DNA from: an uncultured Bacteroidales bacterium
GTDB lineage: Bacteria > Bacteroidota > Bacteroidia > Bacteroidales > UBA10428
Length of the DNA stretch: 64,000 nt
Direction of reading: 5' to 3'
Assembly: GCA_963705125.1 (NCBI GenBank)
Contig: CAVPIY010000011.1
Span: forward strand, 222,953-286,952
Position numbers and translations under genes: made by a program. The notes beneath the pieces are model-generated. The model did no database searches. It had not been told where the DNA came from and saw only the letters and a list, made by a program, of their open reading frames with translations. Below are positions 1 through 64,000 of the stretch, one piece after another (the stretch's first letter is position 1; each line of letters starts with the position of its first letter).

Positions 1-15
1 TGGTATGAGGGCTGC

Positions 16-1059
16 CTATTTCAAATGCTGAGTCAGCCATGCGTAAGTCCGTCTTTCCGCTTCGGGAGCTACATCATGACCGGTGCCATGATTGAATAAT
101 TGCAGGTTTTGTCCTTTTTTGCCATACAGGTTATAAACCGGCAGAACGGCATCAATATATGGTCTGCTTTTCTCACCATCCGCGGAATCTCCGCCGATCA
201 GGAGGAAGGGTTTGGGTGCAGCCAGGGCGAGTACCTCATGGTGTGCATGACCAAAAGCATGGATATCCTGATCCAGGTACCAGGGTGCATCCCAGTTCGA
301 GAAGTCAATCCCGATGCCGCCTTCATTGCTTACTGCGGCCTTAACCCGGTCATCGAATGCGGCCAAATATAGAGCTTCTTTTGCGCCCAGGGAATGACCC
401 ATTGTCCCGATCCGCTTTGGATCTGTTTCCGGCAGGGTGAGCAGTACATCAACCGCCCTGGAGGCATCAAACAGCATCTTGGCCATTCCCTTTGACCCGG
501 GATGCCGCGTTTTGAATAAAGCGACCTGCGGTTCAATCTTGCCCGTATCTCCATTATCCCAGAATAAATAACAGATCGGGCAGAATACGATAAAGCCCTG
601 CCTGGCCAGTTTATATCCGTAATCATGGCCTTCTGCTTCAAAGCCTGCAATGTAATTCAGCCGCAAACTGGTCGAATGCATGGCCACCACACCCGGCAGA
701 CGGCTGGTTATATGCTCCGGCCTGATCAGGTAACCCTGAACCGGCAGTCCGGGCTCGCTTTCGTATTCCACCAGCTGTCTCACCAGTCCTTCCGGATGAT
801 CCTCCTTCAATACCCTCAGGACCGGCGGATTCGGATTGGGTTCCAGGGCACCCAGGTAATCGAGCCATCTTTTCCGGATCAACTTTCTTTGTGCCTTCCA
901 GGCATGCAAAGAACGGATGGTCCTCCCTTCCTCATCCACAAGCAATGAGGAAAGTTCCTGAGATTGTACGGAAATCCGGCCATTAATCTGCCTGGTAAAA
1001 GCAAGGCAGATACCTGCACCGGCCAATCCGAATGTAATAATGAATTCTTTTCTTTTCAT
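16..1059 (-). CDS. secreted alpha/beta-hydrolase-fold esterase (family unresolved)
   Basis: 347-aa ORF with a hydrophobic N-terminal signal-like segment. Nucleophile elbow 'GHSLGA' (G-x-S-x-G) and distal 'HGTGHD'. Length typical of dienelactone-hydrolase/acetyl-esterase-like proteins. Confidence 0.6.
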   Translation of the reverse strand: MKRKEFIITFGLAGAGICLAFTRQINGRISVQSQELSSLLVDEEGRTIRSLHAWKAQRKLIRKRWLDYLGALEPNPNPPVLRVLKEDHPEGLVRQLVEYESEPGLPVQGYLIRPEHITSRLPGVVAMHSTSLRLNYIAGFEAEGHDYGYKLARQGFIVFCPICYLFWDNGDTGKIEPQVALFKTRHPGSKGMAKMLFDASRAVDVLLTLPETDPKRIGTMGHSLGAKEALYLAAFDDRVKAAVSNEGGIGIDFSNWDAPWYLDQDIHAFGHAHHEVLALAAPKPFLLIGGDSADGEKSRPYIDAVLPVYNLYGKKGQNLQLFNHGTGHDVAPEAERRTYAWLTQHLK

Positions 1060-1077
1060 GATTTGGGTATGTTTGTA

Positions 1078-2772
1078 TTATTTCTGCTTACCGGAAATCA
1101 AAGGATCAAAGATATCACTGCTTGATTTGGCTACCGGGCGCCTTACACCGTTAATATCCGGTCTGATGTTAATTTCAAAGGGGGGCTGAATATACCAGTA
1201 TGATGTCAGTGCATAGTTCATCCTGGTTTCGGCCCAATGCCACAACTCAATATTTGAACTTATGGAATGGTTGAAAGGGATTGCATCCAGTGAACGGTAT
1301 CGCATGTTTACAGTCAGACCTCCCTCGCTCGTATTTCCTTCATTACCATCACCCACAGGCTGTGCAATGAAAGGATGCGAGAAAGGATCAGGACGTCCGA
1401 AACCATAACCGTAATAATCCTCTGAACCCGTTCCAAAGCTGGAGGGGAAGGACTCCCCATCCACGAATATTTTCTCGTCTCCCTCACCCCACCATTCATA
1501 GGATGTATTGAACAGGGTTATCTGATCACCCGCATAAACGCCTTTGCCCCTGATATCAATAAAATTGAGATCTGACATGCCCCCTTTTTCATCACGGGTA
1601 TTCAGGTTATGATACTCATGCCAGGCTGCACAGAAATACATACTGTTGGATTTCCAGGTATAGTCCGAAAGTCCTGCGATACCGGCTATCCTTAATGGTT
1701 CCCGACCGTAATTTGTAATGGTCAGCCTGCAACTATCCTGATATGGCATAATCCAGCGTGATTCCATCTGTCCTGCGTCGTCCGACCGGCTGATCCAGGT
1801 CTTATGGGGTACTATCCGGTAGCCGGTACCGAAAAATTCCCCGACCGGAACCCATACAGTCTGTATACCGTCAAAACTGGCAGAAAGTACAGTCGAACGA
1901 AGTACCTGTTCAGCCTCAGGAGAGCAGATCCGTATCAAGAGACGGTTCACGGCGCTTCGTTTCCGGTTGAAATAAAGGGAGAAGGATCCACCGGGCAGGA
2001 TGGTCTGGTTGAATTCTTTTTCCGCGACTGAACGGATGCTTTCATTCAACAGCATGTCCTGTGCCTTATCCAGCAAGGGCTTGGCCTCTGCAAGCAACTG
2101 CATGGTGAATGTTTCCAAATCCACTGATGCATCGTACTTCCGGTAACCTATGTTATAGAATACATCCGGGTAATAGTAGCCCTCCTTGTACATTACCAGC
2201 GAATCACATTCATAGGTAATCTTGCAATGCCGGTCAAAGGGTATGGGCAGATACAGGTTGTGATCCAGGTCCCTTCCCTTCTCTTTAATCATAACACCCT
2301 CATGGACTGAAACGGCGAAGGGAGGCTCTGCAAGCAAATCCCCGCTCAGAACTTGATCCGGAGTACCCTGGATTGCAGGAAGGGAATCATGGTCGAGGTA
2401 TACCCGGATTATACCGTGCTGTGCCAGGTAAAAAGTCATCCACCACCGGACGATAGATCCCGGTCCGGATGTATCGAACATGACAAATTCACGCCGCCCG
2501 CTGTTGTGCTCTACCCGGATGAAATGAGACATGTCTTCGTTAGCGAACCAGCCTTCAGTACCGGGTGTTACCGATTCGCGGTTATAGCTGCTGAACTGGA
2601 GATGCCTGTATGGTTTCCGGGGAAAATAAGTCAGATTTTCATGACTGGTCATTTCCTCAATCAAAGAAGCCAGGGTTACCTTTTTTTGGCCTCCTGCGCA
2701 GGTGATAAAAAGTAACACGACCAGAAAACTTGTTATAATTAAGGTTTTGTTTGACATATTTAAAAAATACAT
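1078..2772 (-). CDS. DUF2961 / glycoside hydrolase family 172-like protein
   Basis: 564-aa ORF with a lipoprotein-like N-terminus ('LLFITCAGG'). The motif 'WWGEGDEKIFVDGE...FGTGSEDYYGYGFG' is the hallmark I associate with DUF2961 (CAZy GH172). The start could be the internal Met at 2757. Confidence 0.7.
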   Translation of the reverse strand: MYFLNMSNKTLIITSFLVVLLFITCAGGQKKVTLASLIEEMTSHENLTYFPRKPYRHLQFSSYNRESVTPGTEGWFANEDMSHFIRVEHNSGRREFVMFDTSGPGSIVRWWMTFYLAQHGIIRVYLDHDSLPAIQGTPDQVLSGDLLAEPPFAVSVHEGVMIKEKGRDLDHNLYLPIPFDRHCKITYECDSLVMYKEGYYYPDVFYNIGYRKYDASVDLETFTMQLLAEAKPLLDKAQDMLLNESIRSVAEKEFNQTILPGGSFSLYFNRKRSAVNRLLIRICSPEAEQVLRSTVLSASFDGIQTVWVPVGEFFGTGYRIVPHKTWISRSDDAGQMESRWIMPYQDSCRLTITNYGREPLRIAGIAGLSDYTWKSNSMYFCAAWHEYHNLNTRDEKGGMSDLNFIDIRGKGVYAGDQITLFNTSYEWWGEGDEKIFVDGESFPSSFGTGSEDYYGYGFGRPDPFSHPFIAQPVGDGNEGNTSEGGLTVNMRYRSLDAIPFNHSISSNIELWHWAETRMNYALTSYWYIQPPFEINIRPDINGVRRPVAKSSSDIFDPLISGKQK

Positions 2773-2893
2773 TTTTTCCCTCAGTCAATCAATTCTTAAG
2801 ACTTTGTCCTGAGAATTTGAACCAAACATAAATAATATTGTTAAAAAATCGTAATGAATTGATTTATATATTAAGCATTAAGACCAAGTAATT

Positions 2894-3340
2894 ATGAGAA
2901 TCGAGAAATCCATTGATATTTATAGAAGCACCGAAGAGGTATTTGAATACCTCAGATATACCAGGAACCAGGATTATTTCAGTGTCTGGAATATGAAGGA
3001 CCCGGGTATGAAAAAGGAATTCAAGGGAACGGATGGAACGGTTGGATTTATATACAGATGGGATAGTACTAACAAGAATGTTGGATCTGGTGAGCAGGAA
3101 ATAATTGGCATTGATGAAGGGAAGAGTATAGCGTATGCACTGAGATTTACTCGTCCCATGCAAAATACAGGTCAAGTAAAATTTCAAGTATCAGGCAAAG
3201 AAAAGACAACTTCGGTAACCTGGGTATTTGACAGCCCTGCTAAATTTCCCATGTCATTATTCTCACCCATATTTAAAAAAATGCTGGGAAAGGACCTGGA
3301 AAAGGGACTGAACAACCTGAAAAGAATATTGGAAGCCTAA
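2894..3340 (+). CDS. small SRPBCC/START-fold-like protein (weak call)
   Basis: 148-aa ORF with no signal peptide. N-terminus 'MRIEKSIDIYRSTEEVFEYL' and size resemble SRPBCC (polyketide cyclase/AHSA1-like) proteins. Called from memory only. Confidence 0.4.
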   Translation: MRIEKSIDIYRSTEEVFEYLRYTRNQDYFSVWNMKDPGMKKEFKGTDGTVGFIYRWDSTNKNVGSGEQEIIGIDEGKSIAYALRFTRPMQNTGQVKFQVSGKEKTTSVTWVFDSPAKFPMSLFSPIFKKMLGKDLEKGLNNLKRILEA

Positions 3341-3408
3341 GCCTGAATGTCTTTGCGATGCTCGCAATGCTGAGTTCCTCATTCATCATTCATAATTCAT
3401 CATTACTT

Positions 3409-3744
3409 CTGATGCGTACAAGAATAAGTTTGCATTAGACTCAAAATAATCGGTTTTGAAGCCACGGAGTGGCATCATCTCAATAACCGTGGGTGATAAC
3501 CCACGGATATGTACAGAATATAGTCTCTCAGCCCTGAAAGGGTTGAATAACAGGTGATAATGCCTATCGGTTCAACCCCTCCGGGGCTGAATGGTGATGC
3601 CGGTCTTTTCTGCCGTGGGTTTACACCCACGGTTATTTATATAAAGCCCCTTCGGGGTCAAAAATCAAATCAAAAAATCAAAGAACGCATATATTATATT
3701 TAATATCAATAATATACAAACAAATTTTGAAAGTTAACGCATCA
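3409..3744. repeat. hairpin-rich non-coding element, copy A (same family as 41980-42813)
   Basis: Bounded by 'CTGATGCGT' and 'ACGCATCA' (inverted). Contains stem-loops 'GCCAC-GGAG-TGGC', 'CCGTGGGT-GATA-ACCCACGG', 'CCGTGGGT-TTAC-ACCCACGG' and 'CCCC-TTC-GGGG'. Its 45-nt AT-rich core (3672-3716) recurs at 42367-42411. Flanked by 20-nt direct repeats at 3381-3400 and 3751-3770. Confidence 0.55.
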
Positions 3745-3766
3745 CCACTAATTCATCATTTATAAT

Positions 3767-4930
3767 TCATAATTCCAAATCAAACTCCCCCAGGTTTAAT
3801 GGATATTTCCCGTATTCGCGGACCAGTTTCACGATATAGTCATACGTGTGACCGGAGACGGCACTGGAAACTGAATGGTCAGACTGAAAGATAAATCCGC
3901 CCTGCTTTGCGGCATTCAGTTTCCGCAGAACTTCGCGCCTGATCAGCTCCCTGTCGCCGGTTTCCCATACCTGGATATCATTGCTTCCGCAGTAGCCGAT
4001 CCGGTTACCATACTGTTGCTTCAACCGGACGGCATCCATACCGGCTTTGACCTCCAGGGGATTATAAGCGTCAAGTCCCATTCCGATAAAATCCTCAAAA
4101 ATCAGGCTGACGTTACCACATCCATGGTAGATGACCGGCAGGTTGTGCCTATGGCACGCATCAATCATAGCCTTCACCCAGGGTTTGAAATACTGCCGCC
4201 AGTATTCCGGATCAAAGAGCATGGTCTGTCTGAAAGCCACATCACCCCAGATCACAAATCCGTCCAGCCATCCGCCTGCAGCCTCAATTTCCGCCCTGGT
4301 GCAATCAAGATAGAACTGTCCGATCCTGTTGATACATTCCCCCAGCCGGTCGGGATACATGCCCATCCAGAAGAGCGCATGCTCCTGTCCGATCAGTCGG
4401 GTCAAACATTCGGAGCACTCGATCATGCTCCCGTACACCGGGTAATCAGGGTATAATTTCCTTACCGTTTCGGTCCATGCCGGTGAATTGCGTTCGAATC
4501 CGTCACCCACGCCCGCGATCTGATTGTCACCGGCCTCAAAAAACCGGCGGTGATCGTCTGCACTGTCAAACTCAAAAGCTTCCAGTTTTTCAATTGTATC
4601 CACATCAAAAGCAATATATTCCGGCATCGGAAAATCAAACCTTTTCCGGAGCGTTGCACCAAATCCGGTTTTAACCAAAACCTCAGCTTCGTTTTCACGG
4701 ATGGTTTCAAACGAACGGATATGGGGGTCCATATTGGGGGTGGTCACAATCCAGTCCAGGTCATAGTAAGAATAGGGGTCTGCTGTTTCAGGCAGATCCA
4801 GTTCCTTTCTCCAGCGCTTAACAAAACTTCCCCAGAAAAAATCACTTATCGGAACCCGGTCAGGCTCTTTGTGACGCAAAGCCTTGTTCATGCGGTCCAG
4901 TTTCAGCAGGCAATTTTCAGTCCGGTTCAT
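3767..4930 (-). CDS. uroporphyrinogen decarboxylase (URO-D)/MtaA-like family protein
   Basis: 387-aa ORF with no signal peptide. N-terminal 'KEPDRVPISDFFW' and the overall pattern are typical of URO-D-family (beta/alpha)8 proteins found in Bacteroidota glycan loci. Confidence 0.55.
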   Translation of the reverse strand: MNRTENCLLKLDRMNKALRHKEPDRVPISDFFWGSFVKRWRKELDLPETADPYSYYDLDWIVTTPNMDPHIRSFETIRENEAEVLVKTGFGATLRKRFDFPMPEYIAFDVDTIEKLEAFEFDSADDHRRFFEAGDNQIAGVGDGFERNSPAWTETVRKLYPDYPVYGSMIECSECLTRLIGQEHALFWMGMYPDRLGECINRIGQFYLDCTRAEIEAAGGWLDGFVIWGDVAFRQTMLFDPEYWRQYFKPWVKAMIDACHRHNLPVIYHGCGNVSLIFEDFIGMGLDAYNPLEVKAGMDAVRLKQQYGNRIGYCGSNDIQVWETGDRELIRREVLRKLNAAKQGGFIFQSDHSVSSAVSGHTYDYIVKLVREYGKYPLNLGEFDLEL

Positions 4931-5004
4931 GGTATTTTTCTCATTTCTAAAATTTCTTCATTCTCCCGAAGGGATGCCTTCGGCAACAATTCATCATTCA
5001 TAAT

Positions 5005-7485
5005 TCACGGTCTTATCGTCAGCACCTCCCCCTTTTCAGTACTGATTTCAGCTATTCCAGCACCCAGCCTGGTTTTCCCTGCATGATTCTTCAAAGTTCC
5101 CCCTTTCTCCCAGGGCAGGATTATTTTCAGGGTTTTTCCGGCTTCGCTGAGGACCCGGATTTCCCTTACCTCTCCGTTTTTCAGTACTGCGGTGACCAGA
5201 AATGCTCCGGCGGCCCTCAGATTATGGAATTCAGCGTCCCTGTCGGACGGCCAGTTCGGAAAAAGACGGATCGTGCCGTTGTAGCTTTGCATCAGACATT
5301 CATTGATGACTGCCGGCAATGCAAAGTTTTCAAACCAGATACCCATGTTATCCATAAAACCGTAATTACCCTGGTCGCTGTAACGTCCGTGAACCTGCAT
5401 GACCATGTCGGAAGCCGTGCCGTTGGGTAGAAGACTGTAGTTTACCTGCCGTTTGAATTTTTCCAGGTCGAGCATCCCGATCCGTGCAGCCTGAAGATTC
5501 ATGAAAACCAGATCATTACCTCCTTCATTCTGCTGATTCAGGAAGGTATTTTTTACCAGATCCAGCGTTGCACTGTCAGAATGCAACCCGTGATCTTCAC
5601 CGGGGAATACAGTAATCAGGGCATTGGGGACATTATAAACGACCTGGTCATGCTCTCCTGGAACTGAAACAATTACTTTGCCATATTTTTCCGACTCAGC
5701 TATCGCATAGGGTGGCATATTGTTTAGTAGTGTCTCAACATCAGCAAGTAAATTTTTTTCACCCTGCTCCAGTCCCAGAACCTGCGTGGCTTCTTTGAAT
5801 GCGTTGAAGATAAATTTAACGAGTGTCAAATCAACCGTGCAGTCATAGTTGTACTTGAATCCCGGACGCAGGCCATATAATTCGGGTGTTACGGTTGGAA
5901 AAATATGGTAATATTGATCACCCCATTGAGGGCCCCGTGCTTCCGGTCGTTTCATATACGCCACCAAAAATTTAACCGCTTCTTTTATCGGGGTATATCC
6001 CCGGTTCTTTAAAAAAACCGTATCCTGTGAATACAGGTAATGCCACCAGAGTCCCTGCACTGACCAGGGTGTTTCGCATATTTCCCAGCCCCAGGTCGGT
6101 ACCGGGTAGGGATTCATGGTCATATCCACAGGGTATGCGCTGTGCGGGAAATATGCTCCAGGCAGGTGATAATATTCCTTCGCCCATTTGCGGCTGACAT
6201 CCATTAGTGATTCGATGAGACTTACATAGGACAGGTTCTTTTCCAGGTGATTGCTGGAAAAGGTAAGCCAGAAAGGCTGCTGCGTGTTGTAGTTCATGTG
6301 ATAATCACCATGCCAGGCGGTTCCGATGTTGTTATAACTCCAGTTTGCAAAAAGCCCTGGTGTGTTTACGCCTTCCTTCACAGCACAATTAAAGAAATAC
6401 AGGTTGCGGTACCAGATGCTTTCCAGGAAATTATCCTCCAGTTTCACACCCGACTTGTTCCAGTATGCTTCCCATATCTGGCGACACTGCTGAAGCGATT
6501 TTTCGAAGTCATCATTGACGGGTTGTCCTGATTCAGCAACCTGGATTTCAGAATCTGTTTGTAAACCTTCCTGCAATGATATACATCCGATGAATGTTTC
6601 CTTTTCTGCAATACTGCCTTCCAGCAAACCCATGATCTCTTTGTTTCCGTCCCAGTTTATCCGGGATCCTTTCTCCAGCGGGGAATTTATGGATGCTGTC
6701 AGGCGGAATGCCCTGTCCTTTATATGTCCCTTTGCCGGATCATATTTTTCCGGTTCCTGAAATGGCATAACCTGCCGGAAGGAAAGGATTCCGGCAGGCA
6801 AATTTTCATCAACCTTGCAGGAGGGAAACTCCCGGGGTGTGGATGGGTCGGGCATCACCCGGATCCTGTCGAAAATGCTGCGACACAGCCTCCCCTGTTT
6901 GTCTGTGAGCCTCATCCACAGTTTATCCCCGGCCTGATCCGTAAATATTTGCAGCTTTATTTCCTGACCATCAGTGGTTAACAGTTCAACTTCACATAAT
7001 CCGTCAGAGATGTCAAGCCGGTGCCCGATCAGCTCGGCGTTCCTGCGGTCAAAGCCGAGAAGCACTGAACCACAGGGGAAAGGACGAGGATATGGCTGGC
7101 TGTAATTATCAGCGGCCATTTCACTGTATTCCTTGTACCAGGGATCCTGGGTCAGGACTGACAAGGTATCGGAAATTGCTTTCACCTTTTTGAACACATA
7201 ATCAAAGGTACCGATCTTTTCCCTGTGGTTCTCTGCGATCCGGATATCCCAGACATTGTTATGACCGAAATACAGGAGTATACCATCAGGCCGGGTAGTC
7301 ACTACCACCCCCATCGCACCGTTCCCCAGAATGGCCCCTTCAAAAAAATCAACGGCAGGACGGTCAGAGATTATCGGATGAAGCTTGGCCCGGTGATACG
7401 ACGAGAATTTTTCCGGAGTCTCCTGTTTTTGGTTGCAGGATGCTAGGATCATAACAATGCTCAAAAATGCAAAGAACTTGTTCAT
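5005..7485 (-). CDS. glycoside hydrolase family 95-like protein
   Basis: 826-aa ORF with lipobox 'ILASC'. Motifs: 'LGNGAMG' N-terminal; 'WHGDYHMNYNTQQPFW' (compare the GH95 W-G-x-Y-T-x-N-I-N-x-Q-M-N-Y-W block); C-terminal 'IRLFPNWP...FHNLRAAGAFLV' (compare GH95 'LLPALP...GLRARGGF'). Confidence 0.6.
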   Translation of the reverse strand: MNKFFAFLSIVMILASCNQKQETPEKFSSYHRAKLHPIISDRPAVDFFEGAILGNGAMGVVVTTRPDGILLYFGHNNVWDIRIAENHREKIGTFDYVFKKVKAISDTLSVLTQDPWYKEYSEMAADNYSQPYPRPFPCGSVLLGFDRRNAELIGHRLDISDGLCEVELLTTDGQEIKLQIFTDQAGDKLWMRLTDKQGRLCRSIFDRIRVMPDPSTPREFPSCKVDENLPAGILSFRQVMPFQEPEKYDPAKGHIKDRAFRLTASINSPLEKGSRINWDGNKEIMGLLEGSIAEKETFIGCISLQEGLQTDSEIQVAESGQPVNDDFEKSLQQCRQIWEAYWNKSGVKLEDNFLESIWYRNLYFFNCAVKEGVNTPGLFANWSYNNIGTAWHGDYHMNYNTQQPFWLTFSSNHLEKNLSYVSLIESLMDVSRKWAKEYYHLPGAYFPHSAYPVDMTMNPYPVPTWGWEICETPWSVQGLWWHYLYSQDTVFLKNRGYTPIKEAVKFLVAYMKRPEARGPQWGDQYYHIFPTVTPELYGLRPGFKYNYDCTVDLTLVKFIFNAFKEATQVLGLEQGEKNLLADVETLLNNMPPYAIAESEKYGKVIVSVPGEHDQVVYNVPNALITVFPGEDHGLHSDSATLDLVKNTFLNQQNEGGNDLVFMNLQAARIGMLDLEKFKRQVNYSLLPNGTASDMVMQVHGRYSDQGNYGFMDNMGIWFENFALPAVINECLMQSYNGTIRLFPNWPSDRDAEFHNLRAAGAFLVTAVLKNGEVREIRVLSEAGKTLKIILPWEKGGTLKNHAGKTRLGAGIAEISTEKGEVLTIRP

Positions 7486-7531
7486 AAGATAATTGTTAAG
7501 TCGTTCATTATTTCAAGTTTATTTTCATTTG

Positions 7532-8056
7532 CCCTCACCCCTGCCCCTCTCCTCGAGGAGAGGGGGAAGAATGTCAGATGAATCATTTTATTATAGATAT
7601 AGATTGTTGGACCTCCATATTTATGTTAAATAGAACCGTATCAAGTGAGCTTAATATCTCTTGGTTTGTGAATCGAATTATCCTGATATCAAACTCCTTC
7701 AATTCAAATGTTCTACCTTCATCATACTCTTGTGAGTAAGACTCATTATGAATTTCTCCGTCCACTTCAACTACCAGTCTGGCTTCATGGCAATAAAAAT
7801 CAGCAATAAACCTCTTAATGGGATGTTGTCGCCTGAACTTAAATCCATTTAATCTCCTGTTCCGTAGCGCATTCCACAAAATACTCTCAGCATCTGTCAT
7901 ATTAGCTCTGTGATCCTTGGCAAAACCAAAAGTCTTTGCCTTTGAACCAAAATGAAGTAGATGATCTTTTTCTGAATCCATTGCCTGATAAAACTACAAA
8001 AAAAGATTCAATAAATTGATTTCCTCTCTCCTCAAGGAGAGGGGCAGGGGTGAGGG
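7532..8056. mobile_element. candidate selfish unit: inverted hairpin repeats enclosing a DUF559 endonuclease gene
   Basis: Left arm 7532-7570 and the reverse complement of right arm 8021-8056 share a perfect 22-nt outer segment 'CCCTCACCCCTGCCCCTCTCCT' plus a near-identical hairpin. Only one ORF lies between them. The same repeat occurs at four other sites in the window. Confidence 0.4.
7583..7981 (-). CDS. DUF559 (Vsr/restriction-endonuclease-like fold) domain protein
   Basis: 132-aa ORF. 'ESILWNALRNRRLNGFKFRRQHPI..FIADFYCHEARLVVEVDGEIH...IRIIRFTNQEI' matches the DUF559 pattern. Confidence 0.75.
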   Translation of the reverse strand: MDSEKDHLLHFGSKAKTFGFAKDHRANMTDAESILWNALRNRRLNGFKFRRQHPIKRFIADFYCHEARLVVEVDGEIHNESYSQEYDEGRTFELKEFDIRIIRFTNQEILSSLDTVLFNINMEVQQSISIIK

Positions 8057-8175
8057 ATTGAGGCATTATTGTGAATAATAAATAAAATTACTTCGTGAAT
8101 ATATCTATTTTTAATTGTCCGATTTTTATCCAATTCCTGCATCCAAATTAAGAACTAATATAAAATTTCTAGCCA

Positions 8176-9033
8176 ATGAAACAGTTTAAATTCGCCATGG
8201 AATACATATTAATTGCGATTCTGCTTTTTACACCTTTAGTCATGGGAAAATCAGCAGCTCAGGATAATAAAGAGAAATCAACCATCGTGTTAGCCGGCTT
8301 ACAAATGAACGTGACCTGTGATATGAATAAAAACCGTGACCAGATCCTCACGGGCATCCGGAAAGCTGCACTCGAAGGAGCAGATTTCCTGGTCACTCCC
8401 GAAGGTTCACTGTCAGGTTATACCCCACATTTCAGCCAGGCCGGACTGGTGATTGCCCTGGAAGAAATCACATCTGAAGCCCATAAACTGAAAGTGGGAC
8501 TTATGATAGGTACCTGTTATAAAGAACTAATCGCGGACAGGGAGTTCTGTTACAATCAGATCCGGGTATATGCTCCGGATGGGCATTACATGGGTGCTTA
8601 TTCCAAAATTTTGCGCTGCAGCAGTCTGGACCTGCCGGGATCAGGTGAAATGGTTGATTATATTGAGGGTGAGCTGAAAACCTTTGTCTGGAACGACCTT
8701 AGGTTTGGTATTCTTATCTGCAATGATCTCTGGGCAACTCCGGGCTATACAACCATGCCAAATCCCTATTTGCCCTGGAAATTAAAACAATTGGGAGCAC
8801 AATTCATAGTACATTGTATCAACTCTGGTACAGTGCAGAAATACAGGCCCTTTCATGAATCCTCTGCGGAGCTGTGGGCACTTTCCCTGCAGATCCCGAT
8901 TTTGGAAATCAATGCCGCGCAGGGAAACGAGATCATTAATGCCCGGTCCGGACTGATTGATGCCAATGGGGAAAGGAGTCTGCGAGTAAGTGATTCGGGT
9001 TTTCAGTGCTTTACTGTCAGAATAAATTTCTAA
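8176..9033 (+). CDS. secreted carbon-nitrogen hydrolase (nitrilase superfamily)
   Basis: 285-aa ORF with an N-terminal signal peptide. 'FLVTPEGSLSGY' gives the catalytic Glu context and 'GILICNDLW' the catalytic Cys context. Confidence 0.6.
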   Translation: MKQFKFAMEYILIAILLFTPLVMGKSAAQDNKEKSTIVLAGLQMNVTCDMNKNRDQILTGIRKAALEGADFLVTPEGSLSGYTPHFSQAGLVIALEEITSEAHKLKVGLMIGTCYKELIADREFCYNQIRVYAPDGHYMGAYSKILRCSSLDLPGSGEMVDYIEGELKTFVWNDLRFGILICNDLWATPGYTTMPNPYLPWKLKQLGAQFIVHCINSGTVQKYRPFHESSAELWALSLQIPILEINAAQGNEIINARSGLIDANGERSLRVSDSGFQCFTVRINF

Positions 9034-9083
9034 GGTTAGGGATGATGCAAACAGGCAACAGTGAATTTTATTGATATACCCCA

Positions 9084-9112
9084 GTTCGGCTGAGGCACAG
9101 CCTCAGCCGAAC
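9084..9112 (+). terminator. 12-bp stem hairpin downstream of the C-N hydrolase gene (possible terminator, no T-tract)
   Basis: 'GTTCGGCTGAGG-CACAG-CCTCAGCCGAAC' lies 51 nt after the stop codon. It is not followed by a T run. Confidence 0.3.
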
Positions 9113-9226
9113 ACAGGGTATTATTCATTCATAATTCATAATTCATGACAACGGATTCCGGAAGTATGTATATTTACCTCCCATATTTCACAATTTTAAT
9201 ATTCCGATTCAACAATTTTTTAAACC

Positions 9227-10516
9227 ATGAAAAACCTCCTCATCGTCCTGTTCCTGTCACTGACCCTGGTCACAGGTGCCCAGACCAGATCGGTTAAAAA
9301 GTCACCAGCTCTTTCAGAAGCCACACCTGAAAGTGTCGGCATGTCCCCGGAGCGTCTGGCCAGAATTGATAACATGCTCAAGGAAGCGGTTTCCGGCGGC
9401 CAGATACCCGGAGTCGCTGCACTAATTGTCCGGGATGGAAAAATTGTTTATTATAAAGCATTTGGCATGGCTGATAATCAGACTGGAAGATCACTTAAGC
9501 GGGATGATATATTCAGGATTGCATCCCAATCCAAAGCCATTACTTCCACAGCCGTGATGATGCTCTGGGAAGAAGGCAAATTCCGGCTCGACGACCCGGT
9601 TTCCAAATATATCCCGGAATTTAAGGATCCCCAGGTATTAAAATCCTTTACCTATGCCGACACAGGCTTTACCACCGTGCCTGCAAGCCAGGACATTACC
9701 ATCAGGCATTTGCTTACCCATACTTCGGGTATCGGATACGGTGTGATCGATGGGGACGAACGATTTAAAATGATTTATCAGAAAGCCGGAATAACCGATC
9801 TGTACACAACTGAAAATATCAGCATCGGGGAAAGCGTCAGAAAGCTTGCCCGGCTTCCCCTGCATCACAATCCGGGAGAAAAATACACGTATAGCGAAGG
9901 ACTTGATGTTCTGGGATACTTTATTGAAGTGGTTTCAGGAATGCCATTTGATGAATTCTTACGGAAACGCCTGTTTGAACCACTCGGCATGAGCGACACC
10001 TGGTTTTATCTGCCCGCAGAAAAAGCCAGCCGCCTTGTTTCTGTGCAGCAACCAGACAACGGGAAATGGACCCGCTATCCGGTTACCTTCTATGATCCCG
10101 ACTATCCCATAAAGGGGGCAAAAAAGTTCTTTTCAGGAGGAGCAGGCCTTTCAAGCACGGCCAGGGATTACGCCACTTTCCTCCAGATGTACCTGAATGG
10201 CGGCGAACTGAATGGGGTCCGGATATTAAGCCGGACAACAGTCCAATCCATGATGGGCAATCAAACCGGAAACCTGTGGGGACTTCCGGATCAATACTAC
10301 GGACTGGCATTTGGTATGAATACCCTCCAGGGCCAGGATAAGGGAGGCCAGGGAAGCACAGGTACATTCAGCTGGGGCGGGTATTTTAATACATCGTATT
10401 TTGCTGATCCTGCTGAAAAAGTCATTGGCGTGATCATGAAACAGACCCAGGGTGACGTTAATGATGAAACAGGCTGGAAATTCCGGTTGCTTGTCGGACA
10501 GGCCGTGGATGACTGA
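9227..10516 (+). CDS. secreted serine hydrolase of the beta-lactamase/DD-peptidase (class C-like) family
   Basis: 429-aa ORF with a signal peptide. S-x-x-K motif in 'FRIASQSKAITS'. Length and layout typical of the family. Confidence 0.7.
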   Translation: MKNLLIVLFLSLTLVTGAQTRSVKKSPALSEATPESVGMSPERLARIDNMLKEAVSGGQIPGVAALIVRDGKIVYYKAFGMADNQTGRSLKRDDIFRIASQSKAITSTAVMMLWEEGKFRLDDPVSKYIPEFKDPQVLKSFTYADTGFTTVPASQDITIRHLLTHTSGIGYGVIDGDERFKMIYQKAGITDLYTTENISIGESVRKLARLPLHHNPGEKYTYSEGLDVLGYFIEVVSGMPFDEFLRKRLFEPLGMSDTWFYLPAEKASRLVSVQQPDNGKWTRYPVTFYDPDYPIKGAKKFFSGGAGLSSTARDYATFLQMYLNGGELNGVRILSRTTVQSMMGNQTGNLWGLPDQYYGLAFGMNTLQGQDKGGQGSTGTFSWGGYFNTSYFADPAEKVIGVIMKQTQGDVNDETGWKFRLLVGQAVDD

Positions 10517-10522
10517 GATATT

Positions 10523-10713
10523 AGGCTGTAGGCTGTAGGGTGGAGAACCGTCATTGCGAGTCCCGATGAAATCGGGATGAAGCAATCTGCAACCAGAAAC
10601 AGATTGCTTCGTCACCTTAGCATCCTACAAAGCAGAAGGAATTATCACGTTTCCTCGCAATGACGCTCACACTCACACCCACACTCACACCCACACGCTA
10701 CAGCCTACAGCCT
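10523..10713. repeat. nested palindromic element of the 'CATTGCGAG...GAAGCAATC' family
   Basis: The core (10548-10665) is 'CCGTCATTGCGAG..GAAGCAATCTGC..GCAGATTGCTTC-like..CTCGCAATGACG'. It is enclosed by outer inverted repeats 'AGGCTGTAGGCTGTAGG' (10523-10539) and 'CTACAGCCTACAGCCT' (10698-10713). The core is about 85% identical by eye to 61822-61937. Confidence 0.75.
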
Positions 10714-10777
10714 ATATTTTAATTTAGTCCAAATTATTCCTATATTTGAAACCAATAAAAAACATAACCTGCAAACC

Positions 10778-12250
10778 ATGAAAACAAACCGTCGGAATTT
10801 CTTCAGGATATCCGGAGTTGCCGGAGCCAGCGTACTCTCGGGAAGTTTAACCTCTCTTGCCTGCAAACCTGACAGGACAAAAAGTGATTTGGATGATCCG
10901 ATTTTGATGGCTGCTGATAAGATGCACACTCAGCTTTTCAACATGAGTGGCTATGCGGCTCCAAAGATAGATACCGTACGTGTGGGTTTTATCGGACTGG
11001 GTCAGCGCGGACCGGGTGCGGTTGAAAGAATTGCCAATATTGAAGGTGTGGAGATCAAAGCGCTTTGTGATAAATTGTCGGACCGGGTGGATAAGGCACA
11101 ACAGATTCTGGCCAGCTATGGATTACCTGCAGCCAAAGCATACGGTGGCAATGAAGAAGCATGGAAAGAGCTGTGCCAAAGTAATGATATCGACCTGGTA
11201 TATATCTGTACACCCTGGAAACTGCATACACCCATGGCAGTATTTGCCATGGAGAACGGCAAGCATGCTGTATCGGAGGTTCCTGCCGCAACTTCACTTG
11301 ATCAGGCCTGGCAACTGGTTGAAACAGCAGAAAAAACAAAAAAGCATTTTATGATGCTGGAAAACTGCTGCTACGACTTCTTTGAACTGCTTACCCTGAA
11401 CATGGCCAGGCAGGGATTCTTCGGAGAGCTTTTGCATGCTGAAGGAGCATACATTCACGACCTGAGAACATTGAATTTTGATAAGAATGGCTATGTTGAT
11501 ATGTGGCGCCTGAAAGAAAACCATACCCGTCATGGCAACCTCTATCCCACCCACGGGCTCGGACCCGTTTGCCAGGCCCTGAATATCAACCGGGGTGACA
11601 GGATGGATTACCTTACATCCGTTTCTACCATCGATTTTCAGATGGCTGCCATGGCAGGGGAACTGGCAAAAAAAGATCCCTTTTATACTGAATTCACAGC
11701 GCCTACGTATCGCGGTAACATGAATACAACCGTTGTCCGCACCGAGAAAGGCAAAACGATCATGATTCAACATGATGTTACTTCTCCCCGCCCCTATTCC
11801 CGTATACACCTGATTAGCGGCACCCAGGGTGTCGCCAGCAAGTGGCCTGAACCCGAGAGAATTGCACTGAGCCACGAATGGTTCAACGAAAAACAGATGG
11901 ATGAGGTCAGGGCAAAGTATACCCCGGAGATCGTAAAACGGGTTGGCGAGATGGCAAAGAAGATTGGCGGACATGGCGGAATGGACTTTATGATGGACTG
12001 GAGGCTCATCGATTGCCTGCGCAACGGATTGCCGCTGGACCAGGATGTCTATGATGCCGCCTTGTGGAGCAGCATCGCCCCTTTAAGTGAATGGTCAGTA
12101 GCCCATCGGTCCAATTCGATAACAGTTCCTGATTTCACCTGCGGAGCCTATAAAACCAACATACCGGTAGATATCAGACTGGCACAAGGCGGGAATACCA
12201 CTGTAAGAGCCAGGGCCAGCAATCCGGGAAACCAGTTGAACGTGCAATGA
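10778..12250 (+). CDS. TAT-exported Gfo/Idh/MocA oxidoreductase, GH109-like
   Basis: 490-aa ORF with twin-arginine signal 'NRRNFFRISGVAGA'. Rossmann segment 'VRVGFIGLGQRG', then 'GKHAVSEVPAA' and 'MMLENCCYD'. The size and these motifs resemble NAD-dependent GH109 glycosidases. Confidence 0.6.
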   Translation: MKTNRRNFFRISGVAGASVLSGSLTSLACKPDRTKSDLDDPILMAADKMHTQLFNMSGYAAPKIDTVRVGFIGLGQRGPGAVERIANIEGVEIKALCDKLSDRVDKAQQILASYGLPAAKAYGGNEEAWKELCQSNDIDLVYICTPWKLHTPMAVFAMENGKHAVSEVPAATSLDQAWQLVETAEKTKKHFMMLENCCYDFFELLTLNMARQGFFGELLHAEGAYIHDLRTLNFDKNGYVDMWRLKENHTRHGNLYPTHGLGPVCQALNINRGDRMDYLTSVSTIDFQMAAMAGELAKKDPFYTEFTAPTYRGNMNTTVVRTEKGKTIMIQHDVTSPRPYSRIHLISGTQGVASKWPEPERIALSHEWFNEKQMDEVRAKYTPEIVKRVGEMAKKIGGHGGMDFMMDWRLIDCLRNGLPLDQDVYDAALWSSIAPLSEWSVAHRSNSITVPDFTCGAYKTNIPVDIRLAQGGNTTVRARASNPGNQLNVQ

Positions 12251-12263
12251 TCGCTTCAGCCAA

Positions 12264-15200
12264 ATGAAGAGACCTCTCCACAGTCTGGTCATTTCCCTTA
12301 TACTGTTGAGTTTCATGTCATGCATGGGTGACAGGGGTAAACTTTTTACCGCCTTGTCTCACCGCAGGACAGGAATTGAGTTCAGAAACTGGATCAGGGA
12401 AAGCGAAACATTCAATATTGTTGATTTTATCTGGCTCTATGACGGAGCCGGAGTGGCTGTGGGAGATATCAACAATGACGGCCTGCCCGATATCTATTTC
12501 TGTGGCAATTTCGCGCCAAGCAAACTGTATCTCAATAAAGGTAATTTCCGGTTTGTGGATATAACTGAAAAAGCCTTTGCGACCGGCGGAGGTACCTGGA
12601 ATACCGGGGTTACTATGGCTGACATCAACGGAGACGGATTTTTGGACATCTATGTCTGCAGTTCGACCGACAGCAGGCCGGAACGCAGGAAGAACCTGTT
12701 ATATATCAACAATGGAGACCTGACATTTTCAGAAAGTGCTGCCAAATATGGCATCGACGATTCTTCCTATTCCATTCACGCTGCTTTTTTTGACTATGAT
12801 AAAGACGGAGACCTGGATCTTTTTTTGCTGAATCATTCGGTTGGCAATTTCGACAGAACAATGACCGAACTAAAAAACGACCGCGATCCGAGCTATGAGG
12901 AACGGCTGTATAAGAATAACGGAGGTGAATTTGTTGATGTTACCAAAGAAGCCGGAATGGTCCAAAAAGTTATGAATTATGGCCTGGGCATTGCTGTCGC
13001 AGATTTTAATAATGACAACTGGCCCGATATTTATATTTGCAATGATTTTTTCGAACTGGATCATCTGTATATCAACCAGAAGAACGGTACCTTTTCTGAA
13101 CAGCTCGAAAAGTATTTCGATCATGTTTCATTCGCTTCAATGGGCAATGATGCGGCAGATATTAATAATGACGGATATATTGATCTGGTTACCCTGGACA
13201 TGTACCCCGAGGATAGCTATGGACAAAAACTGGTGGCCGGACCTGATATTCCCGGCAACTACAGTAAACTCAAAAAAACTACATTTTATCATCAGACGAC
13301 TCGTAATATGCTTCATCTGAACAATCATGGGAGTTATTTTAGTGAGATCGGACAATATGCAGGAATTTTCAGTACCGACTGGAGCTGGTCTCCCCTCCTG
13401 TGCGATTTTGATAATGACGGGAACAAGGATCTTTATGTCAGCAATGGGATGGGGAAAAATAATACAAATATGGATTTTATTGATCTCACCATGGAGCTGG
13501 TAAGAAGGAAACAATCCGGTAAAGACATTATGAACAAAATGGAAATTATTGAAAAAATACCGGTTACCAGGTTGAAAAATTACCTGTTTCGAAACAATGG
13601 AGACCTTACCTTCACCAATGTTACGGATTCGTGGGGGGACGAAGAGCCCTCATTATCAAGCGGAGCTGCCTATGCAGATCTGGATAATGACGGGGATATG
13701 GACCTGGTGGTAAGTACGATCAATGATTATCCCTTACTGTACCGGAATAACGCAAATAAACGCAACGCAAATCACTTCTTAAAAATCAAATTCAACGGGA
13801 TTGGTCTGAATACGGGTGGAATTGGAGCCAAAGTGGAAATTACATGCAAGGATCTGACCTATACCCAGGAATTCATGCCCTCACGGGGTTACATGTCATC
13901 CATGAACCATGAGCTGATTTTCGGTGTGGGCAAGGCAACGATCATAGACTCGCTGAAGATCACCTGGCCTGATATGCGCGAACAGGTGTTAACTGCTGTG
14001 GGGGTTGATCAGACAATCATTCTTCACAATAGAGATGCCATAAATGCCGCTCCGAAAACTGCGCCTGGATATCAACCGGTTTTTGTACCTCTGAATAATA
14101 AGTCTCTTGTCTTTAAGCATGCTGAAAATGAATATGTCGATTTCACGAAACAGATTCTGTTACCCCACTTGCTATCCACCCAGGGTCCGCGCATAGCGAC
14201 GGGTGATGTAAATAATGACGGCCTGGAGGATCTGTTTATCGGTGGTGCCAAAGACAGTGCGGGTGAACTTTTTATTCAGAAAAGGAACGGATCCTTCCAA
14301 CTGCAGGTGCAATCCTGTTTTGAAAAGGACAAAGAATGTGAGGATATCGGGGCCTTGTTTTTTGATGCTGACGGAGATAAAGATCTTGATTTATATGTAG
14401 TAAGCGGGGGAAACGAATGGAATGAAAAATCACCGGAATTACAGGATCGCCTTTACCTGAATGAAGGAAAGGGTAGTTTCAGCAAGTCGGCGGATCATAT
14501 TCCGGTTATGCTGACCAGCGGTTCATGCGTGAAAGCCGGGGACATGGATAATGATGGCGATGCAGATCTTTTTGTCGGTGGCAGACTAGTCTCGGGCTCT
14601 TATCCGCTTGCCCCGAGAAGCTACATCCTGGAAAACAATGGCCAGGGATATTTTAAAGATATCACTGAAATGTATAATAAGTCCCTGTTGAATCCCGGTA
14701 TGGTTACCGATGCGGTATGGACTGATTTCGACAGAGATGACCGCCTGGATCTTATCATTGTGGGTGAATGGATGGGAATCCGCGTTTTTCAGCATGAAGG
14801 CAAACAACTCACTGAAATCACAGATCAGTGCGGCCTTAAAGATTCAGAAGGCTGGTGGAACACAATCATGGCCGAAGATTTTGACCGTGATGGAGATATG
14901 GATTATGTTATCGGCAATCTGGGCCTTAACTCCCAGATAAAAGCTTCTGTCACCGAACCGGCCAGCATGTATGCCAAAGACTTTGACAATAACGGTTCAA
15001 TCGATGCCATCATGTGTTATTATAATCAGGGTAGAAGTTATCCTTTTTATGCTAAGGATGACATGCAGAACCAGTTGCCCTTTATCAAAAAGAAATACCC
15101 GTCTTACAAATCCTATGCCAGTCAGACAATCCATGATATTTTCCCGGCAGAAGAGCTTAAGGACGCATTACAACTGAAGGCCTGTGTCTTTGCAAGCTGC

Positions 15201-15566
15201 TACCTGGAAAACAAGGGGAATAACCAGTTCTCCCTTTCTCCACTCCCCCCAGCCGCCCAACTCTCCCCAATCTATGCAATACAGACCGGGGATTATAATG
15301 AGGATGGCGATCCCGATATGATCCTGGCAGGAAATTTCTTTGGTACCCGGATCAAATTCGGAGAATATGATGCAAACAAAGGACTGTTGCTAGCCGGAAA
15401 CGGGAAAGGAAGTTTTACGGCACTCAGCGATCTTCAGAGTGGTTTCCAGTTCAGGGGTGAAGTACGGGATATGGCTGATGTCAGACTGGACTCCGGAAAA
15501 AAAATACTGATCTTTGCCCTGAATAATGATTCTGTAAGATTATACCAAAGCACCGGCCATGAATAA
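12264..15566 (+). CDS. FG-GAP/VCBS-repeat lipoprotein with ASPIC/UnbV domain (CRTAC1-like)
   Basis: 1100-aa ORF with lipobox 'SFMSC'. Many D-x-N-x-D-G-x-x-D repeats ('GDINNDGLPDIYF', 'ADINGDGFLDIYV', 'DLDNDGDMDLVV'). The central 'IGAKVEITCKDLTYTQEFMPSRGYMSSMNHELIFGVG' is ASPIC/UnbV-like. Confidence 0.75.
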   Translation: MKRPLHSLVISLILLSFMSCMGDRGKLFTALSHRRTGIEFRNWIRESETFNIVDFIWLYDGAGVAVGDINNDGLPDIYFCGNFAPSKLYLNKGNFRFVDITEKAFATGGGTWNTGVTMADINGDGFLDIYVCSSTDSRPERRKNLLYINNGDLTFSESAAKYGIDDSSYSIHAAFFDYDKDGDLDLFLLNHSVGNFDRTMTELKNDRDPSYEERLYKNNGGEFVDVTKEAGMVQKVMNYGLGIAVADFNNDNWPDIYICNDFFELDHLYINQKNGTFSEQLEKYFDHVSFASMGNDAADINNDGYIDLVTLDMYPEDSYGQKLVAGPDIPGNYSKLKKTTFYHQTTRNMLHLNNHGSYFSEIGQYAGIFSTDWSWSPLLCDFDNDGNKDLYVSNGMGKNNTNMDFIDLTMELVRRKQSGKDIMNKMEIIEKIPVTRLKNYLFRNNGDLTFTNVTDSWGDEEPSLSSGAAYADLDNDGDMDLVVSTINDYPLLYRNNANKRNANHFLKIKFNGIGLNTGGIGAKVEITCKDLTYTQEFMPSRGYMSSMNHELIFGVGKATIIDSLKITWPDMREQVLTAVGVDQTIILHNRDAINAAPKTAPGYQPVFVPLNNKSLVFKHAENEYVDFTKQILLPHLLSTQGPRIATGDVNNDGLEDLFIGGAKDSAGELFIQKRNGSFQLQVQSCFEKDKECEDIGALFFDADGDKDLDLYVVSGGNEWNEKSPELQDRLYLNEGKGSFSKSADHIPVMLTSGSCVKAGDMDNDGDADLFVGGRLVSGSYPLAPRSYILENNGQGYFKDITEMYNKSLLNPGMVTDAVWTDFDRDDRLDLIIVGEWMGIRVFQHEGKQLTEITDQCGLKDSEGWWNTIMAEDFDRDGDMDYVIGNLGLNSQIKASVTEPASMYAKDFDNNGSIDAIMCYYNQGRSYPFYAKDDMQNQLPFIKKKYPSYKSYASQTIHDIFPAEELKDALQLKACVFASCYLENKGNNQFSLSPLPPAAQLSPIYAIQTGDYNEDGDPDMILAGNFFGTRIKFGEYDANKGLLLAGNGKGSFTALSDLQSGFQFRGEVRDMADVRLDSGKKILIFALNNDSVRLYQSTGHE

Positions 15567-16791
15567 ACTTTTGTATTTATCCCTGCTTGTAATCGGTATC
15601 ATAGCCAATAGTGAAGTCGTGGGTCAAGGGCCTGTGATAACCAGAAAGAACCTGGCCTTTATTACCTATCCTGATTTTCCCGATGCACACTCATCCTGGG
15701 GAAGCATCGGTTATAATGTGAAATTTAATACAGTCTTTATTGGGGTGACGAATCATCATGATAAGGTAGGTTTTTATGAGTATAATCCTGCCCAACAGGA
15801 AATGAAGTTGCAAGGCTTCATTCATAATCTGGGTTATTTACGGCCTTTTCAATGGCAGGCGAAAATCCACTCAAAAATTGTTTTCGGGTCCGATGGGACT
15901 GTCTATTTCACAACGGATGGGGGAGAATCCCGTGAAGAATATCTGATGGATCATCCGCAAGGTTATGTGGGCGGATATTTTATGAAATGGGATCCTGCCA
16001 CCGGTCAGATGACCAACCTGGGCATGGCCATGCCCTATGAAAGTTTGAAGGACATTGATATTGACCCGGTGACAAACATGCTGTATGCTATTACATATCC
16101 CCAGGCTCATTTTATACTGTATGACCCGGATAAAAACGAGCTACAGGATCTGGGCCGGTTAGCCAGCTCCCATGTGCCGCGTGTACTCTTCACAGATTGG
16201 TGGGGAAACTGCTACTATGTGGATTGGCGTCAGCGTTTGGTAAAATATGAAAAGAACAAAGGAAGTCTGGTATTTGCAGAAAACAGCCTGCCTGCTTTTG
16301 AAGGCACTCCAGGAAGTAAAATAATTACCGGTATCACAGCATTTGCCCGGGATGAAAAAAACGGTATTATTTATCTGATCACGTATGGGGCAAAAATCAT
16401 TGCCTTTCATCCGCAAATGGAAGGAATCGGTTCCGTTGAGGACCTGGGTGGTGTGGCTGATACAGGAGATCAACCGGCGTGGGGGCCCTATGTCCCGAAT
16501 TTAAATCTGGGGAATAACGGCAACTTATATTATATCGTAGGCGGTCATGGAAATTACTTAAAAAAAGATACGGGGGTTTTAATGGAATTCAATCCAAAAA
16601 CACACCGCCGTAAAATCATATTTGAATTTTCATCTGATGAACTGGCAGAAGCAACAGGATCTGATATCAGAGATCAGGATGGCAATCTGTATTTTACCGG
16701 TCGTGGAGCAAGCAAGGAAGAGGGTAAAAATGCGCTTTCTTCCACCGTATTCATGATCAAGTTTAACCCCTTAAAAGAGGTCAACAAATGA
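15559..16791 (+). CDS. hypothetical secreted protein (beta-propeller-like repeats)
   Basis: 410-aa ORF with a signal peptide. Its start overlaps the upstream stop by 8 nt. Recurrent 'G.LYF/LYA..' blade-like segments. Distantly similar to the next ORF. Confidence 0.5.
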   Translation: MNKLLYLSLLVIGIIANSEVVGQGPVITRKNLAFITYPDFPDAHSSWGSIGYNVKFNTVFIGVTNHHDKVGFYEYNPAQQEMKLQGFIHNLGYLRPFQWQAKIHSKIVFGSDGTVYFTTDGGESREEYLMDHPQGYVGGYFMKWDPATGQMTNLGMAMPYESLKDIDIDPVTNMLYAITYPQAHFILYDPDKNELQDLGRLASSHVPRVLFTDWWGNCYYVDWRQRLVKYEKNKGSLVFAENSLPAFEGTPGSKIITGITAFARDEKNGIIYLITYGAKIIAFHPQMEGIGSVEDLGGVADTGDQPAWGPYVPNLNLGNNGNLYYIVGGHGNYLKKDTGVLMEFNPKTHRRKIIFEFSSDELAEATGSDIRDQDGNLYFTGRGASKEEGKNALSSTVFMIKFNPLKEVNK

Positions 16792-18014
16792 AAACCTTCA
16801 TGAAGCTGTTTTTTTTCATATTGCTGATCAGGCAAACTGCTGTCAACCTGGAGGCACAATATGCGTTCTTTAGCCCCAGAGATAACTTTGCCATTGAAGT
16901 TTCCTTACCCAATACCAGTCTGAAAAGATTGCCCATCTACCGGAATTCAATTTCCTCCCTGATTGTAATCGGGGACCATATAATAGGGGGTACTTCAGCC
17001 AGGGAAGGACTGACCCCTTTTATTTTTACAGCCTCCCTGAAGCACCATCAGGTATTGGAAACCAGTGACATGAATGAAATCATCCCGGGACAACGGGCTA
17101 TCCTATCGGGATTTTGCCGGGGCAAAAACAATACTTTATTTGCCGGTACATTGTCAAATAAGGCAAAAGATGGTTCGGTGGGCAATGGACATCTTTTCAA
17201 GGTAGATATCGGACAGGAAGGTACCATTCATGTCACAGATCTCGGAATCATCATACCCGGAGAAGGTATATTTACACTCACCATAGATACTGAAAAAGAG
17301 ACGTTGTATGGGGTGAGCTATCCATCTGGAATATTTTTTACATACAAGATTGAAAAGAAAGAAATTAAGACTTTTAACAATATTTCACCGACCAGTCAGC
17401 ATATTGAAACTTTCAAAGAATATGAACTTGGACCTCAGAATTATCTGTGCAAAAGCCTTATAGAGGCAAATGGGCTCGTATATGGCAGTATGCCTGTAAA
17501 CAGAATATTTTATTTTGATTCAAAAAACGATAGTTTTCATGTGGTGAATGATATACCGGAAGTATGGGGCAGACGCACGCTGGGTCAGGTGGAATGCTGG
17601 GCACGATCTGCAGCGGGGAAGATCTATGGCGGAAATGCCGGAGATGGGCAACTCTTTGAAATCGATCTGGTGACCAAAAAAGTGAAGAATCTGGGAAAAC
17701 CAATCGGAATGAACCGGTTAAGAGGCTTGAGCTTTGGTCATGATGGCAAACTATATGGCATTGCAGGCAGCCAGCCCGGCTATTCACATCTGTTTAGCTA
17801 TGATGACCAGGAAGGATTTACCGATCTGGGAAATCCTGAATTTGTCATGGTAGCACCCGGAATTGAGCAGGGTATTCTCTGGCGGGGTTTCCAACTGGGA
17901 ACACTCACTTCTTCAGAAGATGGTAAATATATTATAATGGGGGAAGATGAGGCTCTCAGTCAGTTATTGATATTTGCCATTGAGGATACATATGAGCAAA
18001 GAATAGGCGAGTAA
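16788..18014 (+). CDS. hypothetical secreted protein (beta-propeller-like repeats)
   Basis: 408-aa ORF with a signal peptide. ATGA start/stop overlap with the upstream ORF at 16788-16791. Segments such as 'LYGVSYPSGIFFTY' and 'GKIYGGNAGDGQLFEIDL' parallel the upstream ORF. Confidence 0.5.
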   Translation: MKTFMKLFFFILLIRQTAVNLEAQYAFFSPRDNFAIEVSLPNTSLKRLPIYRNSISSLIVIGDHIIGGTSAREGLTPFIFTASLKHHQVLETSDMNEIIPGQRAILSGFCRGKNNTLFAGTLSNKAKDGSVGNGHLFKVDIGQEGTIHVTDLGIIIPGEGIFTLTIDTEKETLYGVSYPSGIFFTYKIEKKEIKTFNNISPTSQHIETFKEYELGPQNYLCKSLIEANGLVYGSMPVNRIFYFDSKNDSFHVVNDIPEVWGRRTLGQVECWARSAAGKIYGGNAGDGQLFEIDLVTKKVKNLGKPIGMNRLRGLSFGHDGKLYGIAGSQPGYSHLFSYDDQEGFTDLGNPEFVMVAPGIEQGILWRGFQLGTLTSSEDGKYIIMGEDEALSQLLIFAIEDTYEQRIGE

Positions 18015-18018
18015 ATTC

Positions 18019-21000
18019 ATGAAGAAATTTTCCTCTCTTATATTGATTTGCAGTGTTCTGTTTTCCTGTAATGAGGATAAAAACAAACTCTTTACCTCGC
18101 TTTCATACAAAAAAACCGGAATTGAATTTAAAAACTGGATAACAGAGAGTGAAACCTTCAATGTGCTGGAATATGGTTATCTGTATAACGGAGCCGGAGT
18201 GGCCGTGGGTGATATCAACAATGACGGGTTGCCGGATATCTATTTCAGTGGAAATTTCGCCCCAAGCAAAATGTATCTCAACAGGGGCAACTTCAATTTT
18301 GAAGATATCACGGATAAAGCATTTGCTGCGGGACAAGGGGCCTGGAATACCGGCGTAACCATGGCTGATATAAACGCGGATGGATACCTTGATATTTATG
18401 TATGCAGTTCGACCGACAGCAGGCCGGAACGCCGCAAGAACCTGCTTTATATTAATAATGGAAACCTTACATTTACTGAATGTGCTGCCAGGTATGGCAT
18501 CGACGATTCTTCCTATTCCACGCACAGTGCTTTTTTTGATTATGACAAAGACGGGGACCTTGACCTCTTCATACTGAATCATTCACTTGACAGATTCGGC
18601 AGGCCAAAGCCCGAACGAAAAAAAGAGCATGATCCCAGATTCGAACACAGACTGTATCAAAATACGGGCGGGATATTTATTGATGTGTCCAAAGAAACCG
18701 GAATGATCCAGAATGTTATGAATTTTGGCCTGGGCCTTGCCGTTGCAGATTTCAATAACGACAAGTGGCCGGATATTTATATATGCAATGATTATTCCGA
18801 ACAGGATTATTTTTATATCAACAAACAAGATGGAACCTTTTCTGAGCAGCTCGAAAAATATTTCGATCATATTTCCCTGTCATCCATGGGCAATGATGCG
18901 GCTGACTTTAACAATGACGGATATATTGATCTGATTACCCTGGATATGCTCCCGGAGGACAACTATGAGCAAAAACTCGTGGCAGGGCCGGATAATTATG
19001 ATAAATTCACAGCTCTTAAAAATTCCGGATTTTATCATCAGTCTACCCGCAACATGCTTCAGCTGAACAATCATGGAGGTTATTTTACGGAAATCGGACA
19101 ATTTGCCGGTATATTCAGCACGAACTGGAGCTGGTCGCCCCTCTTATGTGATTTTGATAACGATGGTTATAAGGACCTCTATATCACCAACGGTTACGGG
19201 AGAAACAGCACGCATATGGATGCGATTATGTTTTCGGTGCAGCAGATCAGCAAACAGCAAAGAGGAGAAGCCATGATGCCGAAAATGGGTATTCTTGAAA
19301 AAATACCGGCTACGGTACTTAAAAACTATATTTTTCGAAACAACGGAAACCTTACCTTCACCAATGTTACAGATTCCTGGGGAGATGAAGCGCCCTCCCT
19401 GTCAAACGGGGCTGCCTATGCAGATCTGGATAATGACGGAGATATGGACCTGGTGGTAAGTACGATCAATGATTATCCCTTAATTTACCGGAATAATGCA
19501 AATAAACGCAAATCGAATCATTTCTTAAAAATCAAACTCAGCGGGATCGGATTGAATACGGGTGGAATTGGGGCTAAAGTGGAAGTTACATGCCAGGATC
19601 AGACCTATACGCAGGAATTCATGCCTTCGCGGGGATACATGTCATCCATGAACCATGAGCTGATTTTCGGTGTGGGCAAGGCAACGATCATAGACTCGCT
19701 GAAGATCACCTGGCCTGATATGCAGGAACAGGTGTTAACTGCTGTGGCGGTTGACCAGACAATAGTACTTCACAATACGGATGCAAAAACGGCCAGGCCG
19801 AAAACTGCCCCCGCATCTCAACCGGTTTTTGTTCCTTTAAGCAATAAGATCCTTGATTTTAAGCATACTGAAAATGAGTATGTCGATTTTCACAGTCAAA
19901 TCCTGTTGCCTCATTTTCTTTCCACCCAGGGTCCACGCATTGCAACGGGCGATGTAAACCAGGATGGCCTGGAGGATGTGTTTATCGGGGGTGCAAACGG
20001 CAGTGCGGGTAAGCTTTTTATTCAAAACAGGAACGGATCTTTTCAACTGCAGGTGCAATCCTGTTTTGAAAAGGATAAAGTCTGTGAAGATATCGGAACC
20101 TTATTCTTTGATGCCGACGGAGATAAAGACCTTGACCTGTACGTTGTCAGCGGAGGAAATGAGTTCCTTCCTGAATCACCTGAACTTCAGGATCGCCTGT
20201 ACCTCAATAACGGAACCGGAATTTTCACAAAAGCATCGGATCGCCTTCCTGTAATGCTTACCAGTGGTTCATGTGTGAAAGCCGGGGATGTGGATAATGA
20301 TGGTGACCTGGATCTCTTTGTCGGAGGCAGACTGGTGCCGGGTTCTTACCCGCTTGCCCCTCGAAGCTACATACTGGAAAATAACGGCAGGGGGTATTTT
20401 AAAGATGTCACTGAGAACTATAATAAGTCCCTGATGAATCCCGGCATGGTTACCGATGCGGTATGGACTGATTTCAACAATGACAAAAAGCCGGACCTTA
20501 TCCTGGTCGGAGAATGGATGGGAATCCGTGTTTTTCTGAATGATGGAAAGCACCTTTCTGAAATCTCCGACCAGGCTGGACTTAAAAACACGGAAGGCTG
20601 GTGGAATGCAATTGAAGCTGCCGACTTTGACCGGGACGGGGACATGGATTACATTATCGGCAATCTGGGGCTGAATTCCCAGATCAAGGCTGCTGTCGGC
20701 GAACCGGCAACAATCTATGCAAAGGATTTTGACAACAACGGTTCTCTCGATGCCGTGATGTGCTATTTTATTCAGGGTAAAAGTTTTCCCTTCTATGCAA
20801 AGGATGACCTGCAGGATCAGTTGCCCTTTATCAAAAAGAAATACCCGTACTTACGAAGCCTATGCCAGCCAGACAATCAACGATCTCTTCACCGCTGAAG
20901 AACTTAAGGACGCGCTTGTGTTGAAAGCCTGTGTCTTTGAAAGCTGCTACCTGGAAAACAAGGGAAATAACCGGTTCTCCCTTTCTCCCCTTCCCCCTGT

Positions 21001-21310
21001 CGCCCAGCTTTCCCCAATCTATGCAATACAGGCCGGAGATTATAATGGGGATGGCAATCCCGATATGATCCTGGCAGGCAACTTCTTCGGCACGCGGATA
21101 AAATTCGGAGCGTATGATGCGAACAAAGGACTGTTGCTTACCGGAAACGGTAAAGGGAATTTTACGTCACTCAGCGATCTTCAAAGTGGTTTCCAGTTCA
21201 GGGGTGAAGTACGGGATATGGCTGATGTCAGAACGCATTCCGGAAAAAACATATTTATTTTTGCACTGAACAATGATTCAGCAAAGCTTTATTATGTCCG
21301 TGATAAATAA
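18019..21310 (+). pseudogene. frameshifted paralogue of the FG-GAP/ASPIC-UnbV lipoprotein
   Basis: ORFs 18019-20898 and 20795-21310 together align end to end with the 12264-15566 protein. The frame changes after 'KKKYP'. The paralogue has 'CCGTCTTAC' where this copy has 'CCGTACTTAC', so there is one extra base at about 20849. It could also be a sequencing error. Confidence 0.6.
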
Positions 21311-21341
21311 CAAGAATATTCATCAAAGTAAAAATTGCATT

Positions 21342-22115
21342 ATGTATAGATTGAAAAACTTCGGGATTATCCTGGTGTCAGTTATTCTAATTTATGGGTC
21401 CTGCAAAAATTCATCGAAACAGGATCTTTCCCTTACGGTAAAGGAATATCAGAAGGTAGGTATGCCCGATCCCTCTAAAACATGGAAAAATTATGATTAC
21501 GTCAATGCAAATCTTTCATTGGGCAGTCTCCATACCACTAATCCATATTGTCTTCCCCGAAAAGACAGCAAAAAATCAGGCGCTCTTTTTAGCCGGTTTG
21601 TCAATATTGAAAATCTCACATTTCTGGATGATACAACGATCTCTCTGCGTGACAGGGCGCTCTTGGTACAACATTTTCAACAGCTTCACAATCAATTGAG
21701 TAATTTTTATAATACTGAATTAAAAGGCAAACCTTATTACGATAAGGAATTGATCGACCTGCATATCTTCAGGCTCCTTGTGAATGAAAAGATGTTGGAA
21801 CTGGCCGGGAAAATCATGAATTCAAAAGAAGAATCTGATCTAAGCATGCAGTCCGGTCTTAAAAAAGTGCGGTATAACTACCTTAAACTGATCTATATGG
21901 TACTGGATGTGCAATTGAAATCCAAAGACTTCTTAGGCGATGACCTGAACAGATTAAGTACGGAAATATCCAGGTCTCTGATTCTCAATCAGATTTGGAT
22001 GGAACCATCCTTAAGACAAGAAATAATTGTTCGGATTCAAGATATAATTAAAAAGTCATCATCTGCTGCAATTAAAAAAAATTACCGGAAAGTCCTGGAA
22101 GTGCTCAAAGATTAA
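21342..22115 (+). CDS. hypothetical lipoprotein
   Basis: The Met at 21342 gives 'MYRLKNFGIILVSVILIYGSC' (signal plus lipobox). AT-rich and predicted helical. No family recognised. Confidence 0.5.
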   Translation: MYRLKNFGIILVSVILIYGSCKNSSKQDLSLTVKEYQKVGMPDPSKTWKNYDYVNANLSLGSLHTTNPYCLPRKDSKKSGALFSRFVNIENLTFLDDTTISLRDRALLVQHFQQLHNQLSNFYNTELKGKPYYDKELIDLHIFRLLVNEKMLELAGKIMNSKEESDLSMQSGLKKVRYNYLKLIYMVLDVQLKSKDFLGDDLNRLSTEISRSLILNQIWMEPSLRQEIIVRIQDIIKKSSSAAIKKNYRKVLEVLKD

Positions 22116-22140
22116 GTCTCCGAAAAGTCCATTTCGAAGC

Positions 22141-22349
22141 ACGTCATTGCGAGGGAGTGAAGCGACCAGTCCTAACGTCATTGCGAGGGAGTGAAGCGAC
22201 CAGTCCTAACGTCATTGCGAGGGAGTGAAGCGACCAGTCCTAACGTCATTGCGAGGGAGTGAAGCGACCGAAGCAATCTATTTCCGGTGGGCAGATTGCT
22301 TCGCTACGCTCGCAATGACGCCTTACTCGCTTCACTCGTTCGCAATGAT
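22141..22349. repeat. tandemly amplified half-element of the 'CATTGCGAG' family plus its closing arm
   Basis: The 34-bp unit 'ACGTCATTGCGAGGGAGTGAAGCGACCAGTCCTA' is repeated exactly three times (22141-22242) with a partial fourth copy. It is followed by 'GAAGCAATC..GATTGCTTC' and two 'CGCAATGA' closing arms. Confidence 0.85.
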
Positions 22350-22589
22350 GTTTTTACTTTTCAGACTAAAGATTTAAATCCATTAATGTTGATGCATTTC
22401 TAAATATAATCATAAGTATCAAACCTTTCAGGATAATTTTTAAAAACAGTTTATTCAATGATGAAAAAAAACTGCTATAAAAATGTCGGATATGTTAAAA
22501 TATTATTAGATTTGTTAACAAATGTTAAATCAGATTCAGTATAAGTTCATTCATTTTTAAAAAATTTCTTAACCCTAAAAGCTTTTTTT

Positions 22590-25500
22590 ATGAAAATGAG
22601 CTATTTATTTAATTGTTTGAAAGATCAGATAAAGTTCTGGCTTAGCAGCGCTTTTCTGATTTTTTTATTTTGCGCTCCATCATTCGCGCAGGAACGCAAG
22701 GTTAGTGGTACCGTTGTTTCTGCCGATGATAATTCTGTGATGCCGGGAGTATATGTGCTGATCAAGGGCCAGACTGCCGGAACAACTACAGATGCAGATG
22801 GCAATTACTCCATAACAGTACCCAACAATGAGACTGCCCTGGTTTTCTCCTTTATAGGGTATGCTTCGCAGGAAATTGTTGTTGGGGCAAACCCGGTGCT
22901 TAACGTTACCATGGCATCAGAGGCCACGGAGTTAAGCGAAATTGTGGTTACAGCCCTGGGTATTACACGGCAAAGCAAGGCACTTACCTACGCCACCCAG
23001 AATGTGAATACCGATGCGCTGACAGAGGCGAGAACCCTGAATGTCATGACCGGTCTAAGCGGCAAGGTTGCCGGTATATCGGTCACCGAGGCAGGAACGG
23101 GTGTTGGCGCAGATGCACGTGTTATTTTAAGGGGTAACCGCTCCATGGGTGGAAACAGTGAACCCTTGTACGTTGTTGACGGAATAACGCTTGGCGGGGA
23201 CATTCAAAATTTCAGTCCGGATGAAATCGAAAGCATCTCAGTTATGAAAGGTGCAAATGCAGCCGCTTTGTACGGCAGCCGTGCAGCCAACGGTGCTATC
23301 ATCATTACCACAAAGTCGGGTGCAAAGGCCAAGGATGGTGTGACTGCCAACCTGAATTTGTCCTACCTGGGCAGTTCAGCCGTTTTCCTGGATAAGATGC
23401 AGAATGAATATGGTCAGGGCGGTAATGGTGTTTACGCAAAGGAAGGTATTGTATCGTGGGGACCAAAAATGGAAGGCCAGATGGTTGACCACTGGTCAAA
23501 TGATCCGAATTATTATATGTATGGCAAACAATATGCCTTCTCTCCACAACCGGATAACTTCAAGGACTATTTTCAACGGGGTGACAACCTGTCTGCAAAC
23601 CTTCTGGTTACCTTAAATACCGGTAAAAACACGGCCGCTTTCTCTTATACCTACACCGATGCAAAGGGTATCATTGCAACGAATAACCTGAAAAGCCATA
23701 ACTTCAATTTAAGATTCGGTTCACAACTCAACAAAAAACTTACACTCGATTCCAAGCTGACTGTGATTTCAAGAAACTATGAAAACACCTTTGCAACAGG
23801 AGAGAATTTTGATAACCCGTTGCGATATCTTTATGTTGTTCCCCGGAATATCCGTACGGAAGATCTTCAGCATTACCAGTTCATCAATCCTTCAGGCCAG
23901 CTCAGGCAACATTACTGGAGGTGGAATGACAACGGAACCGGAAACGCTTACTGGACCCGGAATAATGTTGAGATGCCGCGAAAGAGGCAAAGGATGATTT
24001 CCATGATGAGCCTCAAGTATGAGATCCTGGAAGGCTTGTCGATCATGGGAAGAACTGCAGTTGATGCTGGGTTTTCTCAGGAAGAAACCAGATGGTACAA
24101 TGATACTTACACACGGGCTATTAATGGCGCGTATGATAAGAACAATTCAACATCGTACGAGTGGAACAGTGATGCATTGTTAAATTACCGCAAAGACTTC
24201 TCAAGTATCACAGTCGACTTAAATTTCGGCGCAAATCACAAGGTCAATGAATACCAGCAGATCGGAGGCTCCGGTGCAGTTTTCAACATAGAGAACCTCT
24301 TTGCCCTGGCCAATACAGGAAATCCCAGACCTTTTGAAAGTTATGACAAAAAAGTGGTGAACTCGGTCTATGGATTCGCTGAAATATCTTTCAAGAATGC
24401 CATATTCCTGAATTTGACCGGTCGAAATGACTGGAGCTCAACACTTCCAGCAGACAATAGATCCTATTTTTACCCTTCCATTGGTTTGACAGCTGTTTTG
24501 AGCGATCTGATTACAATGCCGTCTTTTATTCCCTTCCTGAAATTAAGGGGTTCCTATGCCATTGTGGGGAATGATACAGACCCATACCAGCTGGCCAGAA
24601 CAGCCGATGTGGGTTCGCCTTCAAGTGGTGTTGTTTCGCTCAGCAATGTAATGCCCAACCCGAACCTGAAACCCGAAACCACTAAGTCAACTGAAATCGG
24701 TTTTGACACCAGGCTTATCCAGAACAAGGTAAGAGTGGGGTTTACCTGGTATGAGACCAGTACCTACGATCAACTGTTCAGAACGCCTGTTCCTTCTACA
24801 TCAGGAGTATCCTATATATTTCAGAATGGCGCAGATATCCGGAACAAAGGAATCGAGATCACACTGGGTGCCACAATCATCTCAGCTTCCGACTTCTCAT
24901 GGGATCTTGATATAAACTTTTCCCATAACAACAGTGAAGTCATGAAAATTGCCGAGGGCTTCGATGAACTATCCTATGGCAGAGACTTCATCAGGGATTA
25001 TAAAATGGTTAAGGGCGGAGAATATGGTGATATTTATGCAAAATCCTGGCTCAGATACGGGGATGACCCGAATACACCGGCTGTTGAAGGTAACGGAAAA
25101 GTCATCATCCAGGATAACGGGATTCCTGCCATCACTCCCGGTATGACAATTAAAGTAGCCAACTTCAATCCTGACTGGCTTGGCGGTATCAACAACACTT
25201 TCAGGTATAAGAACCTGAATCTGAGCTTCCTGATTGATATCAGACAGGGAGGAAACTTTATTGCCTTTACGGAAGCCATTTCAGCAGGCAGCGGAATACA
25301 GGATTATACCACAATCGGCCGTGACGGTACTTTGATGTTCGGCCGGGATGTTTATAAAGATGAAGGAGTAGGTGTCACAGTAACAGGAGAACCCAGTACG
25401 GCAACCTGTACGTCTGAGAATTTCTGGAATAATGTCGGAGGCAGAAACAATCCTGCCGGCGGTGCTTTTATCAGGGATGCCTCCAATATCCGTATGAGAG

Positions 25501-25724
25501 AAGTAACCCTGGGATACGACCTGCCCAAGAGCCTGATTGGTGAAACATTCCTCTCCTCTGTCCGGGTCTCCCTGGTTGGACGGAATCTGTTCTTCCTCCA
25601 GAATAAAGCTGAATATGTGGATCCTGAGATCATGATGGGCGTTAGTAACACCGATGAAGGTCAAAACGCGTTCCCTCTGCCAACATCACGTACCTATGGA
25701 ATATCCGTTAATTTTGGTTTCTAA
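22590..25724 (+). CDS. SusC/RagA-family TonB-dependent outer-membrane transporter
   Basis: 1044-aa ORF. N-terminal carboxypeptidase-regulatory-like segment 'VSGTVVSADDNSVMPGVYVLIKG..TDADGNYSI'. Plug region 'EIVVTALGITRQSK'. C-terminal aromatic residue ('..VNFGF'). Followed directly by a SusD-like gene. Confidence 0.9.
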   Translation: MKMSYLFNCLKDQIKFWLSSAFLIFLFCAPSFAQERKVSGTVVSADDNSVMPGVYVLIKGQTAGTTTDADGNYSITVPNNETALVFSFIGYASQEIVVGANPVLNVTMASEATELSEIVVTALGITRQSKALTYATQNVNTDALTEARTLNVMTGLSGKVAGISVTEAGTGVGADARVILRGNRSMGGNSEPLYVVDGITLGGDIQNFSPDEIESISVMKGANAAALYGSRAANGAIIITTKSGAKAKDGVTANLNLSYLGSSAVFLDKMQNEYGQGGNGVYAKEGIVSWGPKMEGQMVDHWSNDPNYYMYGKQYAFSPQPDNFKDYFQRGDNLSANLLVTLNTGKNTAAFSYTYTDAKGIIATNNLKSHNFNLRFGSQLNKKLTLDSKLTVISRNYENTFATGENFDNPLRYLYVVPRNIRTEDLQHYQFINPSGQLRQHYWRWNDNGTGNAYWTRNNVEMPRKRQRMISMMSLKYEILEGLSIMGRTAVDAGFSQEETRWYNDTYTRAINGAYDKNNSTSYEWNSDALLNYRKDFSSITVDLNFGANHKVNEYQQIGGSGAVFNIENLFALANTGNPRPFESYDKKVVNSVYGFAEISFKNAIFLNLTGRNDWSSTLPADNRSYFYPSIGLTAVLSDLITMPSFIPFLKLRGSYAIVGNDTDPYQLARTADVGSPSSGVVSLSNVMPNPNLKPETTKSTEIGFDTRLIQNKVRVGFTWYETSTYDQLFRTPVPSTSGVSYIFQNGADIRNKGIEITLGATIISASDFSWDLDINFSHNNSEVMKIAEGFDELSYGRDFIRDYKMVKGGEYGDIYAKSWLRYGDDPNTPAVEGNGKVIIQDNGIPAITPGMTIKVANFNPDWLGGINNTFRYKNLNLSFLIDIRQGGNFIAFTEAISAGSGIQDYTTIGRDGTLMFGRDVYKDEGVGVTVTGEPSTATCTSENFWNNVGGRNNPAGGAFIRDASNIRMREVTLGYDLPKSLIGETFLSSVRVSLVGRNLFFLQNKAEYVDPEIMMGVSNTDEGQNAFPLPTSRTYGISVNFGF

Positions 25725-25751
25725 TTTTATACAAAGTTAAAACAGTCTACT

Positions 25752-27389
25752 ATGAAAAGTATATTAAAATTGTTCACAGTTCTTGCGTTGATTACTGGCT
25801 TTATCAGTAGTTGTACGGGAGACTTTGATGAGATAAATACAAATCCCAAGGCACTCACGGTTGACAACCTTGACCAGGCATCTTATGGATTTATAGCGAA
25901 ACGTGCTATTACCGGAGGGGTATACCTTGAACCCTATGGTGGTACCATGCAGATTATCCACTCCCTGTTCTTTGACATTTACGCCAACTATTTCGCAACG
26001 ACAGCTCCTAACTTCCTTTCCGACCGTTACGTAATGGTTGGAAGCTGGCTGGCAGGTGATTTTGACGGCTTCTATGGCAGTGTTGCACCTCAGATCAAGT
26101 ATGCTGAGGATTTTGCCAGATCCTCCGAACTGGATAAAGAGTTTGCCATGATGAAGATCTGGAAAATTTATGTATTTGACAGGTATACAGATGCCCTTGG
26201 TCCTATTGTGTATTCCAAGTTTGGCAACATGGAGAAGACAGTGCCCTATGATTCACAGGAGCAAATTTACAACAGCTTTTTTGCAGAACTGGATACAGCG
26301 CTCAACATTTTGAAGGCCAATGCAGGAGGTACTTCCGCCACACTCTCAGGTTTTGATGATTTATATGCAGGAGATCTGGATAAATGGCAGAAATTCGGCA
26401 GTTCTCTGCGGCTCAGACTGGCCATGCGGGTAAAATATGTCAATCCTGCGCTGGCAAAAACCCAGGCGGAAAAAGCCGTCTCAGAGGGCGTCATTCTTGA
26501 CAATGCCGACAATGGTTGGGTAAAGACAACCAAAGATTATCAGAACCCTTATTGCATCATCAGTGACTGGGGTGAATACAGAATGAGCGCTGATATGGAA
26601 AGCATCCTGAAAGGTTATCTTGATCCGCGGGTAGCATCCTATTTCGCACCTGCAGCACAGCCAGATCCGAGCGATGACCCGGCAGGTATAGACTACCCCT
26701 ACGAAGGTATGAGAAACGGACAGAGGAAGAGCGACAAGAGTGCCGTTGATTTTAACGCAAAGATGTCGGATATGTCTGACCCCTATACCGTTGTCGGTGG
26801 AGCTGGTCCTTCATGGTATGTCATCAGAGCTTCCGAATCCCATTTCCTGATGGCAGAGGGCGTTCTTGAAGGCTGGAATATGGGAGGTGGTACTGCACAG
26901 CAACACTATGAAATGGGTGTCAAAGCATCACTTGATGAAAATGGATTTGCTGATTACAAGAATCTTGCTGGTGAAGATTATGTGACAAGTACCCGTGTAC
27001 CGGCCAGCCCCGGTCAGGACCTCAGTTCGGTGTTGCCTCAGGTAGTACAGGATCCGGTATGTATAGTACCCATAGCCTATAATGCAGGCGGTTCAAAAGA
27101 AGAGCAACTTGAACAGATCATCACCCAGAAATGGATCGGCTTATATCCTGACAGCCAGGAGGCCTGGGCAGAGAGAAGAAGAACGCATTATCCCAAATTG
27201 TACGACCGGATCGAAAGCGAAAACCTGGATGTTGCACCAACTTCACTTCCGGTAAGGTTGGTATACTGGAGTACTGAGTATACTAACAATATCGATGAGC
27301 TGAATAAGGCAATTCAAATGCTCAATTCAGAGAGTTCCACACCAAATGGAGACAAAGCGTCTACCAAACTCTGGTGGGATAAAAAGTAG
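25752..27389 (+). CDS. SusD/RagB-family nutrient-binding outer-membrane lipoprotein
   Basis: 545-aa ORF with lipobox 'FISSC'. It lies 27 nt downstream of SusC. The 'DFDEINTNPK' start is typical of the SusD-like_2 type. Confidence 0.8.
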   Translation: MKSILKLFTVLALITGFISSCTGDFDEINTNPKALTVDNLDQASYGFIAKRAITGGVYLEPYGGTMQIIHSLFFDIYANYFATTAPNFLSDRYVMVGSWLAGDFDGFYGSVAPQIKYAEDFARSSELDKEFAMMKIWKIYVFDRYTDALGPIVYSKFGNMEKTVPYDSQEQIYNSFFAELDTALNILKANAGGTSATLSGFDDLYAGDLDKWQKFGSSLRLRLAMRVKYVNPALAKTQAEKAVSEGVILDNADNGWVKTTKDYQNPYCIISDWGEYRMSADMESILKGYLDPRVASYFAPAAQPDPSDDPAGIDYPYEGMRNGQRKSDKSAVDFNAKMSDMSDPYTVVGGAGPSWYVIRASESHFLMAEGVLEGWNMGGGTAQQHYEMGVKASLDENGFADYKNLAGEDYVTSTRVPASPGQDLSSVLPQVVQDPVCIVPIAYNAGGSKEEQLEQIITQKWIGLYPDSQEAWAERRRTHYPKLYDRIESENLDVAPTSLPVRLVYWSTEYTNNIDELNKAIQMLNSESSTPNGDKASTKLWWDKK

Positions 27390-27413
27390 TGGTGAATAAC
27401 CTGAATATTATTA

Positions 27414-27445
27414 AGAAAGCACCCTCCCGGGTGCTTTCTTTTTTT
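27414..27445 (+). terminator. rho-independent terminator of the SusC/SusD operon
   Basis: 11-bp stem 'AGAAAGCACCC-TCCC-GGGTGCTTTCT' followed by TTTTTT, starting 25 nt after the SusD stop. Confidence 0.75.
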
Positions 27446-27961
27446 GAATCAATTGCCACGCCCTTCAGGGGATTTATTCTTTTGGATCATCATAAATATG
27501 CGTACCTGAAACGATCTTTTTTTATGCTCAGCTGACAGGGCTTCACCTCGAACCCTCCCTACCGGCAGGCAGGCCCACTTCATTCTTTGTCTTGACACAA
27601 AGAATGAAGCAAGAAAAGTCAAGACAAAACGACCCCTCCCCGCTCTGCTGCTACATTATGACCTCCATTTGACCAAAATACAGGTGATCAAACGTTACTA
27701 CAAAAATTGCGGAGCAAAATAACAAATACCATATCTGACGGCCTGCCGTTCAAACGAAGTCGAGGTACGAGACGGAGTGCGTTCAGGCCGTCAGTCTTCT
27801 TTGGTTACTTTCTGTGACGACAGAAAGTGACAATAAAATCTTGTGAATACTCAGGATAGGTATGCATTATTATGATGATCCATTCTTTTATTCCCCCATC
27901 CTGAAGGCCGGGGCTATTGAACCAATTACCACGCCCTTCAGGGCGTGGATTAATCAATTGC
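27446..27961. repeat. composite repeat block bounded by inverted repeats (no ORF of 60 aa or more)
   Basis: The ends share the inverted pair 'GGATCATCATAA'/'TTATGATGATCC' and copies of 'CAATT(G/A)CCACGCCCTTCAGGG'. The interior holds three strong hairpins: 'TTCATTCTTTGT-CTTGAC-ACAAAGAATGAA', 'CTGACGGCCTG...CAGGCCGTCAG' and 'GTTACTTTCTGT-GACG-ACAGAAAGTGAC'. Confidence 0.5.
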
Positions 27962-27992
27962 AATAACATTACAATTACAGGGGCTCAACCCT

Positions 27993-29801
27993 TCATCTCC
28001 CGGTCATCTGTATATTTCTGATAACCATTCCCAGATTCATATTTGCATCCTTCAGCCTTTGACTCGCCTCCTCTTCATCCATGTTGTACAATATCCGGAG
28101 AATAGACTTTGCCCGTTCAACCAGCTTGTTGTTGATGCAGGCAACATCCACCATATAGGGACCTGCAACCTTCCCCATTTTTATCATTACGGCTGAAGAG
28201 ATGAAATTCAGCACTTTTTTGGTAGCCGTGCCTGCCTTCATTCGCGTGGATCCGGCAACTACTTCATTACCAGATAATAAAGGAATAACCTGGTCACAAA
28301 ACGACAGACTTTCAGCAGCATAATCACGCTGTATGATCACCGTGAAAGCCCCCCGGCTTTTGGCAAAAGCCAGGGCCGACTGAACGAACCAGGCATTCCC
28401 GCTGGCCGATATGCCAATTATTGTATCATCCCAAGTGATGTTTAAAAGCAGCATCTCCGGAACGGCACTGGCATCTTCTTCAAAATCCGATTCAATTTCA
28501 ATGGCGGCATCAGCTATTCCCCCCGAAATCAGGGTCAGGATCCGGTCTTCGGGAAATCCATAAGTGCAATGAATTTCAACTGCATCCATGGCAGCCAGCC
28601 GGCCACTCGTGCCTGCACCGACATAAATGATCCGGCCGCCCTGTATGATCTTTTCAGAGATCAGGTCAACCAGGGGAACCAGAGATGAAAGGCTCTTTTG
28701 CAGCTGATCACCGGCCTCCTGCTCTGCCTGATAGAGCATGTCAATAATTTCTGCTGTAGATAGATCCTGCAAATGAATATCCGGTTTATAGGGCACCTCC
28801 GATTCCAGGGCCTGGTATGATCTTATTACCCGCATGCCTTGCGCATCGGCCTCCCCCCTCGCTAATGACAGGGCACCGATAAGCTGAAGCCGGTTGCCTT
28901 CCTTCATAACACGAACTGTAATCCGGTGATCGAGCTCTTTGGGAATATCAGCCAGTAAGCTATTCAGTTCGGCTTCCAGTGCATACCCGCAGGCATGAAC
29001 CACATCAGCCAGTCCGCCGCATATCAACACCTCGTCAAGATTATATAGAATGGCTGCCGTGCTGATCACCTTTTTCAGGTTTTCCAGGTAATCCCTGCGG
29101 ATCTCAGTATAAACCGGATCCACAAATACCCTGAAAAGATCGCCTTCCGGAACTTCAGAGGCAAGTCCTGAAACACCGGCAATTTCATCATACCTTCCTG
29201 CCGGAGTTTGAATACTTCCCAACAGATTCAGCATCTTCCCGGGCCGCCACCTACGGCCGTTGCGCCAAACGGAAAAACCCAGTCCGGTCCCCACCGGCAT
29301 GATGCCTGTGCATATATCACCGTGTAATTTGTTCAGTTCGGCAATACCGATCGCAGAAGCATCCGCATCATTGATTAAAACCACCGGGCAATGAACCTGT
29401 TGCCTGAATGATTCCACCCAGTTTTCATTACAGAGGATCTGGAGATTTTCTGCCGCTTTCAAAACCCGGCTCCCCGTGTAATCCACGATTCCGGCTGTTG
29501 AAATGCCAATTCCGGCTATCTCATCAAGGCCATGACCCATTGCTGCGATCACTTTCCCGAGCGCTGCAATCAAATCCTGAGCCTTTGTCGCTTTCTGAAT
29601 CGGACTTTCGGTCTTCTGTACGTTCAACTCCCTGAAACCGGTTTCTTTTATCCTGTCAAACGAATCAGCTTCGATGCTGGTTCCCTTGATCCAGCTGCCT
29701 CCTATGTCAAGTGCGATGTAGTGCACCTCACCCCCTGCCCCCTCTGACCTCACCCCTAACCCCTCTCCCAGGGGAGAGGGGAAGAACGATTTAGTTATCA
29801 T
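27993..29801 (-). CDS. murQ: fusion protein: ROK/ASKHA-type sugar kinase (N-terminal) + N-acetylmuramic acid 6-phosphate etherase MurQ (C-terminal)
   Basis: 602-aa ORF. The N-terminal half has 'ALDIGGSWIKG', 'VLINDADASAIG' and 'GTGLGF' (sugar-kinase motifs). The C-terminal half has 'YVGAGTSGRLAAMDAVE', 'IGISASGNA' and 'GSTRMKAGTATKKVLN' (MurQ SIS-domain motifs). The first 25 codons are repeat-derived, so an alternative GTG start at 29726 ('VHYIALDIGGS') is plausible. Confidence 0.7.
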   Translation of the reverse strand: MITKSFFPSPLGEGLGVRSEGAGGEVHYIALDIGGSWIKGTSIEADSFDRIKETGFRELNVQKTESPIQKATKAQDLIAALGKVIAAMGHGLDEIAGIGISTAGIVDYTGSRVLKAAENLQILCNENWVESFRQQVHCPVVLINDADASAIGIAELNKLHGDICTGIMPVGTGLGFSVWRNGRRWRPGKMLNLLGSIQTPAGRYDEIAGVSGLASEVPEGDLFRVFVDPVYTEIRRDYLENLKKVISTAAILYNLDEVLICGGLADVVHACGYALEAELNSLLADIPKELDHRITVRVMKEGNRLQLIGALSLARGEADAQGMRVIRSYQALESEVPYKPDIHLQDLSTAEIIDMLYQAEQEAGDQLQKSLSSLVPLVDLISEKIIQGGRIIYVGAGTSGRLAAMDAVEIHCTYGFPEDRILTLISGGIADAAIEIESDFEEDASAVPEMLLLNITWDDTIIGISASGNAWFVQSALAFAKSRGAFTVIIQRDYAAESLSFCDQVIPLLSGNEVVAGSTRMKAGTATKKVLNFISSAVMIKMGKVAGPYMVDVACINNKLVERAKSILRILYNMDEEEASQRLKDANMNLGMVIRNIQMTGR

Positions 29802-30147
29802 ACTTGTCTAGTTTGGTATTCATCCCCTGTAACCTCACCCCTAACCCCTCTTCCCGCCAAGGCGGGACAGGCTCTAAAGTAGAGGGGAAGAAGCTTATTG
29901 ATATCATAATTGCTATAATTTACATCATTGCCGTTCACCTCACCCCCTGCCCCCTCTCCTGAAGGAGAGGGGAAGAAAGATTTAGTTATCATAATTGCTA
30001 TAATTTACATCATTGCCGTTCACCTCACCCCCTGCCCCCTCTCCTAAAAGAGAGGGGAAGAAAGATTTAGTTATCATAATTGCTATAATTTACATCATTG
30101 CCGTTCACCTCACCCCCTGCCCCCTCTCCTAAAAGAGAGGGGAAGAA
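29726..30147. repeat. array of at least five forward copies of the 'CCTCACCCC..CCCTCTCC-NNNN-GGAGAGGG' hairpin repeat, including an 85-bp tandem unit
   Basis: Copies start near 29726, 29748, 29832, 29937, 30022 and 30107. Nearly identical 85-bp units start at 29921, 30006 and 30091. Confidence 0.85.
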
Positions 30148-30158
30148 ACATAAAAATA

Positions 30159-30269
30159 TTATTCATCAATATAAATTAAGAGCCGGATTTCTGCGATGAT
30201 TCTATTCAATACCATATTTATTGAGTTCAAAATTTCCCAATTGGTAAAGCGAATATAATAATAAGATTC
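30159..30269 (-). pseudogene. C-terminal remnant of a DUF559 endonuclease gene
   Basis: The minus-strand translation 'ESYYYIRFTNWEILNSINMVLNRIIAEIRLLIYIDE*' aligns with '..IRIIRFTNQEILSSLDTVLFNI..' of the intact DUF559 ORF (12 of 20 identical in the core). The position relative to the flanking repeat is the same as at 7570-7583. Confidence 0.55.
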
Positions 30270-30280
30270 TATTAACGGAT

Positions 30281-30325
30281 TTCCCCTCGCCTTTAGGAGA
30301 GGGGCAGGGGTGAGGTCAGAGGGAT
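30281..30325. repeat. inverted copy of the hairpin repeat closing the decayed DUF559 unit
   Basis: 'TTCCCCTCGCCTTTAGGAGAGGGGCAGGGGTGAGG' has the opposite orientation to the 29726-30147 array. It overlaps the last codons of the 30293-31333 ORF. Confidence 0.75.
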
Positions 30326-31333
30326 TGGAGTAAGGTTATGCGCCACATCCCTGTAAGCTTTCATATTCTCCACAGAAGTATCCGGCGGAATCTCGCATCC
30401 TGCGGATACGATACCACGTCCTTTTGTTGCCAGATAGCATTGCCTGACGCTGTCTTCAATCTTTCCCCGTGTGCCGTCCCGTATAACGGATACCGGATCG
30501 CTGTTGCCCGAAACCACCTGTTTTTTGGAAAGCAAGGGCACGAAATCACCCATGGATGCGACGAGGTGGTCAATGTCCACAATATCAGCTCCGGTCCTGA
30601 TCATATCAGGCAGAATCGCCGTGGTGTTACCGCAAATGTGAAGCTTTACCCGGGCATTCATTTCATGCGCATGGTCAATTAAGGCCTTCTCGCGGGGGAA
30701 AACAAATTCCCGGTACAATTCCGGTGATATCAAGGAACAGACGGCATCACCTATACCAATACAGTGTGCTCCTGCATGAACCTGCGCCGTAATAAAGTTT
30801 ATACCGCTTCCGGTCATCACATCCAGCGCCAGACTGAGCTTTTCAGGATGCTCGTACATATCCATGCAGGCCGCGGAAACATCCCTGATGTCACAATAGG
30901 CTGCAAACGGGCCTTCAACCCAACCGCAGATGAACTGCGTATTGCCGACTTCTCTTTTATAAGCCTCTATCTCACGGATGCGTTCTGCTAACCGGTTATG
31001 TTCAGTCACTTTTAACACCAAAAGCTTATCAATATCCGGGATCTCCCGGATAAAAAATTCAAGCACCTGCGGGAGGTTGTTTTCCGGATAAGAAAGTTTT
31101 GTTCCGTAGGCTTCTGCCTCGGCGAACGCATCGGACATGACATTTACCCAGTCATACGAAAAGTCTGAAGCACACCGGATATTGGTTTCACATTTGGTTT
31201 TATGGTCGAGGCAGAAATCTCTGTATTTTACACCCGCATATTGCGCCGCAAATCGCATCAGTATCGGATGAAAGGGTGGACGGTCTACAGCCAGTCCATT
31301 GATAAAGTCCTGTGTTCTTTGCAGGGAATTCAT
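30293..31333 (-). CDS. uroporphyrinogen decarboxylase (URO-D)/MtaA-like family protein
   Basis: 346-aa ORF with no signal peptide. 'DRPPFHPILMRFAAQYAG', 'LHICGNTT' and 'DIVDIDH' are typical of URO-D/MtaA-type (beta/alpha)8 proteins. The C-terminal ~12 residues are encoded by the repeat. Confidence 0.55.
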   Translation of the reverse strand: MNSLQRTQDFINGLAVDRPPFHPILMRFAAQYAGVKYRDFCLDHKTKCETNIRCASDFSYDWVNVMSDAFAEAEAYGTKLSYPENNLPQVLEFFIREIPDIDKLLVLKVTEHNRLAERIREIEAYKREVGNTQFICGWVEGPFAAYCDIRDVSAACMDMYEHPEKLSLALDVMTGSGINFITAQVHAGAHCIGIGDAVCSLISPELYREFVFPREKALIDHAHEMNARVKLHICGNTTAILPDMIRTGADIVDIDHLVASMGDFVPLLSKKQVVSGNSDPVSVIRDGTRGKIEDSVRQCYLATKGRGIVSAGCEIPPDTSVENMKAYRDVAHNLTPIPLTSPLPLS

Positions 31334-31402
31334 TATTTCAAATTATATGTTTGATTTAGTTCCAAAATTTGCAGAAAAGAATTATGCCACAAAACTCTTT
31401 AT

Positions 31403-31556
31403 CACAAAGAACACAAAGGATTTTCACGAAGAACACAAAGGAAAATTAAGAAAAGGATAAGTATTAATGATCTGCCTGAAAGCAAATACAACCTTTGTGA
31501 ACTTTGTGACATATTACTTTGTGCCCTTTGTGGTAAAATTGGTTTGCATTTGTGGC
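31403..31556. repeat. inverted arrays of the heptamer CACAAAG/CTTTGTG
   Basis: Three 'CACAAAG' copies (31403-31441) face four 'CTTTGTG' copies plus 'TTTGTGG' (31493-31556) across a 50-nt AT-rich spacer. The block lies upstream of the URO-D-family gene. Confidence 0.7.
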
Positions 31557-31579
31557 AAAAAATCAGAGTTTACTATTCA

Positions 31580-32848
31580 TTATTTGTCAAACTGCGACAG
31601 ATCCAACATGGGATCGAGCCGGGCATTGGAAAAATACAGATCCTCCCAGGTAAGTTTTTCCCCTGAAAGGGCAGCCTCCCTGCCCAGGATAGCCGTCATG
31701 GCGGATTCAGCCCCTGACCGCGCTTCATTCAGGTAATTCCCGGTTTCGATGCTTCGGATGAAAGCGACCTCTTTATTTGCATCGGCATCCTGCAAAGCGG
31801 AAAGAAAGATGCCTGCTTTTCTTTGTTCTTCTGTGATTTCCGATGTGGCACATTTCGGTACGCCTGAATCCCATGGATTATCACCGCTGATAAAAACACC
31901 TCCGGAATAATGCGCCTCAGCAGTGCCTTTGGTTCCGATGAACTTCGCACATACATCCCCGAAAAGGGTTCCGAATTGTGTGGCAAGCAAGCTCACATGG
32001 ATACCGGGGTACTGATATAATACCTGATAATGCCTCCATGTATCCCCGAATGTCTGGCTTTCATCCTTGCCGCCAGTACCCATGGCATTCAGGGGTACCT
32101 TCCGTAACGCCCAGTTGCATACATCGAGCATGTGAATGCTCTGATCAAGCAGGGTACCACCCGATAAGGCCTGGAAGTTATATTGGTTCCGGATCCTGGC
32201 TTCATCATATGACATTCCGGAAACATCGCTGACCGAACTGCGGCCTGCCAGATAGCAAAGCTGTGCATTCAGGATGTCGCCGATATCGCCGCGCTGAATT
32301 CGTTTTACCATCTCCACATAGGGTGTGGCATAACGGATCTGGAAGCCTATGACAATACTCAGCTTTCCGTTTACCAGATTTCCGACATGCTCAACTTTGC
32401 GGCAACCCGCCACATCGGGTGCTGCCGGCTTCTCGCAATAGATGTGCTTACCTGCCCTGGCGGCGGCTTCCAGAAAATCAGCATGGGTATACGCCGGTGA
32501 AGATATCAGCACCGCATCAACATCCTTATTTTCAAGGAGCTTTAAATAAGCTTTTGAACCAACATGGGTATTTGTTTTCACAACCCTGGAAAAACCTTTT
32601 TTCACATTTTGCTCGTCGAGTGTCTTTTTTGCAAGCTCCAGCTTGTCCTCAAAAAGATCTGCCATGGCCACAATGTTGATATTGGTTTGCTCCGACATGG
32701 AAGTTATCACTGCTGTGCCGCGCCCACCGCACCCGATTATTCCCATCCGTATGGCCGAGTTTGCCTTTGTGCCAAAAACAGTGGCCGGATTTAAAATGGT
32801 TACCGCGGACAGTGCTGCGGTGTTTTGAAGGAAGTTTCTGCGTTTCAT
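31580..32848 (-). CDS. TAT-exported Gfo/Idh/MocA-family oxidoreductase
   Basis: 422-aa ORF. Twin-arginine signal 'MKRRNFLQNTAALSAV', Rossmann segment 'IRMGIIGCGGRG' and 'AGKHIYCEKPAA'. Confidence 0.8.
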   Translation of the reverse strand: MKRRNFLQNTAALSAVTILNPATVFGTKANSAIRMGIIGCGGRGTAVITSMSEQTNINIVAMADLFEDKLELAKKTLDEQNVKKGFSRVVKTNTHVGSKAYLKLLENKDVDAVLISSPAYTHADFLEAAARAGKHIYCEKPAAPDVAGCRKVEHVGNLVNGKLSIVIGFQIRYATPYVEMVKRIQRGDIGDILNAQLCYLAGRSSVSDVSGMSYDEARIRNQYNFQALSGGTLLDQSIHMLDVCNWALRKVPLNAMGTGGKDESQTFGDTWRHYQVLYQYPGIHVSLLATQFGTLFGDVCAKFIGTKGTAEAHYSGGVFISGDNPWDSGVPKCATSEITEEQRKAGIFLSALQDADANKEVAFIRSIETGNYLNEARSGAESAMTAILGREAALSGEKLTWEDLYFSNARLDPMLDLSQFDK

Positions 32849-32862
32849 ATAGTAGTTTTAAC

Positions 32863-33033
32863 AAGTGCCTAGAGTGCCTAAAGTACTTAAAGTGCCTAAA
32901 GTACTTAAAGTGCCTAGAGTACTTAGAGTACTTAGAGTATTTAGAGCGTTTAAATTATTTAAAAGTATTTAGGTAGTTTAGTACGATCCAAGTACTTTAG
33001 GCACTTTAGGCACTTTAAGTACTTTAGGCACTT
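32863..33033. repeat. 9-bp tandem array folding into a long imperfect palindrome
   Basis: Eleven units of '(A/G)AGT(G/A)C(C/T)TA' lie at 32863-32961. About five reverse-complement units 'AAGTACTTT/AGGCACTTT' lie at 32990-33033. The block fills the gap between two minus-strand genes. Confidence 0.9.
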
Positions 33034-33034
33034 C

Positions 33035-34243
33035 CTACTTCCACATATAAATCGCCACATCCCCCGGATCAACTTCAATCGTGCTGTTATAAACACTTGC
33101 CGGGACCAGTGTTCCGTCTTTAAGAACTTTTTTCACTTTGGCATCACATTCAACCGTGAGGATCATGGGTTTGATAAAATCACGGTTTACCACAACCAGA
33201 AAATTATTATTATTATTCTTTAGAACTGAAACCACAGCACAGGTTCCCTCGGTTTTCAGCACCTGGAAAGGTTCCGGAAGACTTACCAAAGGCTTCGTCC
33301 CAACTGGAATCGTTTCCCCGGTATGGGCAACTGAAACTACCCTGGCATTTAAAAAAACAGCGGACAGATATTTAATCTCATTGTTAATTATTTTTATCCT
33401 GTCATACACCTGGGTTCTTTTGCCTTCCGGTGTAACCGGACCGCGATTGAACTTCCACAGGGTATCCAGGGGGGGTGTCCAGTAAGTGAAATACTGTATC
33501 CCTTGTGCACCATAGGCCAGATCACTGTATACCTGGAGTCTCATCTGCGGAATTGTGGGTACAGGATAGGGGCCATGGGCAACAGACAGGGAAAAAGCCC
33601 AGAAAGGCTTGCCTGCTTTTCGTGCTGCTTCGGAGAAAATCTCCAGGTTCTCATACCAGTTGTACCGTAAGGAATCACCCAATACCGGATAATGGTCAAA
33701 CGACAACTTCTGCACCGGCACTTCAGCAATAAACAGATCCACATGCTCCTGGTAGGTTTTAGTACCCAGCTGCTGCTCGTTTGCATAATTGGGAAAGAGG
33801 TTCAGATAACAAAAATGATCATCATCAACAGCCCGGATTTTTCTCACCCATTCCCCGAGTTCCAGGAAATCTGACCGGCCTGGTTCATCACGCAGCATAT
33901 AGCCTGCAAGGGCGGGATGTTTCATAAATCGCTTCACCGTTTCCCCCGTATTGGTCTTAAGCTCTGGACAGGCAACAAACAATTTCACACCTGTTTTTTG
34001 GGCAATCCGGAGTGCCTTTTCCATGGATTCTATGTTCGGGAAGAATGTAAGGTTGTAAGTGATCCCTGATTCTTTCAACTCACGGTAGCGGACTTCCGAC
34101 GTTTCTTCAGCCGGAATGCCATACCATGCCACAATCGGGATCTCTCCCTTGCTCACCAGTTTTTCCTGTGATAACAGGGGACTGACTCCGACAAAAGCAG
34201 AAACCAGCAATAAAAAAAGTAGTTTTTTCATATCCAAAATCAT
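33035..34243 (-). CDS. hypothetical secreted protein, possibly a clan GH-A-like TIM-barrel glycosidase
   Basis: 402-aa ORF with signal peptide 'MKKLLFLLLVSAF' (likely start 34231). 'YMLRDEPG' resembles the acid/base N-E-P-type motif. The family is not recognised. Confidence 0.35.
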   Translation of the reverse strand: MILDMKKLLFLLLVSAFVGVSPLLSQEKLVSKGEIPIVAWYGIPAEETSEVRYRELKESGITYNLTFFPNIESMEKALRIAQKTGVKLFVACPELKTNTGETVKRFMKHPALAGYMLRDEPGRSDFLELGEWVRKIRAVDDDHFCYLNLFPNYANEQQLGTKTYQEHVDLFIAEVPVQKLSFDHYPVLGDSLRYNWYENLEIFSEAARKAGKPFWAFSLSVAHGPYPVPTIPQMRLQVYSDLAYGAQGIQYFTYWTPPLDTLWKFNRGPVTPEGKRTQVYDRIKIINNEIKYLSAVFLNARVVSVAHTGETIPVGTKPLVSLPEPFQVLKTEGTCAVVSVLKNNNNNFLVVVNRDFIKPMILTVECDAKVKKVLKDGTLVPASVYNSTIEVDPGDVAIYMWK

Positions 34244-34272
34244 TAAATCACTGAATCAGTAAATACCTGCAA

Positions 34273-34348
34273 CACCTCACCCCAACCCTCTCCTAAAGGA
34301 GAGGGAGTTCCCCTTCTCCTTTAGGAGAAGGGGTTAGGGGATGAGGTG
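34273..34348. repeat. gene-less back-to-back inverted pair of the hairpin repeat (MITE-like)
   Basis: 'CACCTCACCCCAACCCTCTCCTAAAGGAGAGGG-AGTT-CCCCTTCTCCTTTAGGAGAAGGGGTTAGGGGATGAGGTG'. It is nearly identical, in reverse orientation, to 60275-60351. Confidence 0.85.
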
Positions 34349-34377
34349 ACCCATCATCAAATCAACAAATCAATAAA

Positions 34378-35172
34378 TCAATAAATCAATAGGTCGGCCC
34401 TTCTTATAAATATCTCAGCTCCTTCCGATTGTATCTGGATCTTTCCGGAGCTGGGACGAACCTGAACGGCATGATTCACTAGAATGCCGTTGAGCAAAAC
34501 CGTGATTTCATCTCCCCTGGCAATGCATTCCAGTTTGTTCCACTCGCCTGCTGGCTTTTCAATGTCTTTTTTACCCCGGAAACCTTTAACATCCTGCCAG
34601 TCGGGATCCCGGCCAAACCAGTTTATTCGTCCTTCCTGAATTGTAACCAGGTCACCTTCAGGTTGAAATACATATGACCCGTTTTGCTGCTCAGCAGTAA
34701 CCTTGCAGGTTATGACAAACTTGTCACTACCGTCGCCGACAACAATAAAATCACCGGTACCACCCTCAATTACCTGACATTCTATTGAATGTATCCAGAT
34801 CCCGGATGCAGCTCCATCCATACCCTGTGAATGCAGCAGTATACCGCTGTCCCTGGCTTTATCCAGTCTGGGATCAAATGTTTTCTCACCCCATCTGAAC
34901 TCTATTGTAAGGTGGTAATTTTCGTATTCGTCGATGGTCGTCATGCATCCCCATTCCTCGCCCGATATCCGGATCAGGCCATCGCTGACCATGAATACCT
35001 TTTTCGGATCAATGTTACGTCCCCGGTCCTGGAGAAAGGTGTACCAACCCTCCAGGTTCCGGCCATTGAATAATTGTATGGTCTCTTCCTTGCTAACCGG
35101 TTTCTCCTGGGATAGCACGGGACATGCTCCGGCAAAAGCAGAAACCAGCAATAAAAACAATAGTTTTTTCAT
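34378..35172 (-). CDS. DUF1080 (3-keto-disaccharide hydrolase-like, LamG fold) secreted protein
   Basis: The N-terminal 'LFNGRNLEGWYTF' and C-terminal 'GKIQIQSEGAEIFIRRADL' are the usual DUF1080 bookends. The ORF track starts at a TTG (35178); the ATG at 35172 gives 'MKKLLFLLLVSAF'. Confidence 0.7.
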   Translation of the reverse strand: MKKLLFLLLVSAFAGACPVLSQEKPVSKEETIQLFNGRNLEGWYTFLQDRGRNIDPKKVFMVSDGLIRISGEEWGCMTTIDEYENYHLTIEFRWGEKTFDPRLDKARDSGILLHSQGMDGAASGIWIHSIECQVIEGGTGDFIVVGDGSDKFVITCKVTAEQQNGSYVFQPEGDLVTIQEGRINWFGRDPDWQDVKGFRGKKDIEKPAGEWNKLECIARGDEITVLLNGILVNHAVQVRPSSGKIQIQSEGAEIFIRRADLLIY

Positions 35173-35196
35173 CTTCAAAATCTATTTAAAATATAT

Positions 35197-35286
35197 AAGT
35201 ACTCTAAGTACTCTAAGTACTCTAAGTACTCTAAGTACTCTAAATACTCTAAGTACTCTAAGTACTCTAAGTACTTTAGGCACTTT
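35197..35286. repeat. ten direct copies of a 9-bp unit (AAGTACTCT)
   Basis: Units start every 9 nt from 35197; seven are exact 'AAGTACTCT'. The last two ('AAGTACTTT', 'AGGCACTTT') overlap the stop of the upstream gene. The array ends 24 nt upstream of the DUF1080 start codon. Confidence 0.9.
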
Positions 35287-36289
35287 TCTCTGCTGCCCTG
35301 TCTGCCATAAAGAGGACTTCATGGGTATGCATAGCATCGGTCAGACTTGTCAGCGGCATCTCCTTTCCCTGATCCAGGGCTTGAAAAAAGGCTTCAAATT
35401 GTGTCATGTAAGGATGATCTGAAACATCCCCGGAGTCAAGCATTTTCATGGACAGCTCACTCCATTTGCCCTTGTTCAGGCCTGCGAGTTGTGTGGAATA
35501 AAATTTGTTATCGAGCAGACTACCCTCGCTTCCCACCAAATGAATATGAAAATAATAAGGTTGAAGACAATCAATAACCGAAGCTACCTTGCCTACCCTT
35601 CCATCTTTGAATTTCAGGATGGTAACGCTGCTTGTGGGGTATTCGTAAAGCTTAAAATCCTTGTTTGCGGATGAAGTCGAATAACTGCTTACTTTTTCAA
35701 CATCATGGCCCATAAAGAGCAAAAGGGCATCGAGTGCGTGACAGCCCGCGGATAACAGGCTGCTGCCACTCTTTTCCTTCTTTATATTCCAGCGAAATTG
35801 TCCGTACCAGGGGCCAACTCCATGATAGTAATCTACTTCGGCATAATGAATCCGGCCCAGTAAACCCTTGTCGATCACAGATTTAATGGCGGTAAGCTGA
35901 CTTGAAAAACGGCATTCAAAACAGACACAGGTTTTTACCCCTGCCTTTTTTACGGCCGCCTGGATGGCCAGACAATCGTCCCAGGTCAAAGCCATTGGCT
36001 TTTCAATGATCATGTGCTTGCCTGCCTTTGCCGCAGCTATGGCTTGTGAAGCATGCAGATCGGAATAACTGCAAATGGATACAATGTGGATTTCCGGATT
36101 GGCCAGCATCTTATCCAGTTCAGTATAACAGGTGATATTGCCGCCATGTTGCCTGCTGACCTGTGCAGGGTCCAGCTTCCGGGATGAACAGATTGCCGTG
36201 ACCCGGGCGAGAGAGGTGTTGTTGATCGCATCAATGTGTGCACCTGCAGCCCAGCTGTAGCCAATGATACCAACGTTGTATTTTTTCAT
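35276..36289 (-). CDS. Gfo/Idh/MocA-family oxidoreductase (no signal peptide)
   Basis: 'MKKYNVGIIGYSWAAGAH' Rossmann start at 36289 (the ORF track extends to 36325). 'AGKHMIIEKPMA' is also present. Confidence 0.75.
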   Translation of the reverse strand: MKKYNVGIIGYSWAAGAHIDAINNTSLARVTAICSSRKLDPAQVSRQHGGNITCYTELDKMLANPEIHIVSICSYSDLHASQAIAAAKAGKHMIIEKPMALTWDDCLAIQAAVKKAGVKTCVCFECRFSSQLTAIKSVIDKGLLGRIHYAEVDYYHGVGPWYGQFRWNIKKEKSGSSLLSAGCHALDALLLFMGHDVEKVSSYSTSSANKDFKLYEYPTSSVTILKFKDGRVGKVASVIDCLQPYYFHIHLVGSEGSLLDNKFYSTQLAGLNKGKWSELSMKMLDSGDVSDHPYMTQFEAFFQALDQGKEMPLTSLTDAMHTHEVLFMADRAAEKSA

Positions 36290-36335
36290 ATGATTAGGAA
36301 TATTTAAGATTAAAAGTAATTGCATTTATACATAA

Positions 36336-39290
36336 TCAGAAATTCTCAAACGGTTTTCCTTCACTGATAAGGGTAACCTGAACCCGCAAATTTACATCCT
36401 TTGGCCCGTCACAGGAAAATGAGATCATATTGTCTCCCGGCAACAATGTCGGTATGCTTCCTGAAAAGGCAACATCTTTCAGAAATTCACCCCTTGATCC
36501 ATATAATTTGCATTCAGAAGGCGAATGGAATTCAAGGTACATGCCGGACTCCATTTTAACTGGAAAAGTGATTGTCACGTCACCCACCTGAATTACCGGA
36601 TTTGCAATGGTTATCGGAACCATGGGCAAGGCTTTTACCGGGCCGAGCAGGCAGGTCACATCCTTCCCTGCAGGCAGGTTGTTATACCATAACTGAAGCT
36701 TATTCACGCTGTTGAATTGCAGTACATGGCGATAGGAGTCATATACATAAAATCCTGAATCCGGCCAGATGTAATGACTGAATTCCGATGATTCAACTTC
36801 AACCAGTTCGAAATACTTCCATCCGGTAAAATCGATCTTCACAAAATGATCTCCCCTGGCACCATGGGACAGGTGTTTAGGGCTTTCAAGTCTGAAATTC
36901 AGCAGTTCCCCCTTACCATCTCCTTTTATCCAAACACCCATTGCCTGGTTCCGGCTCAGATCCAGCCAGGGATCAAATACACGCTCCAACTTTATCCATG
37001 ACCCCTCACGCGGGGACTGGCCATTGCTGCGGGCATAGAAGTTACCACTGACTTCCCCGTCCGGTGTTTTTTCATTTGTTATGCTTAATCCGCCCGATAT
37101 ACCTTTATTGCTAAAGGCTTCGGAAAACTGATCCTTTTTTGTGAATCGGACCAGGGCAATATTATCCGGGTGCTTATATCGCATCACCGACATGAGCGGT
37201 TCAATCCTTAGCTTCAGAGGCTGTGGACCATATTCATTGTGCACCGTCCAGCGTGAAGAAGGGTCATTGGGTCCGGTAACCTTGTGCTTCTGGTAGGTAA
37301 TTGGCTTAAAATTCCATTGGCCCTTGTCATCCCGAAAAAGTGTAAACTCTTTTCCGGGCTGGCGCAGTATACTTCTTACCGAATCGCTGAAATAATGTTT
37401 ATGCCGTAATTCCTCATATTGTCTGACAATGGGGATCAGTCTCCCGAACAGCGGATTCTCCTGCAGGGTTTTCTGGTCCACACCTCCAAGCATGGAAAGC
37501 CCGGCATTATTGCCGATCATTTTACAGCAAAGGTATTCGACATCATCCGGAAAGGTAGGTTCCACCATGGGCGGATTCCAGGTCTGGTTTCCCCACCATC
37601 CGAAATGCAACGGGAGCATCAGGGCACCGTTTTCTGAAGGAGCATACTTGTCGATAAGGGGAGTATGTCCCCGCCAGAGGCCATGTTCATATTCATTGGA
37701 TTTGATCTTTTCCGGCAGAAAGATATTTACTGATTTTATGGCCGCGGAATGAATGTCAATAAATCTCTTATAACCCCTGACAGGCCGGTCCCATGCCTGC
37801 CAACGCGAGCGGAAATGCCACCAGTGGTGTGACATGGAACTCATTTCCATGCCGACGGGGCGCTCCAGATGTTCAGCCACCTGAAAAATGAACTTGGTGC
37901 CATAATACCAGAAATTCTCCGGACCGGCAAGAATATCACTCCCATCAATGGCATCAAAATATATTCCGTCGAAACCGCATTTACTTACAATATCCGCTGT
38001 ATGCCTGGCAATTTCATCGAAAAGGTCCGTCTCCGGCCCGGGAACAAACCTGCCGAACATCTCACGCAGATGGTAGGACTTTTCTTCAGCACCGTGTTCA
38101 GCCGCCCGGGTTCCGTTTGCACCCCTTTTACAGCCCGTAAACATATAAGGCGGAGATTTTGTAACGCCGGTATATTCAATCAGCTCATCGCCGATACGGA
38201 GCGTAGTGCTGTTACGGACAAAAAAACCGGTTGTCAATGATATATCGTTGGTGGATTCATTTACCGTTATTTCCTTGTCTGTGGCATTAACCGGTCCGGT
38301 CAGAGTATATACATTGAAATATCCCAGATCTTTACTTGGTACAGGTCGTACATATTTTGCATCCTTGTCTATAAAAAACGCATAGGTATGAAATATGACA
38401 GAAATACCTGCCTGATGAAGACGGTCATTTATGCGTTTGAATGAATCCCAGCCATCATGCCATTTCGTGGTATCAATCTCCAGATCACCGAATCTGAAGA
38501 AACCCGTACCGCCATGATTATCAATCTGGTTGAATCCAAGTTTGCCGCATGTCGTGATCCATTCATCCACAGTTTCTTCGGTGAGTGTGCCAAAATTCAT
38601 CAGGTAGGAGCCATATCCCTCTTTTTGCAGCTGCGCCCAGGCTCCCCCCTTGTCAGAGTGGGGAACTTCCTTCGCATTTTGCATGACACTCCGGATTACC
38701 GGAAGGATGCGTTGCATGGGAATCCCGACCAGGGTAATTTCAGCACCCTGTATGCCGAAACGATCATAGCAGGTAGCCCAGAGATGAGTTTGCAAAGCCG
38801 GGAGCTGGCGGACATGTGTGAATAAGTTCATGGATAGTGCGCAGGCTGCAAAGGATTCGTATGGCATTCCTTCCACGCGCAGCGGAACGTCAATGAATGT
38901 CAGTGATTCAGCCCGGCCTGTTACACCGGTAACCTCAAAAGAGATATGATCTTTTGACTTCTTCAAAAGAATCTCAGCCACAACTCCGGCATCCCGGAAA
39001 TCGAGTTTCAGGAGATTTCCCTTCAATGACACTGCGGTTACAGGGTACTTTTTGCCATCCGAAACCACTGTGGCACAATAAGAAACAGAATCATGGTCCA
39101 GGTAATCCGTGCCGGATGATTTGTCGGTAAAATGCAGGTTTTTTCCGTCACGGGATATCCCATAGCTAAAATGCCGGTTACCTATGACGACATCACCCGT
39201 TGAACCGGAATGACAGCCGGCAGAGAACAGGATTACCAATATGATTATCAGTGATCCCGGACCAAACCTGAAATGATCGTTTATTTTCAT
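36336..39290 (-). CDS. large hypothetical lipoprotein (possible TIM-barrel glycosidase-like core)
   Basis: 984-aa ORF with lipobox 'LFSAGC'. Central segments 'GFNQIDNHGGTGFF' and 'CGFDGIYFDAIDGSD' have the flavour of a (beta/alpha)8 carbohydrate-active domain. No family recognised. Confidence 0.4.
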   Translation of the reverse strand: MKINDHFRFGPGSLIIILVILFSAGCHSGSTGDVVIGNRHFSYGISRDGKNLHFTDKSSGTDYLDHDSVSYCATVVSDGKKYPVTAVSLKGNLLKLDFRDAGVVAEILLKKSKDHISFEVTGVTGRAESLTFIDVPLRVEGMPYESFAACALSMNLFTHVRQLPALQTHLWATCYDRFGIQGAEITLVGIPMQRILPVIRSVMQNAKEVPHSDKGGAWAQLQKEGYGSYLMNFGTLTEETVDEWITTCGKLGFNQIDNHGGTGFFRFGDLEIDTTKWHDGWDSFKRINDRLHQAGISVIFHTYAFFIDKDAKYVRPVPSKDLGYFNVYTLTGPVNATDKEITVNESTNDISLTTGFFVRNSTTLRIGDELIEYTGVTKSPPYMFTGCKRGANGTRAAEHGAEEKSYHLREMFGRFVPGPETDLFDEIARHTADIVSKCGFDGIYFDAIDGSDILAGPENFWYYGTKFIFQVAEHLERPVGMEMSSMSHHWWHFRSRWQAWDRPVRGYKRFIDIHSAAIKSVNIFLPEKIKSNEYEHGLWRGHTPLIDKYAPSENGALMLPLHFGWWGNQTWNPPMVEPTFPDDVEYLCCKMIGNNAGLSMLGGVDQKTLQENPLFGRLIPIVRQYEELRHKHYFSDSVRSILRQPGKEFTLFRDDKGQWNFKPITYQKHKVTGPNDPSSRWTVHNEYGPQPLKLRIEPLMSVMRYKHPDNIALVRFTKKDQFSEAFSNKGISGGLSITNEKTPDGEVSGNFYARSNGQSPREGSWIKLERVFDPWLDLSRNQAMGVWIKGDGKGELLNFRLESPKHLSHGARGDHFVKIDFTGWKYFELVEVESSEFSHYIWPDSGFYVYDSYRHVLQFNSVNKLQLWYNNLPAGKDVTCLLGPVKALPMVPITIANPVIQVGDVTITFPVKMESGMYLEFHSPSECKLYGSRGEFLKDVAFSGSIPTLLPGDNMISFSCDGPKDVNLRVQVTLISEGKPFENF

Positions 39291-39314
39291 GATCGTTTGG
39301 AAAATTTATATCTG

Positions 39315-39447
39315 GTCCCTACGGGACTTCAGATTATTGCATATTTATTTTACTACCGATATAGTGTCCCTTCGGGACGGTTCCGTTAGGAACCTAATAT
39401 GGTTAGAAATTGTAATAGCTCAGAATAACCCATAGTCCCATAGGGAC
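39315..39447. repeat. three GTCCC-NNN-GGGAC mini-hairpins plus a GGTTCC-GTTA-GGAACC hairpin
   Basis: 'GTCCCTACGGGAC' (39315-39327), 'GTCCCTTCGGGAC' (39366-39378), 'GGTTCCGTTAGGAACC' (39379-39394) and 'GTCCCATAGGGAC' (39435-39447). Confidence 0.7.
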
Positions 39448-39491
39448 GAAATAGATAACTTTCAAATCATCAAAATCCGCCCCAATAAAAT

Positions 39492-41957
39492 CTATTTCCC
39501 ATTCCCTGCAGTAATAACATACTCCCCCTCTCCCAATTCAAATTCCTCATACCTCTTCCGATTAGGATCCATTGCTATAGGCGTATTGGTTTCACTGTCC
39601 AGTACGGATATTTTCTGTTGTCTGGTCACCGGCAGTTTTATTGTTGCGATAGTACCTTCCGGTATTTTCATGTCAAATGTCACCTGGGTTGATCCTTTTC
39701 TTTCCCAGTTGGAAACAATTTCTCCAAAAGGCGAATGGTAATTGCACTTCACATAATTAAGCTCTTTTGGCAGGACAGGTGCGATCGTAAATCTTTTAAA
39801 TCCCGGATATTCCGGGTCGGGCTGTATGCCGGCAAGCCACCTGTAAAACCACTGGGAAACGGACCCGAACATCGGATGGCAATTGGAGTACACATCATCA
39901 CTCTCCTTCCAGGTCTCCCAAATTGTTGTTGCGCCCCGGTCGATCATGTGTCCCCATCCAGGGAAAGCCCTGCTGTTTATAATTTCAAATACCGAGTTCC
40001 TGTGTCCGCTGGTGGAGAGTGCTTCCAAAATATACTGGGTGCCAAAAATGCCCGTGGTAAAATGACCGGCAGGACCCTCTGCTATGGCATTGTACAGTAA
40101 ATCAATGGCATTTCTTTTTTCATTTTCCGGTATGATATCATGATAAAGCAGCGTGGCATAAAGTGTCTGCCTGTTTATCGTGTCTCTCACCGGCTTCCTC
40201 CAGTATTCCTCCAGAACATAACTGGTCAGTTTATCTGCCAGTTTTTCAAACCTGGCTTCATTCTCTTTGTCATTCATGATAGCCGCAAACCGCTTCATGA
40301 TCCTGGCGCATTGAAGGTAGTGTGTTGTGCCGATCAGTTTCACGGGAACTTTCACCAGTGATTCGTGATCGCTCAATCCGCGATCGATAACCCCGGATGG
40401 ATGTAATCGGGCAACCTTATCCATCCATTTCAGGTCAAGATCATACAGTTCTTTTACCAGTTCAATATCGTTATAATACAGGAGAAGTTTATACTGTGTT
40501 ATAAGGAAAGCAGATTCCCAACTTATTCCGCAATTGTTAATTCCGAAAAAAGCAGTAGGTGCTATATCGGTAAAAACCGAATCCTTTATCGCATCAACCC
40601 AATCGTAAATCGTTTTACGATAGAAAGAATGCATATCAAAATTAAACATAAACGATTCGCATGTAGCATTCAGGTCGCCTCCATACCCGAATCTTTCCCT
40701 TCCGGGGCAATCAGACTGCACGCTGATCAGGTTATCCGTAAATGTTCGTCTGGCAGCCTGCTGAATTTCATTGATCAGATCAGATGAACAGGAGAAGCTG
40801 TTGGATGTGTCAACATTTGTATTAAAAGCTATCCCTTCTGCATCATTTATCTCAGGCTTATACTTTAATCCCGAAATTTCAAGGTACCTGTAAATATGAA
40901 AAGTGAACAACGGGGTGTACCAGATATCTGTCTTGTTTCCAAAAATGTATTTATCAGTCTGCCAGGCAACGTCAGGGCATCCTGGTCCATTGTCTGTATG
41001 CCAGACTGCCTCCTGCTGTTCAGTACTGTTGGTCTTTTTTCTTTTAATCTGACCGGCAACGGAAGTCAGGGGATTTAAAGCACCGTTTTCATAAAGCCTC
41101 TCTCCAAAGCGGAGCGTAACTGTGTCCCCCTTCTCACCTTTGAGCCTGATCCTGTAAAGACCGGTGAAATTCACACCCATATCCAGTATATAAATACCCT
41201 TCACAGGTGAGGAAACAGCAATGGGATTATGCCTGCCAGTAACCTGAACAGGAGGGAAGAATGCTTTTAGCAATATGCTGCCAGGTCCGTTATTTTTAAC
41301 AGATTTCTTCCAGCCTGAGTCTTCAAAACCAGCAAGATTCCAGCCTTCGATCTCCTTTCCGGCATGATAAACTTCACCCAGATATACATTATTTTTCAGA
41401 ATCGGGCCATATGAATACTTCCATGACCTGTCGGTAATAACCACTTCTGTTTCACCGTTATCATACTCTAATTTAAGTCTGGCGATAAAAGTTGGTTTTC
41501 CAACAGGCAGATAGTCACGCAGATTATAAGTACTCCACATTCTCATGGGCAGGGGATTATAGAAGCCATTACCCAGAGTGGTACCTATACAGTTTAACCC
41601 TGCCTTAATATCTGATGTTATGGTATACTCAGAATAGTAGATTCTCTTCCTGTAGTTGGTCCAGGCAGGATCAAGATAATTCTCACCTATTGGTTTTCCG
41701 TTTATGGATGCGCTGTAATAGCCGGCAGCCGTAATATACAAGGTGGCTGATTTTAAGTTCTCCTTAACGGAGAACTCTTTCCGGAATAAGGGTGCTGGAA
41801 ATTCTCCATACATCAATGAGTCAGCGACCGGCCATTCCCGGGCATCAGTAATCCATTCCGCATGCAACAGATCGGTATTTTCAACAGGCCGATCAGATGA
41901 TTTACTGCAGGAAAGCAGGATTGGAAACAAGAAAAAAGCAACCAGAATCTTGTACAT
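39492..41957 (-). CDS. alpha-L-rhamnosidase-like glycoside hydrolase (GH78)
   Basis: 821-aa ORF with lipobox 'LLSC'. N-terminal 'FRKEFSV...ATLYITAAGYYSASINGKPIG..YLDPAWTNYRKRIYYSEYTIT' and 'SVQSDCPGRERFGYGGD' follow the GH78 N-domain / six-hairpin pattern. Confidence 0.7.
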   Translation of the reverse strand: MYKILVAFFLFPILLSCSKSSDRPVENTDLLHAEWITDAREWPVADSLMYGEFPAPLFRKEFSVKENLKSATLYITAAGYYSASINGKPIGENYLDPAWTNYRKRIYYSEYTITSDIKAGLNCIGTTLGNGFYNPLPMRMWSTYNLRDYLPVGKPTFIARLKLEYDNGETEVVITDRSWKYSYGPILKNNVYLGEVYHAGKEIEGWNLAGFEDSGWKKSVKNNGPGSILLKAFFPPVQVTGRHNPIAVSSPVKGIYILDMGVNFTGLYRIRLKGEKGDTVTLRFGERLYENGALNPLTSVAGQIKRKKTNSTEQQEAVWHTDNGPGCPDVAWQTDKYIFGNKTDIWYTPLFTFHIYRYLEISGLKYKPEINDAEGIAFNTNVDTSNSFSCSSDLINEIQQAARRTFTDNLISVQSDCPGRERFGYGGDLNATCESFMFNFDMHSFYRKTIYDWVDAIKDSVFTDIAPTAFFGINNCGISWESAFLITQYKLLLYYNDIELVKELYDLDLKWMDKVARLHPSGVIDRGLSDHESLVKVPVKLIGTTHYLQCARIMKRFAAIMNDKENEARFEKLADKLTSYVLEEYWRKPVRDTINRQTLYATLLYHDIIPENEKRNAIDLLYNAIAEGPAGHFTTGIFGTQYILEALSTSGHRNSVFEIINSRAFPGWGHMIDRGATTIWETWKESDDVYSNCHPMFGSVSQWFYRWLAGIQPDPEYPGFKRFTIAPVLPKELNYVKCNYHSPFGEIVSNWERKGSTQVTFDMKIPEGTIATIKLPVTRQQKISVLDSETNTPIAMDPNRKRYEEFELGEGEYVITAGNGK

Positions 41958-41979
41958 AGTTTGTTATGTTTAAATACTA

Positions 41980-42813
41980 CTGATGCGTTAAAAATTGATT
42001 GTTAAATAAATCATATTGTTCTGAGGCATTTTGATTGACTTACAACTTAGAAGATTTAAATTGGACTGTACAAAACACAGAGTGCTTGAACGTGAATAGC
42101 ACCGGGTGCAACCCGGTGGTAACATAGTATGTTGTTGTATCAACCACGTTAGTGGTTGAATTATTGATAGATGTGTTATTCGATTCATGTATGTTCAACC
42201 ACTTCGTGGTTGGAGTGGAAAGGCCTGTATGATACACCGGGTTGCACCCGGTGTTATTCAAATCGAGCCGCTCAGCGGCTAAAAACGAACCTGCACGAAA
42301 AAACACACTTACCTGAGTTCCTAATTTTGGAAATCGTACGTACAAAACTACAATTCAATTCATATCAAAAAATCAAAGAACGATTATATTATATTTAATA
42401 TCAATAATATATAATTGCTTTTGGCTTTAGTTTAAATAAGCGCTTGAAACTGTATATATTATGAGTTAACAATTGTAAGGTGAATTAAAAGTTAAATAAA
42501 GTACCATTGATTAACCCTGAAAGGGTTTCATCTTAATAACCGTGGGTGAAACCCACGGTTAGTGATGTAACAAAAACCTCAGCCCCGAAGTGGGCTGAAT
42601 TATGTTTTTGAAAGTTCAGCCGCTTCGCGGCTGATGGATCTTTGAGCTTTCCACCGTGGGTTTCACCCACGGTTATTTAGATTTAGCCACCTCGTGGCTA
42701 TTTAAATTAACCAATAATAAAAGTATCTATTATTAAACAATTGCACAACTCATAGTCCACTTTTAAACGCTAAATTTAACTAAAGCCTTATTTTTAACAA
42801 ATTAACGTATCAG
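41980..42813. repeat. hairpin-rich non-coding element, copy B
   Basis: Bounded by 'CTGATGCGTTAA' and 'TTAACGTATCAG' (11 of 12 inverted). Contains at least nine stem-loops, e.g. 'CACCGGGTGCAACCCGGTG', 'CAACCACGTTAGTGGTTG', 'CCGTGGGTGAAACCCACGG' and 'CAGCCGCTTCGCGGCTG'. The 45-nt core (42367-42411) is shared with copy A. Only short, low-complexity ORFs are present. Confidence 0.55.
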
Positions 42814-42829
42814 CTGTAATTTGTATTAT

Positions 42830-43696
42830 TTAATAATGATACAACCCGGGCCTCAGTCCGGTATACCATGGATTTGCCTTACGCATCTCTGCCACCTTAC
42901 CGGGAAATACATCTGCGAGTATAATGCCTTCCTTATCCCATATTTCAGCCATTACTTCTCCTTCGGGCCCGGTGATATTGCTTCCTCCCCGGCAGGGATC
43001 TCCTTCTTCATTCTTTCCGCAGCAGCATGAAACTGCCATGATCATGGAATTGCCTGCGGCGAGGTTTTTAACCTCTTCAGGTCCACGGCTGCCCCGGTTG
43101 TTCATCCAAAAAACCATGGAACAACCCAGGTTCGCATAGGAACGGGTCATTTCAGGAAAATCGCCATCATAGCAGATCATAATTCCACATGGATAACCTC
43201 TGTAATGAAAGGTCACCAGTTTATCTCCCGGGGCATAAAAAGTAGGCTCATGCCGCAATCCCTCCGCTTTCCACCAGAGATGAGTCTTACGGTAATTGGC
43301 AATAACCCCGTCTTTTGAAACAACAGGAGCAGAAATATAATAGTTGTCATTGTCCTTCTCTGTAAGTCCATAGATAATTAGGGATCCGGAACCTTTCAGC
43401 AATTTCTGAAATGCCTGGGTGGTAAAGCCATCAACAGGCTCTGCCAGCTTATGCAGGTTTTTATCATACCCTACCAGCAGTTCCTCATGGAACAAAATGA
43501 TTTCGGCCTGCCGGGCCAGGGCTTTTTCCGCAAAGTCCAGGGCTTTTCTCCGGTTGGTTTCCACCTGGCCCGGGTTCCCATCCTGCTGCACAACAGCTAT
43601 CCGAACCGGTTTCTCAACAAATACATGGGTTGCGCCCATGGTGGTGAAAGCTGCTGTCCCAATAGCAGCCTGTTTCAGGAAAGATCTTCTTTTCAT
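42830..43696 (-). CDS. TAT-exported carbon-nitrogen hydrolase (nitrilase superfamily)
   Basis: 288-aa ORF with twin-arginine signal 'MKRRSFLKQAAIGTAAF'. 'ILFHEELLVGY' (Glu), 'YRKTHLW' (Lys) and 'GIMICYDGDFPE' (Cys) match the catalytic triad contexts. Confidence 0.7.
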   Translation of the reverse strand: MKRRSFLKQAAIGTAAFTTMGATHVFVEKPVRIAVVQQDGNPGQVETNRRKALDFAEKALARQAEIILFHEELLVGYDKNLHKLAEPVDGFTTQAFQKLLKGSGSLIIYGLTEKDNDNYYISAPVVSKDGVIANYRKTHLWWKAEGLRHEPTFYAPGDKLVTFHYRGYPCGIMICYDGDFPEMTRSYANLGCSMVFWMNNRGSRGPEEVKNLAAGNSMIMAVSCCCGKNEEGDPCRGGSNITGPEGEVMAEIWDKEGIILADVFPGKVAEMRKANPWYTGLRPGLYHY

Positions 43697-43724
43697 TACA
43701 CTAACATGTTTAAATCAATATGGC

Positions 43725-45557
43725 TTACTTATGTGTATCCCGGCCTTCCCATCCACTCTTGCCCTCGTCCATGAAGACTTCCTGCAATGTTTTCGAGACC
43801 CGCTTGTCCACTTCTTCAACCAGCTGAATCCGTAACGGGTTTGTCAGGCGTTTTTGCCATTCAATCACCGGAGTATAGGGTTCAGCGGTTTTGTCGGTTT
43901 CAAAAATGAGATACGCCCATTTTTCAGCAAACACATTTCCCTTTAATGCAGGAACTACCTGTTGCATATTGGATGACAGGAAGGGATGTGAAAGGCCACG
44001 GGCCCAATAGATCCAGGGTCCTGCGGTAATGTAGAAAAAAGGATTCAGGAGTCGGGTGGGTGATTCCAGACCGGTATTTGAATAGCTGAGCTGAATGCCG
44101 GCAAAACCAATGCCTTTTTCCTTGTTAAAAAAGATGATCCAGGGTACATCAGCCTCCATCTTCAGATCTGTCAGGTCAGGCATATTGGTGACATCGTATA
44201 CGATAACCTGGTCTCTTACCACATCATACCAGGCGGCATGGGTGATCTGCTCCCTTCTGAAAACCATTTCTGCATTCCGCAGGGCAAGGGCCTGCACTGT
44301 TTCATTGATCCTCATGCAGGTTGTACTGATGAAATAAGGCACGCCCGGGTAGAATTCATATCTTAATGAAGCATCCACTTCGGGTACCTCGCGCAGGAAG
44401 TCCCACACTTCACTTCGGGCAATTACCGGACCGGAGACGGTTTTTATATTTCTGGGCGGCTTCCAGTCAGCCGTGTGTGTCCAGGGACGGGGAGGAACAT
44501 AGATATCCGGGTTCCAGTGCATGGCCCCATTGGTTTCCAGCCGGTGATAAAAGGGAAAATCGGGTTTGCTTTTCAGGGTGATCTGATCAAGATGGCCGGA
44601 ATTGGGATGCAGGGCGATCGACAGGGCACTGTTGTCGACCAGGAGTCCCGGTTCCTGTCCCTGAATTCTCAGGTCAGTCTGATACAGCTTTACCATGGCA
44701 TCCGGATTATTATAATACACCAGGTATACACGGCTTGATTTAGCCGGCACATCCGCAAGAAAAGCAACACGCGCAGTTACTGTAGGAAGCCACAGCGGTA
44801 CCTGCCGGGTTGGTTTGCCATCCTTATCCGGGGCAAGATCATCTTCTTTCAGGTATTCCATGACATCGTAGACTTGTGAGGGGACTTCAGTAAGAACGTG
44901 ACTTTCAGGGTCCATTGCCATCACTCTGATATCCCGGATCAATTGCTGTGCCTCATCAGGATAAAATGCCAGCAGTATCTCAACCGGTTCATTGGTCCGG
45001 TTGATCCCCGCAGTCTCACTCAGCACAACTGACTTATAACCTTTCCATTCCTTGTTGTAAGCCTGCACACCCATGGGTGCCCGCACTTTTTTGGTCGAAC
45101 TGATCAATATGTCTTCTTTTGCGGCATGAATGGATTTCTTCATGCGTACAGAGAGCCGGATGCTATATTCCTGTCCGGGCAGCCACCTTACCCAGCCCAC
45201 CACACTCAGGTTTTTATACTGCGTACCATCCTGTGATACACTGTATCCTGATGGCGGACGTTCAGAAATCGGCGGTCTGTTTATATCTTCCAAATCACTT
45301 TCCCTACGTATATCAATAGCTCTCAACACATTGCCATCAACTGCCGCCTCCACCTCAATTATGGCCGGTTCGGGCAAATCAAGATCTGCCTTAAAGTGAT
45401 AAAAAGGAATACCCGGACAGGGGTATCCCAATTCAATCTTCGCAACGTTCAACTCCCTCCCCTCACCTGACTTCTGGGCAGAGGCGGGTACTGCGAATAC
45501 CATCGTCAGCAGAAAAACGATGAATAATTCCGGATAAAATAAATTACGTCTTTTCAT
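43725..45557 (-). CDS. hypothetical secreted protein
   Basis: 610-aa ORF with a signal peptide ending 'VPASAQ'. It is tightly packed (25-28 nt gaps) between the C-N hydrolase and paralogue A. No family recognised. Confidence 0.5.
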   Translation of the reverse strand: MKRRNLFYPELFIVFLLTMVFAVPASAQKSGEGRELNVAKIELGYPCPGIPFYHFKADLDLPEPAIIEVEAAVDGNVLRAIDIRRESDLEDINRPPISERPPSGYSVSQDGTQYKNLSVVGWVRWLPGQEYSIRLSVRMKKSIHAAKEDILISSTKKVRAPMGVQAYNKEWKGYKSVVLSETAGINRTNEPVEILLAFYPDEAQQLIRDIRVMAMDPESHVLTEVPSQVYDVMEYLKEDDLAPDKDGKPTRQVPLWLPTVTARVAFLADVPAKSSRVYLVYYNNPDAMVKLYQTDLRIQGQEPGLLVDNSALSIALHPNSGHLDQITLKSKPDFPFYHRLETNGAMHWNPDIYVPPRPWTHTADWKPPRNIKTVSGPVIARSEVWDFLREVPEVDASLRYEFYPGVPYFISTTCMRINETVQALALRNAEMVFRREQITHAAWYDVVRDQVIVYDVTNMPDLTDLKMEADVPWIIFFNKEKGIGFAGIQLSYSNTGLESPTRLLNPFFYITAGPWIYWARGLSHPFLSSNMQQVVPALKGNVFAEKWAYLIFETDKTAEPYTPVIEWQKRLTNPLRIQLVEEVDKRVSKTLQEVFMDEGKSGWEGRDTHK

Positions 45558-45582
45558 AATACTGGCTTTTAAAATAGTTGAT

Positions 45583-48252
45583 CTATTGTTCTGTTATCAG
45601 ATTTCTTTCCCGCAAAGCCTTTACACCATTTTCCCAGGGTCCGCCAGCTCCCCATATATAATAAGAGAAATACATGGTACTTTTCTGATAAATGGGTGTC
45701 CAGGGTTGGAACTCAGCATAATAATAATGTGCATCTCCATTAACTGGATGGTTCATCCACATATGCAGGAACAAGGGTTCCGTAACCGGAAATGCACCGA
45801 CAAAGGCAATATCTTCCTTTGTATCATAACCTGCATTCCAGCCTTCTTTCAGGAAGAATAACCGGCCATAATATTTTTCCGGCTTCATGATGTACTCATG
45901 CACCCCGTCTTTCTCGGGGATCGTAAATACATCCTCCGTCCAGTGCCTGGCTCCCAGCTCAAGTATGGGCTGGGGACCAAGGACATTTGCTTCTGGATTC
46001 TTAAAGGTAAGTGCAAACTGCACTTCAAGCAAGGGAGAGTTCCCATACAGCGTAAAGATTTTCTCCAGCTTGTTACCATAATAATCTGCGGTCATTTTTA
46101 CCCGTACATAATCACCTTCCTTTTTCAGGATTTCGGCATCATACACTTTATGCGTTTCCATACTGCCCTGTCCCAGGAAATCTTCAAAACCGCCATAGGG
46201 GTAGTATCCTCTTTTTCTGTAAGCTCGTTTTTCATCACTGGCCTTATCGGGCCAGAGTTTAAACAGTATGTTGTCCTGCCGTGATTTAACAATATATTCA
46301 ATTACTCGGGCCCCGGTTGACAGCAAGGTTACCTGTATACTGTCATTTTCCATCCGATATTCCATGATCCCGTCACTGTTCAGATCCACCTCATACACAT
46401 AGGGGGCTCCATTAGCTGCTCCCACGCCGAGCTGACTCAGGTTTTCAACACCCAGGGCTGACACTTTAACCTGGTAACTGCCTGCCGGCACGTCCAGGTC
46501 AAATGACATATCCTTAAAAGTGGCTTTCCCCGTAGTACATGTTTTTGAAGTTGTATATACCACTTTCTTTGGATTGTTTTTATCCAGCACTTCTACTTTC
46601 ACCGGAAATGTTGCTTTGTCAGAAAAATTATGGACGGTCACCGGATAAGTAACTTTGGGAGTATGACCATACAATAACTGGTGGACAGAAATAGCGCGGG
46701 GCAGATCCAGAATTGCCAGGGTGCTCTTTTTGTTGCTGCCCCACTTGTAATGAACGGCGACCGGATTTGTTTTATCCATAGCACTGGCCTGAGGTTGCAG
46801 TCCAAAATCAAGTGTCTTTGAACTGTGGGCTGGCAGATTGACCTGCACGGACAAAGGACCCCCCATTTTCAATTCCGGTGGGAGCACTACCTCAACTGTT
46901 CCGGATACAGGCTGTGCATAGGTATTGGTTATGGTCACCTTAAGCTGGTATTTATCTGTGAAGGCCTCAAGATTGATCCGGTCACCAAAGTATTCTTCCA
47001 GATAAACGCGATCAAGTAACAACAATTCCAGTGCATTGCGGTACAGGGCAGGACCCATCATTTTTCCAATTCCCAAAACACCGACAGCACGCCTGTCCAT
47101 GATGGCATCCCACATGAGTTTCTTTGTCATCGTTTCTCCCTTCTTCGTAAACAGGACCATGCAGGGAATGGCATCACTATCCAGTGTACCGGTTGTTGTC
47201 ACAAACGGAACATCCTCATTGTCTATCTGTTCTTTATTCCCTTCCCCGGCAATATACCCGTCATATACATAGGGATCTGCAGCGGTATCAAATACCTGCC
47301 TGAAAACATAGCCCTCCTTTTCATGTGCATACTTTATCCAGGATTCAGTGGTGAACATACTCTGAACCTGCAAACCATCATAGTTCCTGCATCCGTATAT
47401 TTGTCCGAAACCCACATCAGCCACTACCGGGAGGTTGACTTTGCCAAGCCATTCCACAAGTTCGTTCTGTGCCAGAAAATCCATGTAACCACTGAATGTG
47501 AACCAGGAATTTCCTTCATTCATCCCCTTCCCGATCACTTCAAGCGGATGGCCTGCCGTGCAGGTGACACTTTTCAGCAGGGTTTCCGTACCAAACCATC
47601 CACGACGCAGGTCATACATGTCCAGCAGGTCCTTTGTGCCGTTTATGATTTCCAGAAGCCTTGCCCGCAGTTCCTTGCTTTTCGAGGATATAACATAAAT
47701 CTTCTTCGGTCCGTTTTCGAGGTAAAAAGCCTTTATTTCTGTAAAATCTTTCGCTCCAAACTGATGGCTCTTCAGTTTTTCTTTCCATTCATCCGCCGGC
47801 AACTTTCCCAGGAGCTTTTTGCCTGTTTCGGAATCCGGATCAGTCAATACGAGTATTGCATTATTTCCCGTCGACTCGCCCAGTTTCTGTAGGGTTGGCT
47901 GATCAAGCACAGTGTATTGTGCACCCAGTAAACCATTCATGAAGCTTTCCTGGAGGGATAAACCCGGCATTTTCATGTCGTCGGCAATATCAACCTTGCT
48001 CTGGGCAATGGTGTATTCCACATTGGGTACCGCGATCTTGAAAAGATTTCCATACCGGATCCATTCTCTGTAAATGTCGTGCCAGTAGTTGGTGTATCCG
48101 TTAAATTGAAAACTGGTTGTCACGGTATTCTTATCCGGTTGGAAAGAACCGTTGTACTTAAACTCATCCAGATTCTGAGCATAGGCCAGGCTGCTAATCC
48201 AGACCAGCGCTAATACAGGTAAAACACAGCGTATTTTCACAAAGCGTTTCAT
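45583..48252 (-). CDS. secreted protein of unknown family, tandem paralogue A
   Basis: 889-aa ORF with a signal peptide ending 'LAYAQ'. Roughly two-thirds identical by eye to 48286-50985 and 50997-53705. No catalytic family recognised. Confidence 0.55.
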   Translation of the reverse strand: MKRFVKIRCVLPVLALVWISSLAYAQNLDEFKYNGSFQPDKNTVTTSFQFNGYTNYWHDIYREWIRYGNLFKIAVPNVEYTIAQSKVDIADDMKMPGLSLQESFMNGLLGAQYTVLDQPTLQKLGESTGNNAILVLTDPDSETGKKLLGKLPADEWKEKLKSHQFGAKDFTEIKAFYLENGPKKIYVISSKSKELRARLLEIINGTKDLLDMYDLRRGWFGTETLLKSVTCTAGHPLEVIGKGMNEGNSWFTFSGYMDFLAQNELVEWLGKVNLPVVADVGFGQIYGCRNYDGLQVQSMFTTESWIKYAHEKEGYVFRQVFDTAADPYVYDGYIAGEGNKEQIDNEDVPFVTTTGTLDSDAIPCMVLFTKKGETMTKKLMWDAIMDRRAVGVLGIGKMMGPALYRNALELLLLDRVYLEEYFGDRINLEAFTDKYQLKVTITNTYAQPVSGTVEVVLPPELKMGGPLSVQVNLPAHSSKTLDFGLQPQASAMDKTNPVAVHYKWGSNKKSTLAILDLPRAISVHQLLYGHTPKVTYPVTVHNFSDKATFPVKVEVLDKNNPKKVVYTTSKTCTTGKATFKDMSFDLDVPAGSYQVKVSALGVENLSQLGVGAANGAPYVYEVDLNSDGIMEYRMENDSIQVTLLSTGARVIEYIVKSRQDNILFKLWPDKASDEKRAYRKRGYYPYGGFEDFLGQGSMETHKVYDAEILKKEGDYVRVKMTADYYGNKLEKIFTLYGNSPLLEVQFALTFKNPEANVLGPQPILELGARHWTEDVFTIPEKDGVHEYIMKPEKYYGRLFFLKEGWNAGYDTKEDIAFVGAFPVTEPLFLHMWMNHPVNGDAHYYYAEFQPWTPIYQKSTMYFSYYIWGAGGPWENGVKALRERNLITEQ

Positions 48253-48285
48253 GATAATTGGGTATTATTTGATTAATATGTATAG

Positions 48286-50985
48286 TTATCGTTTACTTAT
48301 CAGATTACGGATCCTTAGCTCTTGCAGGCTGTTTTGCCATTTCCCTCCGGCACCCCACAAATAATAGGTAAAATACGATGTGGTTTTCTGAATAATCGGG
48401 ACCCAGGGCTGGTATTCATTGAAATCATAATGCGCATCCGGATTGGTGGCCAGATTCTGAAACATATGCAGAAACAGGGGACGCTTTACCGGAAAGGCCC
48501 CTACAAAGCTGATGTCTTCCTGCGGATCATAGCCTGAATCCCATCCTTCCTCTGGAAATATTACCTGTCCAACATAGAATTCAGGTCTCATCCGGTATTC
48601 CTTCAATCCGTTCTTTTCCGGTACAGTAAATACATCCTCTGTCCAGTGTTTCTTCCCAAGCACCAGTATTGGCACTGGTGCAATGACATTGGCTTCGGGA
48701 TTAATGAATCTAAAGGCATACCTTACTTCAAGCAGGGGTGAGTTTCCATACAGGGTGAATGTTTTCTCCAGTATGTTGCCATAATAATCTGCTGTCATTT
48801 TTACGCTCACATAATCCCCTTCACTTTTCACAATCTCAGCCGAATATACCTTATGGGTCTCCATACTTCCCTGTCCGAGGAAATCTTCAAAACCGCCATA
48901 AGGATAATAGTTTCTTTTTCTGAATTCCCGCTTGTCATCAACCGGTTTTTCCGGCCAAAGCTTAAACAGGACGTTATCGTTCCTCGATTTCACAAAATAC
49001 TCAATAACACGTGCCCCTGTTGCAAGAAGTGTCACCTGCACGCTGTCATTCTCCATTCTGTATTCGTCAACACCATCGCTGTTCAGGTCAATGGCAGTCA
49101 GGGTTGGTGCGCCCACTGCTTTTCCGACGCCCAGCTGACTGAAATTTTCAACGCCCAATGCAGCAACCTTCACGGAATAGTTACCTGCCGGCAAATCCAG
49201 GTCAAATAATATATCCATGTATGTTCCGGTTTCGGCTGTGCAGGATTTTGAAGCAGTATAAACAACCTTCTTTGGATCATCCTTCTCCACCACCTCAACC
49301 TTCACCGGAAATTCCGCTTTATCTGAGAAATTATGGATACTGACCGGGTAACTGACCTTTGGTGCATGACCGTATAGCAGCTGGTGGACAGAGATTGCGG
49401 GAGGAAGGTCCAGCATGGAAAGCGCACTTTTTTTACCAGTACCCCAGTTGTAATGCAGTGCTATTGGATTTGTCTTAGCCATTGCGGATTCAAGGGGCTG
49501 TATCCTGAACTGCAATGTTTTCGAACTTATGGCAGGAAGACTTACCTGTGCAGACAAGTCATCGGCCATTTTCAATTCAGGAGGAAGCACAATTTCAAGA
49601 GTGCCGGAGACTGCATGTGTATAGGTATTGGTAAGGCTAACATTCAGCAGGTAACCATCTGTGGATGCTTCAAGACTGATACGGTCACCGAAATATTCCT
49701 CAAGAAAAACCCGGTCCAGCAGCAGGAATTCAAGAACATGACGGTAAAGTGCAGGACCCATCATTTTTCCGTTGCCCAGCACAGCCACTTCCCTCCGGTC
49801 CATAATGGCATCCCACATGCGTTGTTTCGTAATCTGATCCCCCTTTTTAATAAACAGTACCATACAGGGAACAACATCATTTTCAAGGCCTCCTGTTGTT
49901 GTTACGAAAGGAACATTCTCCCTGTCAATCTGCTCCTTATTACCTTCACCGGCAATATAGCCGTCATAATGATACAGTTCCGCTGCAGGATCATATACCG
50001 ACCGGAAAGTATAACCACCTCTGTCTTTTGCGAACTTAAGCCATGATTCTATGGTCCACATATTCTGAGGCTGTAATCCGTCAAAGTTTTTGCATCCGTA
50101 AATGGCCTGCTGTGCAATATCATGCACGTAACCGACGTATGCCCCGACATCTGCTATCACCGGAAGATTTACTTTGGACAACCACACATCAAGTTCATCT
50201 TGTGCCAGATAATCCATGTAACCACTGAATGTGAACCAGGTATTGCCTTCATTCATACCCTTGCCGATAACTTCCAGGGGATGTCCGGGTGTAATTGTAA
50301 CACTCTTTAATAATGTCTCCGTTCCAAACCATCCACGGTGCAGGTCATATTTACCCAATAATTCCTTTGAATTTTCAATCAAACCAATGACTTTATCGCG
50401 GAGCTCTTTGCTTTTCGATGAGATCACATATATTTTCCTGGTACCGTTCTCGAGATAGAAGGCATTAACCTCAGTAAAATTCTTGGCATCAAATTGATGA
50501 CTCTTCAGTCTATCCTTCCATTCATCTGCTGGCAACTTTGCCATGAGTTTCTTACCCGTTTCCGTATCCGGATCGGTTAATACCAGAACACCGGACCGGG
50601 TCAATGACTCACCCAGTTTTTGCATGCTGGGTTGATCAAGCAACGTATATGACTCAGCCAGTAATCCATACAGAAAACCCTCCTGGACCGATAAACCCGG
50701 GACCATCATATCACCGGCAATATCCACCTTGCTCTGTGCTATGGTTAATGCCACATTGGGTGATGCTATCTTAAAAAGGTTTCCGAAACGGGTCCATTCC
50801 CGGTAAATGTCATGCCAGTAATTGGTATATCCGTTGAACTGAAATGCTGATTTCATGGCATTTTCGTCGGGGCGTAATGAACCCTTGAATTTGTATTCGT
50901 CCAGATTCTGTGCCGTTAACACATTGCACATCAATAAGAGACCAATTGCCAGTGGATTGAGAAAATTTTTCAAAAGTGAATTCAT
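48286..50985 (-). CDS. secreted protein of unknown family, tandem paralogue B
   Basis: 899-aa ORF with a signal peptide ending 'VLTAQ'. It shares blocks with A and C such as 'FQFNGYTNYWHDIYREW', 'GHPLEVIGKGMNEGN.WFTFSGYMD' and 'YYPYGGFEDFLGQGSMETHKVY'. Confidence 0.55.
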   Translation of the reverse strand: MNSLLKNFLNPLAIGLLLMCNVLTAQNLDEYKFKGSLRPDENAMKSAFQFNGYTNYWHDIYREWTRFGNLFKIASPNVALTIAQSKVDIAGDMMVPGLSVQEGFLYGLLAESYTLLDQPSMQKLGESLTRSGVLVLTDPDTETGKKLMAKLPADEWKDRLKSHQFDAKNFTEVNAFYLENGTRKIYVISSKSKELRDKVIGLIENSKELLGKYDLHRGWFGTETLLKSVTITPGHPLEVIGKGMNEGNTWFTFSGYMDYLAQDELDVWLSKVNLPVIADVGAYVGYVHDIAQQAIYGCKNFDGLQPQNMWTIESWLKFAKDRGGYTFRSVYDPAAELYHYDGYIAGEGNKEQIDRENVPFVTTTGGLENDVVPCMVLFIKKGDQITKQRMWDAIMDRREVAVLGNGKMMGPALYRHVLEFLLLDRVFLEEYFGDRISLEASTDGYLLNVSLTNTYTHAVSGTLEIVLPPELKMADDLSAQVSLPAISSKTLQFRIQPLESAMAKTNPIALHYNWGTGKKSALSMLDLPPAISVHQLLYGHAPKVSYPVSIHNFSDKAEFPVKVEVVEKDDPKKVVYTASKSCTAETGTYMDILFDLDLPAGNYSVKVAALGVENFSQLGVGKAVGAPTLTAIDLNSDGVDEYRMENDSVQVTLLATGARVIEYFVKSRNDNVLFKLWPEKPVDDKREFRKRNYYPYGGFEDFLGQGSMETHKVYSAEIVKSEGDYVSVKMTADYYGNILEKTFTLYGNSPLLEVRYAFRFINPEANVIAPVPILVLGKKHWTEDVFTVPEKNGLKEYRMRPEFYVGQVIFPEEGWDSGYDPQEDISFVGAFPVKRPLFLHMFQNLATNPDAHYDFNEYQPWVPIIQKTTSYFTYYLWGAGGKWQNSLQELRIRNLISKR

Positions 50986-50996
50986 GGTAAGTATTA

Positions 50997-53705
50997 TTAT
51001 TGTTCAGTAATTAGATTTCTGTCCCGCAATGCCTGCACGCCCCTTTCCCATCTGCCTCCTGCTCCCCACATGTAGAAGGTGAAATAGGTTGTCGATTTCT
51101 GAAGTATCGGCACCCAGGGTTGGAATTCATGACAATAAAAATGTGCATCCTGATTTACCGGATGGTTCATGAACATGTGCAGGAATAATGGTGGTTTTAC
51201 CGGGAATGCACTGATGAAAGATATATCTTCCCTTGTATCATAACCAGCATCCCAGCCCTCTGCAGGAAAAAATATCCTGCCATAATATCGTTCCGGCAGC
51301 ATCCTGAATTCCTGTAAGCCATCCCCGGCAGGAACAATGAATACATCTTCTGTTCCGTGCTTTTCGCCCAGTTCGAGAACGGGTACCGGTGCTATCATGT
51401 TGGCTTCAGGATTGCTGAATGTTATGGCAAACCTTACCTCAAGAAGGGGCGAATTTCCATAGAGCGTATAGGTTTTTTCCAGTTTGTTGCCGAAATAATC
51501 AGCTGTCATCTTCACCTGTACTTGATCTCCTTCCTTCCTGGTAATTTCCGCGTTGTACAATTTATGCGTTTCCATGCTTGCCTGCCCGAGGAAATCTTCA
51601 AATCCTCCATAGGGGTAGTAACCTCTTTTCCGGAATTCCCTTTTGTCATCCACTGGTTTTACGGGCCAGATCCTATATAAGGCATTGTCATTCCGGGATT
51701 TTATAATATACTCTATTACCCTTCCTCCGGTCGCAAGCAGGGTTATTTTTACACTGTCGTTTTCCATGATATATTCATCTACTCCGTCATTGTTCAGGTC
51801 GATGGCAGTTAGTTCTGGTGATCCTTCCGCCTTTCCAACACCCAACTGGTTAAGGCTTTCAATACCCAGGGCTGATACATTGACCTGATAACTTCCTGCA
51901 GGCACCTCCAGGTCAAATGCCATGTCACAGAATGTACCGGTTTCAGTTGTGCATGTTTTTATTGTTGTATAAATCACCTTATTTGAATTGTTGATATCCA
52001 GCACCTTTACCTCAACCGGGAAAGATGGCTTATCTGTGAAATTATGAATGGTAACCGGATACGTGAGGCGTGGTGCATGTCCATATAACAGCTGGTGGGC
52101 CGAAATGGCCGGAGGCAAGTCAAGCATGGTCAGTGTGCTTTTTTTACCCTCTTCCCAATTGTAATGCACGGCGATCGGATTGGTACGATTCATGGCATCA
52201 GCCAGGGGCTGTATTTTGAAGTTCAGGGTCTTTGAGCTGTAAGCAGGAAGACTGACCTGGGTTGTCATGTCTCCCCGCATTCGTAACTCAGGTGGAAGCA
52301 CAATCCCGAGTATTCCGGTTACAGCATGCGGGTATGTATTGGTGACCGTTACGCTGAGCTGGTAATTATCAGTAAAGGCTTCCAGATTGATCCGGTCGCC
52401 AAAATGCTCTTCCAGATACACCCGATCGAGGAGCAACAATTCCAGTGCATTACGGAACAGTTCAGGTCCCATCATAAGACCCTTTTCAAGCACTGCAACC
52501 TCACGCCTTTCCATAATGGATTCCCACATAAGCTCTTTTGTGAGTTGTTTTCCTTTTTCCACAAAAAGCATCATGCATGGAACTGCATCACTGTCCAGGG
52601 ACCCTGTATTTGTAACAAACGGAACATTCTCCTTGTCAACGTGTTCTTTGTCTCCCTCACCTGCCAGGTAACCATCATAGGGATACATGTCAGCCGCCGG
52701 ATCATACAATGAACGGAACGCATATCCGTTCCGGTCATGAACATATTTCAGCATGTATTCAAGTGTGTACATGCTCTGAACCAGCAAACCGTCATAGTTT
52801 TTACAGCCGTATATCGCCTGATTGTAAGGGGTAGGAATATAATTCATGTTGGTGCCGACATCTGCAACAACAGGCAGATTGACCCGCCTGAGCCATTCAT
52901 CGATCTCTTTCTGTGCCAGAAAATCCATATAACCGCTGAATGTGAACCACGTATTTCCTTCATTCATTCCTTTTCCAATCACTTCGAGCGGATGCCCTGC
53001 CGCACAGGTGACACTCTTCAGGAGGGTCTCTGCCCCAAACCAGCCCCGGTGAAGATCATACCTGTTAAGCAGATCTTTTGTGGCATTGATGATATCCTGA
53101 AGCATTGTCCGGAGTTCCCGGCTTGTAGAGGAGATAACATATATTTTCTTCGGCCCGTTTTCGAGATAAAACCCCCTGACTTCCGTGAAATCCTTTGCCC
53201 CGAACTGATGACTCTTCAGTTTATCCTTCCATGCATCTTCGGGCAGATTTCCTGCCAGCTTTTTACCTGTTTCGGTTGTGGGATCAGTCAGCACCAGCAC
53301 ACTGGTCTTTCCCAGGGATTCACTCAATTTTTGCAGTGATGGCTGATCCAGCACAACGGTCTGTTCAGAGAGCAATCCATTTATAAATCCTTCCTGAATG
53401 CGTAATCCCGGCATCTTCATATCACCGGCAACATCCACTTTGCCTTGTGCAATTGTATATTCCACATCGGCGGCTGCCATCTTAAAGAGGTTCCCATACC
53501 GGGCCCAGGTCCTGTATGTGTCATGCCAGTAATCAGTATAGCCATTAAACTGGAAACCGCTATTGACCAAATTTATATCCGGATGAAAGGACCCCTTGCA
53601 TATAAATTCATCCAGTTCCTGTGCAAAGGTTTCATTGCTGAGCAAAGTCAGGAACCAGGCAACAAGAACAAAGTGTTTTCTTATGAATAGTTTCATGGAT
53701 AACAA
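50997..53705 (-). CDS. secreted protein of unknown family, tandem paralogue C
   Basis: 902-aa ORF (start possibly at 53696, 'MKLFIRK') with a signal peptide ending 'ETFAQ'. It has the same conserved blocks as A and B. Confidence 0.55.
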   Translation of the reverse strand: MLSMKLFIRKHFVLVAWFLTLLSNETFAQELDEFICKGSFHPDINLVNSGFQFNGYTDYWHDTYRTWARYGNLFKMAAADVEYTIAQGKVDVAGDMKMPGLRIQEGFINGLLSEQTVVLDQPSLQKLSESLGKTSVLVLTDPTTETGKKLAGNLPEDAWKDKLKSHQFGAKDFTEVRGFYLENGPKKIYVISSTSRELRTMLQDIINATKDLLNRYDLHRGWFGAETLLKSVTCAAGHPLEVIGKGMNEGNTWFTFSGYMDFLAQKEIDEWLRRVNLPVVADVGTNMNYIPTPYNQAIYGCKNYDGLLVQSMYTLEYMLKYVHDRNGYAFRSLYDPAADMYPYDGYLAGEGDKEHVDKENVPFVTNTGSLDSDAVPCMMLFVEKGKQLTKELMWESIMERREVAVLEKGLMMGPELFRNALELLLLDRVYLEEHFGDRINLEAFTDNYQLSVTVTNTYPHAVTGILGIVLPPELRMRGDMTTQVSLPAYSSKTLNFKIQPLADAMNRTNPIAVHYNWEEGKKSTLTMLDLPPAISAHQLLYGHAPRLTYPVTIHNFTDKPSFPVEVKVLDINNSNKVIYTTIKTCTTETGTFCDMAFDLEVPAGSYQVNVSALGIESLNQLGVGKAEGSPELTAIDLNNDGVDEYIMENDSVKITLLATGGRVIEYIIKSRNDNALYRIWPVKPVDDKREFRKRGYYPYGGFEDFLGQASMETHKLYNAEITRKEGDQVQVKMTADYFGNKLEKTYTLYGNSPLLEVRFAITFSNPEANMIAPVPVLELGEKHGTEDVFIVPAGDGLQEFRMLPERYYGRIFFPAEGWDAGYDTREDISFISAFPVKPPLFLHMFMNHPVNQDAHFYCHEFQPWVPILQKSTTYFTFYMWGAGGRWERGVQALRDRNLITEQ

Positions 53706-53720
53706 ATCTGATTAAAGATG

Positions 53721-55472
53721 TTAGCGTTTCTTTGCAAGCTCTTCCAGCCTTCTGGCCATCGCTTTACGGGTTATATAAAGTTCCTCCAGGTTCCTGGAAA
53801 ACGTACTCACATCGATGACCAGGTTGTCAATTTGTTTTTCAGCAAAATCACCATCACCCAGATTTTTCAGCATCCACAAATACTCATAATCCTCAATGCC
53901 ATCCCGCAGCAATTCCAACCGCATGGATGAAACAGGGCCATCCACATTGGGCTGTCCTGTGAACTGCTTTGTATAATCTCCCGGATAGATAACGGAACCT
54001 TCGCCATTGAGCACATAACCGCCGCTGCAATGAAATCCGGAAATGTATGTGACGGGATCCAGCCAGGGATTGGGTGTCTGATTCCAAAAATTCATAGCCC
54101 AGTACAAAATACCATTCATATGATAGCGGGCAGTGATCCAGGGAACCATAACCAGATCAAGCGCAGGTGCATCGATAAAATAATTGGGTTGCGGATAGGC
54201 CTGGTCACAGGATATATACCAGGTTGCTTCTCCCCCCTTTGCCTGTTCCTCAATGAGCGCTTTCTTAACTGCCGGCTCGTTCAGACTGTTCCCATGAACA
54301 CAAAAGTTATTTACATAACCACGCAGAGTTCCCCAATCCGGGTTATCACTCACCGGAGATTCCGTTGCCAGAAATGGAACTCCGGGTACTGCTTTATGCA
54401 CAAGTTCTGCCCATTTGCGGGTTTCTTCATAATCCTCCTTTGTATTGGGTTCATCAATCGGACTGTTGAATACCAGCCGGTCAATCCATCCGTTCTTTCT
54501 GAAATAGGATTCAACCGCTTTTAAGTAAACCGTGATTTTCTTGTTAAACTCATCAGAAAATGGTTCGGCAGTAATATGCCTGGTCAAATCATGCGGACCG
54601 GCCTCAAAGATCACCCGCTTGGTTTTTCGCTTGTTGAGATAAAAATCATATCGCTCATCATTGAACTTCACCTCGATATCTTCTCCTTTGACCGTGATTT
54701 CGGGCACAAGCGGATCATTAAACCAGGTCTCCATCCTGTGCTCATACAAAAAATCGAAATATTTACCCGTAAGCTGTTCTATTTCCGGAGAGGAAACCGG
54801 CTTATTGTAAAACCCGGCAAGTTCTCCCTTCGACACATTCATATAAGTGATCAGATGGGTGTCATCGGGAAGGGAGAATCCATATACCTCAACCTGAACG
54901 GTCAGGGTCTCCAGTGCCTTTCCATGCTGGGTAACCGTAACTTTACCGCTATAGGTACCCGCAGGCGTACCGGTGGGAATGGCCACATCAACCCACACCG
55001 GCCTGTTTCCGGTCACTTCATATTGTACGGCCATGCCAAAAGGTTCCCTGACCGGGGCAAGGGCATCGGGCCAGTACCCGGTCGCACCTACGGGGCTCGA
55101 AATGGCATATATCAATACATAATGTTCCAGGTACAGGTTTATCTGTTTCTGCTCAATCTTTTTGCCCTGGGCAGATGTCAGTTCAGTTGCCGTAATAAAG
55201 AATCCGTCGGGAGCTTTCGGCCTCCAGCCAGGAGGGACAGGCGTGGTGATTACAACCTGGAATGCCACATGTTCATTTGCTGCTCCGGCAACTGAGACCT
55301 TTTTATCAGGTTCAGACCAGACCAGATTGCTTTTTTCCACCCTGGCATCTGGACGGACCTTTTGTTCGGCAGGTACTGCCCAAATTTTCACATCACCAGT
55401 TGACACTCCCTGGGCATGCCCGTACATTGCAATAAGGCATAAGCATGTTAAGACTGCTGCATGTTTTTTCAT
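53721..55472 (-). CDS. DUF4091 domain protein (GH123-like)
   Basis: 583-aa ORF with a signal peptide. 'VEVYGFSLPDDTH', 'VPWITARYHMNGILYWAMNFW' and 'GIEDYEYLWML' follow the DUF4091 pattern. It is paralogous to 62016-63857. Confidence 0.55.
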   Translation of the reverse strand: MKKHAAVLTCLCLIAMYGHAQGVSTGDVKIWAVPAEQKVRPDARVEKSNLVWSEPDKKVSVAGAANEHVAFQVVITTPVPPGWRPKAPDGFFITATELTSAQGKKIEQKQINLYLEHYVLIYAISSPVGATGYWPDALAPVREPFGMAVQYEVTGNRPVWVDVAIPTGTPAGTYSGKVTVTQHGKALETLTVQVEVYGFSLPDDTHLITYMNVSKGELAGFYNKPVSSPEIEQLTGKYFDFLYEHRMETWFNDPLVPEITVKGEDIEVKFNDERYDFYLNKRKTKRVIFEAGPHDLTRHITAEPFSDEFNKKITVYLKAVESYFRKNGWIDRLVFNSPIDEPNTKEDYEETRKWAELVHKAVPGVPFLATESPVSDNPDWGTLRGYVNNFCVHGNSLNEPAVKKALIEEQAKGGEATWYISCDQAYPQPNYFIDAPALDLVMVPWITARYHMNGILYWAMNFWNQTPNPWLDPVTYISGFHCSGGYVLNGEGSVIYPGDYTKQFTGQPNVDGPVSSMRLELLRDGIEDYEYLWMLKNLGDGDFAEKQIDNLVIDVSTFSRNLEELYITRKAMARRLEELAKKR

Positions 55473-55544
55473 GTTTAAAAGGGATTAAGGATAGTTTATA
55501 ATGTAATAATCTTTGTATCAACTCAAAAAGGTCCTTAATGAAAC

Positions 55545-55622
55545 ACGTCATTGCGAACGAAGTGAAGCAATCTGCTTTATTACAGGAGATTGCTTCATTC
55601 GCTTCGCTCTTTCGCAATGACG
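55545..55622. repeat. single palindromic element of the 'CATTGCGA..GAAGCAATC' family
   Basis: 'ACGTCATTGCGAACGAAGTGAAGCAATCTGC...GAGATTGCTTCATTCGCTTCGCTCTTTCGCAATGACG'. Confidence 0.8.
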
Positions 55623-55684
55623 CTTGGACTTTTCGGGGTTGCCTTAATATTATGTGATTCATGATATGTTTTTTATCTCTTAAA

Positions 55685-57661
55685 TCAAGGCATCCCGGCG
55701 ATGTGAAGGGTATGTTTCCCCAATCCTGACGGGATTTCAAGTATCTGTCCTGCAGTCAATGGTTGTTTTAATTTCTTTCCATCTATAAACAACCATGACG
55801 TAGTGCCTACAGTATTCCTGAAATCATCCGATGTTTCAAACGTCCAGTGAGAAGCTTTGTGCTCAAAATATTTACAATAGTGATCATCATAAGAAAATTC
55901 CAGTCCTGGTTTGCTTCCTTTTATGTTAGAAATTTGGGTATGAAGATAGGCACAGCATTCATTAAAACCCATCCATTTCTGATGTTTATGGGTATAAATC
56001 CAGTTCAGGCTATCATGCAGGTTAACTCTCCGGCCGCCGGCAATCTTTGAATCAACAAGCTGTTGTGTGGTCATTTCGGCCAGTTTGTCCCATCCGGCTT
56101 CATTCTGGTCAGCCGGAGAACCAGTCTGCGCGGTAAGATCCAGATCATGACAGGTAAATTGTTCAGGCATCATCATGCTGAATTCAATGGTGTGGTCAAT
56201 GCCGACATAGCATTCCCGGCTTATTCCCAGGCCGGCAATGGCGGCAACCCTTCCATTATCGTCTCCGCCATGGGTACCCTCCCGCAATTCAGCAACCGGC
56301 CGTACCTCGGCTGCCAAAGGTACTACGCCGAAGGATTTTTTTATGGCATCAATACCGGACCTGTATATGAATAACAAATCATTGGAGGGTACGGGTGAAG
56401 CCCCCCGACGAACATCGACAACTTCATTGTACCATTCGGTCACATCCATCTCCTCATCCACCGCACTGCTCCACCATGGTCCGGGAGGTGAATCCAGGTC
56501 CCAGTTCATGTGTGACCAGGCCCGGTGTGCCTGTATTTCGAATACACCTCGTCGAAGGCCCTCGTCAAGACCTTCCTTGGTTGATCCATAGTCCTGCCAG
56601 TTACCGAAAATATCCCTGAATGGTTCAACTGACCAGGGGGTTTCAATCATGCTTGTCAGGGGATTTGCATAACCTGGTGTGATATTCTGGACCATGATCA
56701 GGCCATGCTTTTCCAGTGGTTCAATCAGGTATTTGACAAGAGTATCCCTGGCTGGTGTGGGATAATGCCACCTCAGGCTGTAGGCATGTTCACTGCAGCC
56801 GATATCATCCATAATAAATATATAGCCATTTTCAAAATTATCATTAAATACCCCGTACCCGATTGTATACACTAGTGACCTCCTGAAAATTGTCCGCAAC
56901 GCGGGATATTTGCGGAACGAATCCTTCCCGCCTCCTATCCACACAATTTTTGTATCATGACTGAAATCCCGCGCAATCAACTGAGGTAAGTTGCCAACAG
57001 TTCCCAGCACGGAAGCCGAGTCCCCGGGAATGCAGCGGATCTTAACCGTCATGTCAGCCGGCAAACTATCAGCCATTTCGGCCGTAATATAATGCTTGCC
57101 CGTCAGAATAAGGTTGTTCCTTGTTTCCAAATCTTTATTTTCAGGGATATCCTGGTATTCAATATCAATCAGGTCGGCAAGCGGTTTCGTCCTGATATAA
57201 TCAAATAAGGCAATCATGCTAATTCCGTACTTTTCAACGGCCATTTTTAGTGTTTTATAGTTGGCAGAATATCCGTTCAGTTTGTCCGGATCTGCCATCC
57301 ATATCATACAGCCATAGTTCGGTTTTGCCTCACCGTCGAGGAAACGGTTGATCTGCAGACGCTGTTCATCCAGCCGGAGTATGTCAAACGGGATCCCCCA
57401 AATTTTCAGCATGGAAATCACATCAATAAAGTCTTCTCCATCGACCCTTCTGGAATCGATGTGATAACTCAACGGATCCTTCCACTGATCGCCAATGATA
57501 ACCAGAACCCGGAACGGCTTGACCAGTGTACTTTGTTCACCGCTGGTTGTTTGGTTTTTACCTTCCGGCACATGATCGGTTCTGCGGCAGGCGGCAAATG
57601 ATACGAAGGCTACCAGAAGGTAAGCAAGCATGACACGCGGATGGTAAATACAGCTGTTCAT
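55685..57661 (-). CDS. hypothetical lipoprotein, translationally coupled to the upstream acetyltransferase gene
   Basis: The ATG at 57661 forms an ATGA overlap with the stop of 57658-58770. It gives 'MNSCIYHPRVMLAYLLVAFVSFAAC' (signal plus lipobox). The ORF-track start (57874) lies inside the upstream gene. No family recognised. Confidence 0.5.
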   Translation of the reverse strand: MNSCIYHPRVMLAYLLVAFVSFAACRRTDHVPEGKNQTTSGEQSTLVKPFRVLVIIGDQWKDPLSYHIDSRRVDGEDFIDVISMLKIWGIPFDILRLDEQRLQINRFLDGEAKPNYGCMIWMADPDKLNGYSANYKTLKMAVEKYGISMIALFDYIRTKPLADLIDIEYQDIPENKDLETRNNLILTGKHYITAEMADSLPADMTVKIRCIPGDSASVLGTVGNLPQLIARDFSHDTKIVWIGGGKDSFRKYPALRTIFRRSLVYTIGYGVFNDNFENGYIFIMDDIGCSEHAYSLRWHYPTPARDTLVKYLIEPLEKHGLIMVQNITPGYANPLTSMIETPWSVEPFRDIFGNWQDYGSTKEGLDEGLRRGVFEIQAHRAWSHMNWDLDSPPGPWWSSAVDEEMDVTEWYNEVVDVRRGASPVPSNDLLFIYRSGIDAIKKSFGVVPLAAEVRPVAELREGTHGGDDNGRVAAIAGLGISRECYVGIDHTIEFSMMMPEQFTCHDLDLTAQTGSPADQNEAGWDKLAEMTTQQLVDSKIAGGRRVNLHDSLNWIYTHKHQKWMGFNECCAYLHTQISNIKGSKPGLEFSYDDHYCKYFEHKASHWTFETSDDFRNTVGTTSWLFIDGKKLKQPLTAGQILEIPSGLGKHTLHIAGMP

Positions 57662-58770
57662 ATCCTGATGAATATTTTTTTCCGGTACATCCAGTATAAT
57701 ATAAGCCAGATAACAGCAAATGCAGCAATGGCCTGAACAGCTGCGTTCCATAGCCCGAGCCATTTTCCAAGTCCGCCGACAAAAACATTTCCGATGAGTG
57801 TAAAGTCGAACAGGTTTGCAGCAACATAAACCGCAATTGCATTCATGCCAATTACCACAAATCCAAAGGCCCATTTCCGGTATCCCAAAACATCAATAAT
57901 CAGGTAGAAAATAACCAGGAGCAGGGTACTCAGTCCTCCGGCATAAAGCACCAGTGAGCTTGTCCACAGATGATGGATAATCGGGAACCAGATCCCCCAT
58001 ATTTTACCGGATATCAAGCACCCAACACCCAGCAAAGCCAGCCATTTTGCTTTGATAAAGGCTGGTTGGTCTGACATGATTATGCGTCCGGCAAAAACGC
58101 CAATCATGACAGATCCTACAAATGTCATATTTGAAAGGATGTATGTCCACCCCATTCCTTCCTGGAATTTACCCAGCAACAGATCATCTATATAAATTGC
58201 CAGGTTTACGTCATATTCATAAATACCGGCGCCATGCCCGGGAACAGGAACAAGCGCCATAACTCCCCAATACAGGAATAATAGTACCGTTGGAATAGTG
58301 ATTTGCCATACAAGGCCGACTTCAAGGATCAGAATTGAACTCACCAGATAACCAAACGCAATGCAATGCAGTGTGTTTGTATACAGGTGGAGTTTATCCA
58401 AATCGAATTCCAGTATATGACCCGATGTGACAAGACCCAGCACATAGAGTAAAAGAACCCTTTTTATAATATGTGAATAGAGTTGTTTCTTACTCTCCCC
58501 GTGTGCCAGGCGCTTTTTGAATGAAAAAGGCATCACCACACCAACAATGAAAAGAAAAAGCGGCATGATCAGATCGTAAAAATGAAACTGCCCCCAGGTG
58601 TGATCGAAATGTACCGGGACATTCTTTAACAGGCCAATACCTGAAGCTTTAGCCAGGGAAACAAAGATTTCGCTGCCTCCGATTATCCAGAACATATCGA
58701 ATCCCCGCAGGGCATCCACACACATGAGACGTTTACCTGTTTCCACCGCCTGATCACCTGCCTGTTTCAT
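57658..58770 (-). CDS. DUF5009/DUF1624 membrane protein (heparan-alpha-glucosaminide N-acetyltransferase / NagX-like)
   Basis: 370-aa ORF. N-terminal 'RLMCVDALRGFDMFWIIGG' followed by roughly ten hydrophobic segments. No signal peptide. Confidence 0.6.
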   Translation of the reverse strand: MKQAGDQAVETGKRLMCVDALRGFDMFWIIGGSEIFVSLAKASGIGLLKNVPVHFDHTWGQFHFYDLIMPLFLFIVGVVMPFSFKKRLAHGESKKQLYSHIIKRVLLLYVLGLVTSGHILEFDLDKLHLYTNTLHCIAFGYLVSSILILEVGLVWQITIPTVLLFLYWGVMALVPVPGHGAGIYEYDVNLAIYIDDLLLGKFQEGMGWTYILSNMTFVGSVMIGVFAGRIIMSDQPAFIKAKWLALLGVGCLISGKIWGIWFPIIHHLWTSSLVLYAGGLSTLLLVIFYLIIDVLGYRKWAFGFVVIGMNAIAVYVAANLFDFTLIGNVFVGGLGKWLGLWNAAVQAIAAFAVIWLILYWMYRKKIFIRI

Positions 58771-58848
58771 GTGTGTCTTCCTTTAATAATATCCTGATTT
58801 CTCCTATTCAATTTTCATTATTAATTGTTCATTACTAATTGCTCATTA

Positions 58849-60228
58849 TTAATTTTTCACTTTCACACTCCCTGCCTCATACCATCCGTCACTCGTTCTC
58901 CCCTTATTCGCAATCGGAATCGTATGTTCCATGGAAGTATGAAAAACCAGGCCCATTTCAAGTGTATACTTACCCGCCTTTAAATCAGCCGGAAGCGTGT
59001 AGTTAACGGTTACATTTGTTTCTCCGGGAAGCCATCCGAGGATTGACTGGTCAGTCATCACCACTGCCTGGTTCACATTCTGATCGTCTTTGAGCCTGAA
59101 GGCGATCCGATGATCCCGGTATGGCGGGGCAATGCCCAGGTTCTCCCATTTCATATTAATGGCCAGTGCTGAACCGGCTGACACGACATCGTCAAATTCC
59201 AGGTCTCTCAGGACCAGCCTGAATCCAAGCTTCATGACAAGACGCTCAATTTCAGGCATCCAGTTTGCCGGTATGGCATGCGATTTATTCTGAACAAATG
59301 TGGCATGCCAGGAAATAGCATCATCCACCACCACTTTCGGAGGTGTAGGATAGCCGCCAAAGGTTCCGCAGGGCTCCAGAGCTACTGTGCCGGTCTTCCA
59401 GCCATCAGGCATCAGGTTTACCATAGGCCAGTAAGAATTTTCATGATGATTCCATTCAACACCAGGCCCGGGACCGTTACCCCAGCAATCTCCTCTCCAT
59501 GCGGAACGACCTTTTGAATTAGCATAAAGAACATTGATTTTGTCATCCACCAGCCCCGTCAGGGGTGTGTTCGGAAAGACTTCATAATAAAGGTCCGTAA
59601 TTTCAGTACGAATTGCCCGGCTGGGCATTAAGGTTGAATCACAATATATGTGACCTTCGCCCCACAAGCCTATTGATCCGATATCCACCAGTGCAAGGTC
59701 GGGATGGCCATCATATCGCTTGCCCAGCGCACGGATCAAACGTTCGTGATAATCCTTGAAAACCGGATCGGACATATCAGGAGCATAATGAGCGCCTTCC
59801 TCAGGACATGGCGTATAGGTTCTGCGAATTCCTTTATTAATAAGCCATTGAGGCAGTCCTTCTCCCCAGGGGTCCTCGCACATAACGCGGATGGCCAGTG
59901 CCTGTTTGTTTCGCCTGCAGCGCTGCAGAAGACTGTCGATCATATCAAAGGCATATTCACCCTCCTGTGGTTCAAGGGTTACCCAGTACCAGCGGTAATA
60001 GGCACAACCTGATTTAAAGCGAAGTCCGAAAACAGAATTATCCTCATCAGCCGTCTCACCAAAAGTCTGCCATCCCACCCCCGGTATCTGGAGGAAGCCT
60101 GTTTCCTCCTGAAGTATTAACCTGTCCTGATTTTCAGTATCCTTGCAGGAATACGTTAAACACATGACAAGACCAGCCAGGATCAATGGCCGGAGTAATT
60201 GCAGTTTGACTGGGAAATGGCTTTTCAT
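58849..60228 (-). CDS. DUF4874/DUF4832-like secreted glycosidase-like protein
   Basis: 459-aa ORF with lipobox 'LTYSC'. 'YYRWYWVTLEPQEGEYAFDMIDSLL' and 'VDIGSIGLWGEGH' resemble the DUF4874/DUF4832 TIM-barrel family. Called from memory. Confidence 0.45.
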   Translation of the reverse strand: MKSHFPVKLQLLRPLILAGLVMCLTYSCKDTENQDRLILQEETGFLQIPGVGWQTFGETADEDNSVFGLRFKSGCAYYRWYWVTLEPQEGEYAFDMIDSLLQRCRRNKQALAIRVMCEDPWGEGLPQWLINKGIRRTYTPCPEEGAHYAPDMSDPVFKDYHERLIRALGKRYDGHPDLALVDIGSIGLWGEGHIYCDSTLMPSRAIRTEITDLYYEVFPNTPLTGLVDDKINVLYANSKGRSAWRGDCWGNGPGPGVEWNHHENSYWPMVNLMPDGWKTGTVALEPCGTFGGYPTPPKVVVDDAISWHATFVQNKSHAIPANWMPEIERLVMKLGFRLVLRDLEFDDVVSAGSALAINMKWENLGIAPPYRDHRIAFRLKDDQNVNQAVVMTDQSILGWLPGETNVTVNYTLPADLKAGKYTLEMGLVFHTSMEHTIPIANKGRTSDGWYEAGSVKVKN

Positions 60229-60274
60229 GGTCTATATTGTTTTATGGTTGACAGAAAATCTGGTTCATCTCAAC

Positions 60275-60351
60275 AACCTCATCCCCTAGCCCCTTCTCCT
60301 AAAGGAGAAGGGGAAACTCCCTCTCCTTTAGGAGAGGGTTGGGGTGAGGTG
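60275..60351. repeat. gene-less back-to-back inverted pair of the hairpin repeat (MITE-like)
   Basis: 'AACCTCATCCCCTAGCCCCTTCTCCTAAAGGAGAAGGGGAAACTCCCTCTCCTTTAGGAGAGGGTTGGGGTGAGGTG'. It matches the reverse complement of 34273-34348 almost base for base. Confidence 0.85.
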
Positions 60352-60555
60352 TTAATGAATACTCGAATCAGAATCTTAATTATGCTTTTTATTTTACTTC
60401 CTTTTCACTAATCTTTTAAATGCTTTTAAAGTACTAAATATACTAATTAATTCGAATGAATAATGAGCCTCATTGCCGGACAAATCACTTTATTTCCTAA
60501 ATTTCAACATCATTTTATGGCATTAGTCTACAGACCAAATTTAATAATCGAATAA

Positions 60556-61815
60556 ATGGCTCATTCATTGGATATCACTGTGGTTGGCGGAGGGATGATC
60601 ACCTATGACCTGATACTGCCTTCACTTTATCATTTGCAAAGGACCGGTATAGTAAACAAAATCAGTGTCTGTTCGCTGAATTCAACGCCCCTCAAACTTC
60701 TCAGTAATAGTAAAGAAATTGCAGAAGCTTTTCCCGGGCAGGGCTTCCAGGCCTACCCCTCTCTTTCGGTACATGAAAATGAAAAATATCCGGATTTATA
60801 TAAAGAAGTGATAGCCAGAATGAAGCCAAGGCAGGTCGTTGTGGTTGCCATGCCTGATCAGCTGCATTATCCGGTTATCATGGAAGCGCTGAAACATAAC
60901 CAACATATCCTGTGCGTCAAACCCCTCGTTCTGAAATATGAACAAACGGTGGAGATTGAAAAAACTGCGCTGGAACGGGGTTTGTTTATCGGTGTTGAAT
61001 ATCACAAACGATTTGACCGCAGGGCGCTTATTGCTAAACGTAGTTATGCCCTTGGACACTTTGGGGATTTTGTAATCGGTGAGGCCAAGTTAATTGAACC
61101 CTATTTTTACCGGTCATCCAATTTCCAGAACTGGTTTACCTGTGAAAATACGGATCCCTTTGTATACATCGGTTGCCATTATGTTGATCTGGTATATTTC
61201 ATTACGGGACTGAAGCCCGTTGAAATATCAGTTTCGGGCGTCAAAGGAAAGTTCCCGAACGGCAATGAAGGATATATGTGGACAAACGGCAGGGTCCGTT
61301 TTGAAAATAGTGCCCTGCTTTCCGTGACTAACGGACTGGGTTATCCCGACCAGGCTGCCGGGAGTAATGAGCAGAACCTGCAGATGTTCTTTGAAGGGAA
61401 TAACCGAACGGGCATGCTAAAGCATGATGATCAGTTCAGAGGCGTGGAACATTCCTATCTGGAAGGCATCGGCTGTGGTGGCTCGTTTTTTAATTATGTA
61501 AGTCCCGATTTCTATCGGGTGGTGCCCTGGGAAGGCCCCGGCTTTAAACCCATCGGTTACGGATTTGAATCCGTTGCTGCCATTGTGGGTATGGCACATC
61601 GTATTGAAAATGAAACGGCTGACGTGTCCCCAGCTGAATCCCTGGGCAAAAGAAGAGAAATGATCAAAGAAGTAGATGAAAAAGGCATCATTGCCACACC
61701 TGCCAACAGTTATATTAATGAACTGGTGGTAGAGGCCGCACGGCTTTCCATACTGAATAACGGAGAGACAGCCTTCATCAAATACGAACCACATCCACAC
61801 GTAAACCTTCGCTAA
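60556..61815 (+). CDS. Gfo/Idh/MocA-like oxidoreductase (cytoplasmic)
   Basis: 419-aa ORF. 'ITVVGGGMITYD' Rossmann start and 'MPDQLHYPVIMEALKHNQHILCVKPL' (an E-K-P-type motif variant). Confidence 0.6.
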   Translation: MAHSLDITVVGGGMITYDLILPSLYHLQRTGIVNKISVCSLNSTPLKLLSNSKEIAEAFPGQGFQAYPSLSVHENEKYPDLYKEVIARMKPRQVVVVAMPDQLHYPVIMEALKHNQHILCVKPLVLKYEQTVEIEKTALERGLFIGVEYHKRFDRRALIAKRSYALGHFGDFVIGEAKLIEPYFYRSSNFQNWFTCENTDPFVYIGCHYVDLVYFITGLKPVEISVSGVKGKFPNGNEGYMWTNGRVRFENSALLSVTNGLGYPDQAAGSNEQNLQMFFEGNNRTGMLKHDDQFRGVEHSYLEGIGCGGSFFNYVSPDFYRVVPWEGPGFKPIGYGFESVAAIVGMAHRIENETADVSPAESLGKRREMIKEVDEKGIIATPANSYINELVVEAARLSILNNGETAFIKYEPHPHVNLR

Positions 61816-61821
61816 GCAGAA

Positions 61822-61973
61822 CCGTCATTGCGAGTCCCGTTCACGGGACGAAGCAATCTGCCAACCAGAATTAGATTGCTTCGTCGACCTTAACATTCTG
61901 CAAGCAGAAGGAATTATCACGTCTCCTCGCAATGACGCGTTACACGGTCGCTTCACTCCCTTGCAATGACGTC
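61822..61973. repeat. palindromic element of the 'CATTGCGAG..GAAGCAATC' family plus an extra half-arm
   Basis: 61822-61937 is about 85% identical by eye to 10548-10665. An extra 'CGCTTCACTCCCTTGCAATGACGTC' lies at 61949-61973. Confidence 0.8.
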
Positions 61974-62015
61974 AGGGTCCTTCAGAATCTTCCTTCAGCA
62001 TCAGAATTACCCTTC

Positions 62016-63857
62016 CTACCTGCCTGACAGCAATTCAGCCAACTGCTTGCGGTATTGTTCAAAGTAATATCCGCGGCTCGACCAGCTGATATTGCTCCGG
62101 GTCTTTGCCTCCCACAGAGCAGCCGGTATGCAGTTATCAACAATAGCCTTGGCTTCATTTTCCAGCCCGGCCTGCCTCGCCAGCCACAAGTATTCATAAT
62201 CCTGTGCACCCCTGCGCCAGTTTTTTGCCCGTACGGAGGAAAGGGGACCGGAAAGACCCCGGTCTTCTTTCAGAAAAAGAGCATCCACTCCGGGGTAGAA
62301 AAAAGTGCCGTCCCCGTTCACCTCTCCTCCATAAGTCAACGGGTCGGTGAAAACATTCAGGTCATTCCAGAAGGTTGTAGACCAGTAGAAATACTGGTCA
62401 ATATCATATTTCCACACAATCCATGGCATTACCCTGAATTCAACAGCGTCGGCATCCGTGACAACTGCTCCCATTCCCGGACGGTACCCGTTATAAATCC
62501 CATATTGATGACCTTGTGCTTTTTCAGCCAGAACTTCATTTTCCGTGGCACTCACCGTCGCCTCCTGGCTTGAAACCGACCAGAAATCCACATAGCCTTT
62601 GATTACTGGTTTTATCTTGTTAGTTACCAGGCACGGTATGTTTCTGCCAATCCCCGGATTACTGTGCGTCCAGTCAGCCTGCATTTTGATGGTATCCATG
62701 GATCCCGTTCCCAATGCGCCTGCAGGTCCCTTCCAATCCGGTTCATCAGGAAAAAGGTATTTGTGCCTCGCTACTCCGGGTGCATTTTGAACAAACCAGT
62801 TTTCCCAGGCATCGGAACCGGCCCACCAGCTTTCCTCGGTTGCAGTATTTATGTTGCCGCCATATTCCGAAGGCAGATTCCCGCCATACCCGATTGAGAA
62901 TGTAGTATTGCCGGTATTCTCACCCGGACCGGCATAGCCATAGGAAGGTGCATATATTTCCCCGGTGTAGTATCTTTTGTAATAATCATCCATTTTATTA
63001 AGATTGGCAACATGGGTTACCAGATCAAACCGGTGACGGTGGGCCATCTGGAAGAACCTGGCTTCAATATTATAATAAGCTGTACTCCAGGAAGTAACAC
63101 CATACCGGTGAGCCAGTTCCCACGTATCATATCCGAACATACTGTAAATGTGAGTTGAATCAGGAAGAGTGAAGTCATAGACTTCAAGCGAAACAGGAAT
63201 GGTCACGAATACCGAGTCAGACACAGTCACCGTGGCATCTCCTGTATATGTTCCGGCTGAAGCGCCCCTGGGTATAAGAATATCTACCCACACACCCTGA
63301 TTCAGTCCTGCACCAATTGAAAACGGGGCGCCACCTTTCCCAAGTGGTGCAGTAAAGGGTATCAGGCAATCCGGGACCCAACCCGAGTAATAAGAGGAAG
63401 GTGTTGCACCGGGAGCAAAAAACCAGAGCGGCGGGGTACGGGAAGTGATATTCAGGTAATGCTCCGTGAAAAGCTCTATATACCTTCCTCTGTAGTCAAA
63501 GGGATCATAAGAACCTGTTTCTGATCCCGGAATGATTTCAGTGCCCTTTTTCAGATCACTGATGACCACATCCACTTGATCAGCCCCGGCTTTTTCGGCT
63601 TCGATGATCAGTTGAAAAGCGATGATTTCATTCCGGCCGCCAAAAACATGGATTTCATTATCCTTCCACATGGCATTGTTTATGTCCGAAGCAAGCGGAT
63701 TGCTGATATCGTCCCGCTTGATCTTTTCACCATCATCCAGGGCCCAGACACGCTTCAAACCTTTTAGGCGATTCCCTTCCGGATGTAAATCATCCTTTTT
63801 ACAGGCAGGTGCCAGAATTGTAATAAACAAAAGAAATGTTAATATTCTAACAAGCAT
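62016..63857 (-). CDS. DUF4091 domain lipoprotein (GH123-like)
   Basis: 613-aa ORF with lipobox 'LAPAC'. 'LEVYDFTLPDSTH', 'VMPWIVWKYDIDQYFYWSTTFW' and 'GAQDYEYLWLA' parallel 53721-55472. Confidence 0.55.
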   Translation of the reverse strand: MLVRILTFLLFITILAPACKKDDLHPEGNRLKGLKRVWALDDGEKIKRDDISNPLASDINNAMWKDNEIHVFGGRNEIIAFQLIIEAEKAGADQVDVVISDLKKGTEIIPGSETGSYDPFDYRGRYIELFTEHYLNITSRTPPLWFFAPGATPSSYYSGWVPDCLIPFTAPLGKGGAPFSIGAGLNQGVWVDILIPRGASAGTYTGDATVTVSDSVFVTIPVSLEVYDFTLPDSTHIYSMFGYDTWELAHRYGVTSWSTAYYNIEARFFQMAHRHRFDLVTHVANLNKMDDYYKRYYTGEIYAPSYGYAGPGENTGNTTFSIGYGGNLPSEYGGNINTATEESWWAGSDAWENWFVQNAPGVARHKYLFPDEPDWKGPAGALGTGSMDTIKMQADWTHSNPGIGRNIPCLVTNKIKPVIKGYVDFWSVSSQEATVSATENEVLAEKAQGHQYGIYNGYRPGMGAVVTDADAVEFRVMPWIVWKYDIDQYFYWSTTFWNDLNVFTDPLTYGGEVNGDGTFFYPGVDALFLKEDRGLSGPLSSVRAKNWRRGAQDYEYLWLARQAGLENEAKAIVDNCIPAALWEAKTRSNISWSSRGYYFEQYRKQLAELLSGR

Positions 63858-63869
63858 AATTTACGCAAA

Positions 63870-64000
63870 TCAAGTTTCTATAAGATTTTCCAGATATTTC
63901 GACGTTCTTTGGAGATATTCCTTACTATTGGTGCTTAATTCATTTTCAATAACAATACATCCTTTAAAACCAAATTCCTTCAGTTTTGATACGATCCCGG
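63870..64000 (-). CDS. 3' end of an unidentified CDS running off the window
   Basis: The open minus-strand frame gives '..GIVSKLKEFGFKGCIVIENELSTNSKEYLQRTSKYLENLIET*', with its stop 12 nt upstream of the next gene start. The 'GFKG.I.IE.E' ending is reminiscent of xylose-isomerase-like TIM-barrel proteins, but 42 residues are too few to call. Confidence 0.3.
   Translation of the reverse strand, partial: GIVSKLKEFGFKGCIVIENELSTNSKEYLQRTSKYLENLIET

Follow-up and report, generated by a model that had tools for sequence, protein, structure and literature searches.

As degraders of complex glycans, Bacteroidota play a major part in sediments, soils, oceans and guts, and a large share of the machinery with which they utilise polysaccharides still carries the label ‘hypothetical’. 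The described systems closest to the proteins analysed here are the aldose 1-epimerases GalM and YeaD (the latter glucose-6-phosphate 1-epimerase-like), DUF5107-TPR proteins (PDB 5cd6, BDI_1685 of Parabacteroides distasonis), glycosidases of families GH2, GH36, GH38 and GH57, and PHP-type (β/α)7-barrel two-domain proteins (PDB 3e38, BVU_3505, and A0A8S5S364, a phage PHP-domain protein). Mutarotase-fold domains are often non-catalytic, as in YidC-P1, an NDH subunit and the accessory domains of GH2, GH31, GH36, GH38 and GH57 enzymes, and to our knowledge the mutarotase-type catalytic fold has not so far been used by glycoside hydrolases. Three tandem genes in a 64-kb stretch of DNA from an uncultured Bacteroidales bacterium (64,000 nucleotides; the window) encode large secreted proteins that end in a domain of this fold.

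Three tandem paralogues and their relatives

The three genes lie on the minus strand and encode paralogues C (50997..53705; 902 aa from a TTG start), which precedes the other two in the operon, B (48286..50985; 899 aa) and A (45583..48252; 889 aa), which adjoins the gene for a 610-aa protein, P610. Spacers are 11 nt (C-B) and 33 nt (B-A), and the ORF list agrees exactly with the lengths and spacers given in the original prediction. An in-frame ATG of C at 53696 would give 899 aa, the length of its database form (P0064), and is probably the true start. All three N-termini carry a basic/hydrophobic signal sequence ending in ...A-x-A|Q, matching the cleavable signal peptides ending in A-Q that had been predicted. 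Pairwise identity is 69% for A-B and A-C and 67% for B-C, close to the two-thirds estimated earlier by eye, and the invariant blocks quoted at that time were all found in the alignment: FQFNGYT.YWHD, GHPLEVIGKGMNEGN.WFTFSGYMD, GEG.KE..D.E.VPFVT.TG, LLLDRV.LEE.FGDRI.LEA and YYPYGGFEDFLGQ.SMETHK.

A, B and C are genuine genes rather than chance ORFs, given more than 1079 database relatives, 227 genomic relatives among GTDB representative genomes, and conserved synteny; metatranscriptome contigs also lie over all three, as patchy, low-depth and hence weak evidence. Every database relative is named ‘hypothetical’. Close relatives are confined to Bacteroidota, where the family (>1000 members) extends through Bacteroidales, Cytophagales, Chitinophagales, Sphingobacteriales and Flavobacteriales. 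A, B and C belong to an unannotated, widespread Bacteroidota family of secreted ~890-aa proteins, and their location is probably periplasmic.

The absence of a recognisable family, as first reported from the sequence, held in every profile and structure search made, none of which (Pfam, NCBIfam, PDB) placed the proteins in a characterised family. Searches of Pfam, NCBIfam and the PDB, the last by sequence and by profile, gave no significant match with the family proteins; no Pfam-A or NCBIfam model scored above its curated cut-off, and in the PDB, B and further queries returned chance or Ig-like matches only. Whole-chain Foldseek searches yielded only Ig-rich proteins from the PDB, and Ig-rich proteins likewise dominated the BFVD matches, with TM ≤0.2 in both, so that no solved structure has the architecture of the family. 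There was no match to plasmids (tblastn) or, across the window, to Rfam, and the literature held nothing relevant on cultured-strain members, on DUF5107/5cd6 or on mutarotase-like catalytic domains in PULs.

The order C-B-A-P610 is common to three loci (L001, L004 and L008), and in related loci C-type orthologues hold the first position and B-type orthologues the middle one. Every single-copy locus has an A-type gene, which also adjoins P610 in all multi-copy loci but one. A is the ancestral copy, and both the C-B-A order and the paralogues are old; the orthologous C-B-A order in other genomes rules out both a recent tandem duplication and an assembly artefact.

Domain layout and conserved residues

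The AlphaFold2 full-length model of B, the copy used for modelling (pLDDT 75, pTM 0.74), gives the layout that had been anticipated: an N-terminal part of ~430 aa, two Ig-like segments and a C-terminal domain of ~270 aa. The signal peptide of B (residues 1–25; 50911..50985, minus strand) has a predicted cleavage site ...LTA|QN, with Q at +1 as is usual for signal peptidase I sites of Bacteroidota. It is followed by a conserved motif identified from the alignment, FQFNGYTNYWHDIYREW..GNLFK (residues 38–80; 50748..50874, minus strand), which is poorly modelled (pLDDT <50 at residues 37–44 and 54–76) and in which G52 and W57 are invariant, and Y53 nearly invariant, family-wide. A GH42-like protein (P0208) begins with the same segment. 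The next domain (residues 81–434; 49684..50747, minus strand) is of alternating strand and helix, with pLDDT mostly 80–94. Two Ig-like β-sandwiches (residues 435–621; 49123..49683, minus strand) have modelled strands at 436–527 and 531–621 with pLDDT ~90, weak CarboxypepD_reg and Big_7 matches in Pfam, and Foldseek matches to C3, LacZ and transglutaminase Ig-type domains. A galactose-mutarotase-like supersandwich completes the protein (residues 622–899; 48289..49122, minus strand).

The original prediction had likened this last domain to galactose mutarotases, and the model of the domain (pLDDT 89.6, pTM 0.91) bears out the likeness, with YeaD, GalM and DUF5107 neighbours at TM 0.5–0.65. The best Foldseek match in the PDB is 5cd6 (E 3.8e-10, TM 0.65), and YeaD, GalM, HI1317 and Slr1438 are matched with probability 1.00 and TM 0.58–0.65 (YeaD 2htb: TMq 0.65, TMt 0.61, rmsd 5.2 over ~300 columns; Lactococcus lactis GalM: TM 0.62). 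Other neighbours are YidC-P1 (TM 0.58–0.65), an NDH subunit and, at TM 0.5–0.65, GH36/GH38/GH57 supersandwiches. The non-catalytic kinds of mutarotase-fold domain cited above are all represented among the neighbours, which counts against the catalytic role proposed below. Profile matches are few: PF09095 weakly in 9 of 15 diverse members (best E 0.015), DUF5107 and Glyco_hydro_38C (PF07748) in one weak match each, and Aldose_epim (PF01263) in none of A, B, C and the 12 diverse members, even at E ≤5. Resemblance of fold had also suggested a PL4-type lyase; this idea was dropped, there being no PL4 structure among the best 50 structural neighbours of the domain.

With members down to 25% identity included, all invariant polar residues of the family sit in the C-terminal domain. 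D633, D637, E641, E645, N646, R659, K666, E700, H711, K741, D784, D820, H840, N844, N848, E857 and Q859 are conserved in 70–73 of 73 members, and a D-x-N-x-D-G-x-x-E loop, probably a Ca2+ site, is invariant. Judged from this conservation, the functional centre common to the whole family is the mutarotase-fold domain, with R689/R691, H711, D784, D820, H840 and E857-x-Q859 as a candidate pocket. Counted from the first hairpin glycine, these residues are spaced 32/34, 54, 127, 163 and 200 in the family and 30, 51, 120, 164 and 223 in Escherichia coli YeaD; LHGG, NHVYFN, GYDH and LALESE of E. coli GalM correspond to METH, TEDVF (NH in two members), GYD and E.QPW of the family, a correspondence judged by eye, from the succession of the motifs and the distances between them, rather than by structural superposition. 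Alignment of the domain profile with the single E. coli GalM and YeaD sequences (hhalign) gave nothing significant, and the active-site mapping accordingly rests on motif order and spacing. On this mapping, the invariant residues would be the counterparts of the Arg, His, His, Asp, Gln and Glu with which aldose 1-epimerases bind the sugar and carry out catalysis, with Asp replacing the acid His: the position of the latter is D784 in the family and His in 2 of 73 members.

The N-terminal domain had initially been treated as the likely catalytic part, an assignment at odds with the location of the invariant polar residues in the wider family. Within Bacteroidota, 33% of its columns do not vary across the three orthologue groups. 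Many D/E/H/K/R residues are invariant there, and the acidic residues E102, E246, D332, E351, D354 and D424 are conserved in the clade, in which catalysis could reside in this domain. Once the wider family is considered, no polar residue of residues 80–434 is invariant. The same strong conservation in Bacteroidota would suit a conventional multi-domain glycoside hydrolase with a catalytic α/β domain, possibly a degenerate (β/α)7 barrel, and a mutarotase-fold accessory domain shaping or gating the active site as in GH2, GH36, GH38 and GH57. We regard this alternative as rather doubtful. The order of α/β domain, β-sandwiches and supersandwich does resemble GH38, GH57 and GH2, the supersandwich has GH36/GH38/GH57 neighbours and weak PF09095 and Glyco_hydro_38C matches, and the best α/β matches are to PHP-type barrels followed by a sandwich domain (3e38_B, E 2e-8, TMt 0.44; A0A8S5S364, E 3e-9, TMt 0.41; weak matches of the full-length query over ~370–384 aligned columns). 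However, TM to the PHP proteins is just 0.41–0.44 and their metal-ligand motifs are absent, no glycoside hydrolase model of Pfam matches the N-terminal domain, and once members at 25–33% identity are included the invariant polar residues are C-terminal, with none N-terminal.

The distribution of differences between the paralogues also argues against a catalytic N-terminal domain. Of 18 paralogue-diagnostic sites, 14 are in the C-terminal domain, at 769–775 and 835–855 (14/278 positions, versus 3/355 in the N-terminal domain), where they cluster around the candidate pocket, on the strands and the loop next to H840 and E857. As the copies differ mostly around these two residues, they probably vary in the sugars or linkages that they accept within one complex glycan. 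A loop of about 10 residues lacking from A had been read as a sign of diverging specificity; the gap is exact (10 residues after ADVG, alignment columns 287–296, present in B and C) but is a minor difference.

P610 and the gene neighbourhood

P610 (43725..45557, minus strand) is a secreted orphan protein with no Pfam, NCBIfam or PDB match and is the conserved downstream partner of the family. In 59 of 72 genome loci its gene immediately follows the family gene in the same orientation; of the 72 metagenome loci that were seeded with P610 and had room upstream, 67 have a family member directly before it. The conserved unit consists of one to three family copies followed by one P610 gene, which stays single, and P610 identity across Bacteroidota is 61–96%. 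With this almost constant adjacency, the pair is a promising candidate for a so far undescribed carbohydrate-processing system. Comparisons of P610 with the family, and of the C-terminal domain profile with DUF5107 and P610 (hhalign), were sub-significant (P 0.006–0.03), all at the first supersandwich hairpin.

The apparent operon begins with a GH123-like (DUF4091) gene (53721..55472, minus strand; Pfam GH123_cat, 2.9e-26), 15 nt upstream of C, and ends with a carbon-nitrogen hydrolase gene (42830..43696, minus strand; Pfam CN_hydrolase, 6.2e-32), 28 nt downstream of P610 and followed by a terminator-like hairpin (minus strand, 42599–42578); a sigma-70 promoter scan was uninformative, as expected for Bacteroidota. 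Co-occurrence with DUF4091 had been suggested, but such a gene is found in none of the 72 related loci, where P610 is the conserved partner instead, and membership in GH123/DUF4091-linked systems was therefore discarded. The carbon-nitrogen hydrolase gene has no counterpart in related loci and is thus not a conserved partner either.

Glycan genes in the window comprise GH123-like, GH109, GH78, GH95, SusC/D, ROK, DUF1080 and GFO/IDH/MocA genes, while elsewhere CBM9-like, GH78, DUF5107-TPR, BNR, DUF4838, ROK, GH20-like and esterase genes are found near the module, and one distant member is adjoined by NanA-like, GlcNAc 2-epimerase and PIG-L genes. Aureibaculum luteum and A. algae, both cultured, have a minimal cassette made up of a LacI regulator, the family gene, P610 and a CBM9-like gene. 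These variable neighbourhoods suggest a glycan that is amino-sugar-rich, possibly also with rhamnose or sialic-acid-like sugars. The family is probably a new carbohydrate-active one.

Copy number that varies in the family, with P610 single, would also be expected of a non-catalytic periplasmic oligosaccharide-binding or scaffold protein that presents its ligand to P610 and other enzymes, the paralogues being binding modules of differing specificity. YidC-P1 and the NDH subunit are among the closest structural neighbours and no catalytic signature of a known enzyme family was detected, yet such a role seems improbable: invariant His/Asp/Asp/His/Glu, with Arg and Lys, at 25% identity are more typical of catalysis. 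Moreover, glycan-binding proteins of Bacteroidota are usually surface lipoproteins, unlike A, B and C with their signal peptidase I signals, and distant members have no signal peptides and lie amid cytoplasmic sugar-catabolic genes.

A part in oxidative (3-keto) or eliminative glycoside cleavage, with the family or P610 as a lyase, hydratase or isomerase acting on keto-sugar intermediates from neighbouring GFO/IDH/MocA dehydrogenases, is very unlikely. The genes that point to it are GFO/IDH/MocA, DUF1080 (3-keto-disaccharide hydrolase) and GH109 in the window, DUF1080 immediately before the module in 5 loci, an FAD oxidoreductase nearby in 8, GFO/IDH/MocA directly downstream of the distant member P0147, and DUF1080 plus URO-D near P0130. 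Such neighbours occur in a minority of loci only, however, the Aureibaculum cassette has none of them, and we know of no mutarotase-fold lyase or hydratase of such a pathway.

Proposed function and closest known systems

The reading tentatively preferred here, at a little below an even chance, is that of old secreted paralogues forming a module with P610 and using a mutarotase-derived pocket for acid/base chemistry on one pyranose. From invariant residues that match mutarotases in order and spacing, we infer that the C-terminal domain holds a single pyranose, which would most likely come from an imported oligosaccharide, as its reducing-end unit or as a sugar released from it. Acid/base chemistry would take place at or beside the anomeric carbon and could amount to anomer conversion, hydrolysis or elimination. 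Lineage-specific contacts would be supplied by the α/β domain, and the Ig-like domains would act as spacers; family protein and P610 would work as one module in which the three copies probably take different sugars or linkages and P610 handles the common product. A bolder form of this proposal, in which the pocket (Asp for the acid His, plus His, Glu and the Ca2+ loop) is the catalytic centre of a two-protein system that cleaves or transforms glycosidic linkages, the family is a new CAZy family and the tandem paralogues differ in specificity for an amino-sugar-rich environmental glycan, is unlikely. Were the domain catalytic on glycosides, it would be a new catalytic scaffold for CAZy and would help to annotate thousands of metagenomic loci; should it instead be a mutarotase or serve in binding, it would nonetheless account for a recurrent unexplained block in these loci. 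In either case, a family of more than 1000 members has so far lacked Pfam, NCBIfam and PDB representation, and its strict pairing with an orphan protein provides a defined two-gene unit to test.

Among known systems, PHP-type two-domain proteins are the sole high-ranking α/β structures against the full-length model in the PDB and BFVD, but their His/Asp metal-ligand motifs are unconserved in the family, which has no Pfam PHP match. The arrangement of α/β domain, sandwich linkers and supersandwich is shared with GH38 α-mannosidase, GH57 4-α-glucanotransferase, GH36 α-galactosidase and GH2 LacZ (Foldseek neighbours 7uft, TM 0.58; 1k1x, TM 0.49–0.53; 8k7u; 3mi6; LacZ in the whole-chain search). 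A supersandwich of this kind is common to many families and is not diagnostic of GH57 or GH38. Glyco_hydro_57 and Glyco_hydro_38N catalytic models match the N-terminal part of none of 15 members (Pfam), whole-chain TM is ≤0.2, and, unlike in these glycosidases, the supersandwich rather than the α/β domain bears the invariant polar residues.

The top-ranking structural match of the C-terminal domain is DUF5107-TPR 5cd6 (TMq 0.65), and 16 of 140 loci have genes for DUF5107-TPR proteins, which are likewise uncharacterised, immediately adjacent to the module. DUF5107 (PF17128) matched 1 of 15 members at E 0.0074, below its curated cut-off, and true DUF5107 neighbours score 8.6e-126; hhalign gives P ~0.006 over 84 columns, and the family differs in having no TPR repeats and another domain order.

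GalM and YeaD share the β-supersandwich fold of the C-terminal 278 residues (TM 0.58–0.65) and, as mapped by eye, the order and nearly the spacing of R, H, D, D, H and E-x-Q. They differ in showing no match at the sequence level (Pfam Aldose_epim, hhalign) and in being free cytoplasmic proteins, whereas in the family the domain makes up the final quarter of a secreted protein of 890 aa with several domains. On the mapping by eye, Asp (D784) stands in this domain for the catalytic acid His and His (H840) for Gln, and a D-x-N-x-D-G-x-x-E loop has been added.

Tandem paralogues and their relatives

The three consecutive minus-strand ORFs lie where the original prediction had placed them: paralogue A at 45583-48252 (889 aa), B at 48286-50985 (899 aa) and C at 50997-53705 (902 aa from TTG, or 899 aa, as in the protein database, from the in-frame ATG three codons downstream), with spacers of 33 nt (B-A) and 11 nt (C-B) in the ORF listing. 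Three-way alignment recovered signal peptides ending A-x-A followed by Q in all three, every motif previously quoted, and the lack in A of 10 residues after ADVG, while pairwise identities of 69% (A-B and A-C) and 67% (B-C) match the two-thirds estimated by eye. Support for transcription of this region is weak: one sediment metatranscriptome gave only patchy contigs of low depth.

The description of these proteins as having no recognisable family was also correct, as Pfam, NCBIfam and PDB sequence searches gave no significant match. Pfam yielded sub-threshold matches only (CarboxypepD_reg and Big_7 mid-protein; PF09095, model positions 1-40, against residues 633-671, paralogue B numbering here and below), NCBIfam a single faint match (YidC N-terminal, residues 643-762), and phmmer plus two profile searches of all PDB sequences only Ig-like noise. 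A word-indexed search of 5.8 billion proteins identified >1079 relatives; among the 120 matches listed, all have at least 65% identity, and none has a name other than ‘hypothetical’ or a precomputed Pfam domain. When 1.84 billion cluster representatives were searched exhaustively with a profile, 251 matched, mostly fragments, and no known family was reached via any of them. Members from cultured strains (Aureibaculum luteum WP_117882107; A. algae QCX37217 / A0A5B7TQL5) are likewise ‘hypothetical’ by exact look-up in RefSeq and UniProt, and the literature searched does not mention these accessions. None of the profile or structure searches run assigned the proteins confidently to a characterised family. 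Neither the family nor its architecture nor its orphan partner (P610, below) is annotated; the fold of its functional domain is already well known.

Predicted architecture, conserved residues and divergence of A, B and C

AlphaFold2 models full-length B (pLDDT 75, pTM 0.74) as a signal helix at the N-terminus, a highly conserved but poorly modelled motif (residues 37-76), an alpha/beta domain (about 80-432; pLDDT 80-94), two Ig-like sandwiches (436-527 and 531-621) and a beta-rich C-terminal domain of patchy confidence. Whole-chain Foldseek retrieved Ig-rich proteins only (C3b, LacZ, transglutaminases; TM ≤0.2), so this architecture is absent from solved structures. The only high-ranking matches to contain an alpha/beta domain, from PDB and BFVD (a second Foldseek structure library), were of the PHP-type barrel-plus-sandwich kind (3e38_B, TMt 0.44; a phage PHP-domain protein, TMt 0.41), making a PHP-barrel-like domain a lead rather than an assignment. 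A conventional glycosidase with this alpha/beta domain as catalyst is a doubtful but substantial minority possibility; across A, B, C and twelve representatives at 25-48% identity (several without signal peptides), the invariant residues of the N-terminal domain are glycines, prolines and aromatics only.

Modelled alone (residues 622-899, using an alignment that included distant members), the C-terminal domain (18 strands, ending in a helix) reached pLDDT 89.6 and pTM 0.91. Structural matches in PDB leave no ambiguity and predict a galactose-mutarotase-like fold, vindicating the earlier suggestion of such a sandwich: the DUF5107-type protein BDI_1685 (5cd6; E 3.8e-10, TM 0.65), the putative mutarotase YeaD (TMq 0.65, TMt 0.61, rmsd 5.2), L. 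lactis and human galactose mutarotases (TM 0.58-0.62), HI1317, Slr1438, the YidC periplasmic domain, and supersandwich domains of GH36, GH38 and GH57. Weak Pfam matches among 15 diverse members agree (PF09095 in 9/15; DUF5107 and Glyco_hydro_38C one each). Invariant residues in this domain are D633, D637, G638, E641, E645, N646, R659, K666, E700, K741 and W815, with H711, D820, H840, N844, N848, E857 and Q859 kept in at least 90%; in a 73-sequence alignment the conserved C-terminal residues are found in 70-73 of 73. The first group, from D633, forms a D-x-[ND]-x-D-G-x-x-E loop, which we take to be the classic calcium-binding pattern DxDxDG. A non-catalytic binding or scaffold protein seems improbable.

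Comparison of 17 A-type, 10 B-type and 11 C-type orthologues identified 18 positions fixed within each type and different between types. Fourteen of these are in the C-terminal domain, clustered at 769-775 and 835-855, i.e. in the strands and loop flanking H840/E857 and the strand before D784, which suggests that the paralogues diverged mainly around the putative pocket and supports different specificities for A, B and C. Diverging specificity had been proposed from the ADVG loop; the proposal gains support from the pocket-flanking sites, but that loop is not the specificity-determining region. The ADVG indel is one of only three diagnostic positions in the 355-residue alpha/beta domain.

A two-gene module and its neighbourhoods

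Among 72 loci from GTDB representative genomes, the only window proteins with near-universal homologues are the family (72/72) and P610 (59/72), the 610-aa orphan encoded directly downstream of A (43725-45557, minus strand); most loci without P610 are cut by contig ends. One to three family genes are always followed by P610 on the same strand, with (family, P610) copy counts of (1,1) in 39 loci, (2,1) in 12, (3,1) in 8, (2,0) in 8 and (1,0) in 5. In a P610-seeded metagenome search a family member was directly upstream in 67 of 72 loci with room for one, and GH20-like, GH5, FG-GAP/ASPIC, URO-D, BNR or sulfatase genes adjoin P610 in loci lacking it. The conserved unit is a two-gene module, P610 being the obligate orphan partner of the family. 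P610 has no match in Pfam, NCBIfam or PDB and is more conserved than the family (61-96% identity). The strongest profile alignment between P610 and the family falls short of significance and pairs P610 residues 284-338 with the supersandwich's first hairpin, so the C-terminal half of P610 may share that fold. The expected co-occurrence with DUF4091 did not extend beyond the window, where GH123-like (DUF4091) genes flank the paralogues; they are a partner in 0 of 72 related loci.

The order C-B-A-P610, with orthologues in each position, recurs in related loci L001, L004 and L008, and B-A or C-A in many others, and every single-copy locus has an A-type gene. A, adjoining P610, is therefore the ancestral copy, and B and C are old duplicates retained in one Bacteroidales lineage; independent duplications occurred in other lineages (L044, L050, L049, L053, L067). 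Close relatives are found in Bacteroidales, Prolixibacteraceae (Mariniphaga), Rikenellaceae, Cytophagales, Chitinophagaceae, Sphingobacteriales and Flavobacteriaceae, and the window's own sequence is present in freshwater and sediment metagenomes.

In the window, GH123-like, C, B, A, P610 and CN-hydrolase genes form a co-directional block (gaps of 15, 11, 33, 25 and 28 nt) with a terminator-like hairpin beyond its CN-hydrolase end. The locus includes SusC/D, GH78, GH95, GH109, DUF2961, DUF4832, two CN-hydrolases, two URO-D-like genes, a ROK-SIS-ANTAR fusion, four GFO/IDH/MocA oxidoreductases and DUF1080 (3-keto-disaccharide hydrolase). That the family is a component of an oxidative/eliminative 3-keto pathway is very unlikely. 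Across 140 loci, the gene 3′ of P610 is CBM9-like (~240 aa; 31), GH78 (27) or DUF5107-TPR (7, and directly upstream in 11 further cases); also recurring nearby are a 984-aa orphan, BNR/sialidase-like, DUF4838, ROK regulator, FAD oxidoreductase, DUF1080 and esterase genes. Distant signal-less members adjoin GATase1-like genes, one lying near NanA-like, GlcNAc 2-epimerase, PIG-L deacetylase and DUF4838 genes and another adjoining a GFO/IDH/MocA gene. The common thread of these neighbourhoods points, circumstantially, to the breakdown of amino-sugar-containing glycans, possibly also with rhamnose- and sialic-acid-like sugars. In A. luteum SM1352 the cassette (L052, 8702-15382) is reduced to a LacI-type regulator, one family gene, P610 and a CBM9-like lipoprotein, a minimal stand-alone arrangement convenient as an experimental model; in this cultured flavobacterium it lies outside any SusC/D locus and adjoins nusA/infB.

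Several further features were observed. In a distant signal-less subfamily (27-29% identity; L156, 7172-10544, and L158, 34-3388), GATase1_like (PF07090) immediately precedes the family gene, in place of downstream P610; L156 also has the NanA-like, DUF4838, GlcNAc 2-epimerase and PIG-L genes. The 984-aa ORF (36336-39290, minus strand; no Pfam family, faint CBM_11 match only) is another orphan family tied to the system; in about 14-16 other loci its homologues accompany GH78 on the downstream side of the module. A single ORF (27993-29801, minus strand) joins ROK sugar-kinase/repressor, SIS sugar-isomerase and C-terminal ANTAR RNA-binding antitermination domains, a fusion that is unusual in the regulator of a locus. 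URO-D-like (uroporphyrinogen decarboxylase / methyltransferase-type) genes (3767-4930 and 30293-31333, minus strand) also occur directly after P610 (L145, 5921-7000) and near a distant family member (L161, 2924-4090); sugar demethylation would be a guess at their role. As listed, the ORFs at 55685-57874 and 57658-58770 (minus strand), neither of which has a Pfam family, overlap by 217 nt; the downstream one probably starts later than its first ATG, and several related loci have a homologue of the 370-aa ORF (P370) next to the module. A secreted ~810-910-aa protein without a Pfam match, near the module in L016 (1501-4224) and six other loci, has a motif, GD(I/M)H(V/I)HRNCG, that recalls PHP/CehA-type metallohydrolases. 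The metagenome protein P0208 (678 aa) is 57% identical over its first 113 residues to B residues 9-120 (50626-50961), with a lipoprotein signal, then FQFN.YTNYWHDIYREW..GNLFK..AQSK.DIA, then a GH42-like TIM barrel; either the N-terminal motif is a movable module or the P0208 contig is a chimera.

A repeat ending ...CTCGCAATGACG occurs at 55546-55622, 22142-22350 and 10650-10665 (nine matches versus 0.39 expected; no Rfam match): as a long perfect-stem hairpin (RNA fold -41.4 kcal/mol, z -6.8) in the 212-nt intergenic stretch that precedes the GH123-like/C/B/A/P610 block, as four copies in tandem with a period of 34 nt and two more in opposite orientation just upstream of SusC, and as one further copy at 10650. 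A metatranscriptome depth spike of 192 (bin 55128-55578) probably stems from this repeat.

Putative function and comparison with aldose 1-epimerases

We rate the family as probable multi-domain carbohydrate-active proteins built around a mutarotase-fold domain. The tentatively preferred reading is that this domain would be the functional centre, holding one pyranose (probably a sugar released from an imported oligosaccharide, or the one at its reducing end), performing acid/base chemistry at or adjacent to the anomeric carbon, tuned differently in A, B and C and coupled to P610. It draws on the computed fold, the conservation pattern, paralogue-site clustering, gene pairing and secretion signals; pocket geometry, chemistry, substrate and any physical interaction with P610 we infer. 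There is a real but minority chance that the family represents a new catalytic solution.

The remaining conserved C-terminal residues follow the aldose-1-epimerase motif order and spacing. Counted from the glycine of the first hairpin, offsets in the family (B) are Arg 32/34, His 54, His/Asp 127, Asp 163 and Glu 200, compared with Arg 30, His 51, His/Asp 120, Asp 164 and Glu 223 in E. coli YeaD. The L. lactis mutarotase mutants H96N, D243N and E304A, among the Foldseek matches, identify the mapped positions as the mutarotase active site. hhalign of the family with single GalM and YeaD sequences gave no significant alignment, and the motifs were mapped by eye: E. coli GalM LHGG corresponds to METH in the family, NHVYF to TEDVF (NH(I/V) in two members), GYDH to GYD, LQFYSGN to FLHMF.N, and LALESE (VCVETA in YeaD) to E.QPW. 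If this mapping holds, the family would retain the mutarotase pocket, with Asp substituted for the acid His and His for Gln.
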